A DNA stretch of 64,000 nt, taken from the NCBI GenBank assembly GCA_030770535.1, contig JASVEC010000027.1, positions 620,001 to 684,000 on the forward strand, given 5' to 3'. The notes below the pieces were generated by a model. That model did no database searches, was not told where the DNA came from, and saw nothing but the letters and a program-made list of their open reading frames with translations. Position 1 is the first letter of the stretch, and each line of letters starts with the position of its first letter. The DNA comes from Batkoa obscura (taxonomy: Eukaryota). The position numbers were made by a program, and so were the translations under genes. Below are positions 1-64,000 of the stretch, piece after piece.

Positions 1-437
1 TTGTGGCCAAAATAACTTTATTAAAGATTATGTCAAAGCCTCAAATGTAAATTAGTAAACGTCGTATCTTTAATTTGCTTACCTCAAAAGCAACTTTTAA
101 ATTCCCTGAAACAGCTAATCAGGTTACTAAATACTCCCTTTGGTTTATTGAGTATTTCCGTAAAAGCCTTTTATTTGGTAAAAATGAGAAAATTATTGGT
201 TACAAAAGTAACTTTATTTTTAAATTATTCAACAAAGAATTATTTTTGGGGCTTGGCTAGCTGGTAAACTGTTTGGGTGTGTCAAGTTTTAGCAAACCTG
301 AAGATTTTAGCTAATAAACACTAGTTCAAAAAAAGTAAGTTACATGTAGCGAAATGAAACCTTCCAAAGTTTGTGGAATGGCAAACTTATATTAATAAAT
401 TAATTATGCTGTCTTCATAACTAATAAAGGTGTATAT

Positions 438-535
438 GGGGATGTATTTTTGTGTTTAAGAATTTTACTAACAATCTTTCCGCTCAAATAGCGCTTAAAG
501 GATAGAAAAAATAATGAAGCCAAAAAAGACACCCC
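438..535 (+). mobile_element. Sola-related MITE (family A)
   Basis: GGGGATG..CACCCC, conserved core TAAGAATTTTACT..CTCAAATAGCGCTTAAA. Confidence 0.85.
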
Positions 536-1120
536 TATATATTTATTGCATTTCGAGTTTAATTGCTTTCATAAATTTAGATTGGCTTTACTTCGGTTTT
601 TATTGGTTGCTTTTTTTTGAGTAGGTGTTTATTGGCCAAAACCAATCAAGTTTACTGGAATTTGGCCCAGTAAAGTTTGTTAGCTGGCCAAGTTCTTATT
701 TTCGATTAAAAATTACTGCATTTTCGCAAAGGGTTGGATATATGACAGTTCTAAATTTGCTCAAACTATGAGAATTTTTGAACAATGATTGTTATAAAAC
801 TAAGCAGAACTAAAAATCCGGCTGTAAAAACTAAAGGCAACTACAATCAAACCAAATAAAATTTATATAGTTTAGTTTCAGACATTAACCTTTTTTTTCT
901 CATATTAAATAGTACTTTGGTAGTTTGCTTTATTGTTTGTATTTAATTTCGGTTAAAATAAATGTTGAAAAAGTGATCTTTACCTTGAGTAATTTTAGAA
1001 GTATCGTATATTCAGGTTGTTATATAGATACTGTTTTAAATTGGAAGCAGGAATTCTTAAGAAAAAACTCTACCTGATCAGAACTTATTTTACATGCCTC
1101 AGATCCATTATATTGCATAT

Positions 1121-1214
1121 GGGGATATCTTTTTTTATTTCATTTATTTGCTTATTTTTTAAACGCTATTGAGTGGAAAAATTGTTGGTAGGATTTTTAC
1201 ATAAAGAAATGGCC
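1121..1214 (-). mobile_element. MITE family A, degenerate
   Basis: Partial core similarity; one end eroded. Confidence 0.5.
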
Positions 1215-2093
1215 ATGTGTCGCTTTTAGGTCATTAACTTAGTTTTTTAGTTTATTATTTAAAATTATAACCCCTAACCTCCCAATCAAACCTTAGTCAT
1301 TAATTTTTAATCAAAAATTCAATATTATAATGTTTGACATCCTTTACTGAGGCTTAATTTTGTTATTAATATGTAGGAGGCTATAAATGCCATAAAAAAT
1401 GTTACTTTTAGAAGAAATTTTAAATAATACATTTATCTACTTTACTTAACTTCTTTCATTTTTTATTCTTAACATCTTCACTCATTTCAATGGTTTCGCC
1501 CTTCATGATAGATCATTTGAGTAAAGTTTCTTACAATAACTCAAAGTTATTCCAAAATTAAAGGTTTGATTTGGGGCAGCTTAAATTCTAAAGTTTCTCA
1601 AGCTTTTAACTATGAGAAACATGGTTCTATTTAATTCCTAATATTACAATTTCACTTGAAATAGTCAAGCCTTTACTTTTAATAAAACAACTAGCAGCTA
1701 TAGTTAATAGTTTAAAAACAGAAGACATAGAGATTGATTAAGTTTGATCTCACTCAGCCTGTTTATCAGTGCCCCACATAATCAAATTTTGTTCTATTTT
1801 ATCCCCTTTTTTACAGCAAACTTATCGAAATATGACCGAAATTGAATTAATAAGGGAGCCTATTCTTACAAAATTCAATTTGTAAACCCAAATAAATCTA
1901 CATTAATTAGAATAGTTAAAAATGTAATAAAAAAGGCTATTGAACGGTCATTTGAATCAAACATTTATTAATGTATGCCTATTTTAAGAATTTTTAGAGT
2001 TAAAAATAGCCAAGTTCCATTTAAAGTTCACTTTTAAAAAGTATAAATATCTGCTTCCTCATAATTTCTTTACTTTTTACTTTTTATTTCAAA

Positions 2094-2609
2094 ATGCGCT
2101 TCAGCTTCTTTCATTTTTATAGCTATCTCATACTTTTTATTTGCATTTGTTCTATTTCAATAAACGCTGCCCCAGCCGATGATGAAAAGAAAGGTGAAGA
2201 AAGTGTTCCTAAGGAGGAACAAGCAGCCAACGTTATAATTGGTGAATGTGTAAGCAAATGTGATCCTAAAGACATATCATGCAAGGCTAAATGTTCTGGT
2301 TCTTCAGATTTAACCGCTGCTGGTATTAAAGATAAAAAGACCTGTATTGAATCTTGCTATACAAATAAAGATTTTATTGGTGATTCTACTAAAACAAACC
2401 AATGTGTAAAAGATTGTAATGCAGGAATTTCTACCCCAGCTACTGACGCTTCTGTCTCCAAGTCTGCTAATAGTACCGAAGATAAAAACAAGGCTACTCA
2501 ATCAAAGAACCCTTCAACATCCGGAGCACTATCTGAAGTAGCTTTTACAGCAAAGGCTACTGTATTATACGCATTCTTTGGTATATCCCTTTTTTATTTG
2601 ATTATATAG
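2094..2609 (+). CDS. Small secreted Cys-rich, probably GPI-anchored protein
   Basis: Hydrophobic N-terminal signal, four CxxxC pairs, Ser/Thr/Ala-rich stalk, hydrophobic C-terminal tail; TATAAA about 50 bp upstream. Confidence 0.8.
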   Translation: MRFSFFHFYSYLILFICICSISINAAPADDEKKGEESVPKEEQAANVIIGECVSKCDPKDISCKAKCSGSSDLTAAGIKDKKTCIESCYTNKDFIGDSTKTNQCVKDCNAGISTPATDASVSKSANSTEDKNKATQSKNPSTSGALSEVAFTAKATVLYAFFGISLFYLII

Positions 2610-3368
2610 TTTTACTCTGCTTTTAAGATAAGCAATAAATATTTTTTTTAAAATCAAACTTTCATTGTGTCTTAATAGAAATATAAGGATACTCTCAACA
2701 CTTTTGTTATTGTAAAGATTATAGAAAGCATTGCTACTTGGCATAATTCGTAGTAGTAGGACTATTGTCCTAGTTTAACTTACAAGTAGCTACTTACAAC
2801 GTTTAAGCTTGTTATACTTATTCTTTTAAAAATTATAATTCTTTTTATTTTCACAAGGTATTACTTTTAATCAAATGCAATGTTTTTTCTTCCCCATAGG
2901 TAAAAACTATTAATTACTATTCTTAAAATAGCACATGGTTGATAAACAGGCGTTAATAGACATGATATAAGGCGTAAAAATTGTAACAATACCCATCCCT
3001 TATAGTCAATAAACATTAAAAACTTTCGAAAATATTTGAATCTTTTAATCCTTATAATCTTCATTATTGCATTCATACTTGTAGTTACGCTTAAAATAAC
3101 TTTATCAGAGACTATGTCAAAGCCTGGGATATAAATTAGTACAGGTTACATTATTAATTCACTTAGCCTCAAACATAACCATTTGATTCCTCGAAACAGC
3201 CAATCAAATCGTTAAACAGTTTATTAAATGAAATCAAATGTACTATAGGTTTTATTAGCCTTGAGCAAAATTCAAGTTAAAAAGAATTCGCATTTATTTA
3301 ATTTTACAAATGCATTAATTATAATTATTTAAAAAGCTTTAAATTGATTTTATAAAAGAAATATTATC

Positions 3369-4818
3369 ATGGATAGCCCAGACCCGGAACTGATTGATTA
3401 CTTATATTGCCAGCTTTGTGGAAAATTTTCATTAGATCATAAAAATGTAATAAATTTTTATATCTATGACTGTAAGCACACTGTTTGTATCCATTGTGCA
3501 AATGCAGCATATAATAAAAGTAAGAATGTTTTATTTAAATAGGTGTATAAACAAATTAGCTGCTTGTTTACTCTGTAATAGGAATAGTATGAACACCCTT
3601 CTATCTACCAAGGTTTGAAGTACATAATCTTTATATGGCACTGACATAAATAAGAACTATAGGGAGACATATCATATATTTGGAAGTCTAACGTATGCCT
3701 TCAATGAAATATTGAATCTCAATGATGTGATAATATTATAACATATATATATACTAAAACCTTTAATTAGTTTCAACTAAAATACAAAAATGAGTTAATT
3801 AGGCTATTAAAAAAGAAAATAATACAACAAAGAGAAATACAACATAAAATAAAAGGATCATTTAAAAACTACAGGGATATGAAAGAGTATAATTATTTTA
3901 AAGAAAATATATTCTAATAGCTTTAGGCAAATTAAAAGTCTTCAAAATGAAAACTCAAAGCTAAAACAATCAATCAATCAATCAAGACTTTATAACCAAA
4001 AAGAATATAACACTGTCTCATACCAGTAAAAAGTACCATTTCTATATAATATACTTATGAATTATAGAAACAATGAATTAAAAGGTGTAGATCAAAACAC
4101 GAATAAGGTTTATAACTTTTTAAATTTATAACTAGACTGAATATTGTAGGAGCTTGTCAAATATAAACCGTCTAATGACTTTGTAAATCGTAAACATTTT
4201 TGTTTCGCTCGACATACATATTTATATTGTTAGGGCATTATAAAAACAACTTCCATGGTCAGATGTTACCTAGCTTCAATAGAAGGTATTTGATTATATT
4301 GTAAACTTTCAAGCCCTAATATAACAATACAAATAGTAATAGGCTAAGTTTAAAACCAGATAGTATTATTTCATCTCCCTTTAGTAAGCAGAATAGCAGC
4401 TTAATCGACCCTTATGATACAAGCCAGAACAACAATGTAAAAGCATCAAAGCTGTACCTGAAAAATAACTTTGATGCAGTACGTAATAAGCATATCTCTA
4501 TATACAACTCTCCACCTTCAAATAATAATCCTAATTTTAACAATTATACATTTCAAAACGGGCTGACTGTGGATCCACAATTAAAGGAAGAAAATATAAG
4601 AAGTAGGGGATACAAAATGGTTAGTAGAGAACAACCTTGGAATAATTATCATAAAGTTGAGAAATGGCTTGAAAGTAAATTTATTTATTCATAAAAAATA
4701 AAGCTTAACAATATAAGGTGATACTGAAAGATTTACAGATAAAAACCAAGACTACCCAATGACTGTTTTATCTACTAAAACTCCTATTGTACGACAGACG
4801 CCTAACTTCCTTAAATAA
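3369..4818 (+). CDS. Zip3/RNF212-like RING finger plus coiled-coil protein (multi-exon)
   Basis: Manual splicing gives MDSPDPELIDYLYCQLC..FYIYDCKHTVCIHC..ACLLC, then ..FQLKYKNELIRLLKKK.. coiled coil; short GT-AG introns; later exon boundaries approximate; absent from the ORF track. Confidence 0.65.
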
Positions 4819-5147
4819 TTATGCTATTTATTATTAAAAGCTTTTCATTAATACTGTTATAAACCTATAAAGCTACTTGTTTATTATTATTTTGTATAAA
4901 ATTAATCGGTTAATAGCATGTAAAAGAGATTCATTTAAATTTTACTTTAATAAATTGTACTAAGGCTTATTTATATTAAATAGTTAAGGCAAATAGGGCA
5001 TTGTTTAAATAGAATTTACTATTTGTAAATATTTTACTTATAGAAATAGGAGCAAACAGTCATAATAACTATTTTTGAATACAATCTTCTAAGAAGCAAT
5101 GATATTTATAATAATTGAATTTTACAATATTTTATTAGCTACATTTT

Positions 5148-6395
5148 TTAATTACGGATGCCATTAGCAACGTTCAACAATTCATCATTAAAATCTTGAG
5201 CCATGTCCCAGTACATGACACCACGAAGATTCTTCTTTTTAGCATAATCAACTTTAACCTTAAGTGATTGAGGATCATCATAAGAAATGAATTTCTTTTG
5301 AGCATTAGAAAATAACCATGGAGTTTGAGTAACATTATCAAAGTAACGGTTGAAGCCATTTCCTGGGGAAAGTGGTCCCCCAGTTAGAATATCTTGACGC
5401 AAATATTTATATTTATAAACACCAGAGTAGAAAGTACCTTCATTACAGAAGAAATTTGGATCATTAGCATCTGAAGAATCGCCTTTTGGAGTGACTGGTT
5501 CTTTTTTAACATATTGGTTAGAAGGATCTTTACTCATATCAACCTGTGGAGTTAAAGTACGTCCGTAAAATGCAAGTCCAGAGGTCAATTTATTAGCAGG
5601 GAATCCAGCAGCTAACCAATCATCAACACCTTGAGTAAATGAGAAAGGATCTCCACCACGAGCAGTATCATAATTATAAGGAGCATTTGGACCGGTGGTA
5701 GCAGACCATGAACCCATAATATCATAAGCCATAATATTAATGAAGTCAAAGTATTGAGCATAAGCAGATACATCAGTCATTGGTTTGCCATCTGCACCAT
5801 CAAATGGCTTAACACGAACAGCAGCAGTAAGTAATTTACGGTTGTTTGGGAATTCTTTGTCTAAGGCAGCACGCAATTCTTTAAGTAAGATAAGGTAATT
5901 AGCAGAATCATTTGGAGAAACGACATTACATTTAGCAGCAGCTCTACCTGGATATTCCCAATCAAGATCAATACCATCTAAATCCCAGCCATCTGGGTTT
6001 GTTTCCCAATCTGGTTTGGTATTTTTACGTACAAAGACTAAAGCATTATCAATGAATTTAGCACGTAAAGCAGGAGAAGCAGCAACGGTAGAGAAAGTTT
6101 GAGAACCTGTCCAACCACCAATGGAAATTAAAACTTTAACCCCTTTGGCAGCGGCTAAGGTTTTTAATTTACGAATACGATTACCATCGTAGTAACGATC
6201 AATGAAGATAGATGCTGGATCATCTTTTTTATATAGTACACCGAAACCATAATTGATATGAGTTACTTTGCTATAACTCAAAGCTTCAGGTTCAACTTTA
6301 CCCCAAGGCACATAGTAACCAACAACTACTTTATCTTGGGCTGCTACAGCAGAGCATAAACTAAAGATTGATAATAAAATGTTATTCAATTTCAT
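5148..6395 (-). CDS. Secreted GH18 chitinase (Chi1), catalytic domain only
   Basis: Signal peptide, SIGGW, DGIDLDWEYP, MAYD, ISYDD, MYWD motifs. Confidence 0.95.
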   Translation of the reverse strand: MKLNNILLSIFSLCSAVAAQDKVVVGYYVPWGKVEPEALSYSKVTHINYGFGVLYKKDDPASIFIDRYYDGNRIRKLKTLAAAKGVKVLISIGGWTGSQTFSTVAASPALRAKFIDNALVFVRKNTKPDWETNPDGWDLDGIDLDWEYPGRAAAKCNVVSPNDSANYLILLKELRAALDKEFPNNRKLLTAAVRVKPFDGADGKPMTDVSAYAQYFDFINIMAYDIMGSWSATTGPNAPYNYDTARGGDPFSFTQGVDDWLAAGFPANKLTSGLAFYGRTLTPQVDMSKDPSNQYVKKEPVTPKGDSSDANDPNFFCNEGTFYSGVYKYKYLRQDILTGGPLSPGNGFNRYFDNVTQTPWLFSNAQKKFISYDDPQSLKVKVDYAKKKNLRGVMYWDMAQDFNDELLNVANGIRN

Positions 6396-7497
6396 TATTA
6401 AGTGAATTGATAATTTTTGAATTGGAGATAAATGGTAGTATTTATACTCATTTGTGAGTTAGAGGATTTGTAGCTGTTTGCCATTGAATTATACAAAACT
6501 AAGTATTAAAAAAGGGGATTTGGAATAATAATGTAATATTAATCATGAGGTTGGATATGTTAGTCATTAAGTTTGATAGTGCTAATAAATAATACAGTTG
6601 ATTGGAATAATAAATTTGATAGTAAATGGTAGAGCAGGAGCTATATTTGTTAATAAACTAAGCCTATCAATTTTAATGCTATGTGACTTTCATCTGACCC
6701 TTTTAAAGTATTATTGCAAAAATAATTTATTCTGAATTAAATTTTAAGTAAATTCTATTTATTCTATGTTTTTCTATGATACTCTTATATGCTGTCTTAG
6801 TGTAATAGTAAATTCAAAATTATTAATATTAGTAAGTAAAACTTATTTATTATTATCATTCGTCTATCTTAGCGACTAATGATGATAACTAAGAGGCTAT
6901 TCTGGCAGTTATTAATTCTCCTTTAAAGATTTTATATATAAAATTTCATTTTATAAACTTAGTAGATCAAGCTAAACTTAGATTCCTAAAGAATAGTTTA
7001 ATATTAAATCCTAAAAAAGATACTTACCCTAAATATTAGTTTAATACTCACCTTTTAGTCGATATCCACCTTGTCTAATATAGGTGAGATCAAAATCTTG
7101 ATATCAAAGTGGATTATGATTGGCTAGGTGTCAAATGTTCATTTCATAATAGATAGTGACTTCAATTAAATATTTTAGAATCAGTTTGATTAAATGTTAT
7201 CAAAGATTGTAGTATAAATCTTTACATTAATTTATGTGTTAAATATAAAAGTTTGTTTTGACCATGATAAGCTACAAAGAGTGCCATTTTTGGACTGTGG
7301 TTACCAAACAACTCATGATTTATTAATTATGAATTACAGTGAATAAATTTAATTGGAAGCTTTATTATTATTTAGAAATAAATAAACAATACAGCATAAT
7401 GATAATATGTATGTTTCGCGCCCTGAGTATAGCTGAACCTTAAGACGTTCTAAGCATAGAAGGTCTGCTTTCCAAATAGAAAAAAAATTCACTATAT

Positions 7498-7596
7498 GAG
7501 GATGTTTTTTTTGGTTTCATCACTTTTTCCATTTTTTAAGCGCCATTTGAGCAGAAAGATTATTAGTAAAATTCTTAAACAAAAAAACACATCCCC
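7498..7596 (-). mobile_element. MITE family A
   Basis: Core match; ATAT TSD. Confidence 0.88.
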
Positions 7597-8117
7597 ATAT
7601 GTTTATTTATAGTTTTAGTAAAAGTAAAAAAATGTTAAGCTACTAGACTTCTCAGGCAAAAATTTAATAAGTCTACTTTAACTGCTTTATTTTTTTAGTT
7701 TCGTTTAAATCTGTAATTGGTATAGAGCATAAAATACGGGAGAGTAAATAATAACTATGTAACTTGTTTTGATAAAAGCACTTGCTAAAAAATGAATTAG
7801 CCAATAGAATCTATAAAATCAGGTCAGGTAGCTTTATGATTAATTTTTGATTTTGAATTGCAATTTATTTTTTTAGAGTTCTTATTCTAAACCTTGTAGT
7901 TTTTTTTGTTTTTACAAATAAAAATATGATTTTAAAGCAAAAACATTCTATCTTATTTATATTAGTTTATTTAAATTTATTGCTATTAAATCATACATCG
8001 TTTTAAATATACAACTTATTATATAAATATATATATTTTATAAAATTAAGATTTTAAATTTAAAATTGATTTTCGCAAATTTGATCTAATTTTGAAAAAA
8101 AAACTAACGAATCATAT

Positions 8118-8216
8118 GGAGCTGCATTTTTGTATTTAAGAATTTTACTAACAATTTTTCCACTTAAATAGTACTTAAAAGATGGAAAAAGCGATGAACT
8201 CAAAAAAAACACTCCC
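8118..8216 (+). mobile_element. MITE family A
   Basis: Core match; ATAT TSD. Confidence 0.88.
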
Positions 8217-8536
8217 ATATACTATTTGGTAAGTACTTATCAAATCATGTCACAACTATTTAGACACTCTCTAAAGTACATATTAATGGTAAATGATAAT
8301 AATAGAGTCTTTAATTTATATTGTTTAATATTCGATATATTATCATAAGTTTTATTTATAGATTAGATAAAATAAGATGACATTTTATTACTATTGTCTG
8401 AAAAGAATGTAAACCGAAGGTGCTTGATGTATTGAAATAGTAGATCCACAATAATGTAGGATTACAATTCAAAGTAAACAAATTAATAAGGTGTTATGTT
8501 GTTTTTTTCAAAAATACCATTTTACTATATTTATTT

Positions 8537-8632
8537 GGGGCTGTATTTTTTTGTTTAAGAATTTTACTAATAATCTTTCCGCTCAAATAGCGCTTAAAAA
8601 TGTAAAAAGTGATGAAATCAAAAAACATCCCC
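8537..8632 (+). mobile_element. MITE family A
   Basis: Core match; flanks ATTT/ATTC. Confidence 0.85.
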
Positions 8633-9616
8633 ATTCATTGTTAAACTTTCTCTATAAATTAATTTTCGCTATTAATCAAATTTAAAAATTCCTTTATAAT
8701 AAAATATAGCTGTTGACTTATATCATACTTGTAATATATCATTTGGTAGGTTTGTTTGTTTGTTTGTCTTGAGACCAATATTAATCATGTAATAATATAA
8801 TATTTTTTCATAAATTAAGGGCTACTTCTTTATTTCTATTCATTTTAACTAATATTAATATATGTTAATGAACCATTCAGGAGCTAACATCCTTTCAATA
8901 ATATAAAAAATATTAATATGTGAACAAACTGATGATAGATGTGATTTCATTCTTAAATATAAAATTATAATTTAAATTAAAGGTGCAATTTATACTATGT
9001 CATTTTTATATAAAATCGGATTTTAAGACTAAAGGTTTTATATGTTAAAATGTTGTCTAAAATATTGGTTTATAACAATTATATCATTAAGCTTTCTATT
9101 TTAACCGAAATATTACTCTCTTCTTTTTTAACATTGATCACTATATTGTATTTATTTTTAAATTATCTCTAAAAAAAATTCAAAATTATTATCATTTTAA
9201 ATTGGCATAAAAAGTAAATTAGTTTGTGGTGAAATATAAAAATATAAAGTAATAAAAATTCAAATATAAACAAAAGTCTAAGAATTTCTAAATCTACGTA
9301 GTTAATAGATAACTCATATTATATCATTTTTTTCAAAAAGTTTTAGTTAACATTAAAAAATTACTTCAAAATCCGTTAAAGTTTTTAAAAAAAAAGCTTA
9401 AAATTGCTAGTTTTAATTAAATAAAATAATGTACATTGAGCTTATGTTATAGCTCCTTGCTAATATAATTTTTGCATTTTATTGGTAACTAATATGCATA
9501 CTATATAACCAGCCATATTATAAGATGGCCTATAATACATATATATATTCAATAGGTTCTATAAGAATCTATAGAGTATAGTATCTGTGAAACTTAAAAA
9601 ACAAAGTAATATATGG

Positions 9617-10097
9617 TGTGAAATATCGCTTCATTAGCTCTAGGATTGCTTATAATATAATAATCAGTTCAGAGTTCCTTATATAGATTTGCTGTGAGAA
9701 TTGCTACCACCTGATCACGAAGAACTTATTGCCCACGTTTTAATGTCCATACTTGCCAACTATAATAAATTATAACTGTTATCATGTTCCGTATATACAG
9801 CCACCCAGTTGGAGTATAAAAGAGATTCTTCAACATAATAACCCAAGGGTTTTTAACTAAATTATTCCCTGATATTGTACTATTAATAAGCCCACTAAGT
9901 CTTTCTGACAATATTTTACATAGATTTTACAGTAGTACTGTCTATTCTATTTGTTTTACATAGTTCATAGCCTATTGTGCACTATTCTTACTAATTTAAG
10001 TCTATCTTAGTTACATAAACTAAGACTGTTCGACTCAAGGCAAGTTAATCAACCAAGAACTGCTTTTAACTCCTACCACTGAGTACCAACTTTCACA
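9617..10097 (+). mobile_element. Solo LTR, same gypsy lineage
   Basis: TGTGAAA...TTTCACA, similarity to the full LTR, ATGG TSD. Confidence 0.9.
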
Positions 10098-10099
10098 AT

Positions 10100-10195
10100 G
10101 GGGATGTATTTTTTTGTTTAAGAATTTTACTCAATTTTTTCGCTCAAATAGTGCTTAAAAAATGAAAAAGTGATGAAGCTAAAAAAAACATCACC
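10100..10195 (+). mobile_element. MITE family A, left junction hit by solo LTR
   Basis: Core match; reconstructed flanks ATAT/ATTT. Confidence 0.88.
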
Positions 10196-10354
10196 ATTTG
10201 TTTGTTTAGTTTTTTTAAAGCATAATCCTCAGACTTTAACTAAATTTGTGTCGAAAGTCTAACTTTTATAATGAACAGTTAGTTCCTACACAATCAAACT
10301 TAAACAACTGTAAAATATTGTTATTAAATTAATTTTATGATTGATCAAATATAT

Positions 10355-10451
10355 GATGATGTTTTTTTTGGTTTCATTGCCTTTTCCATTTTTTAAGCGC
10401 TATTTGAGCGAAAAAATTGAGTAAAATCCTTAAACAAAAAAATACATCCCC
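10355..10451 (-). mobile_element. MITE family A
   Basis: Core match; ATAT TSD. Confidence 0.88.
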
Positions 10452-10873
10452 ATATCCTATAATTTAATAATAGTAATAAAATGCAAAAGCAGTTAGCAAT
10501 AATTATTTTATTAATCAAAATAGGTTGAATAGAGGTTCAAAAACTAATATACTAAATATTAAAATTATCTAATACAATAGAACATTTACAATATCCGTTT
10601 TAAGCAAGCTGATAAAAATAAACAGCTTTAAATTAAATATTCTTAAAAATAAAAAGCTATTAGAACAATTGCCTCTGTGTCAGTTATATCTTTGTAAATA
10701 ATATGAGAATATAGCTCTTATCTAATAATTGTACTATCTTTGTTCCTATGTTTGTTTACCATTTAAGTATATTATGATTGCTACAAGATTTTGTAATAAG
10801 TAGCCATATTACAAGTAATATAAAAACATTTGATTTTGATTTTATAAAAAATTACTTTTAATAAAAAATCACG

Positions 10874-11851
10874 ATGATTTTAAGTGGCAGATTTAAATCT
10901 TTTAATATAATTATTATCCTTGGACTTATTACTATAGTATCAATTATTTTAATAATTTCAGAAGAGGAAATAAAACAGACATTAAATAATCAATTGTTTA
11001 AAACTGAACGAACTGAACGACTCAAGCAAATAATTAAAAGGGAGACGGTACTTAATCAGAACTCAGTAAAGAGATCAAATAGAAAACCAGGGAAAGCCAG
11101 ATTAACGAATCGAGAAATACGAATGCCAAAGTCAATCTACATGACAGCACGGGATAGAAAAGATGTTGGTTATGATGTTTTAGTCTCATGGAGAACGCAT
11201 AACCCATTTTATAAAATAAAGGTTTATAATGATGTTGAAATTGATAGTATCGTACGCATAAATATGCCAAAGGATATTTATGAAGCCTTTAAATCTCTCC
11301 CAATGCCTGTACTTAAAGCGGATTACTTTAGGTATATTGCTTTATATTTATATGGTGGTACTTATACGGATACAGACACTTTATGCGTTACTCCAATTGA
11401 CACATGGAATAATAGAGCACCAGGCGTAAATATGATTATTTCAATTGAAGCTTATAATGCAGATATTAATTTTAAATGTGAAAAGCCTAACGATTATGCA
11501 AGAGGGGTTCAATTTATTCAATGGACTTTTTCATCAGTTAAAAGACATCCAATACTATGGAATGTTATTAATAGAATTAAAAATATTACTCCAAAAATGA
11601 TTGTAAAAAGGAATCGAAGTGACTGTGATGTTTTAGATTGGACAGGACCTGGAATTTGGTCCGATGCTATCCTTGATTATCTTAATATTACTGATGTTAC
11701 AAAATTTAACATTCAAAGACCAATGTTATATAAAGATGTATATATTTTACCAACAGAAGGATTTAAAGGATCAAGATACTATCATCCAGAAACTAAAGTC
11801 CAGCATTTATTTTCAGGTAGTTGGAAAAATAAAATAAGTAAAATAAATTAG
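10874..11851 (+). CDS. GT32 glycosyltransferase, Och1-like alpha-mannosyltransferase
   Basis: Type II TM anchor, LKADYFRY..YLYGGTYTDTD (DXD), QFIQW, WTGPGIW, HLFSGSWK. Confidence 0.88.
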   Translation: MILSGRFKSFNIIIILGLITIVSIILIISEEEIKQTLNNQLFKTERTERLKQIIKRETVLNQNSVKRSNRKPGKARLTNREIRMPKSIYMTARDRKDVGYDVLVSWRTHNPFYKIKVYNDVEIDSIVRINMPKDIYEAFKSLPMPVLKADYFRYIALYLYGGTYTDTDTLCVTPIDTWNNRAPGVNMIISIEAYNADINFKCEKPNDYARGVQFIQWTFSSVKRHPILWNVINRIKNITPKMIVKRNRSDCDVLDWTGPGIWSDAILDYLNITDVTKFNIQRPMLYKDVYILPTEGFKGSRYYHPETKVQHLFSGSWKNKISKIN

Positions 11852-12484
11852 ATCGTTCATTTAATCTAATGCTGTGCCATATTTTATTTAGAACAATTTT
11901 TTGATAAATAATAAATACATGTTTATATTACTCTTTTATTTTCTAATTTTTCTACAACTTTCAAGTAAAGTAAAACTGATAATAAGGATAGTAGAAATGT
12001 TATAATCAATGTATTATCACAAAAAGCTACAAACAAATAACAATGCCAAGCATCTTGATGTATAACTTTTAATTTGTAAAGAACAATAAATAATGTTACA
12101 TTACGTATAAAATAATTATTTTAGTTCCGAGAATAACTTAAAATCATCCAACAGCAAAGTAGTTGATTTATTATTTAAATGGAAATCTTTAACCACTTAC
12201 TAAACTTACACTACCTAAATTAGTTACTATATTGAAGCGTAGTTATATTAAAAATAATAAGGTATTACAACACTAACCAAAAATTTGGATTTAATTTTTT
12301 ATTCCTTTTTTGTTGTATGTACACCAAGCTAATAAAGAACATAGAGACACTAAAAGAAATAGCTATAGATATTTAAAAAACTCAGGAAATACCCACACGT
12401 TTGTCAAAGTAAATTGTATATTTGATTATTTATAACATTAGACATAATATAGTAAACATTAGAATAAATGAGATGGAGCTCTAT

Positions 12485-12650
12485 TATAACAGCTTGCAGC
12501 TAGATGGCTTTTGCTGTTTTTACTTTGTAGTCGAAATTTTTTATTATGAGTTTAAGAATTATAGCTTTTCCTTATATCCTTAAATTCATACTAAAATTTT
12601 TCAGCCCCAAATTAAAAACAACAAAAGACATCTAACCGCAAAGTGTTCTA
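12485..12650. mobile_element. MITE family B copy
   Basis: AACAGCTTGCAGCTAGATG..CATCTAACCGCAAAGTGTTCTA, same size as the 36013 copy. Confidence 0.6.
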
Positions 12651-12912
12651 AGTCTAGCAATATATTCGTTAAAGAAAAATTAAATTGAACCAATTTTGAT
12701 TTAAATGAAATGGAATTTAGAATTATCCAACTTTGGTTGAAATCTAGACTCAAAATAATTTAAAACAACTTAAGTATTAGTGTATTTGTAATCAAATACT
12801 TATTTTTAACCTTATTGATAAAAGGTAATAAGATTATTAAACAAATTGATAATAAGATAAAGCAATATATATAATTTAAAGGATTTATTTAAAAAAAAAA
12901 GAAATATAAACA

Positions 12913-14124
12913 TTATAATTGTTTACTATCAATCATTTTGTTTAAAGAAGATAAGATAGCGTTGGTATTGTTCAAAAGGGAATGAATATTATTCATTTCT
13001 CTTTGTAATTCATCACGATGTTGAAGGAGAGTAGAATGGTCTAATTGATTATTATAATATGGTTCCTTTCTGCAAATTTCTGAAATAGGTGGTAAGTTAA
13101 ATTGATTATTAACTTGTCTTTTTTGGATTGGTGCAAGTAAAGCTTCTCTTAAATAAGCGGAATTACTTTCAATATCATAATGAGAGTCCCTTTGAAATTT
13201 AGGAGATAACGAAGAAAAGCTATTTAGTCGTGGACTTGGATGTGGAATGGATCCATTTGATATACTAAAACGAGGGGAGCGAGGATGATCGCTTTGAACT
13301 AATGGATCATCAGAAAGATCAAGTATAAGCTTTGGAAGATCATTTACGTTTTTATTTACACTTGTTTTTGAAGTAAAACAATCCTCAATAGCTGGGACTT
13401 CAGGTCTTTTACTTCTAACTAATGGTGTTGTTGAACGACGTACAATGGTACCAACTTTAGGATGTGGAGTTGAACTTGAACGAACGGTTGAAGTTTCGTC
13501 ATATGTCTCGCCTTCTACTTCATTTTCTTGAATATTAGTTAATCTTTTACGACGTTTAATAGTCGTTCTTTTCATATAAATTGGGCGATGGGAGCCGTGC
13601 ATTTTATAATATAATCCGCAAGCGTTACAAATAGTACTACCACGTTCATCACGACGCCATAATGGGGTTGTAGTTGCATCACAATTAGCGCAAATATAAG
13701 ATGGTCGTGAACGTTGATTAAAAGCTGGACAACCGGAGCAAGCACTTGAACCTCCAGTACCATTACAATGACCATCTCCAGCGCATGTTCCATGAGATTG
13801 AGAAGGTGGAGAACAAGTCTTTTTATTAGATTTACGTTGTGGTATAGGACGGTTGGCATTCCTTGATTTATGATAAAGACCACAAGCATTACATAATGGT
13901 TCTCCATTAGTACCTCTTCTCCATAATGGAGTATTAGTAGTACCACAGTTAGAACATAAAGTGGCAGTTAGTCCTTTAGTTGAATTCAATTTACGTTTAT
14001 TGGAAGTTTTATGAACTTTGTCAGATTGACGACAGGAAGTTGAGTCTTTTGATTGGTTTAATTCGTGATTAGTTGGTAATGGATCCATTAATGAAGCAAA
14101 AGTAGCTAACTCGTTTAAAGGCAT
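12913..14124 (-). CDS. sreA: Iron-responsive GATA repressor (SreA/Fep1/Urbs1 type)
   Basis: Two CxNC..TPLWRR..CNACGLY fingers flanking a Cys-rich [19 protein letters not shown] motif; C-terminal coiled coil. Confidence 0.9.
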
Positions 14125-14300
14125 AATGATAAATAAGGAGATATAAGGTTAAGTAAACACAATCAGGTAAAAAATAGTTATAAATTAAAATTTCAAAATA
14201 GAAAAAAGAGATAAATTTTCGTTTCAATGGGTGGTAAAGTGGGTTATTTATATATCTCTATTTGATTGGAATAAATTTAAATTAAAATTTAAAATCAAAA

Positions 14301-15043
14301 TTATCTGATCCTATTCTAAATTTATAATATTGATCTGATTTAATAAACAAATTGGATTTTATTATCTGATTTAACATCTATATATAGACATACTAGTGAT
14401 AAAAATCAGATCAAAGCTTATTCAAAAATTGAAGTGATAAGCTTAATCCAATTATTTACTAAAAATATCATTAACTTGTATTTAATTTGTTATATAAAAT
14501 TATACTTTGTGATTGTAAAACCTTCAATCTGATAAATTAGGCTGTGATCCAATTAAATTAAAGTTATATTATTGATATAAAAATAATAATTCCATCAAAT
14601 TATCTGATTAATGATAATCTAAGATAGGCAATAATTTATAATCATCTAGCTTATATACAGTATTAAATGTATAATAAAAGCTAAATGATAGAATTAATAA
14701 GAAAATATTGTAAATATATTAATTAATTATTATTAAGTGGATTAATAGTAGTTAAATCATATATTTTATTATGATAACTTTGATTAGGTACTAAATAATC
14801 TTATCCACATGACGAGTATCTAAGTCAGGTTATCTCCAATCAAATTTAGCCCATAAAATTGTCTCATCAAAATAAGTTGTCATTTAAATTTCAAATCAGA
14901 TAAAGCTATATCAAGATCATCTTAAATTCAGTAAAGGACATTATTTAATAATTAGATACTATAAATAATATATTTGTATAAATCATTATTTGAAACAATA
15001 TTATGCCTGATTTTCAATCTTCTTTTTATTATTTTTATCTGAT
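14301..15043. promoter_or_regulatory. Cluster of ATCWGATAA (SreA/Fep1-type) boxes upstream of sreA
   Basis: Perfect 9-mers (either strand) starting at 14301, 14362, 14527, 14600, 14895, 15035; a further double-strand site TTATCTGATAA at 16117-16127. Confidence 0.7.
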
Positions 15044-16198
15044 TAAGTGGTTTCTTTTTAGATGTTTTGATTTATTTTGAGTCATTGAGTTGAACTCATT
15101 TATCATTGATCTCTAATAATAGTTGAATAATTTAGTACTAATATTTACAAATAAAATACAAACTTGATGTAGTAATTTTACATCATCTTCATAACCTTAT
15201 CTTATTTTTAATCTCTAGAATATTTTAAAGTTTTAAAATCTTTTAAAATATAAATTAGACAAACCAGGTTACTAAAACTTATCAAACCGGAATTTAACAA
15301 GTATCTGGACACATTTCAAAGTTGGTCAAGTGAAAATGATATCGTATGATTCTTGTAAAGAAAGATAGAGAGATTCATGAATATTCATTATTGAATTTTT
15401 ACTCTACTACTGACCAATTATATTTTAAAAATAGATAAAAAATAATACAAGTTTGATATAAAACCATTCTAAACAAGGGATAACTTCAATTATAATACTA
15501 AAATTAAAGTCAAGTAAAAATTAGAACGTTTATACCAGATTTTGAAAAATAAATAGATTTTTAATACATATTGTAATAATAAAGTATGCCTTGAATTTAT
15601 ATAAAAATATTCTAGTTTGAATATAAAAGATAGGCTAATAATATAAGTAATTTTCAATAGATATTTTAATTTTATTAGAAAATAATACAATTAATCAGAA
15701 TTCTGTAGTCAAGTTCTATAGCAATATATTAAGAAAGGAATTTTTTATTCTTTATAATTACCTTTTACTAAATATCACCGTAACTACTATATACCATAAT
15801 AATTATATGTGTAAATATTAATCAAATCTTTCAATTAAGTCAGTCAGCTGTTTATTTAATAATTTTGATATTATTTTAGAGATTAAAATTGGTAGTGAAA
15901 ATTAAATATTACAAAGATCTTAATAATATTAAATGTCAAATCAAAATGTTCTATAAGACATAATAATATCGATTTATTTGATAAAGCATTCACTAAAGAT
16001 ATATACAAATGTTGAATATTATAAACAGATAAATATTCGAAAAACGGAATAAAACAAATTAATTGATAAAATTTAATCAGGGGATGTTTAAACAATAATT
16101 AAATTCAATACTGATTTTATCTGATAAGTCTTTGAATCTTCTATATTTTCAATTCCTCAAATATCCCTTTTTTTCAACGATAAATTAGTATACAATCT

Positions 16199-16301
16199 GG
16201 GGGTGTTTTTTTTTATTTCATTACTTTTTCCATTTTTTAAGCGTTATTTGAGTGGAAAGACTATTTATTAGTAAAATTCTTAAACAAAAAAATACATTCC
16301 C
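16199..16301 (-). mobile_element. MITE family A
   Basis: Core match; ATCT TSD. Confidence 0.88.
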
Positions 16302-16983
16302 ATCTAATGATATTAAATCTAAGTTTAAAACGTATAAATTAAATTAAATATACCATTTTTACAACAATTCGACTATATAATAGTTTTTAAAATGGATTTA
16401 GTTAATAAATAATTTTTATTGATAATGATTATATTGACTTGTTTTATTGATTCAGTTTCATAAAATATATACTGCTCCCATTGTAGATGCACAGTAAAGG
16501 ACACAGTGATTGGCTTTTTGGCCTTTCATATTTACTTTGAATAATAAATTATATAAATTAATTATATTTGGTAAACCATTAAAAGTTAAAGCAAGAATAT
16601 TTATGGCATTGAGGTCTTTTCTAAATGACCACTTAATCTTTTTTATAAACTGTTGTAATTTAATAAATCACTTACCCTTTTTTAGGTTTAAGATTAAAAA
16701 ATTGTAAGCAAAAGTAAACAGTGTAAAATAAGATTCAAAAATTGTTGCCTTTCAAACAAAGCCAATTTAAATTTCAACAAAAAATGGTATTATTGAAATA
16801 TTATTTTTATTGTTAGCATAAAAAAATAAGCTTTTAAAACATTGAATTGTATAAATAAAGCTTAATTTTGATTAGAGCAATTAGATTGTTTGTTTTATTT
16901 CTATTTTGTTTAATTTTGAATATAATTATTTATTATCTAGACCAATTTCAAAAATTATTATACAATTGAACCATTCTAAATAT

Positions 16984-17082
16984 GGGGATGTATTTTTGTG
17001 TTTAAGAATTTTACTAACAGTTTTTCCGCTCAAATAGCGCTTAAAAGATGGAAAAAATGATGAAGCCAAAAAAAACACCCCC
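16984..17082 (+). mobile_element. MITE family A
   Basis: Core match; ATAT TSD. Confidence 0.9.
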
Positions 17083-17636
17083 ATATGCTATATACTCATA
17101 CCTTTTAATGTGTTTTTAACCACTAGTTAATAAAGTGTTAAAAATCAAAACAAAATATAAATTTAATTAAATTATTAATTTAGTAGAATATTTACTTAAA
17201 TTTACCATCTGCTTAAATGCCGCTCTCCTCTTAAACATTTCTTAAAATTGAGATTTGTTTCAAATTTATTGGTATTTTCTTTTAAATTAGTCCTCTATTT
17301 TGATTTACCTTTATTTAAAATAAGTCACTATTGTGGATGATAATATCAAACCTTAAATGCTATTATTTTTAAACCATACATTATTAAACTCAAGTAAATT
17401 TTTGATCGCTTTACTATACTTACTATATAAGTGATTTATTTAAGTAAAAACAATTTAAAATTTAACGGAACAGTAATTCTATAGTTGATTTTTTGGGTAC
17501 TTTAAAAATATGGATAATATAATATAATATAATTGTCTTATAATATTTTAGTGATAATCAATAACTATAAAAAGAAATGTTTTTACCTTTGTACTTTTAT
17601 AAAATTTTATAAAATTTAATATTATATTGTATTTAA

Positions 17637-18548
17637 ATGAATGAGGATGACCCCCTCTTTAATTTTAATTATTTTGGTAAAGTTTTAGGAATCCTTTCTG
17701 TGTGTATAAATACCTTTTTAATTTTAATGTGTTCACGAGTTGAGCCTAAACCATTATCAAAAGATTTAAAATTAATAATAGTAATAGCCTTCGTAGAATA
17801 TTTTATACCTTTTACAACATTAATTAGTCGTATTCATTATTATATAGTTGGGGTAAATTTAATAGATATTGATTTGGGTTGTCAAATACTTGGATTTATT
17901 GTAACATGTGCTTATTATTATGAAATTCAAATTAATGTATTTTTAGCCTTGGAAAGGTTATATGTAGTATCTGAGATTAAAATATCAAAATATGTATATC
18001 TTTCAATTCATTTAAATGGATTAATCTTTATTGCATTAGCAACTTACAATGTAACACAACATCTAATGGTACCATCAGCTACTAAATTAATTTGTGTACA
18101 TTCTGTATTAAATTCAATTATTGGACCAGTTACTTATTTTTATTTAGTCTTTAGCTTTTTATTGGGGATAGCAATCATCTCATATTGTTATTATAAATTA
18201 GCTAGGGATATATTAGATATGGATAAGTTTGTTGAGCTTGAATTAAATTCAAATTTAAATCAATCCGAAAGTAATAAAAGATCCAAGTATAAAAAGGTAT
18301 TTATTAGATTAAATACTGTCTTAATTATCTATACTACTTGTATGTTTGGTTCCTTTTTATTCCATTTATTAAATGGTATATTTTATTATGTTTATGGTCA
18401 TGTTAATGTGATTATACTTATTATGAATCAATTGGGCGAATTTTTGTTTTTTATTGGTATAATAGCAAACTCATGCTTTTTTTTAATATTACATTCTGGT
18501 ATTGCAGACGAAGTGAAGAAATCTTATAATCGTATTAAATTTTGGTAG
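17637..18548 (+). CDS. Rhodopsin-class-like 7TM receptor (GPCR1)
   Basis: Seven hydrophobic segments, TM1 Asn, GCQ at top of TM3, LALERL (DRY-like), ECL2 Cys, YCYY end of TM5. Confidence 0.8.
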   Translation: MNEDDPLFNFNYFGKVLGILSVCINTFLILMCSRVEPKPLSKDLKLIIVIAFVEYFIPFTTLISRIHYYIVGVNLIDIDLGCQILGFIVTCAYYYEIQINVFLALERLYVVSEIKISKYVYLSIHLNGLIFIALATYNVTQHLMVPSATKLICVHSVLNSIIGPVTYFYLVFSFLLGIAIISYCYYKLARDILDMDKFVELELNSNLNQSESNKRSKYKKVFIRLNTVLIIYTTCMFGSFLFHLLNGIFYYVYGHVNVIILIMNQLGEFLFFIGIIANSCFFLILHSGIADEVKKSYNRIKFW

Positions 18549-19274
18549 TTAATTAAGAAATCAGTTTAATTTACACTTTGATTTAATAAAATAATTAACA
18601 ATAATTATTATTATAAACATTTTTGGTATCTTTTCGACTTATTTCTTAATTGAAACTAAATTCTATTTATGACAGATTTGTAAATGAAAGTTATAAAGGC
18701 TTTGAAGTTTTTAAGTCCAGTAGCGTACCAACTAATAAGTTAACGTAAGGTAAGACAAAGTAAGTCCGATGCTTTAGTAATGACAATGAAAAGTTTTAAA
18801 ATCTTTATAAACAAATGTAAGGTAAAACTAATACTTTGGATTAAATTAATTAAACTAATGAAGTTTAAAAGTATAGTTAATTTCAAATAAATAAATAAAT
18901 CTCAATAAAGAAAGATCCAGAGAAAGAGGTTCAATTGCTTATATACTTTCTATACATATAAAATGCATTAATTTATTATATTCTCTATTTATATTTAGCA
19001 TATACATCATTGAAGTTAACGATGACATTGATATTGGTCTTCTTTATATCACTTTCTGAAATGCATTCAACTTTCATTAAATTTTATTTAATTATAGTAT
19101 CAGATCTCAATAAACAAGTAATTTAATTATTAGTCCTGACGATTTATTGATGATAATTTGGGTTATTAAGATTAAAAAATGAGTCATCAAAAGCATTAAT
19201 ATTTGTTTAAATTAGTTTATAATTTGGCTCAAGTCTAAGTTTTAAGATAAATTCTAAAAGTGCATAGTTCATAT

Positions 19275-19372
19275 GGGGGTGTTTTTTTTGGTTTCATTAC
19301 TTTTCCGTTTTTTAAGCGCTATTTAAGTGGAAAAACTGCTAGTAAAATTCTTAAACAAAAAAATACATCCCC
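19275..19372 (-). mobile_element. MITE family A
   Basis: Core match; ATAT TSD. Confidence 0.9.
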
Positions 19373-20417
19373 ATATGTGTTTACTGTTAGAAATAAGAAA
19401 AATTCAATGATAAACTAAACTATAATAAATAAAAAGGAAAGGAAAACGGAATAGGTAAATAGTAAAACTAAATGATTAGTGGAAAGTGCTTTAGATTTTA
19501 GTATATCAGCTTTAGATTTCAATAAGTTCTACTTAATAACTTCAATTAGAATTTGTATAATGCTACTTCATTATAAGATAAGATAGTAACAGTATTTAAA
19601 ATAACAATTTAATTGTCAAATACTAATTTTGTATATGTGAAATAAATTTTTCAAAGCTTTGTAATTATAATAAAAGTCTTGAAGCAAGGTTAAAAGAAAG
19701 GGGAAAAATAAAAAGGGTTCAAAATAAGATTTTCTTATATACTTATTTTGAAATTTTCTTTTCTTTTCTTTTCTTTAATTCTATACAAAGCCAAAAAACT
19801 AGAAATAAATTTATTAATGTAATATCAAAAAATAAAAAATAATTTAATAGAATAACTAAACTCTATTCTATGATATTTTAATGTTTTAAAAATTAAAAAT
19901 TAAAAATTATAGAATATTGTTGAATTTACAAGTATCATTTTAATTGGTTCAATCATTTGAGTATCATGAGTGAGTTCTACTCGTCAAATTTTTATTAATC
20001 AAAATTCAATTATAGAACTTTATGTTTACATATGATTTTAAATCAAAATAAAATCATGAACTCTATTCACATAATTTAAATTAAATTAACCCTTTGAATA
20101 TTGAATTTCAAAAAATGTGTTGATCCAATTAGCATAAGATAAACTTGACGTTATGATCTACTCAAACATTAAAAATTTGAGAGGACTGATACTTAAAGGG
20201 TTAAATGGTTGTTAAATTCGAATGAAATCTATTGTAAAAGGTGGAGAAAATACTAAGGATTGAATAAAGTCATAGAAAAAGAACAAAAATTGAAATATGA
20301 TATCAATTGGAACCAATTAACTTAATATACTTAAATTGCAAAATTCCTTAAATTCTTTCAATATAACATCAATTTATTAATTTCAATAAATTTTAATTTC
20401 ACTACTACAACTTAATA

Positions 20418-21652
20418 ATGTTGGACTTTTTATTTAATTTAAAACCATATCCATATGAAGCTGGTTGGGAACCACGAAAGCGAATGTTAATTAATGTTAT
20501 CTTATGTTTAATATGTGGATTTTGTTTTGGGTATGTTAGATATATAGAAGATTTATTATTTGCAAGAGGGATAACTTTACCTACAATTCATTCTTTATGT
20601 GTTTGTATCTTTTTAACTGGTTTATTTTTACCTTATATTCTTTATAAACATGGTAAAACAAATTTTGCTTATATGATTACTAAGAGATCTTGGATCGGTA
20701 AGTGATTTATTATAATCTATTATAATTTATTATATTGAACCTTTTTTAGTATTAATTTATGTCTCTTTTGAACTAGTAGCTTATTTATCTTTCGCTCAAT
20801 CTCGAGGTATTGGTAGCTATTTAGCATTATCATTACTTCAAGGAATGATGCCATGTTTGTTGTTAATAGCTACTTATTTCGTATTAAAAGCGAGATATAC
20901 ATTATTCCATTACATTGGTATCTTAGCTAGTTTAATAGGAGTAGCTTTATTAATTGGAGGTAATCAAATTGCAGGAAGAAATTACGTGAATAGTAAAGAA
21001 GCATCAACGTTGTCAGGAGCGATTATTTTATCTATTGTATCGCCTGTGTTTTATACAGCTACTTATATCACTTTAGAAGCGAGTTTACGACAATATTATT
21101 TGGAAGAAATATTGGGATTATATGGATTATATGGAATTGCTTCTAATTTATTCTATACTGGATTAATGAATCCTTGGGAAAATTTTGATGGGTTTACAGT
21201 AGAAACTAGTAAGTTTATATGATTTTGATTTGATATTATGAAGATTTAATACTTATTTTATTTTATAGCTCCTTTATTTATATTAGCAGTTATATTAAGA
21301 AGTATTGGTACCATTGGTTTATTTATATTAGCTAAAAGTGAAAATTCCATTTTATCTGGATTAGCTTACATTACTATTGAATTTTTTTATATTGTTGTTT
21401 CGAATTTATATGGTAATTCACCTTATAGAGTAAGCTTTATTTTATTTTATTTATTTCTATTTAATTAATATTATTAATTTAATAAATTATAGATTCATGT
21501 ATTACATTTTATTGGATTTGGAGTTGGAGTAATAGCTATTATACTTTATACTTTAAAATCACCAACTTATGAAATTGATATAACAGAAAAAATTAATTTT
21601 TATAAAAGGCCAAGTATACCTTATAATGATGAGCCAGATCAAATTAATATTG

Positions 21653-21693
<41 letters not shown>

Positions 21694-22047
21694 GATAATG
21701 ATTATGATAATTCTAAAGGTAATTTTTATCAAGAAACAATGTATAATACAATGAGTAGTCATAAAACAAGTAATCATAGTAAAGAAAATAGTTCTATTTC
21801 TTATATACCTCCACCTATTGTACATATGTCTAACCAAATTACAGATATTAATGATTCTAATAATCATCATATTTCTAATACTCAATATATTTCCAATACT
21901 CAATATACTTCCAGCACTCAACATATTTCTAATACTCAATATACTTCTAGTTATAAAACAGAAAGCACGAATGAATTTCATGAGTTAAAACAAGGTTTAA
22001 ATCATCGTACTGTTAATCAAGCTGCTAAAGAACATTTATTTGGTTGA
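20418..22047 (+). CDS. SLC35F/DMT-superfamily membrane transporter (4 exons)
   Basis: Exons approx 20418-20697, 20750-21208, 21269-21429, 21493-22047 joined by GTAAG..TAG introns; YFVLKARYTLFHYIG, EEILGLYGLYG; Asn-rich tail in frame with track ORF 21739-22047. Confidence 0.65.
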
Positions 22048-22188
22048 GATTAATATTCTATATAATAATAAATAATAAATAATAATAATAAAATAAAATA
22101 AAATAAAATAGTTCAAATAGAATTTAAGTTTTGTTTAATACAGTATATTTAAATTATTATTTTTATTATTTTTATTAAAAAAAAAGAA

Positions 22189-22614
22189 TTACATAGATTC
22201 AGTAGATACATTATCCCCACAACGAATAACATAAATTTTAGCATCTAATAAGGATTTATTTAAAGTTTCCTTCACTTTATTTGTATCAACAGCATTTCCA
22301 TTACAATCTCTTTGAACATAAGTACCAGCAATAGAATGATAAGAATTGTTATTAACAAAAATTGGAGTAAATGAATCTTTCTTTTTATAATATTTTCGAT
22401 AATGTCTCATACGAAATTCTTTTCCTTGAATATCTTTTTTACCATCCCATTCATTGATAAAATTCTTGGCATTATCGACTTCACTACCACTTGATTTAGT
22501 TAATGACCCTGGGATTAATCCTAATGCATTTTTAAACCATCCACCGATATGCACGGCCTCAATTGTTGTTGAGGTTAATAATACTCCCAGAGCTAAGGTT
22601 GAAGTGAATCTCAT
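22189..22614 (-). CDS. Small secreted protein of unknown function
   Basis: Signal peptide MRFTSTLALGVLLTSTTIEA, 141 aa, two Cys, higher GC than flanks. Confidence 0.7.
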   Translation of the reverse strand: MRFTSTLALGVLLTSTTIEAVHIGGWFKNALGLIPGSLTKSSGSEVDNAKNFINEWDGKKDIQGKEFRMRHYRKYYKKKDSFTPIFVNNNSYHSIAGTYVQRDCNGNAVDTNKVKETLNKSLLDAKIYVIRCGDNVSTESM

Positions 22615-23132
22615 GTTTATAAAATATTCAAATTTGATATTAAATTATTTAAAAATATAATAGAAAAGAATGATTTGTTATGGATTTTATACTCAGAACA
22701 TTCATTCATAATGATTAATTAAATTAATTGTTTTTATTATATTAAATAACTTTAAATTATTGAGATTTCTATATTTAGTAAGTTTCTAAAGATTTTAATA
22801 AATTGAGAATGAAAATAATATGAATAATAAACTATAGAAAATAAATAAGAATGATAGAAAAATAAAAGGATGAAATTTAAAATTAGTGTTTTATTTTTTA
22901 CTTTATTTTTAATATTTCGATAAATAAAATAAAAAATAACTTTTTATAATAATTAATTTTTTACGTTTAATTATAAACATTATGATTTATGAATACAAAA
23001 AAATTAAGAAAATGGGAAAGTTGAAATATATTATAAATACTATTAAATAGGTGTAATAAAATATATTATATTTTATTTAACTTTATTTATTAATCCATTT
23101 AATTTAATTTAATTTAATTTAATAATTATATT

Positions 23133-23232
23133 AGGGATGTTTTTTTTTGATTTCATCACTTTTTCCATTTTTTAAGCGTTATTTGAGCGGAAAGATTGTT
23201 AATAAAATTCTTAAACAAAAAGATATATCCCT
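23133..23232 (-). mobile_element. MITE family A
   Basis: Core match; ends AGGGAT/ATCCCT; TSD unclear. Confidence 0.8.
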
Positions 23233-23912
23233 AATGTTATCAATAATTTTTAATAATATTAGTACAATTCAATAAATAAAATAAAATAAAATAAAATATT
23301 TATTTTATAAGTTAAATTAATTTTATTAATTTTTATAAATCACTTATTAATATTATAACATTACCTAAAGTTTCTATAAACTACATAAAAAAGGAGATAT
23401 CAACTAATTATTATTTATTTTAAATTTAAAAATAAAAATAATAAAAATAATAAAAATAAGTTTACTAATAAAGTTATTAAATAATTCTATTTAAATATAC
23501 ATAATATATTATTTAATATATTATTTAATATATTAAAATTATTATATATCACTTTTTTCATAATAAGCCAAGAAGTCAATAAATTTATTCTATTTGGAAA
23601 TTTTGACTAATTGGTTAATTATTGGTAACAATAAACATTAAAGAATATGGAAGTTAAAATATGAATATTCAATTTTTATAGATCAAACAAACTCACTTGA
23701 CCTTCATTGATTGATTACTATAAATAGTAACTACATTAAAGGAAATTGTAAAAATTTATTAAAAATAATAGAACATTTAACTGAAATAAATAAACAAAAA
23801 AAAATAGTATATAAAACTATAAACAATTATAATCAATAAAATAAAAAAAAATTGAGCTTTTTTTATTTCTTTTAGTTGATCTAAATAATTTAATAATTTT
23901 TAATAAAATAAC

Positions 23913-25148
23913 ATGCAATTCAATACTTTATTATTAGGTTTATTAACCTTAACTACTCAAGTCTTATGTAATGATAAAGTAGTATTAGGTTATTATGTAC
24001 CTTGGGGAAAGATGACACCTGATCAAATTCAATATAACAAATTAACTCATATTAATTATGCTTTTGGTACTTTAACAAAGCTAACTAATTTAACTGATAT
24101 TGGGTTTGATATTTATTATGATGGTCCACACTTACGTAATTTAACTAAATTAGCTAAACAACATAATGTAAAGACCCTAATCTCATTAGGTGGATGGACT
24201 GGAAGCCAAACCTTTTCTAAGATAGTAACTAAAAAAGAATATCGTACTTCTTTTATTAATAATGCTATGAAATTTTTAAGAAAAAATAATAAAAAAGAAG
24301 ATGCTGAACAAACAGAATGGGATTTAGATGGAATTGATATTGATTGGGAGTATCCAGGAAGAAAAGGAGATTTGTGCAATATTTATTCAAAAGAGGATTC
24401 TAAAAATTATTTAGAATTGTTAAAGGAATTAAGATGTGCATTAGATAAAGAATTCCCACATAATCGAAAGTTACTAACTGCTGCAGTAAGAGTAGAACCA
24501 TTTGATGGGCCTGATGGTAAACCAATGAATGATGTTAGTGAATTCGCTAAATATTTTGATTTTATTAATATTATGGCTTATGATATTAGTAATGGTGGTA
24601 ATAGTACTGGTCCTAATGCCCCATTATATTCTATTAATGATCAAGGGTCATTTGCTTCTTCAATTGAGGCATGGAATAAAGCTGGTTTCCCACTCAATAA
24701 ACTTTGTGGTGGTTTAGCTTTTTATGGACGAGCTAAAACTACATTAAGAGATATAACTAGAAATTCCAATACCTTAATTCATCCAGCAGAAAGTGTAATT
24801 CCACAAGGAGATGCTTCAGATGTTAAAGAAGTAAGTAAATTATGTCCGGGTCCATTAGCTTATGGTGGTTATTATCAATACAAAAATTTACGTCAAGATA
24901 TTTTAAAGAAAGATCCGTTTACTCCATGTTCTTCTTCAGGTTATGAAAGATATTTTGATCATAAAACTCAAACACCTTGGTTATTTAATAAGAAAACTAA
25001 GAAGTTTATTAGTTATGATGATCCAAAATCTATTCAAATTAAAGTAGATTATGCTAAAAAAATGGGTCTTCGTGGGGTCATGAATTGGGATTTAACTACA
25101 GATTATAATGCAGAATTACTTGAAGCTTGTCAAAGTATTCGTTATTAA
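23913..25148 (+). CDS. Secreted GH18 chitinase (Chi2)
   Basis: Signal peptide, SLGGW, DGIDIDWEYP, MAYD, ISYDD. Confidence 0.95.
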   Translation: MQFNTLLLGLLTLTTQVLCNDKVVLGYYVPWGKMTPDQIQYNKLTHINYAFGTLTKLTNLTDIGFDIYYDGPHLRNLTKLAKQHNVKTLISLGGWTGSQTFSKIVTKKEYRTSFINNAMKFLRKNNKKEDAEQTEWDLDGIDIDWEYPGRKGDLCNIYSKEDSKNYLELLKELRCALDKEFPHNRKLLTAAVRVEPFDGPDGKPMNDVSEFAKYFDFINIMAYDISNGGNSTGPNAPLYSINDQGSFASSIEAWNKAGFPLNKLCGGLAFYGRAKTTLRDITRNSNTLIHPAESVIPQGDASDVKEVSKLCPGPLAYGGYYQYKNLRQDILKKDPFTPCSSSGYERYFDHKTQTPWLFNKKTKKFISYDDPKSIQIKVDYAKKMGLRGVMNWDLTTDYNAELLEACQSIRY

Positions 25149-25420
25149 GTTAATAAAATAAAAGTATAAATAGTTTTATCACATATTTATTATTATTATT
25201 ATTATTATTAAATTTTGTATTTTAAATTTCAATATTACTTTAAAAAATTTGAAATAGTGAAAAAGACATTAAAATTAAAATTAATAATTAGTTGAGTTTT
25301 ATCAAGTCATACCAAAATTCTTCTATTTTTTTTGGGCAAGTCTAAAACGTTAAAAATATAGATTTGCAATATTAACCACTTTTATTGAAAAGAAATTATA
25401 ACTTTAAATAAACAATATAT

Positions 25421-25519
25421 GGGCGTGTTTTTTTTGACTTGATCACTTTTTCCATCTTTTAAGCGTTATTTGAATGGAAAAATTGTTAGTAAAATTCTTA
25501 AACACAAAAATACAGCTCT
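25421..25519 (-). mobile_element. MITE family A
   Basis: Core match; ATAT TSD. Confidence 0.85.
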
Positions 25520-25612
25520 ATATAATCAAAAAAGATACTTTATTAAAAATATAAAAACAGAAATTGATACTGTAATTGGAACTTGCTTATTTTTTTTTGA
25601 AAAATTAGAAGG

Positions 25613-26527
25613 TTATTTACGAAAAAACATCATAACACTAATATAAAACTTCTTCACTTCTTTTGCAATACCTGTATGTAATATCAGAAAGAAGCTCGAG
25701 TTTGCTAATATACCAATAAGAAATAGTATTTCAGCAAGTTGATTCATAACAAGAATGGTGCTATTTATTTTACCAAAAACATAATGAAATACACCATCTA
25801 ATAAATGAAATAAAAAGGAACCAAACATACAAGTGGTATAGATAGCTAAAATTGTATATAACTTAATAAAAACTACACTATATTTGGTATTTCTACTACT
25901 TTTAGTTCGGTTCGAATCACAATTCATTTCAATTTCTACAAATTTTTTCATGTTTGTTATATTTCTAGCTAATTTATAATAGCAATATGAGATTATTACA
26001 ATCCCAAAGAAAAAGCTAAAAATTAAATAAAAATAAGTAACTGCTCCAACAATTGAATTTAATACTGGGTACATACATACTAATTGTGTGGCTGATGGTA
26101 CCATTAAATGTTGTGATACACTGTAAATTCCTAATCCAATAAAGCTTAATCCGTTTAGATGAATTATCAAATATACATACTTTGATAACTCAATTTCCGA
26201 GATTTTACACAGCCTTTCTAAAGCTAAAAATACATTGATTTGAATTTCATAATAATAGGCAACTGTTATAATGAACCCGAGTACTTGGCAGCCTATCTTA
26301 GTATCAATAAGTTTTATACCCTGTATAAAGTAATATAAATAATCCAAGGATATCACTAATGGGGCACAAAATTCTACCATGGCTACTGCTATTATTAATT
26401 TTAAATCTTTTGTTAATGGCTTAACATGTAAACAGATATAAATTAGAAAGCTGTTTAAAATTACTGCTAATAAGGCTAGACCTATGATAAGGTAATTGAT
26501 CGAAAAAAGGGAATCATAATCTTCCAT
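25613..26527 (-). CDS. Rhodopsin-class-like 7TM receptor (GPCR2)
   Basis: Paralog of GPCR1; GCQ, LALERL, YCYY. Confidence 0.8.
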   Translation of the reverse strand: MEDYDSLFSINYLIIGLALLAVILNSFLIYICLHVKPLTKDLKLIIAVAMVEFCAPLVISLDYLYYFIQGIKLIDTKIGCQVLGFIITVAYYYEIQINVFLALERLCKISEIELSKYVYLIIHLNGLSFIGLGIYSVSQHLMVPSATQLVCMYPVLNSIVGAVTYFYLIFSFFFGIVIISYCYYKLARNITNMKKFVEIEMNCDSNRTKSSRNTKYSVVFIKLYTILAIYTTCMFGSFLFHLLDGVFHYVFGKINSTILVMNQLAEILFLIGILANSSFFLILHTGIAKEVKKFYISVMMFFRK

Positions 26528-28046
26528 TTAACAAATAGATAGTAAAAACTAATAGTTTTTCTAAAAAAACGTAAAAGAAAATTAAATTAATCTATTTATA
26601 TAATAATCAACTATAGCTTAAAGTTTAAAAGAAGAAGAATCCTTATTTTTTAAAATATCAATGCACTTGAATTTCCTATAATATTCTATTTTTAATTAAA
26701 CTTTAAATATCTTTTTACAAACAAGCTAGTTATGTAGTAAACATGGTAAACGATAGAGCCTTTACAAATTTAATAATAATATACAGAATAAAGCTATAAT
26801 ATTTTAAGGCTTCATGCTATCATTTATAATAATGATTTCAGTTTTAAACAAAAATTGACAATGTAGAGAACTGTTTTAAAATAGAAACCAATAAAATGTA
26901 AAGTAAGGAACAATTCTAGAAAAAGTTAAAAACGAGGGGTACTTAAGCAATAGGAAACATTAGGCAATATTGCTGTAAATAAAGATTTTACCAAATTTTA
27001 TAATTAACTTTGGTTCAGATTATTTTAATTAAATAGTGGTTGACAGCTCCATCTTCTAATATAAGCTACATGGAGTTGTTATAAAAGTTTCTTGACTTTT
27101 TAAGAGATTTATCAAATGGTAAAAGTCAAAAATCACAATAAGACGTTTTTACTGTATTTATCACCACTTTTCATTTTATCATGAATTGTTTCTTCATTAA
27201 GACACAAAAATTAAAATTGTAACCAGTAGTTTCATTGTTTTTTCTTGATAAATGAAGGTATAGGGGTTTATGAAAAACTTAATAGTAGCATAAAATAGTT
27301 CAAATCCAAGGCTCAATTTCTTTCAGTGTTGATTATTTAAATTGTAAATTTATCTAAATACTATAATAACTAACCTTCAATGTTAAACAATCTTATCTAA
27401 TTGTTTTTCTACTTCCATTTTTAGTAAAATTTTAAATTTTATGTTATATAAAGAAAGCACAGAATAACAAAATAAAGCAAGAAATCCCAGTATGATTTTT
27501 GCATAAGCCTGAATCAAACTAAAAAATTCAACTCTAAATTAAATTCTTATCTACCTAAATACAATTGCTGCAACTTTATTGTGACCTAATTTACAGCAAT
27601 ATTTAGAGTTAATTATTTGTTTGTTTATTTTTGTTACCTAATCTTTAAATTTTAGCAAAATTTTATTCTAAATGAACAGTTAGTTAGATTGCAATAGAAC
27701 TTCAGTAGCTGTATAAATTATCTTACAATAACTTTAACTTTTCAGGTAATAACAATAAGTGTGTAAATAAAGATGTGGTACACATAACCAAATAGGTAAA
27801 TTATCCAGATTACAAACAATTTTTACAAGTTCACAAAACATTATAATAACTTGGGTAAGTTCCCCGCTTGTTTTTGTAGATTACTCCCATGTTTATACAT
27901 TTTCATAGACCAATGGCTACTTTTTTTGACCCCTTAAGCATCATGAATGAATAACGCTTACATGGTTTAAATCGATTAACCCTTTAGGTATTGAGTTTAA
28001 AAAAAACTGATCCAATGAGTATAGAATTGATTAGAAATCATAATAT

Positions 28047-28142
28047 GGAGATGTATTTTTGTGTTTAAGAATTTTACTAATAATTTTTCCACTCAAATAA
28101 CGCTTAAAAGATGGAAAAAGTGATGAAGCCAAAAAAAACCCC
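28047..28142 (+). mobile_element. MITE family A, first of tandem pair
   Basis: Core match; ATAT TSD shared with next copy. Confidence 0.88.
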
Positions 28143-28146
28143 ATAT

Positions 28147-28244
28147 GGGGATGTTTTTTTTTGTTTAAGAATTTTACTAGCAGTCTTTCCACTTAAATAG
28201 CGCTTAAAAATGGAAAAAGGGATGAAGTCAAAAAAAACACCCCC
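28147..28244 (+). mobile_element. MITE family A, second of tandem pair
   Basis: Core match; ATAT TSD. Confidence 0.88.
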
Positions 28245-28497
28245 ATATAATCAAATATTTTTTTTGAGGCATTCAGTACTCAAAAGATTAAACCCAACGC
28301 TTACATCTAGTAAAAAGAACTGTATTGCTGTAGATATAGGCTATGAAGGAATTAAACTGTCTGAGGTAAAAGCTACAAGTAAAGTCAGTAATTCGAACTA
28401 TTTCAATAAATGTGATTAGATTTAATTAAATATTGAATATTAAAATGAAAATCATGTTTTTATTATAATAAAAAAATTTGAATATCTTTTATATTGA

Positions 28498-29403
28498 CTA
28501 CCAACATTTAATACAAGTATAAACTTTCTTTGCTTCATTTGCAATACCCGTATGCAATACCAGAAGTAAACTTGAGTTTGCTAGAATACCAATAAGAAAC
28601 AAAATTTCTGCGAGCTGGTTCATAACAAGGATAGTCACATTCACTTCTCCATAGACATACTGAAAAATACCAGCAAAAAAATAAAGCAAAATAGAGCCAA
28701 ACATGCAAGTAGAATATGTAATCAAAATAGCGTATAATTTAATACAGACTAGCTTATAAGAAGAGAGCCTGCTATCTTTAAGTTTGGATGGATTTGGAGA
28801 TATTTCAATTTCAACGAAATTTTTCATATCAGTGATGTTTTTAGCTAATCTATAATAACAATAAGATATCACAGAAATTCCAATAGCAAAACTAGAAAGC
28901 AAATAATAATATGCAATTGATCCAACGATTGAATAAACTACTGGATATATACATATTAATTTGGAACTAGATACCTCCATTAAACGTTGCGATGCGCATA
29001 AAATCATTAAGATTGTATAAATTAATCCATTTATATGTATTGCTGGGCGTATGTATTTTGATAATTGAATATCCAAGACTTTGCATGTTCTTTCTATGGC
29101 TAAAAACACGCTTAATTGGATCTCATAGTAATAGGTTGTTGTAGTAAAAAAACCAAGGACTTGGCAACCCAACTCAATATCTAGTAAGCTTTCTTTCTTT
29201 ACAGCAGAATAAATCATATTTATTGTTACTACTATTGGCACAAGGTACTCTACAGATGCTATAGCAATAATCAATTTTAAATCTTTTGTTAATGGCTTAA
29301 TACGTGAAGACAAATAAATTAAAAAAGCATTTAATAGTATAGTGATGGCGATCAAGGCTATAGTAGCAATACCCAGAAATGCAAAGAATCCAGATTGACT
29401 CAT
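28498..29403 (-). CDS. Rhodopsin-class-like 7TM receptor (GPCR3)
   Basis: Paralog; GCQ, LAIERT, YCYY; first ATG at 29403 (track start 29433 is TTG). Confidence 0.8.
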   Translation of the reverse strand: MSQSGFFAFLGIATIALIAITILLNAFLIYLSSRIKPLTKDLKLIIAIASVEYLVPIVVTINMIYSAVKKESLLDIELGCQVLGFFTTTTYYYEIQLSVFLAIERTCKVLDIQLSKYIRPAIHINGLIYTILMILCASQRLMEVSSSKLICIYPVVYSIVGSIAYYYLLSSFAIGISVISYCYYRLAKNITDMKNFVEIEISPNPSKLKDSRLSSYKLVCIKLYAILITYSTCMFGSILLYFFAGIFQYVYGEVNVTILVMNQLAEILFLIGILANSSLLLVLHTGIANEAKKVYTCIKCW

Positions 29404-30168
29404 CTTAATATAATTTTGAAAAATGGGAGACAACTCTTATTTATATCTGAAAAATCAATACTAGTACTTATTATAGTAATAGCACAAAAGCCTGTATATC
29501 CCGTTCTTTATGTATTCCTCTAATAATCATGGAAAACAAAATAAAGTCTAATAGTTCTATTGATTTTACGTTCTATTCAATATCACTTACTAAAATCTAT
29601 TTAATATACTCCATTAAAGTTATTAGCTTAGTATACAAATTGGTTGTTATTGTTAAAGCTAGCGTGTTAGCATTGTAAAACTTAGTATAACAAATGACTG
29701 TATATTTTAAAGTAAAGCTATTGTTTTTATCATTTTTAAAGCTTATTGAATTTCACAACTCATAAAATTAGGATTTATTACTTTATAATTTAGTGTTCTT
29801 CAAAAAAAGGGAACTAATTTATTATATTATAGCATTCATACAAAAGTTTAATTATCTTTATAAAACAAGTAATAAAAAAATAGAATCACGATTCTTGTTA
29901 CTAAAAATATTAACTAGTTGAAGCTTTGAAGATGTTACCGAAAATATTATAAATGTTGCTTAGTAATTTAAATAAGATATCGGTTGCTTTTATCAAGTAT
30001 AGCTATTAAAGCATGGGAGCATTATATTGTAGGATGTGATTCTTTCTATCTTCGTGAAACTTCTGTAACAATTTCGTAAATTTTAATAATTCATTGTATC
30101 TCTCCTCTAAAATTTGTACAACTTTTAGTATTAAATTTGTTATTGTTCTTCCTTTTAATTTATTATAT

Positions 30169-30268
30169 GAAGATGTATTTTTATATTTAAAAATTTTACT
30201 AGTAATTTTTCCACTCAAGTAGCGCTTAAAAAATGGAAAAAGTGATGAAGTCAAAAAAAAACACCCTC
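30169..30268 (+). mobile_element. MITE family A
   Basis: Core match; ATAT TSD. Confidence 0.85.
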
Positions 30269-30657
30269 ATATAATGATTACCTGTTTAAAATTATTTTCA
30301 ATTATTCCCACAGATTAATAATAATCTATTATATTAAAAGGTATCATACAGGTAATAAAATGTTAAAAAGCATTATAAATAAAAACCATAAAGAATAAAC
30401 CTTCCTTATATTTGAATATCAGTTTAGTAGTATAAATAAAAAAGTACTTTATAACATCTTGGGAAAGGGGAATAGTTTTACAATAAGTGGAGCGAAGTGG
30501 AAAAAGTAATAGGGCCTTGGCTAAATGATGTAATTATGTAGTCTAAGTTGATATTAGTAAAGATTTCCGTTAAAAAACAACGAAAAATAGTGAAACAAAA
30601 GGATTTTTTTTTATTAATTGAGACAAAACAGTAAATTCATATGACTAATCTGCTTAT

Positions 30658-31569
30658 CTACCAGCATTTAACTCTGGCATAAAATTTCTTGACTTCGTTC
30701 GCAATACCCGTATGTAACATTAGGAAGAAACTCGAATTTGCCAGAATACCAACAAGGAATAAAATTTCAGCAAGTTGATTCATAATAAGAATAGTTGCGT
30801 TTACTTTTCCATAAACAAAATGAAGGATACTATCTAATAAATGAAATAAAAAGGAGCCAAACATACAAGTGGTATAGATAGCTAAAATTGTATATAGCTT
30901 AATAAATACTATATTATATTTGGACTTTCTATCGCTTTTAGGCCTATTTATAGTAGAATTAGAGTTCATTTCAAGTTGTACAAATTCTTTCATCTTAGTT
31001 ATATTCCTAGCTAATTTATAATAGCAATAAGTGATAATCATAATTCCAAAGAGAAAACTAAATATTAAATAATAATACGTGACAAATCCAATAGTTGAAT
31101 TTACTACAGGATACATACATATTAATTCAGTAGCAGATGGTATCATTAAATGTTGTGATACACAATATATAGCTAATCCGACGTAAATTAATCCATTTAT
31201 ATGAATTATTATATATACGTATTTTGATAACTTCATCTCGGATATTTTACATAGCCTTTCCAAAGCTAAAAATACATTGATTTGAATTTCATAATAATAA
31301 GCTCCTGTTATAATAAATCCAAGCACTTGACAACCCATTTCAGTTTTGATTAGTTTAATGCCGTGTATAAAGTAGTATAGATAGTCAATAGATGTCACTA
31401 GTGGCGCACAAAGTTCTACTGAGGCTACCGCCATAATCAATTTCAAATCCGCTCCCAACGGTCTTACTTTAAGACAGAAAAATATTAGAAATGTGTTTAA
31501 GAATACAGCTACAAATGCCAAAGCTATGATGAAGTAGTTGATTGAAAAAAGAGAGTCATAATTCTCCAT
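30658..31569 (-). CDS. Rhodopsin-class-like 7TM receptor (GPCR4)
   Basis: Paralog; GCQ, LALERL, YCYY. Confidence 0.8.
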   Translation of the reverse strand: MENYDSLFSINYFIIALAFVAVFLNTFLIFFCLKVRPLGADLKLIMAVASVELCAPLVTSIDYLYYFIHGIKLIKTEMGCQVLGFIITGAYYYEIQINVFLALERLCKISEMKLSKYVYIIIHINGLIYVGLAIYCVSQHLMIPSATELICMYPVVNSTIGFVTYYYLIFSFLFGIMIITYCYYKLARNITKMKEFVQLEMNSNSTINRPKSDRKSKYNIVFIKLYTILAIYTTCMFGSFLFHLLDSILHFVYGKVNATILIMNQLAEILFLVGILANSSFFLMLHTGIANEVKKFYARVKCW

Positions 31570-33680
31570 TTAAAAAAATAAGCTAAAATTTAATTTTAGA
31601 AAAGTTTAAAGTAAAAAATTATATAAGCCTATTTATATAATAATTCATTATAATTAAGCTTCGTTTTATAAATAGAACTATTGTCTAAAATCTAACAAAA
31701 AGCGCACACTAACTTCTTTTGAGTCACTTTTTTCATTCAAATTTCTAATATTGGTGGATAAACCACTTAATATAGCAAGTTTAGTAAAAATATAAAGGAA
31801 TAGTCAAGTTTGATAATAACATAAAGAATAAAAGTAAAATATTTAAATGTACTATGCTATTATGCATAACAAAAGCATTTTTTGTTAAATATGAGATCAA
31901 ACTTGAGAATTTGTTTGAATAAAAGCCAATGAAACATTAATTAAATGATAATTTTTAGGAATAACTTCCAAATGCGCCACTTAAGTGACAAATGAGAAAT
32001 TTAAACAATGCTGCTAATCATTTAAACAATACTGTCAATCATTTAAATAATCTTATTGTTAATCCTTTACCCAACACTTATAGGTTGTTGAGGTTTTCTG
32101 AGTTCTTTTAAATAGAAGTTGATATCATATTCAATGTTATAGACTCATTTTATTATATACTTGAAAATACTCAATAAATTGAATAGTGAACTTTTTAAAA
32201 AAATTTGATGGTTACAAATTAATTTTTATACTTTTATTTAGTTAACACCCAATTTATTTTTAATTAATTTAACCATACACTAATAATAAGGGATGTGATT
32301 TAAGAATTGAAAAATATTAGAGAACATATATATTAAAATGTTTCAGCTATGTTCCAGGTAACCACCTGACATTGTAATTGTTTTCAATGTAAAGGTGTGG
32401 AAATAGTTCACCTTTCTCTTAATTCCTAATCCTACATTTATCTACTGCTTCTCCAGTAACCTTAATTACCGTCAATTAATTATATTTCAATCTTCAAAAT
32501 TTTCTATAAAAAATTAAAATGTTTTTTATTTCAATATCTTATTAATGATTTTGCTTAATTTTATACAGGGTAAAGATTGAAAAAAATAAGACATTCCATA
32601 TAGAATATCAAAAAAATATTTGATAATTGATGGGATTTTTTAGCGGAGTAGTTGTAACTTAATGACACTTTAATAACTAAATCATCTTTAATGAGTAATT
32701 TCCTTATTGGTGTTGTCAAAAGGACTCGAATTTTGAGCCTCAGTTGACACCTTTTTCAATAATAACTAATTTAAATTAAATTATAAAAATAGTTTAATCA
32801 AAATAAATAAAATTTTAGTAAACTTGGACTTGTTCACTCCTTTTGTGAATTATGTCCACTTTTCAACTACACACTTCCTTAGTGGCTCTCATTCAACCTC
32901 TTTATTTTAAACTAATAAAGTATAAAATCCTACGGCTTTTGAATTTAAAAAAAAGTATGGTAAACTATGTTAAAATTTTTAATTTTATAGTTTTAAATAA
33001 GCTATAATTTTTATCGTTATTTATATAATTATTAACAGTTAATCTAATTTTTGTTAATAACAATTAGTACAAATATTAATTTTAATCTCTTCTATAAGCT
33101 ATTTTATTTTAGTAAAATACTTACTCAACTGGGCTCAAGATTTAAAAAAAAGATTCGTATAATGAAGGTACTTATTTATCTCAAAGTTATTAATAAAACT
33201 ACTGTTTATTATAAATATTAAGAAGTAAAATTTTTGACTATTTTATCAATAAAATCAAATAAAGAAATAAAAGTAATTTATTGATTTTATTATTATCATT
33301 ATTATTAAAATTGCATTAAATTTAATTGTCCAGTATTTTTAATTTATCACGTTTGTATCAAGAAAAATATTTGAACAAACTGTAAAGAAACTTCAACAAT
33401 AATAATTCAAAACATACTTAGTCCTCTGGACTATCTACTGTTCACAGTATGAACATTCAGATCGAGATCCGGATACTGATTTCCTGACCCTCAATTCTTT
33501 GTAGGATAGTGCATGGCGTGGTTAACTGCTACCCAACCATCATTCTTAAGGCTTAATCCCAACTCCAAAGAAAGAAGCTCACATACTAAATGGCCATCCA
33601 GCTTTCTCCTCTTTATTTTTTTAATTTAGTAAAACACTTACCCTTTATCGGGTTCAAGGCTTTAAAAAAATTCAAAACAT

Positions 33681-33778
33681 GGGAGTGTTTTTTTGGTTTC
33701 ATCACTTTTTCCATCTTTTGAGCGTTATTTGAGTGGAAAAATTGTTAGTAAAATTCTTAAACATAAAAATACATCCCC
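33681..33778 (-). mobile_element. MITE family A, junction hit by solo LTR
   Basis: Core match; ACAT TSD restored when the LTR is removed. Confidence 0.9.
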
Positions 33779-33780
33779 AC

Positions 33781-34244
33781 TGTGAAAGTTGGTACTCAGT
33801 GGTTGGAGTTAAAAGCAGTTCTTGGTTGATTGACTTGCCTTGAGTCGAAAGGTCTTAGTTTATATAACTAAGATAGACTTAAATGAATAAGAATAATACG
33901 TAATAAGTTACGAACTATGTAAAACAAATAGAATAGACAGTACTACTGTAAAATCTACGTAAGACGTTGTCAGAAAGACTTAGTGGCTTTATTAATGGTA
34001 CGATATCAGGGAGTAATTCAATTAAAAAGCCTCGAGTTATAATGTTGAAGGATCTCTTTTATACTCCAATAAGTATGGATATCAAAACGAGAAGATAATA
34101 TTGTTTGCAATATGAAGTTAGAAATTCTCGCAGCAAATCAAAATAAGGGACTCTGACTTGATTGTGTTTGAACTTAAGAATACAGCAACTTGAGTGATTA
34201 TTGTGTTATAATCAATCCGAGAGCTAATAAAGCAATATTTCACA
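33781..34244 (-). mobile_element. Solo LTR, same gypsy lineage
   Basis: Reverse-oriented LTR, CCAC TSD. Confidence 0.9.
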
Positions 34245-34761
34245 CCACATAATAAATAAAATTATCTTACGTTTGAATATTAATTTAATAAGTAAAAAAA
34301 AAAAAGTACTCTATAACACCTTCGGAAACGAGAATCGCTTTATAGTAGATATGAATAAGACGGAAAAAATGGTAGGGCCTTGGCTAAATGATGTGATTCA
34401 ATATGTTATTCAAGTTGATATTGATAAAGGTATTCTTTAAAAAACAATGTAAAACAGTGAAATAAAAACAATTTTTTTATAAAATCTTGAAGGAGTTAAA
34501 CCCCCAAGTGGTTTATTGTTGGAGATAAGAAAAAGAATAAAGAACCTGAGTGATAAGTGAACTAGGGACTAACGAAGGAGAGAAAGGAGCTAAGGAAGAA
34601 ATGAAAATTTGATTAATTCGGCTTGACCTGCTTTAGACTTGAGAAAGTTTAACTTTATAGAGTCAAGCTCTAATCTATATAACGCAACCCAAGAGTAGAA
34701 AAAAAACGATTTTTTTTATTAATTGAAATAAAACATCAAATTTATAAGGTTTTATATTTAG

Positions 34762-35667
34762 TTACCAACATTTAATATTGGAACGAAATTTTTTGACTTC
34801 ATTTGCAATACCTGTATGTAACATTAAAAAGAAGATCGAATTTGCCAAAATACCAACAAGAAACAAGATTTCACCAAGTTGATTTATAATAAGGATAGTT
34901 GCGTTTACTTTACCATAAACAAAATGAAGAATACTATCTACTAAGTGGAATAAAAAGGAGCCAAACATACAAGTGGTATAGATGGCTAAGATTGTATACA
35001 ATTTGATAAAAACTATATTAAACTTATGATTTTCATTACTTTTAGGTCGATTTGTATTACAATTAGTTTCAATTTCTACAAACTTTTGCCTATTTGTTAT
35101 ATTCCTAGCTAATTTATAATAGCAATAAGTGATAATCATAATTCCAAAGAGAAAACTAAATATTAAATAATAATACGTGACAAATCCAATAGTTGAATTT
35201 ACTACAGGATGTACACATATTATCTCAGTAGCAGATGGTATCATTAAATGTTGTGATACACTGTAAATTGCTAATCCAATAAAACCTAATCCGTTTAAAT
35301 GTATTGCCAAATATATGTATTTTGATAATTTAATCTCGGATATTTTACATAGCCTTTCCAAAGCTAAAAATACATTTAATTGAATCTCATAATAATAGGC
35401 ACCTGTTATAATAAATCCTAGAACTTGGCAACCTAGATTAATTTTAATCAACTTTATCCCATGTATAAAGTAATACAGATAATCAATGGATGTCACCAAT
35501 GGTGCACAAAGTTCTACCGAGGCTACCGCTATAATCAATTTCAAATCCTTTGAAAATGGTCTCACTTTAAAGCAGAAATAGATCAAAAATGTGTTTAAAA
35601 AAACAACTACAAATGCTAAAGCTATGATGAAGTAGTTGATTGAAAAAAGAGAGTCATAATCCCCCAT
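34762..35667 (-). CDS. Rhodopsin-class-like 7TM receptor (GPCR5)
   Basis: Closest to GPCR4, with homologous flanks (tandem duplicate). Confidence 0.8.
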   Translation of the reverse strand: MGDYDSLFSINYFIIALAFVVVFLNTFLIYFCFKVRPFSKDLKLIIAVASVELCAPLVTSIDYLYYFIHGIKLIKINLGCQVLGFIITGAYYYEIQLNVFLALERLCKISEIKLSKYIYLAIHLNGLGFIGLAIYSVSQHLMIPSATEIICVHPVVNSTIGFVTYYYLIFSFLFGIMIITYCYYKLARNITNRQKFVEIETNCNTNRPKSNENHKFNIVFIKLYTILAIYTTCMFGSFLFHLVDSILHFVYGKVNATILIINQLGEILFLVGILANSIFFLMLHTGIANEVKKFRSNIKCW

Positions 35668-36012
35668 TTAAAAAAATAAGTTACGAATTGAATTTTACGA
35701 AAGTTAAAAGTAAAGAATTAAAAAAGTCTATTTATATGAAGATTGATTAATTAATATTTTTTTCATAAATAGAACTATTGTGTGAATTTTTATTTCAAAT
35801 GTGTAGATCAATTTCCTTTAAAATCCTCTTTTTCATTAAAACCAAGATATCGGTGAATAAACCAGCTTGAGGTTTTAGAGAACTGGTATAAAAACAGCCT
35901 CCTGTGAAAAATTTATTAATAATTTTTATTTTATACTTTATAAATTATTTCTTCAGTAAAAATTTTGATTTTCTTATAGCAGTTCTCTACCTTAACCGTA
36001 AACCAGTCAATA

Positions 36013-36175
36013 TAGAACAGCTTGCAGTTAAATACCTTTCGTTGCTTCTAATTTGTAGTTATTTTTTTCTAGTATGAATTTGAGGGCCACAGCTTTCTAT
36101 ATATCTTTAAATTTATCTTAAAACTTTAACTACAGATTAAAAACAACGAAGGATATCTAATTGCAAGTTGTTCTA
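36013..36175. mobile_element. MITE family B (about 45-bp imperfect TIR, TA-flanked)
   Basis: TAGAACAGCTTGCAGTTA.. / ..TAATTGCAAGTTGTTCTA; second copy at 12485-12650. Confidence 0.65.
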
Positions 36176-36685
36176 ACAAAGTTAGTAAAAATATAAAGGA
36201 ATAATTAAGCTCAATAATAGTATAATATCTAAGAGTGACATACTATCACGGATAATAAAAGCGTCTTTTTTGAACATGAGATCAGATTGAGAATTGATTT
36301 GAATTAAAAACCAATGAAACATTAATTGAATGATACTTTTTTTTAGGAATAACTCTTAAGTGCACCATTTAAGTGACAAATCAAAAGTTTAAGCAACTTT
36401 ATTATTTATTATTTATTATTTGTTATTTATCCAACATTTATAACTTATTAGGTTTTTTCGAATTTTCTTAAATAAAAATTGGTATTATATCCTTTACTGC
36501 AGGCTCGTTTTACTATATACTTAAAAACACTCCATAAAAGTAAGTAGTGAACCTTTTAAAACAATTTGACCGATATATCTTTAATCCTTCACTTTGTTAA
36601 CACATAATTTATTTTTAATTAGTTTAATTCTACAGTAATAATGAGGGATGTAATTTAAGAATATAAAATATTAGAGAATTTAAAA

Positions 36686-36841
36686 CTGGTTGCATTTAGA
36701 TGCTTTTATTTTATTTTAATTTACTGTTAATTTCTTTTATATTAAATTTATGAATCATATATAACATCCTAGTTTATATATTTGTTATTAAATAAATTGA
36801 TGATAAATTAAAATAAAACAAAAGTATTGAAATGCAACCAG
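36686..36841. mobile_element. MITE family C
   Basis: TIR CTGGTTGCATTT/AAATGCAACCAG extending imperfectly to about 38 bp; absent from the paralogous site near 32325. Confidence 0.65.
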
Positions 36842-37376
36842 CGATAGATATTAAAATGTTCCACCCACATCTTAAATAACCCTTTAATATGTAATTGTTT
36901 CAATATAAAGATATGAAAGTATTTTTTATTTTTTATTTTATTATTTTACTAATAATTTTGCTCAATTTTATGCTAAATAAAAAATTGAAAAAAAATAATC
37001 AAGAAAGCCATTCTTTAAGATATTAAAAAAGTATTTGATAGCTGATAAAGTTCTTTAACAAAACAGTTTAAACTTAATAATTTTTTAATAGTTGTATTAT
37101 TTTTAGTAAATAATTTCTCTATTTACGTTGCTAAAAGAACTTGAGCTTTGAACCTCGATGAACACTTTTTAAATAATTAATTAGTTCAAGTTAAAACATA
37201 AAATAATTTAATTGAAATAAAAGTATGTTCTTACCAGCTGCATATTTTTTCTAAATAACAAAATAAAATAAAATAAACCTTTTATTTTACATATAGAATG
37301 AATTTAGTCTTTTTAAAATAAGCATTTATGAAAATAATTTTATTGAACTATAGTTCTAACCTATTTTTACTAAGTG

Positions 37377-37539
37377 GCTTTCTTAGCACAATAATTAGTA
37401 TATAGGCTTATTTTGTAAAGTTAGATAATTTGAACCAATCATAGTTGATGATCACAATATAGAAGATTCTTTGGTTGGTTATTTGTTAAATTTTCTGAAA
37501 TAGTTTTCTGAAATGTGGGTTCAAGTCCCTCAGAAAGCA
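37377..37539 (+). other. tRNA-like sequence with about 90 nt extra (long intron or degenerate tRNA)
   Basis: 7-bp acceptor stem GCTTTCT/AGAAAGC plus discriminator A, T-arm GTGGG-TTCAAGT-CCCTC (one mismatch), downstream T run; D loop lacks GG and no anticodon arm resolved. Confidence 0.35.
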
Positions 37540-37907
37540 ACTTCGATTTTAATTTTTTTTGTATTTGAGGCCATTTTTTTAATTAAATTTTAATACTAAA
37601 TTCAAGTATTTTTATTATTCTATTGAAAGTCGATATAAAAAAACAGGCTCATATTTAATAAATTCAAACGCTATTAGTTATGTTGCTTTTTAATTTTTTT
37701 AATGTTTTTTAAGAATACTAGTGCCACTTTTCGAAAATCATCCCAAAAACTGGATTGAATCCCATTCTTTTTTGGATCAATAGCAATTTTTGATTGAAAA
37801 TTTTATTGATTGAATTTACAGATAATCTAAGATTTATAAATTGAACTTATTTTTTTAGACGATATAATAAAATATTGAAGGATTTGATATTGGAAAAAAG
37901 AAAAAAA

Positions 37908-38667
37908 ATGGGTAGCTTATTTCGTATGTTTAAAAATTATTTATCGGTGGTAAGTAAAATTGAAATTTAATAGAAATTAAAATGAAAGAAATTTTGTTTT
38001 AATTAGTACTCATTGATTTTTATTTTATTTTATTATAATAGAACCCAACCTTACTTGAATCTTGTATGAAAGTGGGTGAATTTCGTATACCACCTGGGTA
38101 AGTTTTAAGATACTTTTATTTTCTATTTTTGTTAATGAAACGCTATTTTTTTATTTGAATATTGAACCATTGATATTTTTCAATTTTATACTAAATAAAG
38201 AAACGAAATAAAAAAACAAAGATATAAAATCAAATTCTTATAGACTATTTTTATCTAAAAAGTAATACTAAAATTCATTCTCTTTTAGTTCCATCGAAAC
38301 CCCATACAAACAAATACCAGGAGAAGTCAGTTCCAAATTAAGTAAAAATTATTATTTTACTAGAGATGTGCGTCGAAATTATCCAAAAACAATAACTTAT
38401 ACACAAGGGGAAGTAGCGTTATTATTAAATCAACCAGCAATGAAACAAATTGAAAGCAATGAAAATAAGGAAGTAGAAGAAAGTAAAGAAATTAAAATTG
38501 GTACTTTAGAAGAAAATATTGCTCAATTAAAACTAATTGTGGAAGATAAAGATAGTTTAAATGCATTTTTACCTCCAGTACCTGGTAAGCGTTATCGTTA
38601 TCAAATCTCAGATGAGGATTATAAAATGAAACCAGGTACTTATTGGCCCATTTATTTAGTTAAATAA
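37908..38667 (+). CDS. Complex I accessory subunit, NDUFA7/NUZM (21.3 kDa)-like (3 exons)
   Basis: Spliced MGSLFRMFKNYLSV/NPTLL..EFRIPPG/..SKLSKNYYFTRDVRRNYP; the KLSxNYYxxRDxRR motif is typical of this family. Confidence 0.75.
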
Positions 38668-39099
38668 ATTAGTGTTATTTGATTGTTTTTTGGATGGAAT
38701 TTTTATTGTATTTGTATTTGTATTTGAGATAGTATGAAATATTAATTAATTTTTTCTATTTAGAATGAATATGACATTATATTTAATATTTTGATAAATT
38801 TTATAATTTCAAATAATACAACGCTTTATTTAATGTTTGATATATTTTTATTTTAGTAATAGTATGACGTTTTTTTTTAATGTTTGGTTTTATTTGATTT
38901 TGGAACTGTTAAATGTTTATAAATTGAATTTTTCAAGTTAATTTATGAAATTATTGAAACATATAATTAGTTTAAAAACAAGAAATATCAAAAATTAACT
39001 GATAAATTTAATAGGAAATTAATATAAAACATAACATTATGAAAAATTAAATATTTTAAAAGTTCTTACTTTTATTTAGAATTTAGATTATTACAACTC

Positions 39100-40650
39100 A
39101 TGAAATTATTATTGTTTTTACTGTCATTACTCCCCTTCATTTTCAGTACTAAAAAAGTGATTGTTGGTTACTATGTTCCATGGGGTAAATTAGAACCGGA
39201 AAATATTCCATATAAAAAATTAACACATATCAATTATGGATTTGGTATTTTAACGAACAAAAAGAATGTTAGTGAGATTAAAATTGATCGTTATTATGAT
39301 GGTAATCGAATTAAAAAGATTATTACTTTAGCAAAACAATATAATGTTAAAGTATTATTATCTGTTGGTGGCTGGACAGGCTCACAAACAATGTCTTTAA
39401 TTGTTAGGGATAAAGAGGAAAGAAAAAGGTTTATTGAAAATTGTTTATTATATTTAAGATTGAATACATTACCTGAATGGGAAGAAAATCCAAATGGTTG
39501 GGGATTTGATGGTATTGATATTGATTGGGAATATCCAGGACGAAAAGGTAGTATGTGTAATAGTTATGATATTCAAGATAGTGAAAATTATTTGAAATTA
39601 TTAAAGGAATTAAGAGAAAGTATAGATAAGGAATTTACAAAGGAAAAGAAATTAATAACAGCAGCAGTAAGATGTGAACCATTTGATAATAGTTATGGTC
39701 AACCAATGAAAGATGTTAGTGGCTATGCTAAGTATTTTGATTTTATTAATATAATGGCTTATGATTCTATGGGCCCATGGTCAGATACAACAGGACCTAA
39801 TTCACCTTTTTTATTACATAAGAAAGTTGATAAAAATTCATTTTCATTTATAGAATCAATAGATAATTGGATTCAAGCTAAATTTCCAATTAATCAAATT
39901 ACAGTGGGTATGCCATTTTATGGAAGAGCTTTTTTAACTACAGAAGATATGAATTTAAATCCAAATAAAATTTTTGTTAATAAGGCAAAGGAAATTCCAA
40001 AAGGAGATGAAAGTGATAGTAATGAACCTAATTTTTATTGTAATGAAGGGAGTACTTATTCTGGTATTTATAAATATAAATTTATTAGAAAAGATATTAT
40101 TGTCAATAAAAATAATGTTAATACTATTAGTCCAGTGATGAATAATCATAATAGTGTAGTTAATAGTGTAGTTAATAATGTTGCCAATGTCATTAATGAG
40201 AATAGTAATGATAATAATGAGAATACAAATGAAGAATTAATTAATACAAATAATGAAGATTTAGATGTTATTAGTCAATATAATAATAATAATTATAAAA
40301 TCATTAATGGCTATAAAAAATATTGGGATAATAGTACTATGTCTCCTTGGTTATTTAATAGTCAAGAAAATAAATTTATTAGCTATGATGATATCGAGTC
40401 GATTAAATTGAAAGTAGATTATGCTAGTAAAATTGGCTTATTAGGGGTAATGTTTTGGGAATTATCTCATGATTATCAAGATGAATTAATTGATCAATTA
40501 CAATTTATTAATACTAAAAGAGAAAGTTATGAGAATTATCATTATTATTTTAATAAATATAAAAGATTAGAATATATTAATAATAGGATTTATGAAAGTA
40601 ATAATCGTAATAATAGTTCTATTAAATCAAAGAAAATTATTTACAATTAA
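39100..40650 (+). CDS. Secreted GH18 chitinase (Chi3) with Asn-rich insertion
   Basis: Signal peptide, SVGGW, DGIDIDWEYP, MAYD, ISYDD. Confidence 0.92.
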   Translation: MKLLLFLLSLLPFIFSTKKVIVGYYVPWGKLEPENIPYKKLTHINYGFGILTNKKNVSEIKIDRYYDGNRIKKIITLAKQYNVKVLLSVGGWTGSQTMSLIVRDKEERKRFIENCLLYLRLNTLPEWEENPNGWGFDGIDIDWEYPGRKGSMCNSYDIQDSENYLKLLKELRESIDKEFTKEKKLITAAVRCEPFDNSYGQPMKDVSGYAKYFDFINIMAYDSMGPWSDTTGPNSPFLLHKKVDKNSFSFIESIDNWIQAKFPINQITVGMPFYGRAFLTTEDMNLNPNKIFVNKAKEIPKGDESDSNEPNFYCNEGSTYSGIYKYKFIRKDIIVNKNNVNTISPVMNNHNSVVNSVVNNVANVINENSNDNNENTNEELINTNNEDLDVISQYNNNNYKIINGYKKYWDNSTMSPWLFNSQENKFISYDDIESIKLKVDYASKIGLLGVMFWELSHDYQDELIDQLQFINTKRESYENYHYYFNKYKRLEYINNRIYESNNRNNSSIKSKKIIYN

Positions 40651-40833
40651 TATTATAATATTAGATTATTTATTTATTCTTCTCCTTTTGATTCCTATTT
40701 TCATTATTTCTAATCAATACATTTGAACTTCAATTCCACGAATCAAATAAACTTTATGTTTCAAAAACGGTCACTTTTACAAATCTTATATTTTTATTTT
40801 ATTTTTTATTTTTTAGATTTAATAGGAATAATA

Positions 40834-43450
40834 ATGAATGAAATAACACCTGTATTTAATAATAGTTTAAATATAAAATATCATTTAATATTTTCCATTT
40901 TATTATTTTCAATTACTTTATTATTAAGTTTTAAAAGATATTTACCTTTTTGGTTTACTACTCATATTCAATTAAAAAATGATATTAATAATAATGAAAC
41001 AACTCCATTGTTAAGTAATAGTAATGGAAATAATAATAGTAATATATATATAAACAATAATAATGATAACAATACAATAATAACAACTACTATTATTCCT
41101 AACATCAAACTACCAATAATAATATTAATTAGTATCAATTTAATATTAAGTTTAATACCAATATTAATAATAATAGTATATAGTTTATATAATAAGCAAT
41201 GGATCAATACAATTTATGTATTAATTATAATAATTAATTTATTTAATTGGTGTTTGATTTGTTTTATTTTATTAATTGAATTTAATTTATTTTTAACTAT
41301 TAATTATGCTTGGTTAATGTATTGGTGGAGTGGATTTAAATTATTAAGTGATATTCCATTAACTTTGTTTTTTTTAAATTGGTTAAAAGGTAATTAATAT
41401 TATATTTTAATTTGTATTTTAATTTATATTTTAATTTATATTTTAATTTATATTTTAATTTATATAGATAATAATGATAGTCCAAAAGAAAGTATATTAT
41501 TATTATTCAGTATTATTAATTTATTACAATTTTTATTTTTAATAATTTATACTATTATTTCTTTTATTTGGTTATATAAATATAACTTTCCGTTTAATTG
41601 TTATTTTATTCCAATTAATAATACTCCAACCATTGTCGATAATACGAGTACTAGAACTAATAATAACGATAGTTTAAGTTTTATTAATCAGTTGAAACAT
41701 GTGTTACCTTATTATTGGCCAAAAAATCAATTAAAATTACAATTATTTATTATATTAGCTTTAATATTATTAGTAATTAGATTAATTGTTAATCCATTAA
41801 CTCCTAAACAATATAAAATTATAATTGATCAATTAAATGAAAACGATTATTTAGGTAAGAATAATAATATGTTATATTATCACTTATAATATTTATTAAT
41901 TTATTATATATTTTTATTATAGATAAAAATAATAAACAAAATATTTATATTTCGGTTATTATTTATGGTGGTTTAAAATTATTACAAGGAAGTGTAAGTT
42001 TAATAATTTGATTTTTAGTTTTCAATTTAGTTTATTTTTAGAACGGTTTAATATCTTCATTACAATCTTGGGTATTAATTCCAATTAATCAAGTAAGATA
42101 TATAATAATAATTATAATAATAATATTATTTATTTATTTATTTATTAATATAACTTTTATTTCTATTAAATTAGTATGTTACTAATTCAGTTTCAATTGA
42201 TATGTTTTCACATCTTCATTCGTAAGCTATTAAATATAATTTAATGATGATTTATATTTATATTGATAATAATTAATAATAATTAACATTTATTTTTAGT
42301 TTATCATTAGAATTTCATATTAAACGTAAAACAGGTGAAATACTAAGAATGATGGTAAATTAAATTTAAATCATTATAAAATTATAACTTAATAATTAAT
42401 AATATAGGATCGTGGTACTTCTAGTATTGTTTCTTTAATGAATTATTTATTATTTTCTATTTTCCCAACAATTATGGATATTATTATTGCACTTATTGTT
42501 ATTTTAATAGATTTTGATATGTCTTATTCTATTATTATATTAATATCAATGAGTATATACATTTATATAACCATAGCAATCACTCAATGGCGAACTAAAT
42601 TTCGAAGAGATATGAATGAACTTAATAATAAAGTCAATGGTATTGCTGTTGATTCTTTATTAAATTTTGAAACAGTCAAATATTTTAATGCGGAAAATTA
42701 TGAAGTTGAACGATATGAAATTGCAATGAAAAAATATTTAGAAGCGGATCAAAAAAATAGTGCTTCGTTACCAATATTAAATTTAGTACAAAATATTATA
42801 CTCACATTGGCATTATTATTGGGTTCTTTATTATGTTCATATCAAATTACAATAGGTAAAAGTTTTAATTAAATAAAAATATAAGAAATATTAATTTTTA
42901 TTTTAGGAACTAAAAAAATAGGCGATTTTGTTTATTTTAATGCTTATTTATTACAATTATCAGTACCTGTAAGTTTATTTGTATATTAATTCTTTATAAT
43001 TTATTTATTTTTTAGTTAAATTTTTTTGGTACATTATATCGAATGATTCAACAAAATATGATTGATATGGAAAAAATGATTGAGTTAAAAAATCAAGAAC
43101 AAAGTGTTAAAGATAACCAAAATAGTTTAAAATTAAATGTAACTAAAGGAGAAATTGAGTTTAGTAAGTTTATAATTATAACAATTAATATTTTAATAAT
43201 ATTTTAATAGAAAATGTATCATTTAAATACAATGAAGATAAACAAATATTAAATTCAATTAATTTCAAAGTATTAAATGGACAAAGAGTAGCTTTAGTTG
43301 GTCCATCAGGTGGTGGTAAATCAACTATATTAAAATTATTATTTCGATTTTATGATTGTCAATTTGGTCAAATATTAATTGATAATCAAGATATTAATCA
43401 AGTTCAACAAAATTCATTAAGAAATTTTATTGGTGTTGTACCACAAGTAA

Positions 43451-43501
<51 letters not shown>

Positions 43502-44253
43502 TATTATTCATTATTTTATTATGTATTTAATATATATTAATATATACTAATTTTATTCTTATTTTTTAATAGGATACAGTATTATTTAATGAAACTATAA
43601 AATATAATATTGGCTATGGTAAGCCTAGTTCTAGTGACGAAGAAATCTATGAAGCAGCTAAAATGGCTCAAATTCATGAAAAAATTATGGGATTTCCACA
43701 AGGCTACGATACAATTGTTGGAGAAAGAGGATTAAGGTTATCGGGGGGTGAAAAACAAAGAGTAGCTATCGGTAATATTATAATTTTTTATTATTTATTT
43801 AAATTTAAATAATTAAATTATTTAGCTAGAACAATATTAAAAAATCCAAAAATACTTTTGTTGGATGAAGCTACTTCCGCTTTAGATACGTAAGAAAAGA
43901 GTTTTTTATTATGTTGAATTTATTCATTTTTAATAATTATTATTATTATAGTACCACTGAAAGACAAATTCAAGAAGCATTTAATACCATAATTAAAGGA
44001 AAAACAACATTGATAATAGCTCATCGATTATCTACTATTGTTAATTCAGATCTTATTTTATGGTAAGAAAAGAGATTGAAAATAATATTTAATTAATAGA
44101 ATTGATAATTTATAAATTTATATTAATTATTTTATATTTTATCTTAGCATTAAAAATGGCCAAGTAATAGAAAGTGGTAACCATAATGAATTAATTAAGA
44201 TTGAAAATGGCGTTTATAAAGAAATGTGGGAAAAACAATTATTTGAGGAGTAA
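40834..44253 (+). CDS. HMT1/ABCB6-like ABC half-transporter (many introns)
   Basis: N-terminal extra TM domain, [35 protein letters not shown], Walker [27 protein letters not shown]; start codon uncertain. Confidence 0.85.
43453..43500. repeat. (AAT)n microsatellite in ABC transporter intron
   Basis: About 16 AAT units. Confidence 0.9.
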
Positions 44254-45076
44254 AAGAGGACAATAAGGAGTATAGAGAATCAAATTATTTTTTGTTGAAT
44301 AAATGCGAGTATAAATTAATTTTATGTATGTATAATAGTTTGATTTATTAAGATATTTCAATAAAAAAATCATATTTTATAGTTTATAGTTTATAGTTTA
44401 TAGTTTATAGTTTGTAGTTTATGGAGGGGTCTTTTTTGAAAAATTAATATCAACTCAGTTTAAAGATAAAAGTTATTATAAGATAATATCGTTAAAAATA
44501 TAAAGAATAAAAATAAATACTGAGATTGATATAAACTTAAAATATTAAAAATAATTCAAATAAGTTAACTTTATAACAATATTTAATGCTGTTATAACCT
44601 TTAGAATTTTATTTTATTTTATTTTATTTTATTAAACTGATTTTTAATATTCAAAAATAATTATTAGTAAAAATGACTATATTGATAGAAAATATGGGGG
44701 TGTCCGAATTGGTTTCATTTTTTTATCCAATTTTTAAATATTTATATTTTAAAAACTTTGCTTAAAATTCTATAAAAATAAATTCTTTATTAAAAGCCAA
44801 AAGTACCCGACACAGTTTTAAATTATTTTGTTATAATTTATATTGTCAATTAGCGGAATTTTTATTAAATTTAATATAAATTCCTGGATTAGTAAAGATT
44901 TTACTAATATAGCCTGTATAGTGATATTAGTCAAAGTTGTAATATGTAAATAAATATATGCTTTTATATAGCTTTATTAAGAAATATTTATTATTAATTG
45001 TTTTATATTCAACACTACAGATTTGCTATCAAATGAATAAATTATTTTAATGTTATAATTACATTATTAATATATC

Positions 45077-45218
45077 GCTAAGTTAATAAATAGCTGCATG
45101 GGAGGGAGTGGTTAGCCCCAAAACTATAATTAACCATCCCTATGTAATACAAGCAGTGTATTAATAGTTTTTACTTATTATTACAACTACTTGCTCTTTG
45201 ACTATTTATTAACTTAGC
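45077..45218. mobile_element. 142-bp foldback element nested in the Sola-like transposon
   Basis: Perfect 17-bp IR GCTAAGTTAATAAATAG; TATC directly repeated on both flanks. Confidence 0.55.
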
Positions 45219-45275
45219 TATCAATAATTTAAGTAATATCAACATTTAATAATTGATTTCTATCATCTAATAAGC

Positions 45276-45748
45276 TGTGAAATATTGCTTTATTTAGCTC
45301 TCGGATTGATTATAACGCAACAATCACTTAAGTTGCTGTGTTCTCAAGTTCAAATACAATCAAGTCAGAGTCCCTTATTTTGATTTGCTGCGAGAATTTC
45401 TAACTTCATATTGCAAGGAATAACATCCTCTCGTATTAATATCCATATTTATTGGAGTATAAAAGAGATTCTTCAATATGATAACTCCAGGTTTTTTTTT
45501 TTTTTAATTGGATTACTCCCTGATAACGTATCATTAATAAAGTCACTAAGTCTTTCTGACAACATCTGATATAGATTTTATAGTAGTATCTTCCATTGTA
45601 TTTGTTTTACATAATTTGTAGCTTACTACATACTATTTCTATTAAGTTAAGTCTACCTTAGTTATATAAACTAAGACCCTTCGACTCAAGGCAAGTTAAT
45701 TAAGCAAGAGTAGCTTTTAACTTCGGCCACTAAGTATCAACTTTCACA
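45276..45748 (+). repeat. 5' LTR
   Basis: TGTGAAA...TTTCACA termini; direct repeat of 52465-52937. Confidence 0.95.
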
Positions 45749-45750
45749 CT

Positions 45751-45767
45751 TGGCGCTCATAGCTGGG
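45751..45767 (+). promoter_or_regulatory. Primer-binding site
   Basis: TGGCGCTCATAGCTGGG, 2 nt after the 5' LTR, complementary to a tRNA 3' end ..UAUGAGCG-CCA; tRNA identity not determined. Confidence 0.75.
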
Positions 45768-45866
45768 AAAGCTCCTATAACTACACTAGGTAGCCTTTAT
45801 AGCCTTTCCTTTACGGTTCTTACCGCGTAACCACCCCAACCCTCCAATCCCCTTAATTCACAGACT

Positions 45867-48368
45867 ATGATCAACAATAGCCTCATACCCTATTTTGCTG
45901 ACTCAAGATATCTCCTTGATAACCGTCAACAATTGACTATCACTGAATATGACATGGGTAGTAGTGATGAAGAAGAAGCTAGTGTTCTGACCCCAGAAAT
46001 AGACACTGCTGCTTTAAATCAAGCTGCCCTACCTCCTCATGTTGTAAGCTCGGTCGTTACCTATGGAGCTGTTCCTATGCACGTTCTTAATGGTGATCTC
46101 TCTGCTTGGAGACAATACCAAAGTAGTAGCTCCAGTACCCAAATTACTTTTCGTGCTCAGTACCAAACGGTACCTACCCTTTCCCACGTTCAACAATATT
46201 TAGTAGAGTTCTTGCACAACAAACTCATCCAGATGGTTGGTGAACTCAACCGTCTCTCAACTCACAATAATGAATTGTCTACCTCTTTAAGCTCGCTTCT
46301 AGGTACGGTTAATAATCTCTCCATGGTCATCAACCAAAACAATGATGTCATCACCCCATCAAATGAATTCCATACCAGTAAGTTTAATGAATTCAACCAA
46401 AGGCTCAATGATACTGTTAGTTATGAAGTATATAGAGATTTGGCAAGAGAAGTAGGAGACTTCAAGGCTGAATTGCATCAGCTTGATACTGCCTTACATT
46501 CCGAACTCATTAAGATCTCTGACGAGATCAACCTTTCCCTCACTGAGATCAATGACCATACTGCTCAAAGGATCTCAGATATCGACGGAAAAGTGAAAAT
46601 CACTTTTGCAGAACTTAATAGATCGTTGATGACTAGATTCACCGAGTATAATCATCGTTTATCCTATGTTGAGCAATCCCCTGCGTCTGCATCAGCCAAA
46701 GATGCCAGAATCTTGGCTTTAGAACAAGATTTAGCTGCTTGTAATGTACAACTGACTCAACAAGTGACCACCATTAGCCAGCTCATCACTTCCAATAATA
46801 ATTTGAAGGAACAAATTAGATTAGATAAAGAGCAGTCAGCGGCTGACTGGGAAGAAATTTCGCGTAATATACAGAGTACCAAGGAAGAGCTTATTATTCT
46901 TCAAACTAAGGTAGCTTCCAATACCAGCCAAATCAAGGCATCTTCTTGTAATTGTAGAAAGGAACGTATCGCTGTTTCAGCACCTCACTCCAGACTCTCG
47001 ACTTATAGAGATGTTCCGAGATATAATATGTATGATCTAGGTGATGGTACCACAGAATCTATTCTTGACACTGAATATCAAATGAACCCTAAGTATCGTG
47101 GTTCTATTCACTTGGTACAACCGGATGATCAACCCAAGAAAGGAGAAAGTCCACCTCAATTACTTCCTAGAATGACCACTGCACCTACTGATGGTATTTA
47201 CTCAAGAAACCCTGCTACAGGATCTAATGCTGAGCCAATAAGATCTCATGTACAACCCTATGCTGAAGTTAACCTGGACAATCCTTTTAACAATAGTAAC
47301 AAAAACAAGTTGCCATATATTGCTCCAAAAATCACTCAACATGTACCCTATGAGCAATCTTCATCTCACTACGTACAACCCGAGCGGATTCCTGTTCAAA
47401 ATAACTATGGTATATCACATAATAATCATGACGCCTATTATGGCCATCCTGGACCTTCTGGTAACAATCTAAACCCGCATAGCTTCTCAACATACCCCCA
47501 CAATTATCCGAGAAGCTCCCAACCCGTTAATACCAAGTTTAATTTTAGTCTCCTATTCAATCCAAATGAAATCACTGCTACTACTTTCATCAAAGCGCTA
47601 GAAGTTCATCTTGATGCCAACAATTGGACCTACGAGTGTCGCCCTCAATGTCTCTTAGGTCAGCTTCAAACAAACGAGCTTTCCTGGTGTATGACCCTAC
47701 CTGATGACTTACGCAGTAACTGGAACTCTTTTAAAAAGGCATTCATAGATCACTATGATTCCGATGTAAAAATGGAAGCAAAAAAGGCAGCCCTTTTATC
47801 TTTACGACTAGACGATGAAAGCAAACTTGAAAATTACATTGCAAACGTAAAAAATCGTGCTAATGCTTTAATTTCCTGTGGGAAGTTAAGCGTTACAGAC
47901 CTCCGCCTGGCCTTCCAACGAAACCTTCCAAGTCACATCGCACGTCTTTTTCTAGACCCTCATCATAATATCACCAATATTACTCAGATGATAGAGATTT
48001 TAGAGCTATACCTCGGAAGTCCAAAAAGCGAAGTTAAATCCAAGAAACTATACGTTAATCATATAGATAAAGAAACGGACAACAACGAATATCTTCATTG
48101 CTTTGCCATTACACAACAGCACTACTCCAACCATCGTAAATCTCGAGTATTTACTGGATGCTGGAACTGTGGTGAACATGGACATATTGCCGTCAATTGT
48201 ATTGAACCAAAGCCAGAAAATGGTATTTTTAAATATTACTTTGAAAAAAATGTTCGCAATAGTAAACATTTTAACAAAAATAAACAAGTTAATCACCTCA
48301 ATTATAATTATAATGATGGTGACACTGAAAAGTTTGTTGACCCCAACAGCGAGTCAAAAAACTTCTAA
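45867..48368 (+). CDS. gag: Gag with long coiled-coil N-terminal region
   Basis: Capsid-like W..FKKAFIDHY segment, zinc knuckle CWNCGEHGHIAVNC. Confidence 0.9.
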   Translation: MINNSLIPYFADSRYLLDNRQQLTITEYDMGSSDEEEASVLTPEIDTAALNQAALPPHVVSSVVTYGAVPMHVLNGDLSAWRQYQSSSSSTQITFRAQYQTVPTLSHVQQYLVEFLHNKLIQMVGELNRLSTHNNELSTSLSSLLGTVNNLSMVINQNNDVITPSNEFHTSKFNEFNQRLNDTVSYEVYRDLAREVGDFKAELHQLDTALHSELIKISDEINLSLTEINDHTAQRISDIDGKVKITFAELNRSLMTRFTEYNHRLSYVEQSPASASAKDARILALEQDLAACNVQLTQQVTTISQLITSNNNLKEQIRLDKEQSAADWEEISRNIQSTKEELIILQTKVASNTSQIKASSCNCRKERIAVSAPHSRLSTYRDVPRYNMYDLGDGTTESILDTEYQMNPKYRGSIHLVQPDDQPKKGESPPQLLPRMTTAPTDGIYSRNPATGSNAEPIRSHVQPYAEVNLDNPFNNSNKNKLPYIAPKITQHVPYEQSSSHYVQPERIPVQNNYGISHNNHDAYYGHPGPSGNNLNPHSFSTYPHNYPRSSQPVNTKFNFSLLFNPNEITATTFIKALEVHLDANNWTYECRPQCLLGQLQTNELSWCMTLPDDLRSNWNSFKKAFIDHYDSDVKMEAKKAALLSLRLDDESKLENYIANVKNRANALISCGKLSVTDLRLAFQRNLPSHIARLFLDPHHNITNITQMIEILELYLGSPKSEVKSKKLYVNHIDKETDNNEYLHCFAITQQHYSNHRKSRVFTGCWNCGEHGHIAVNCIEPKPENGIFKYYFEKNVRNSKHFNKNKQVNHLNYNYNDGDTEKFVDPNSESKNF

Positions 48369-48416
48369 GTGGGAGGGTAAATGAGGATCCCCCTTCCACG
48401 AAATCAAAAATTCCTC
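48356..48416 (+). promoter_or_regulatory. -1 ribosomal frameshift signal
   Basis: A AAA AAC heptamer in gag frame, 6-nt spacer, 9-bp stem GTGGGAGGG/CCCTTCCAC. Confidence 0.8.
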
Positions 48417-51400
48417 CTGATCCAGATGAAAGCACTGAATTAGACTTCGAAATTAACACGCTTTCAAAATTTGACCCCTCTACCCTCATCCTAGCACTAC
48501 CTTCCAAAATTCGTGGCAGACCCAAGAAGAAAAAGGTTCCCGTCGTTGAAATTCCTAAAGTCATTCCACGTCGAATTGATAAGTCACCTGATAACTCTAT
48601 CAATGCCCCTGATTCTGCCTTGATAAATGAAATTGCTAAACCTTACATTTCACAATTATCCGATTTATCCAAACTGTCCCTTACACAAAGTGAACTAGAT
48701 AATACACACCAGTGGTTAACTAATGTTACCATCCCAATTCCTCTAGACAAAATCCTAACTGGAGAATCAGACTTAGCAATTGCATTTAGAAACATCATTA
48801 GAGAATATCAGAATCCAAATAAACAGATCCTCTTAGTAAACCTCGATGCCAAAGCCAACTCCACCGATTGTACTTACATTAATGCGTCGATTTACAAAAA
48901 AAATGTGCGTATAATATTAGATAGCGGAGCTCCCATCAATTTCATATCGAGTCGTCTGGTAAAACGATTACCCTTTAAACCGGATATAGATTGTTCGGAC
49001 ACCTTCGGTACAGCCGGAACCGGAACCGTCACGGCACTAGGAGCATACTCATCAATCCCTATTAAGTTTGGAAAGCTAACTTTAGCCTTTCCAGCGATAG
49101 TGTTGGAAAGCGAAGGTTACGACTTCCTCCTAGGCACCGAATTCTTTGTGAAACATGGTTGCCAATTATTGTACGATCAAAATATCTTAAAAGTATTAGA
49201 TCAATCCATTCCAATGTACTACAATAAGCCAAGGAACCTAACCATTAACAACATAAGCAACAAAACTCCTGACTGTCGTATAATGAGCTATCGGACTAAC
49301 AATAAATCAGTTGACGTTACTCTCTGCGGATTAGAATCTGTGATTTATCAATATCCAGATATAGCATATAAGCAGTCTGGAATCCCCATTATTTCCCCTA
49401 AGAACTTACTAATACCGCCTAAATCACAGGTAGTACTAGACACCGAAATCTCATTATGGGTACCTAAGGAGTTCCATCTATCTATATACAGTATAGAAAG
49501 TGTTTCAAGATTAGAACCTCTAACTATGCCCGGGATTTTAGGTAATAACATGAATGAGACTATAAAACTACTGCTTGCCAACATTACCGAAAAAGATATC
49601 AAAATCTCTAGAGGTCAACAGGTTGGTACAATCCACGTAGAAAATAACATTGTGATTAATACTTTCAGTAAATTTGCAACACTAGAAGAATTCCAAATTT
49701 ATGAAGAAGCCCCTAATAACCAAACCCTGTTTGTTGAGAAAGACACTATTAAACATCTAAACCCAGATGAACAACTTCAATTTTATAAATTGCTGGAAGA
49801 ATATAAAGACGTCTTTGCAACTTCAGAAGAAGATATTGGCTGTGCCCGCAATACTAAACATAAAGTATATACATGTGATTCACTACCTGTTGCAACTAAA
49901 GCATATCGTAAATCTCAGTCTGAACTTAAGGCAGAACGAGAAGAAGTCCAAAAACTTTTAAGATTAGGTTTGATTATCCCTTCAAATAGTCCATGGGCCT
50001 CTCCCCTTATGATTGTTAAGAAAAAAGATGGAACTAATAGAGTAGTTATGGACTATAGGAAACTCAACAAAATCACAAAGAAGGATGTATATCCACTACC
50101 CAGAATAGATGATGCTGTTGACCGCTTACAAGGTGCAAAATACTTTTCAGCAATGGATCTAATCTCAGGATACTGGCAGGTAGAAATGGATCCGGAAGAC
50201 CAAGAGAAATGCGCTTTGATTACTTCCGAAGGACTATTTCAACCAACGAGGATGCCACAAGGCCTTTCAAACGCTCCTGCTACATTCCAACGTCTTATGG
50301 ATAATACACTAGGTGATCTTAAGCTCTCATGTGTACTAATTTACTTAGACGACTTGAATGTGTTCTCGAAGACTTTCGTGGATCACCTAAATCACCTTAA
50401 AGCAGTATTCGAACGTCTTCGCCAAGCTAACTTAAAGTTAAAGCCAAAAAAATGCTCATTTTTCCAAACTAGTCTGGAATTTTTAGGCTACAAGGTCTCT
50501 GACAAAGGTTTAGCTCCTATTCCTAATAAATTAGATGCAGTAAAAGAGCTTTTCCCCCCAACTACGATGAGAGAAGTACAAGTATTCCTCGGACTAATGA
50601 ATTACTACCGAAGATTTATAAAAGATTTTTCGAACTTAGCCACTCCACTATTCCAATTGTTAAAGAAAGAAGTCAAGTTTCAATGGAAAGAAGAACACCA
50701 ACAAGCCTTTGAAGAACTTCGCGATAAGCTGCTTAACGCCCCAGTGTTGATGTTTCCAAATTTCTCAAAGCCCTTCTCCCTGCATACCGACGCTAGCCTA
50801 ACGGCAGTTGGAGGTGTTTTAAGTCAACTGGATGATGACAACTGCGAGCATCCAATAGCTTATACCTCTAGAACCTTATCGAAGCATGAGAGGAATTACA
50901 CTACGACAGAGAAGGAATGCCTTGCAATTATTCATGCTATAAAGGCATTTAGACCGTATATCTATGGCACTCACTTTACTGTTATTACCGACCATGTTTC
51001 CCTAAAGTGGTTATATTCAATCACTAATCCTGAAGGACGTCTAGCTAGGTGGGCTCTAAAACTACAATCGTATAGTTTTGATATAGTATATAAGCCAGGT
51101 AAAGATCACCAAAATGCAGATGGGCTTAGTAGGTTACCCAGGATCTGTCTAGCCACCCCCATAGATGATGATCTGTACAACCTATTGGGTAATAAAAATA
51201 AGTGGCCGCAACAACAACCTGAGCTTAAACAATGGCTTGAGAAAAATGCCCAGAATATCATTGTCAAAAGTAATGCATTGTACAAAAAGATTAAAGGAAC
51301 ATATATTCCGTATATTAAGCCTTCTTCGCGGCTATCTGCATGTCAACAGTTTCACAATGTGATCTGCGGGCATTCAGCCTTCCAAAAAACATATGACACC

Positions 51401-52378
51401 ATGAAAGTTTCCTGCTATTGGGAATCAATGATACCAGACTTAGAAGACTTCATAAATAATTGTGATGTTTGTAAAAGAGAACAAAGTAGGATAAAAGTAA
51501 CAGCTTACAAGTTTATTTTACCTAAACATGCATTCCACACGGTAAGTATAGATGTGATAGGCCCTCTTTGTGAAGCTTCTTCAGTAAGAGGAAATAAGTA
51601 TATCGTTGTAGCTATAGACCATCTAACTAAGTGGGTTGAAGCTAGAGCAATACCAAACCAGACTTCCTTCCACATATCTAAATTTATATATGAAGATATT
51701 ATTTGTAGACATGGAAGCCCACAGGTGATACTTACCGATAATGCTGCCAATTTTGTTAATCTAGTTCTCCCAAAATTAGCCAGACTAATGGCCATAAGAC
51801 ATTCTACTGCAGCTCCGTATCATCCAGAAACTAATGGAATGGTTGAGAGAGTAAACGGTACACTAATACGTATACTAAGAAAACTAGCTTTTGACAAAAC
51901 TAGCTGTTGGGATGAATATCTACATTCCGCTATTTTAGCATATAGATATTCAGTACACAGTATTACTAAAAAGTCTCCTTTTATTATGCTTTATGGGAGA
52001 CACCCTGGGCTCCCCATATCTTTTGCCCCTTTAATCGCTAAACAAGGCGAGATAAGCCCTGACATATACTTGGCTAAACTAACAAAAAAATTGATAGCTA
52101 TCCAAGTTGAAGCCTTTAACGCATTAACAGATTCGAAGATAAAGAGGTATCAGCAAGATATGTCCAGACTTCCTAGTCTAGCCACTTTCAAGGTAGGAGA
52201 TATTGTTTATTTGTATCCTTCCTACAACCAACCTAGAAAAAATAAACTGGCACTGAAATGGGACGGACCATATGAAATCATACATAAACACTTGTATGAT
52301 AGCTATTCGATTAAACATAAAGGAACAAGCGTCATTTATAATCGAGTCCATGCCAAGTTTCTCAAATCAGCAATGTGA
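48362..52378 (+). CDS. pol: Pol (PR, dUTPase-like, RT, RNase H, IN), expressed by -1 frameshift
   Basis: Frame open from the slippery site through the track ORF; LDSGA, YLDD, TDAS, HHCC, D-D-E, WDGPY; no chromodomain. Confidence 0.93.
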   Translation, partial: LLSGRVNEDPPSTKSKIPPDPDESTELDFEINTLSKFDPSTLILALPSKIRGRPKKKKVPVVEIPKVIPRRIDKSPDNSINAPDSALINEIAKPYISQLSDLSKLSLTQSELDNTHQWLTNVTIPIPLDKILTGESDLAIAFRNIIREYQNPNKQILLVNLDAKANSTDCTYINASIYKKNVRIILDSGAPINFISSRLVKRLPFKPDIDCSDTFGTAGTGTVTALGAYSSIPIKFGKLTLAFPAIVLESEGYDFLLGTEFFVKHGCQLLYDQNILKVLDQSIPMYYNKPRNLTINNISNKTPDCRIMSYRTNNKSVDVTLCGLESVIYQYPDIAYKQSGIPIISPKNLLIPPKSQVVLDTEISLWVPKEFHLSIYSIESVSRLEPLTMPGILGNNMNETIKLLLANITEKDIKISRGQQVGTIHVENNIVINTFSKFATLEEFQIYEEAPNNQTLFVEKDTIKHLNPDEQLQFYKLLEEYKDVFATSEEDIGCARNTKHKVYTCDSLPVATKAYRKSQSELKAEREEVQKLLRLGLIIPSNSPWASPLMIVKKKDGTNRVVMDYRKLNKITKKDVYPLPRIDDAVDRLQGAKYFSAMDLISGYWQVEMDPEDQEKCALITSEGLFQPTRMPQGLSNAPATFQRLMDNTLGDLKLSCVLIYLDDLNVFSKTFVDHLNHLKAVFERLRQANLKLKPKKCSFFQTSLEFLGYKVSDKGLAPIPNKLDAVKELFPPTTMREVQVFLGLMNYYRRFIKDFSNLATPLFQLLKKEVKFQWKEEHQQAFEELRDKLLNAPVLMFPNFSKPFSLHTDASLTAVGGVLSQLDDDNCEHPIAYTSRTLSKHERNYTTTEKECLAIIHAIKAFRPYIYGTHFTVITDHVSLKWLYSITNPEGRLARWALKLQSYSFDIVYKPGKDHQNADGLSRLPRICLATPIDDDLYNLLGNKNKWPQQQPELKQWLEKNAQNIIVKSNALYKKIKGTYIPYIKPSSRLSACQQFHNVICGHSAFQKTYDTMKVSCYWESMIPDLEDFINNCDVCKREQSRIKVTAYKFILPKHAFHTVSIDVIGPLCEASSVRGNKYIVVAIDHLTKWVEARAIPNQTSFHISKFIYEDIICRHGSPQVILTDNAANFVNLVLPKLARLMAIRHSTAAPYHPETNGMVERVNGTLIRILRKLAFDKTSCWDEYLHSAILAYRYSVHSITKKSPFIMLYGRHPGLPISFAPLIAKQGEISPDIYLAKLTKKLIAIQVEAFNALTDSKIKRYQQDMSRLPSLATFKVGDIVYLYPSYNQPRKNKLALKWDGPYEIIHKHLYDSYSIKHKGTSVIYNRVHAKFLKSAM

Positions 52379-52453
52379 TTCAATGAGTACAATTCGTAAC
52401 TAGTCAAATTGCTCTTGGTAAGTAAATCATAAAAATTCACTACATCAAATCAT

Positions 52454-52464
52454 AGGGAGGGAAA
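52454..52464 (+). promoter_or_regulatory. Polypurine tract
   Basis: AGGGAGGGAAA abutting the 3' LTR. Confidence 0.85.
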
Positions 52465-52937
52465 TGTGAAATATTGCTTTATTTAGCTCTCGGATTGATT
52501 ATAACGCAACAATCACTTAAGTTGCTGTGTTCTCAAGTTCAAATACAATCAAGTCAGAGTCCCTTATTTTGATTTGCTGCGAGAATTTCTAACTTCATAT
52601 TGCAAGGAATAACATCCTCTCGTATTAATATCCATATTTATTGGAGTATAAAAGAGATTCTTCAATATGATAACTCCAGGTTTTTTTTTTTTTTAATTGG
52701 ATTACTCCCTGATAACGTATCATTAATAAAGTCACTAAGTCTTTCTGACAACATCTGATATAGATTTTATAGTAGTATCTTCCATTGTATTTGTTTTACA
52801 TAATTTGTAGCTTACTACATACTATTTCTATTAAGTTAAGTCTACCTTAGTTATATAAACTAAGACCCTTCGACTCAAGGCAAGTTAATTAAGCAAGAGT
52901 AGCTTTTAACTTCGGCCACTAAGTATCAACTTTCACA
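52465..52937 (+). repeat. 3' LTR
   Basis: TGTGAAA...TTTCACA; preceded by PPT. Confidence 0.95.
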
Positions 52938-54598
52938 AAGCTACTTACTTGCTTACTAAATATTGAAACTTTTAAATTCTCAGTTATTTTTGTAAGATAA
53001 GCTGGGGTTGACCTTTTAATTTTTCTATCCTCTATAGACTCTATAACTTTAATTGAAATTATGTCGCTTTTTTTTGATCTATCAGATACTGGATAACAGT
53101 ATAGTTTTTTACCACGTTTAATAAAATGTAAATACTTTTTAATACCTTTTATTTTTATTATTTTTTTTGTATCTTTGTTTCTTTCATACTTTTTAAAAAT
53201 TATATTTGTTTTCCCATTATTGACAGTTGAGTTATTAAATCTATTATTTTCACAAACAAAAATCTCAAATTTTGAAATTAATTGATCAATATCTTCTATT
53301 TTACCTAATGCTTCAAGACTATTTTTCCACTGTGAAAGATTTCCAAAATGCCCGTCAACTATACTTTTTCCATGATGCTCAGCAAAAAAATTAAGATCAA
53401 TATTTAAACTACTATTTATTTTATGACTTTCTTCAAATACATAATGTAAAAACTCTTGAGATTTAAAATGATATCCTGTATCTGCCCATATATTAATTTT
53501 TGTAAACTTTTTAAACAAAGGCTCTTTAGATATTAAATCAATCAAACAATCTCCTGCATATGCTGAATCATGATTTAATATTTCAGATAAATAATCAAAA
53601 TAAACTTTGCCTATTGTTTTATCGTTTTTTAAATACAAAACGCCAAACCCTAATACTGATATAGCTTGTTTGTTATAATGATCTAAGTTTATTGGATCTG
53701 GTCTTGTTCCTATTTCCATATTTTGTTTAAAGTCTAAAATTATTATACAACTTCTATTATTTAATTTTTCAATAGTTTCATTAAGTATGTTTTTTTGAGT
53801 ATCAACACAAAATTCATGTAATTTATATAACCTTTTTTCTTTATTAAAAGATTCCTGTATCTCTGCTTTATTTTCTGTCGCTGTATTTATTTTATTTTCA
53901 AATAACTTTTTTCTAACTGTATACTGGGCACATATATTACATAAATCTGTTTTTCTTGCTGGATTTTTAAAATTATTTGGTATATATTTGAAAAATGTTG
54001 ACCTAGCTACTGCTTTATCTTTTAAATCATTAAAATACTTACTGTATATCATCCTTCTACTTTTATTTAATATATATATATTCTCTGACGAATATTTATC
54101 ATTATTTCTTTTACTAAATCTTGATGAAATAGTTGAATTATCAAGTAAATATTGTATAATAATCTCGATTTGCTCATCTTTAATTTTTTTTGTATTTTTG
54201 ATAGTAGGTCGTAATGTTGGTATTTTATTACTATTAATTATTTTTGAATAATCATATTGATTTTTACTTATATTAAATCCAAAACTTTTACATTCATCAA
54301 AAGAATATACTGAAGCTATAGTCGATAATAATGCTACTTGTTGGTTTTTATTTCCTGTTTCCCTTAAAACACTAATTTTATACATTGCTTGATTAAGTTT
54401 GTTATTATTAATAGTAAAATTTAATAATATTTCTTTTCTTTTTTTTGTTTTATTATAAAATTCCATAAACTTTGGGCAATTGTGAATAGTTGCTAAAATT
54501 GATGTAAATGAATTACAATGTTTATATAATGTGCTTCTCCCTACCGTATTAAAGTTTTTAGAAATTCCATTTCGAAGTTTAGTTATAAAAGCTTGCAT
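52919..54598 (-). CDS. Sola-like DDD transposase, C-terminus truncated by gypsy insertion
   Basis: DLCNIC, ILDFKQN, WADTGYHFKS, FFAEHHGKSIVDGHFG motifs; native C-terminus LLDDRNQLLNVDIT* lies at 45229-45273. Confidence 0.8.
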   Translation of the reverse strand: MQAFITKLRNGISKNFNTVGRSTLYKHCNSFTSILATIHNCPKFMEFYNKTKKRKEILLNFTINNNKLNQAMYKISVLRETGNKNQQVALLSTIASVYSFDECKSFGFNISKNQYDYSKIINSNKIPTLRPTIKNTKKIKDEQIEIIIQYLLDNSTISSRFSKRNNDKYSSENIYILNKSRRMIYSKYFNDLKDKAVARSTFFKYIPNNFKNPARKTDLCNICAQYTVRKKLFENKINTATENKAEIQESFNKEKRLYKLHEFCVDTQKNILNETIEKLNNRSCIIILDFKQNMEIGTRPDPINLDHYNKQAISVLGFGVLYLKNDKTIGKVYFDYLSEILNHDSAYAGDCLIDLISKEPLFKKFTKINIWADTGYHFKSQEFLHYVFEESHKINSSLNIDLNFFAEHHGKSIVDGHFGNLSQWKNSLEALGKIEDIDQLISKFEIFVCENNRFNNSTVNNGKTNIIFKKYERNKDTKKIIKIKGIKKYLHFIKRGKKLYCYPVSDRSKKSDIISIKVIESIEDRKIKRSTPAYLTKITENLKVSIFSKQVSSFVKVDT

Positions 54599-54689
54599 TT
54601 TGTTTTTATTTTAACAAAAAACAAAGTCAAATAACTATATAATTATATATTATATAGCTATTGAATATTTAATAAAAAATACAAAACAC

Positions 54690-55049
54690 TGTGAAATATC
54701 GTTTCATCATCTCTGTGATTGATTATCGCATAATAATCACTTAACTTGTTTACAAAACTAGTTGAGTATAAAATAGATTCTTCAACATAATAGCTCAAGG
54801 CTTTTTAATTAAATTGTTCCCTAATATTTTACTTTTAATAAAGCCACTAAATCTTTCTGATAATATCTTATGTAGATTTTATAGTAATATCCTGTATTCT
54901 ATTTATTTTACATAGCTCGTAGCTTATTGCGTATTACTCCTATTGATTTAAGTCTATCTTAGCTACATAAACTAAGGCCTTTTGACTTACGGCCAGTTAA
55001 CTAAGCTAGAGCTGCTTTCAACTCCAATTGCTGAGTACTAACTTTCACA
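54690..55049 (+). mobile_element. Internally deleted solo LTR inside the Sola-like element
   Basis: TGTGAAA...TTTCACA, about 110 bp shorter; flanks AACAC/AACAT, TSD imperfect. Confidence 0.85.
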
Positions 55050-55239
55050 AACATATAATCAAAAAAATAAAATAAAATAAAATAAAATAAATAAAATAAG
55101 TCTTTAAGTTAAATTTTTATATTTAATTTTAAGCTTTTTAAATTTAGCTAATCATACATTAAAGACTTACAAATTTAAAAACTTAAAATTTGGATTAATT
55201 TCTAGTTAAATTCTGAAACCAATTCGGACACCCCCATAT

Positions 55240-55334
55240 GGGGATGTATTTTTTTGTTTAGGAATTTTATTAACAATCTTTCTACTCAAATAGCGCTTAA
55301 AAAATGGAAAAAGTAATGAAACAAAAACACCCCC
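55240..55334 (+). mobile_element. MITE family A abutting the Sola-like element
   Basis: Core match; ATAT TSD shared with the transposon right end. Confidence 0.9.
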
Positions 55335-57219
55335 ATATTAAAATTGAGTTCAAATATTCCATTTTATTAAATTACTTTAGAATTTTTATTTAATAAATCC
55401 CCAAATATAGAATCATTTTAAAAGAAACTATAATTTTTTTAAATGAAAAATTGTGTTAAGAATACCTAATTGCAATACCAAACTATTTTCATTACCAATT
55501 CGCTTTTGTTCTTAGGGATAAATCTTAGTTACTATTGCAATCAATAACTAGCTCTAATTTTTTAATTCAAAAATTATTATTACTTTTGAAAGGATCTTAT
55601 ATTTAAAATACTATAAAAAAATATTAATGAATGTTTAAAAATCGGATTAAAATGAATTTTACAAGTTTTATGAGACTAAATTTAAGGGAAATAAAAAATT
55701 AATGTTTAGAGTGTCTTTTAATGTAAAATTTTTACAAGAAACAAAAACTAAAAAAATAAACCTTAGATTTCTATTGACCCATATTAAGAAATAGTTTTAT
55801 ATAATATTAAAGCGCCATATCTTTTATTGTTTTCTATTATTATTTTTTACCAATTATAATTTATTATAATTTTAATAGGGCAATGACATAAAGTAACCCT
55901 TATAAAAAGTTAAACTTACCAAGTTTTAGTAAACAAAAAGTCGACTAATATTTCAACTAAATGCTAACAATTGAACCATATAGTAACCGTGTTAAAAATG
56001 TTATCTTCAATTTAACTTACTTTTTATTCAAAATAGAAACCTTATAACAACCATAAAAACAATAAAAACAATAATGACTTTAAACTAATATATAATAAAA
56101 AAGCATTATACTAAATAAAGTATAATGGTAATAGCGTAGAGTAATAATCATTTAAAAACGAAGCTTCTAATTTATGTAATATGATTTTTATATTATTGTT
56201 ATTATTTAATCCTTTTTTCGCATTTATGGATGGGTCTATTATTATTAAACGAGTATGATCTATTATTAAGAATTATTTATTATTTATTATTTAATATTTA
56301 ATGTAATAGTCAAAATTTGCTTATTATTATTGTATAGCTATATTAAATTTACTTTTATATTTCTAATTTTTGTATAATTTTCATGAAATTTAAGTACAAT
56401 AAAGTATTAACAATAACAAAAGTAGTGCCCAAAACATTTATTAATAATTCGACCGAAAAAAGGGGTTATGTTGTAAATAAACAAGGATATTTGAATGATT
56501 TGAGGTTAATGCTCACCAAGAAAAGATAAGGTTTTAAAAAGAAAGCTGAGAGATTAGTGGAGCTGAAGAGTTTTACCCAGTGATTCAACAAAAGATTATA
56601 TTTTAAACGGATAATTCCGCTACTTTTCAAATAAGCTTGAGTTCGACCAAATATGGAAGAATTCTCTTTTATAAATTGGCATTTTTTATCTTTTTTTTGT
56701 ATAAAAATATCAAGTTTAAAAGTCTAAGACAAAGTGACTAATTATAGTTAAAGTCCACTAAACTTGTTTAAAATAATAAATTTAATAGATATAAGAATAA
56801 GACTTATTATTATCTGTTTCTTTATTCTTACTTTTGTTATATAAAAACCAGACCAAACACAAAATAAAATCCTTGGTTAAGACCTATTAAAATTAAAATT
56901 ACCTTTTTATTAATGTTCTGGTTATAACTCAATGTCATTAACATCAATGACTATTTCAGCTGGTTACTCATTATAAAAATAAAAATAGTAAAATGATAAT
57001 AATACTTAAATCAAATGATTAAAAGTAAGGAGAAGTAGAATAATAGGTTTAATGGCAAATTCAGTCACTTAAAAAATACTAACTACGATTATTATTAATA
57101 GCAAATAAGTAATTGCTAGTAAATCCTCTTTTTTGAAAAATGGTATATAAATAAACTTGAAATCAACCTTTAATCATTAAAAATATTTCAGTTTTTGTTT
57201 ATTTATTTTAATTCAAACT

Positions 57220-58797
57220 ATGAAAGTGTTTACTTCTTCTCTTTTAATTGCTTTATCCAGTTTATTCTCTGCTGTTTTATCTCAGGACAAAGTAGTAGTT
57301 GGTTACTATGTACCTTGGGGTAAAGTTGAACCTGAAGCTTTAAGTTACAGTAAAGTAACTCATATCAATTATGGTTTCGGGGTACTTTATAAAAAAGATG
57401 ATCCAACCTCTATCTTCATTGATCGTTACTATGATGGTAATCGTATTCGTAAATTAAAAACCTTAGCCGCTGCCAAAGGGGTTAAAGTTTTAATTTCCAT
57501 TGGTGGTTGGACAGGTTCTCAAACTTTCTCTACCGTTGCTGCTTCTCCTGCTTTACGTGCTAAATTCATTGATAATGCTTTAGTCTTTGTACGTAAAAAT
57601 ACCAAACCAGATTGGGAAACAAATCCAGATGGTTGGGATTTAGATGGTATTGATCTTGATTGGGAATATCCAGGTAGAGCTGCTGCCATCTGTAATGTCG
57701 TTTCTCCAAATGATTCTGCTAATTACCTTATCTTACTTAAAGAATTGCGTGCTGCCTTAGATAAGGAATTCCCAAATGAACATAAATTAATTACTGCTGC
57801 TGTTCGTGTTAAGCCATTTGATGGTGCAGATGGCAAACCAATGACTGATGTATCTGCTTATGCTCAATACTTTGACTTCATTAATATTATGGCTTATGAT
57901 ATTATGGGTTCATGGTCTGCTACCACCGGTCCAAATGCTCCTTATAATTATGATACTGCTCGTGGTGGAGATCCTTTCTCATTTACTCAAGGTGTTGATG
58001 ATTGGTTAGCTGCTGGATTCCCTGCTAATAAATTGACCTCTGGACTTGCATTTTACGGACGTACTTTAACTCCACAGGTTGATATGAGTAAAGATCCTTC
58101 TAACCAATATGTTAAAAAAGAACCAGTCACTCCAAAAGGCGATTCTTCAGATGCTAATGATCCAAATTTCTTCTGTAATGAAGGTACTTTCTACTCTGGT
58201 GTTTATAAATATAAATATTTGCGTCAAGATATTCTAACTGGGGGACCACTTTCCCCAGGAAATGGCTTCAACCGTTACTTTGATAATGTTACTCAAACTC
58301 CATGGTTATTTTCTAATGCTCAAAAGAAATTCATTTCTTATGATGATCCTCAATCACTTAAGGTTAAAGTTGATTATGCTAAAAAGAAGAATCTTCGTGG
58401 TGTCATGTACTGGGACATGGCTCAAGATTTCAATGATGAATTATTAAATGTTGCTAATGGTATTCGTGATGGGCAAACCAATCCTCCTGTCACCTCTACT
58501 ACTACTCAGCCTCCAGTAACTACTACTACCCAGCCTCCAGTAACTACTACTACTACCCAGCCTCCAGTAACTACTACTACTCAACCTCCAGTAACTACTA
58601 CTAAACCACCTGTCACTACTACTACTTCTACCGTTCCAACTGGTGGACCATGTAGCGAAGGTGCTTACCAATGCGTAAACAGTGGCAAGAGTGCTGATTA
58701 TCAACGTTGTGTATTTGGCAAATGGACCAATAGCGCTTGTGGTTCCGGAACTGTATGTAAACAATCTGGAAGCTCAATTGTTTGTGATTTTCCATAA
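57220..58797 (+). CDS. Secreted GH18 chitinase (Chi4) with T/P linker and CBM19-like chitin-binding module
   Basis: Catalytic domain near-identical to Chi1; (QPPVTTTT)n linker; six-Cys C-terminal module. Confidence 0.95.
   Translation: MKVFTSSLLIALSSLFSAVLSQDKVVVGYYVPWGKVEPEALSYSKVTHINYGFGVLYKKDDPTSIFIDRYYDGNRIRKLKTLAAAKGVKVLISIGGWTGSQTFSTVAASPALRAKFIDNALVFVRKNTKPDWETNPDGWDLDGIDLDWEYPGRAAAICNVVSPNDSANYLILLKELRAALDKEFPNEHKLITAAVRVKPFDGADGKPMTDVSAYAQYFDFINIMAYDIMGSWSATTGPNAPYNYDTARGGDPFSFTQGVDDWLAAGFPANKLTSGLAFYGRTLTPQVDMSKDPSNQYVKKEPVTPKGDSSDANDPNFFCNEGTFYSGVYKYKYLRQDILTGGPLSPGNGFNRYFDNVTQTPWLFSNAQKKFISYDDPQSLKVKVDYAKKKNLRGVMYWDMAQDFNDELLNVANGIRDGQTNPPVTSTTTQPPVTTTTQPPVTTTTTQPPVTTTTQPPVTTTKPPVTTTTSTVPTGGPCSEGAYQCVNSGKSADYQRCVFGKWTNSACGSGTVCKQSGSSIVCDFP
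58492..58630 (+). repeat. Coding minisatellite (QPPVTTTT linker)
   Basis: CAGCCTCCAGTA(ACT)n units. Confidence 0.85.
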
Positions 58798-58856
58798 TTT
58801 TTTGTTTTATCAAATTTTTTAAATAAAAGAAAACTATTTTTTATATATTTGTTTAT

Positions 58857-60091
58857 TTAGTAAAATAGATTTTGACATATATCAAGTAATTCATTATTAA
58901 AATCTCCTGCCATGTTCCAATATGTAATTCCTCTTAAGTTATTTAGTTTTATATAATCAACTTTAAGTTGAATTGAAACGGGGTCATCATACGATATGAA
59001 CTTATAAGTCTTATTATTAAATAGCCATGGCGTTAAGCTAACTTTATCAAAATACCTTACATAGTTAGATTCTGCGTTTGGGGTAAATGGATCTTCTTTT
59101 AGAATATCTTTACGTAAATTTTTATATTGATAATATCCATTGTATAAAGCAGGCGCTTCTAAACATGCTTTGTTTTTTTGTTTATGATCATCTTTATCCC
59201 CTTTGGAATAGTTGGTTCTGCTGGTTGATGTATTGATTTATCCTTGGTCATATCTATTTTACTTGTTTGTGCTCGGCCATAAAACGCTAGCCCCCCACAA
59301 ATTTTGTTTAGCGGAAAACCGGCTTTATGCCAAGAATAAATAGATTGTATAAATGAATTAGGTGTATTGTTAGCGCTCATTAACGGCGAGTTTGATCCAG
59401 TAAAAGTATTGCCTCCATTTAGGTCATATGCCATAATGTTAATAAAATCAAAATATTTAGCGAATTCACTAACATCATTCATTGGTTTACCATCAGGTCC
59501 ATCAAATGGTTCTACTCTTACTGCAGCAGTTAGTAACTTTCGATTATGTGGGAATTCTTTATCTAATGCACATCTTAATTCCTTTAACAATTCTAAATAA
59601 TTTTTAGAATCCTCTTTTGAATAAATATTGCACAAATCTCCTTTTCTTCCTGGATACTCCCAATCAATATCAATTCCATCTAAATCCCACTCCGTTTGTT
59701 GTGTATCTTCTTTTTTAGTATTCTTTCTTAAAAATTTTATAGCATTATTAATGAAAGATGTACGGTACTCCTTTTTTGTTACTATTTTTGAAAATGTTTG
59801 AGACCCAGTCCACCCACCTAAAGATATCAATGTTTTGACTCCATGTTTCTTAGCTAACTTAGTTAAGTTACGTAAGTGTGGACCATCATAATGAATATCA
59901 AAGCCAATATCGGTTAAATTGGTTAGCTTTGTTAAGGTACCAAACGCATAGTTGATATGTGTTAACTTATCATATGGTGCCTGATCTGGCATTATTTTGT
60001 CCCATGGAGCGTAGTAGCCTACTATTACTTTATTGAAACAAATAATTGTGGATAAGAAAAAAACTAGATTTACGAACAAACTTAAGTTCAT
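58857..60091 (-). pseudogene. GH18 chitinase (Chi5) with a 1-bp frameshift (pseudogene or assembly error)
   Basis: Track ORF goes out of frame at PKG (59198-59204); alternate frame continues DKDDHK..YYQYKNLRKD..ISYDDP..YWNMAGDFNNELL..LFY* to 58857. Confidence 0.8.
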
Positions 60092-61065
60092 TTTAAAAAA
60101 TTGAGCTTTATTAACTTTGATTTGGTTTTATACTTTCTTGATTTCAGCTGTTCCAATTCTTTTATAACATTTTAGCGGTGATTTATATAATTAAATTTCG
60201 AATGCTCACTTTTTAAAGCTTCATATTTATATATTAATTGAATTTTAGCATAATTTCTTTTTCTTAAATGAATAGTAAAATTAGTTAAAAAGAGTTGTAA
60301 CTATAGTTTTTGGTTGGGTGAATTTGGCTAAAGTCAAAATTAATAAGGGATGAGTTTATTGTCACTAAGGTTTTTGATGATAGCATTGAGCTTTGTAAGT
60401 TGGATTTAAGCCATGAAAAAGCTGTTATATAAATTTTATAAATGACAGTATCGATATAAAAAAATGTTGTTATCAATATTTATCATTAGCATAGACATAA
60501 TATTTGCTTAGAAATTCAAGAGAGGTATTTATAAGCTAAGTACCGCTGTTTTTTTAACTATTTTTCCATTACTGGTCAAACTTTAAATATTAACTTATTT
60601 AAAAAATATGATCTTTAATTTAACTACAGTTTTTATTACAATAAGACAGACAATTTCGATATGTTATTTACAAATTATAAAAGGTCCTTTAAGCTAAAAT
60701 TATTAGGAATTTATAAAAACTCGAATGAAAATCAGTAAAACATAAAGATAATTTGTAAAATTTAAACTTTTTAATATTATAATATTTGAAATATACACAG
60801 ATGAAGTATATATGATTTAATATTAATTTTATTGAATTGTTCCGCTTTTTTTAATAAATTATATTTTAAAAAACAGGTTTTTTATTTACTTTTAAAATAA
60901 CCAAAATTTGCAAAAATTAGTCTCAATAGAATCATATTCTAACATACATTTTATTTTTAGATTAGTATGTATAAAAAGCTTAATAAGATGTGCTAACTGT
61001 TAAATAGTAATTTTTTTTGCTTACTTACTAAGTTATCATGTTTCATTGAACATATATCAATACAT

Positions 61066-61163
61066 GGGCGTGTTTTTTCTGGTTTCATCACTTTTTCCAT
61101 TTTTTAAGCCCTATTTGAGTGGTAAGACTATTGGTAAAATTCTTAAACAAAAAATATATCCTC
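61066..61163 (-). mobile_element. MITE family A
   Basis: Core match; ACAT TSD. Confidence 0.85.
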
Positions 61164-61497
61164 ACATATACAATTTTTCAATTTAAATGAAATCAATTTT
61201 AAAAAGGACAAATTTTAGGTTGTCAATGAAGCTAATCAGACATTTTTTTTAGGACAGGAGGAAGTGTTTACAGTTGTTGAACTTCAAATTTGCAGTGTTC
61301 TCTCCAATTGATGTAAATGTGGATGGACATTTGTATTTTATATTTTTTGAATTCATTCTTAGTGAGTTTTTATTTTTATTTTACAAAATATAAAATTTGG
61401 AGAAAACATTGCAGATTTAGTTTAACAGAGCTGTACTGTAAGTGGCTATTACTTTTTTTGAGAAATAAATTTCATCATAATTAAGCAAAAACTATAA

Positions 61498-61590
61498 GGG
61501 GTGTTTTTTGGTTTTGTCACTTTTTCTATTTTTAAACGATATTAAGCTGAAAAAATGTAGTAAATTTCTTAAACAAAAAGAGATATCCCC
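61498..61590 (-). mobile_element. MITE family A
   Basis: Diverged core; ATAA TSD. Confidence 0.8.
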
Positions 61591-62352
61591 ATAATCTACT
61601 TTCATGAATAATTTCAAAGTTTTATTTAGTTTATCGAACATTTTAGAGAATAAATGTCATGACAAACACATTAGAGGGTATAAATTATCTTTTCTTTAAT
61701 ATACGAAATACAAGTATAAAAAAAAGCTTAATAAACTATAAATGCCGAATAATTTGTTATTGGTAATGGTAGCTAAATTATAAAATTTAATAAATGTACC
61801 GCCCCTACCAGTTATTCCTCAAAAAGTTCTCATTTTTTAAGATTTCATTCATTTTTTAAGAAGCAATTCCCTACTTTGATTTCATCTTCAAATAAAATGT
61901 CTTTTTTGTGCATGATGGCATGAAATCTTTAAATATTATAGCTTTATTCTTTATGATTAAACTTGGATATTGATCTGCCTCTCTACTAAATTTGTCATCA
62001 CAAAAGTAATCTAAATGTGCTTTTTTTTACATAATTTGATACTTTTACCAATTAAACGTTTTTGAATAGCTAGTGATATTATAATTACATAGTAACATTT
62101 AACTTATAAAACAGTCAAATTATGAAAGAAAAAGCACATTTAAATTGTTTTTGTAATATATTTAGTGGCTTACATATCAGTATTTTCAAACTTTAATAAA
62201 AGTAATTCTAAAATAAATTTTTGTGTGCTTTAATAAAAAAATTAGAATAATTATTCTTTTTATATAAAACTTTAATCAAAGATTTAGTATATAAATAGTT
62301 TTTTTTAATCTAATTCTTTTGTCTAAAAAAATTAACTTTGTATTATATTTAA

Positions 62353-63264
62353 ATGGATGACAATAGCCCCCTCTTTTCAATCAACTACTTCATCATTGCT
62401 TTAGCATTCGTAGCAGTATTCTTAAATAATTTTTTGATTTTTATCTGTTTTAAAGTAAAACCATTAACAAAAGACTTAAAGTTAATAATTGCAGTTGCAT
62501 CAGTAGAACTTTTCGCGCCATTAGTAACATCTATAGATTACTTGCATTACTTCATATATGGTATAAAACTGATTAAGATCAACTTGGGCTGCCAAATCCT
62601 GGGATTTATTATAGGAGCAGCTTATTATTATGAGATTCAAATAAATGTATTTTTAGCTTTGGAAAGATTGTGCAAAGTATCCGAGATTAAATTATCAAAA
62701 TACGTGTATTTAGCGATTCATCTAAATGGATTAGGTTTTATTGGATTAGGCATTTATTGTGTATCGCAGCATTTAATGGTGCCATCTGCTACTGAGTTAG
62801 TATGTGAGTATCCTGTAGTAAATTCGATCATTGGATCGATTACATATTTTTATTCAATTTTTAGCTTTTTTATTGGGGTAATAGTAATTACCTGTTGCTA
62901 CTATAAATTGGCTAGGAGTGTAACCAAAATGAAAGAATTTGTACAACTTGAGATGAACTCTAATTCTAATGTAAATAGACCTAAAGGTGATAGGAAGTCC
63001 AACTACAATTCAGTATTTATTAAGCTATATACGATTTTAGCCATCTATACCACTTGTATGTTTGGCTCTTTTTTATTTCATTTATTAGGTAGTATTCTCC
63101 ACAATGTTTATGGTGAAGTAAATCCAACGGTTCTTATTATGAATCAACTTGCGGAAATTACATTCCTTATTGGTATCTTAGCTAATTCAAGTTTCTTTTT
63201 AATATTACATACGGGTATTGCAAACGAAGCGAAGAAATTTTGTGCCAATATTATATGTTGGTAG
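62353..63264 (+). CDS. Rhodopsin-class-like 7TM receptor (GPCR6)
   Basis: Paralog; GCQ, LALERL, CCYY. Confidence 0.8.
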   Translation: MDDNSPLFSINYFIIALAFVAVFLNNFLIFICFKVKPLTKDLKLIIAVASVELFAPLVTSIDYLHYFIYGIKLIKINLGCQILGFIIGAAYYYEIQINVFLALERLCKVSEIKLSKYVYLAIHLNGLGFIGLGIYCVSQHLMVPSATELVCEYPVVNSIIGSITYFYSIFSFFIGVIVITCCYYKLARSVTKMKEFVQLEMNSNSNVNRPKGDRKSNYNSVFIKLYTILAIYTTCMFGSFLFHLLGSILHNVYGEVNPTVLIMNQLAEITFLIGILANSSFFLILHTGIANEAKKFCANIICW

Positions 63265-64000
63265 TTGATAGGAAGTTATTTGTTTTGCTGAGTTTTTCAA
63301 TTGATAATTTTTTTTACCCTACTATTTCATTCCGTTTTAATAAAGTATTATTACTTATATCAGTAACTTTGACCAAAAGTTTAACATATTACTTAGCTAA
63401 AGTTTTGTCATTTTATTCGGGATGACTCAATTAGTGCAGAGCAATCCCCTTTTACAATGATGCTTCTAAAAACTTGCCTAAAGCAAAGTTCAATAGAGCT
63501 CATCTATAAGAATGATATAAAGGTGGACATAAATGAGTTTTAAAAATAGCTTGATTCATAAAATCGACCCACTTTAGTCAAAATTATAAATACTTGACTA
63601 AATATGCAATAGTTTATCATGCTAACTGATCTCAGATTTTCAAAATCTCAGAGCTTTGTAATTAGATCAAAACTTTGTGAATTATAGCCAATTCCCTAAG
63701 AATATTGGAAAATGGTTTTTGTTATAGTATATAAAATTATATAATGTTCTCATCATTCCAATACTAACTCGTGTTTAATAGCAATATAAGCTTACTCTTG
63801 AAAAAATTTCATTTATAAAAAGCCATGGACTTTAGTTGAAGTGCTATATTATGGCAAAACATTCCGATTTATGCAAATAGGAACAATAATAATCCGTACC
63901 CAAGGCTAATCTAACTTAATTTAAGCAACAAAATTAGAAATCCTATAAAAAGATAATCCTTAATTAAGCTTAAAAAAAACGCTATTTCAAAAAATACAAC

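What the first reader, a model, noticed from the sequence alone, without database searches (positions are those of the whole stretch)
33677..34250. Gypsy LTR inserted exactly on the junction of a DNA-transposon (MITE) end: candidate site-specific targeting system
Seen: read on the minus strand the site is AT-GTGG-[LTR]-GTGG-GGATGT..MITE. The 4-bp LTR TSD is the last 2 nt of the MITE's TSD plus the MITE's first two G. Removing the LTR restores ACAT on both sides of the MITE, so the MITE came first. The solo LTR at 9617-10097 has the same register, orientation and MITE end, but a different TSD and flanks, so the two are independent events. Known: some LTR elements target defined sites through host DNA-binding proteins (Ty3 at Pol III starts). 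Inference: this integrase is positioned by the Sola-type terminus, by a transposase bound there, or by its nick. I know of no described case of this.
Basis: partly seen in the sequence, partly recalled or inferred. Interest (0 to 1): 0.88.

Follow-up and report, generated by a model that had tools for sequence, protein, structure and literature searches.

The report
Retrotransposon that targets DNA-transposon ends
In a fungal genome, two separate copies of a retrotransposon sit at the same base position on the tip of a small DNA transposon, and a related strain likely holds about sixteen such junctions, so this retrotransposon likely aims part of its insertions at another mobile element's ends, a target not found described for its class.

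Summary
Two solo Gypsy LTRs (33781-34244, 9617-10097) have 4-bp duplications centred exactly on the end of a ~98-bp MITE family, both with U5 facing the MITE. They differ in duplication, flanks and LTR sequence (85.5% identical), so they are independent; chance is about 1e-4 or less. New: the window's other two copies of this LTR family both lie inside a 2.5-kb autonomous DDE transposon (44696-55235) with MITE-like ends, so 4 of 4 sit on this family. No assembly was available. In contigs of related run X1, about 16 LTR U5 ends continue into the MITE end against 49 with unrelated AT-rich flanks (chance 0.01-0.03); X3 shows 1. These contig sequences were not visible, so this is indirect. Targeting is partial, not site-specific in the strict sense. 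A plain RTGG preference does not explain it; a longer ATRTGG preference cannot be excluded. A protein bound at the transposon end is my favoured mechanism (0.4) but nothing shows it; the integrase lacks a chromodomain and there is no Pol III gene. 'Sola' is likely but not tested against reference proteins. New variant of targeted LTR integration.

The parts
33677..33680 (+). MITE target-site duplication, left copy (ACAT)
   Evidence: sequence
33681..33778 (+). 98-bp MITE (family A), target of locus 1; its right end faces the LTR
   Evidence: 19 blast hits to this family in the window; TSD table
33777..33780 (+). LTR target-site duplication, copy 1 (CCAC = last 2 nt of the MITE + first 2 nt of its TSD)
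33781..34244 (-). solo Gypsy LTR, 464 bp, TG...CA, U5 end next to the MITE
   Evidence: 87.9% to the LTRs of the full-length element; polarity from PBS and PPT of that element
34245..34250 (+). LTR TSD copy 2 (CCAC) plus AT, the rest of the MITE's right TSD
9611..9616 (+). locus 2: MITE TSD ATAT (9611-9614) overlapping LTR TSD ATGG (9613-9616)
9617..10097 (+). solo Gypsy LTR, 481 bp, U5 end next to the MITE
10100..10451 (.). 352-bp element of two outward-facing MITE units, ATAT at 10452-10455; target of locus 2
44696..55235 (-). autonomous DDE transposon, about 2.5 kb without the two LTR insertions; perfect 22-bp TIRs, TSD ATAT/ATAT; TIR matches the MITE left end at 16 of 22
52943..54598 (-). 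transposase ORF, 552 codons up to the Gypsy insertion, which cuts it about 13 codons before its stop; RNase H-fold DDE
45276..52937 (+). full-length Gypsy: identical 473-bp LTRs, TSD AAGC, PBS, gag 45831-48368, pol 48341-52378 (PR, dUTPase, RT, RNase H, IN), PPT; not at a transposon end but inside the autonomous element
51281..52375 (+). integrase, 365 aa, ends with the C-terminal domain; no chromodomain
54690..55049 (+). older solo LTR (360 bp), imperfect duplication (ACAC/AACA), upstream of the transposase ORF inside the autonomous element

Best explanation
Two independent integrase-type Gypsy insertions sit with their 4-bp duplication centred on the end of a MITE, and a lineage of this family likely directs a minority of its insertions there because a protein bound at intact ends of this DNA-transposon family likely recruits and orients the integration complex. 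Shown: the two junctions, their independence, clean TG...CA ends with 4-bp duplications, and that all four family copies in the window lie on this transposon family. Indirect: up to about a quarter of U5 ends in run X1 continue into the MITE end, with few or none in the opposite orientation. Inferred: the recruiter (the family's own transposase, or a host protein that reads the two-box terminus) gives the polarity, while the flexible CA step that spans the MITE/flank boundary fixes the register, as 4-bp-stagger integrases favour a central pyrimidine-purine step. The rest of the insertions go to AT-rich DNA. The likely benefit is a gene-free, very abundant landing site in a gene-dense genome. 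That targeting is real I put at about 0.8; that it works through a bound protein at about 0.4.
For: Window: 2 of 4 at the exact register, chance 4e-5 to 2e-4; the other 2 of 4 inside the autonomous element, the family covering 8.2% of the pre-insertion window. Run X1 (query held only 13 nt of MITE end and TSD): 18 contigs run over the ends, 2 of them accounted for by the right flank, leaving about 16 at the MITE side, against 49 with loose AT-rich flanks at the U5 end; 0.013-0.026 of 65 expected by chance. Controls: X3, similarly MITE-rich (318 vs 379 loose MITE right ends), gives 1; random flanks would reach 9 of 13 matches in 0.05 of 65; a simulation gave about one run-over unitig per true junction. 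Polarity: the consensus of 31 loose U3 ends in X1 has no G run, which would appear if 8 or more ran into a MITE (P 0.055 at 8, 0 of 4000 at 12). The two junction LTRs share their last 60 nt at 96.7%, against 78-83% to the non-junction copies. Central YR preference for 4-bp duplications: PMC4422553, section 6. Precedent for positioning by bound host proteins: PMC8632968, PMC5371812 (passages).
Against: The 16 contigs were counted, not read; they may include left ends and copies made by duplication or conversion, and at least locus 1 is shared with X1 (table 8, record 8), so X1 is not fully independent. 331 loose-end rows were not shown, so the denominator is a minimum and non-MITE CCAY flanks are unseen. 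49 of about 65 U5 ends in X1 and 2 of 4 window copies are not at the junction. X3 shows only 1. 19 of 58 ATRTGG sites in the window are ends of this family, so direct reading of 6 bp would give a similar share (21 of 65). The integrase aligns to Ty3 integrase only up to residue 1442 of 1547 and so lacks the chromodomain-like module Ty3 uses for tethering. No motif is shared between LTR and MITE or TIR beyond shuffles. A transposase sitting on its own cut site might block the target (inference).
Confidence: 0.4

Rival explanations
1. Direct reading by the integrase: it prefers a short asymmetric sequence or shape (AT-RT-GG, a flexible step between AT-rich DNA and a G run next to an A-tract). 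MITE ends are simply the commonest such site in a 26.5% GC genome. Targeting is real, no partner protein is needed.
For: 19 of 58 ATRTGG sites in the window are family ends; the central step is CA at both loci, the type favoured by 4-bp-stagger integrases; no tethering module and no shared LTR/TIR motif.
Against: The other two window sites (AAGC; ACAC/AACA) do not resemble it; the 49 other U5 flanks in X1 show no C run in their consensus; a two-fold symmetric complex reading DNA directly should use both orientations (own knowledge), yet U3-facing junctions appear to be fewer than about 8 of 31.
Confidence: 0.3
2. Transposase-made lesion: a nick or kink at the transposon's 3' end lies at the exact centre of the 4-bp duplication, where the integration complex must bend its target, so cleavage intermediates are captured.
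For: The centre of both duplications is the MITE/flank boundary, where DDE transposases cut the transferred strand (own knowledge); a cognate-type transposase is in the window.
Against: Neither integrase cut (2 nt inside on one strand, 2 nt outside on the other) is at the boundary itself; both target MITEs kept intact ends; such intermediates are short-lived; it does not explain polarity. Sola cleavage chemistry is unknown to me.
Confidence: 0.12
3. A few rare founder junctions were multiplied by duplication or by gap repair that copies MITE end plus LTR between MITE copies, so the X1 count overstates independent targeting.
For: Would explain one fixed register and one polarity; the two target MITE ends are 97% identical over the last 40 columns (rank 4 of 153 pairs, with ties) and the U5 ends 96.7%; X1 sequences were not seen.
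Against: The two window loci cannot be donor and copy: each LTR duplication matches its own site, LTRs differ by 14.5% and two large indels, whole MITEs are only 86% identical (rank 55 of 153); only one X1 contig was seen joining the LTR to the locus-1 flank.
Confidence: 0.12
4. No targeting: insertions survive only in non-coding, repeat-rich DNA and the shared register is chance or an RTGG bias.
For: Only four insertions in the window; the pattern was picked after the fact; RTGG-only gives P 0.015 for 2 of 4.
Confidence: 0.06

Closest known systems
Ty3 of Saccharomyces cerevisiae (TFIIIB/TFIIIC-directed integration)
   Same: Ty3/Gypsy integrase (phmmer E 1e-13 to 7q5b over residues 12-362); integration in a 2-3-bp window with set direction and a bent target (PMC8632968 passages).
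   Different: No tRNA or Pol III gene in the window and no A/B box in 18 of 18 MITE units; the integrase lacks Ty3's chromodomain-like module; 4-bp duplication; only a minority of copies are on target.
Tf1 of Schizosaccharomyces pombe (Sap1-directed)
   Same: Gypsy element placed by a sequence-specific DNA-binding protein, with orientation-dependent sites (PMC5371812 passages).
   Different: Target is a host promoter factor site, not a transposon end; Tf LTRs carry the Sap1 site themselves, whereas no LTR/TIR shared motif was found here.
Tx1L of Xenopus and other non-LTR elements that target other TEs
   Same: A retrotransposon inserts at a fixed position of another transposable element (general statement in PMC8869645; the Tx1L/Tx1D detail is recalled).
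   Different: Non-LTR, endonuclease-primed insertion with sequence-specific cutting; here an LTR element with a DDE integrase and partial specificity.
IS4321/IS5075 (Tn21-family TIRs) and IS231A (Tn4430 ends)
   Same: One mobile element targets another's terminal inverted repeat (IS4321: reference title seen in PMC11187229; IS231A: reference titles only, the TIR targeting is recalled).
   Different: Bacterial insertion sequences, RNA-guided (IS1111 family) or DNA-bending readout; not retroelements.
Nested plant LTR retrotransposons
   Same: Non-random nesting into other elements (PMC6911290 passages).
   Different: Regional bias into other LTR elements and a weak palindrome preference; no base-exact register on a DNA-transposon end in the passages seen.

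Membership tests
Ty3/Gypsy LTR retrotransposon | pol order protease-RT-RNase H-integrase | tested here: met
   Pfam on 48341-52375
Ty3/Gypsy LTR retrotransposon | TG...CA LTRs, PBS, PPT, 4-6-bp TSD | tested here: met
   TSD 4 bp in 3 of 4 insertions, imperfect in the fourth
Chromovirus | chromodomain after the integrase | tested here: not met
   no Pfam chromo hit; ORF stops after the C-terminal domain
Ty3-type Pol III targeting | target at a Pol III gene start | tested here: not met
   0 tRNA genes, no Rfam hit at gathering score, 0 of 18 MITE units with A/B box patterns (recalled patterns)
Tethered integration (Tf1/Sap1, Ty3/TFIIIB type) | base-exact register and polarity relative to a bound site | tested here: met
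   2 of 2 window junctions; X1 counts, indirect
Tethered integration (Tf1/Sap1, Ty3/TFIIIB type) | integrase binds a factor that sits on the target | not testable with these tools
   needs biochemistry
MITE | short, non-coding, TIRs, TSD, high copy, autonomous partner with similar ends | tested here: met
   95-103 bp units, mostly ATAT TSDs, 19 window hits, hundreds of distinct ends per run, 16 of 22 match to the autonomous TIR
Sola superfamily | RNase H-fold DDD/E transposase without a named Pfam family | tested here: met
   model pLDDT 88.5, best folds IstA and intasomes; no Pfam hit for the window protein, as PMC5751038 states for Sola and several other superfamilies
Sola superfamily | 4-bp AT-rich TSD and 5'-GRG termini (Sola2; definition recalled) | tested here: met
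   ATAT/ATAT and GGGGG termini; the defining paper was not held
Sola superfamily | sequence similarity to reference Sola transposases | not testable with these tools
   no named Sola protein among hits; 21 of 103 aligned homologues match DUF7869, whose link to Sola is recalled only

The most novel reading that the evidence does not exclude
A fungal Gypsy lineage has evolved to use the transposase-bound end of a Sola-like DNA transposon as its landing mark: integrase is recruited by the other element's transposase and inserts with base-exact register and fixed polarity, a retrotransposon parasitising a DNA transposon's machinery.
Probability: 0.2. Interest if true: 0.88.

Novelty: new variant of a known kind. 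Interest (0 to 1): 0.63.

Why it matters
Base-exact targeting by LTR retrotransposons is known from a few cases that use host transcription or replication factors. A target defined by another mobile element's end would add a new class of safe landing site and a direct interaction between class I and class II elements. The integrase is short and lacks the known tethering module, so whichever mechanism holds (partner protein or direct reading with polarity) it is a compact system for studying how an integrase gains specificity, and is testable in vitro. A young full-length copy with identical LTRs is at hand. If the Sola call holds it also extends that superfamily to Zoopagomycota; PMC5751038 lists Sola in fungi almost only from Rhizophagus.

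Tried and rejected
No assembly is held for this window, so no genome-wide register plot. U5-end pattern: 2 hits in viral contigs, no LTR similarity; 0 hits in metagenome contigs. Pol-based scan: 79 loci, all distant (33-54% identity), none matching the LTR, MITE or TIR; only L034 showed both LTR ends with flanks, uninformative. Earlier findings: nothing in 3 look-ups. Integrase-transposase complex: no model was obtained, no evidence either way. Atlas gave no answer. First transposase fold with 4 sequences failed (pLDDT 32). PDB sequence search with the transposase profile: 0 hits. Rejected: one duplicated segment; MITE inserted after the LTR (TSDs do not match that way); MITE end acting as a primer-binding site of a non-autonomous element (both window copies are solo LTRs with site-matched duplications); Pol III targeting; shared LTR/TIR binding motif. 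Runs X2 and X4 were laid only, where MITE contigs hid the junction signal. Papers not held: the Sola description, the DDE survey, the Tf1/Sap1 paper, Tx1L, IS4321.

Full report
1. Observation. The sequence is as described. Locus 1: MITE 33681-33778 with ACAT on its left, then a 464-bp solo LTR (33781-34244, minus strand) between two copies of CCAC, then AT. The duplication is the MITE's last two bases plus the first two of its TSD; removing the LTR restores ACAT on both sides. Locus 2: LTR 9617-10097 between two ATGG, on the end of a 352-bp element made of two outward-facing MITE units with ATAT on both sides. Polarity comes from the full-length copy, whose 5' LTR is followed by a primer-binding site and whose 3' LTR is preceded by a purine run: U5 faces the MITE at both loci. 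The loci are independent: LTRs 85.5% identical with 36- and 53-bp indels, flanks no more alike than shuffles, target MITE units 86% identical, rank 55 of 153 pairs. The window holds four insertions of this family. With 22 end-like sites counted in 55,017 pre-insertion bases, 2 of 4 at one register has probability 2.4e-7, or 4e-5 to 2e-4 if the first register is free within 10 bp of any end.

2. Setting. The window is 26.5% GC; the three closest homologues of its transposase are named from Neoconidiobolus thromboides, so the host is likely that fungus or a close relative. PMC10515909 (passages) gives that genome 13.5% repeats and 0.01% Ty3. The LTRs belong to a Gypsy element at 45276-52937 with identical LTRs, TSD AAGC, gag, and pol with protease, dUTPase, RT, RNase H and integrase. 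The integrase matches Ty3 integrase over residues 12-362 (Ty3 1093-1442 of 1547) and then stops, so it lacks the chromodomain-like module that contacts Brf1 in Ty3 (PMC8632968 passages).

3. The two non-junction copies both lie inside one autonomous DNA transposon, 44696-55235, about 2.5 kb net, with perfect 22-bp TIRs and ATAT/ATAT. The full-length Gypsy cuts its transposase ORF about 13 codons before the stop; the older solo LTR lies just upstream of the ORF. The protein has 976 relatives at E 0.001, conserved DFK-N, W-D and H-K motifs, a confident model (pLDDT 88.5) and RNase H-fold DDE matches (IstA E 2e-5, intasomes, Mos1). Its TIR matches the MITE left end at 16 of 22 with the same two-box spacing. 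So 4 of 4 family insertions lie on or in this transposon family, which covers 8.2% of the pre-insertion window (noticed after the fact, two of the four are in the same element, and selection against genic insertions inflates it). TSD, termini and fold fit Sola (Sola2 by recalled definition); no reference Sola protein could be compared.

4. Beyond the window. No assembly is held. Four runs of related strains hold the region as contigs. I laid 2 of the 4 on 33768-34300, which has only 13 nt of MITE end and TSD before the LTR. In X1, 18 contigs run over the ends; two cover the right flank to its end, leaving about 16 that align from the LTR through the MITE end. 49 contigs leave the U5 end into unrelated AT-rich DNA and 31 leave the U3 end likewise. 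Expected by chance among 65: 0.013-0.026. X3 has a similar MITE load (318 against 379 loose right ends), mostly diverged LTR copies (7 of 850 laid records at 99% or more, against 185 of 2375 in X1) and gives 1, which bounds stray MITE contigs. Random flanks would reach 9 of 13 matches in 0.05 of 65 cases. A simulation under assumed divergences gave about one run-over unitig per junction (13-22 for 16 junctions). Limits: the 16 were not read, may include left ends or autonomous ends, 331 loose-end rows were hidden so 25% is an upper figure, X3's U5 total is not shown, and X1 shares at least locus 1 (record 8). Polarity: if 8 or more of the 31 U3-end contigs entered a MITE end, G would show in the consensus (P of no G 0.055 at 8, 0 of 4000 at 12); it does not.

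5. Mechanism. Clean ends and 4-bp duplications point to integrase, not break repair (established knowledge). The central step of both duplications is CA, and 4-bp-stagger retroviral integrases favour a central YR step (PMC4422553, abstract and section 6); this can fix a register but not a several-hundred-fold excess (300-1200). An RTGG-only preference predicts 3.3 of 65 (26 of 508 sites are family ends) and is disfavoured. A 6-bp ATRTGG preference predicts 21 of 65 (19 of 58 sites) and cannot be excluded, though the other two window sites and the 49 X1 flanks do not resemble it. I favour a bound protein (0.4) because of the polarity, the all-or-none pattern, the two copies nested in the autonomous element, and the shared U5 end of the two junction LTRs (96.7% over 60 nt against 78-83%), which suggests a lineage-specific trait. 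Against it: no tethering module, no shared LTR/TIR motif, no interaction evidence. Rivals: direct reading 0.3, transposase lesion 0.12, multiplication of founders 0.12, chance 0.06.

6. Comparison and novelty. It works like Ty3 or Tf1 targeting (PMC8632968, PMC5371812; passages) but is not Pol III-directed (0 tRNA genes, no A/B boxes in 18 of 18 units) and is not a chromovirus. Elements that target other elements are known among non-LTR retrotransposons (PMC8869645 passages) and bacterial IS (reference title in PMC11187229). Four full-text searches (listings only, plus passages of PMC6911290) showed no LTR element with a base-exact preference for a DNA-transposon end; the library lacks most subscription papers, so this is not proof of absence. 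Also seen as passages, without bearing on the result: PMC4455052, PMC5199201, PMC10294476, PMC6199540. No supplements were read.

7. Verdict. Observation confirmed; partial targeting likely real (about 0.8); mechanism open. New variant of a known kind; interest 0.63.

Noticed in passing
window 44696-55235: Autonomous Sola-like transposon; a homologue is named from Smittium angustum, suggesting a wider Zoopagomycota family that PMC5751038 did not report.
   Followed up: partly
window 28047-28244 and 55236-55239: Members of the transposon family abut each other sharing one ATAT; head-to-tail MITE joints appear in 18-25 contigs per run in one row, table 5.
   Followed up: no
window 48341-52378: The Gypsy pol carries a dUTPase-like domain between protease and RT (Pfam E 6e-5); gag and pol overlap in the -1 frame with a slippery-type heptamer deduced from the two translations.
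   Followed up: no
window 33781-34244: This LTR looks mosaic: U3 part closest to the full-length copy (92-96%), U5 part closest to 9617 (90-97%), as template switching between subfamilies would give.
   Followed up: partly
window 54690-55049: Older solo LTR with an imperfect duplication (ACAC/AACA, or a 5-bp pair differing at one base).
   Followed up: no
window 34245-34400: Run X1 holds two versions of this flank at single-copy depth, one joined to the LTR; X3 and X4 show only the other version.
   Followed up: no
window 5148-6458, 23907-25148, 39043-40650, 57181-58797, 59159-60127: Five long-ORF GH18 chitinase genes.
   Followed up: no
window 17637-18548, 25613-26527, 28498-29436, 30658-31569, 34762-35667, 62353-63264: Six related ~300-aa single-ORF membrane proteins (DNA repeats); one of the two scanned has a weak 7tm_1 hit.
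   Followed up: no
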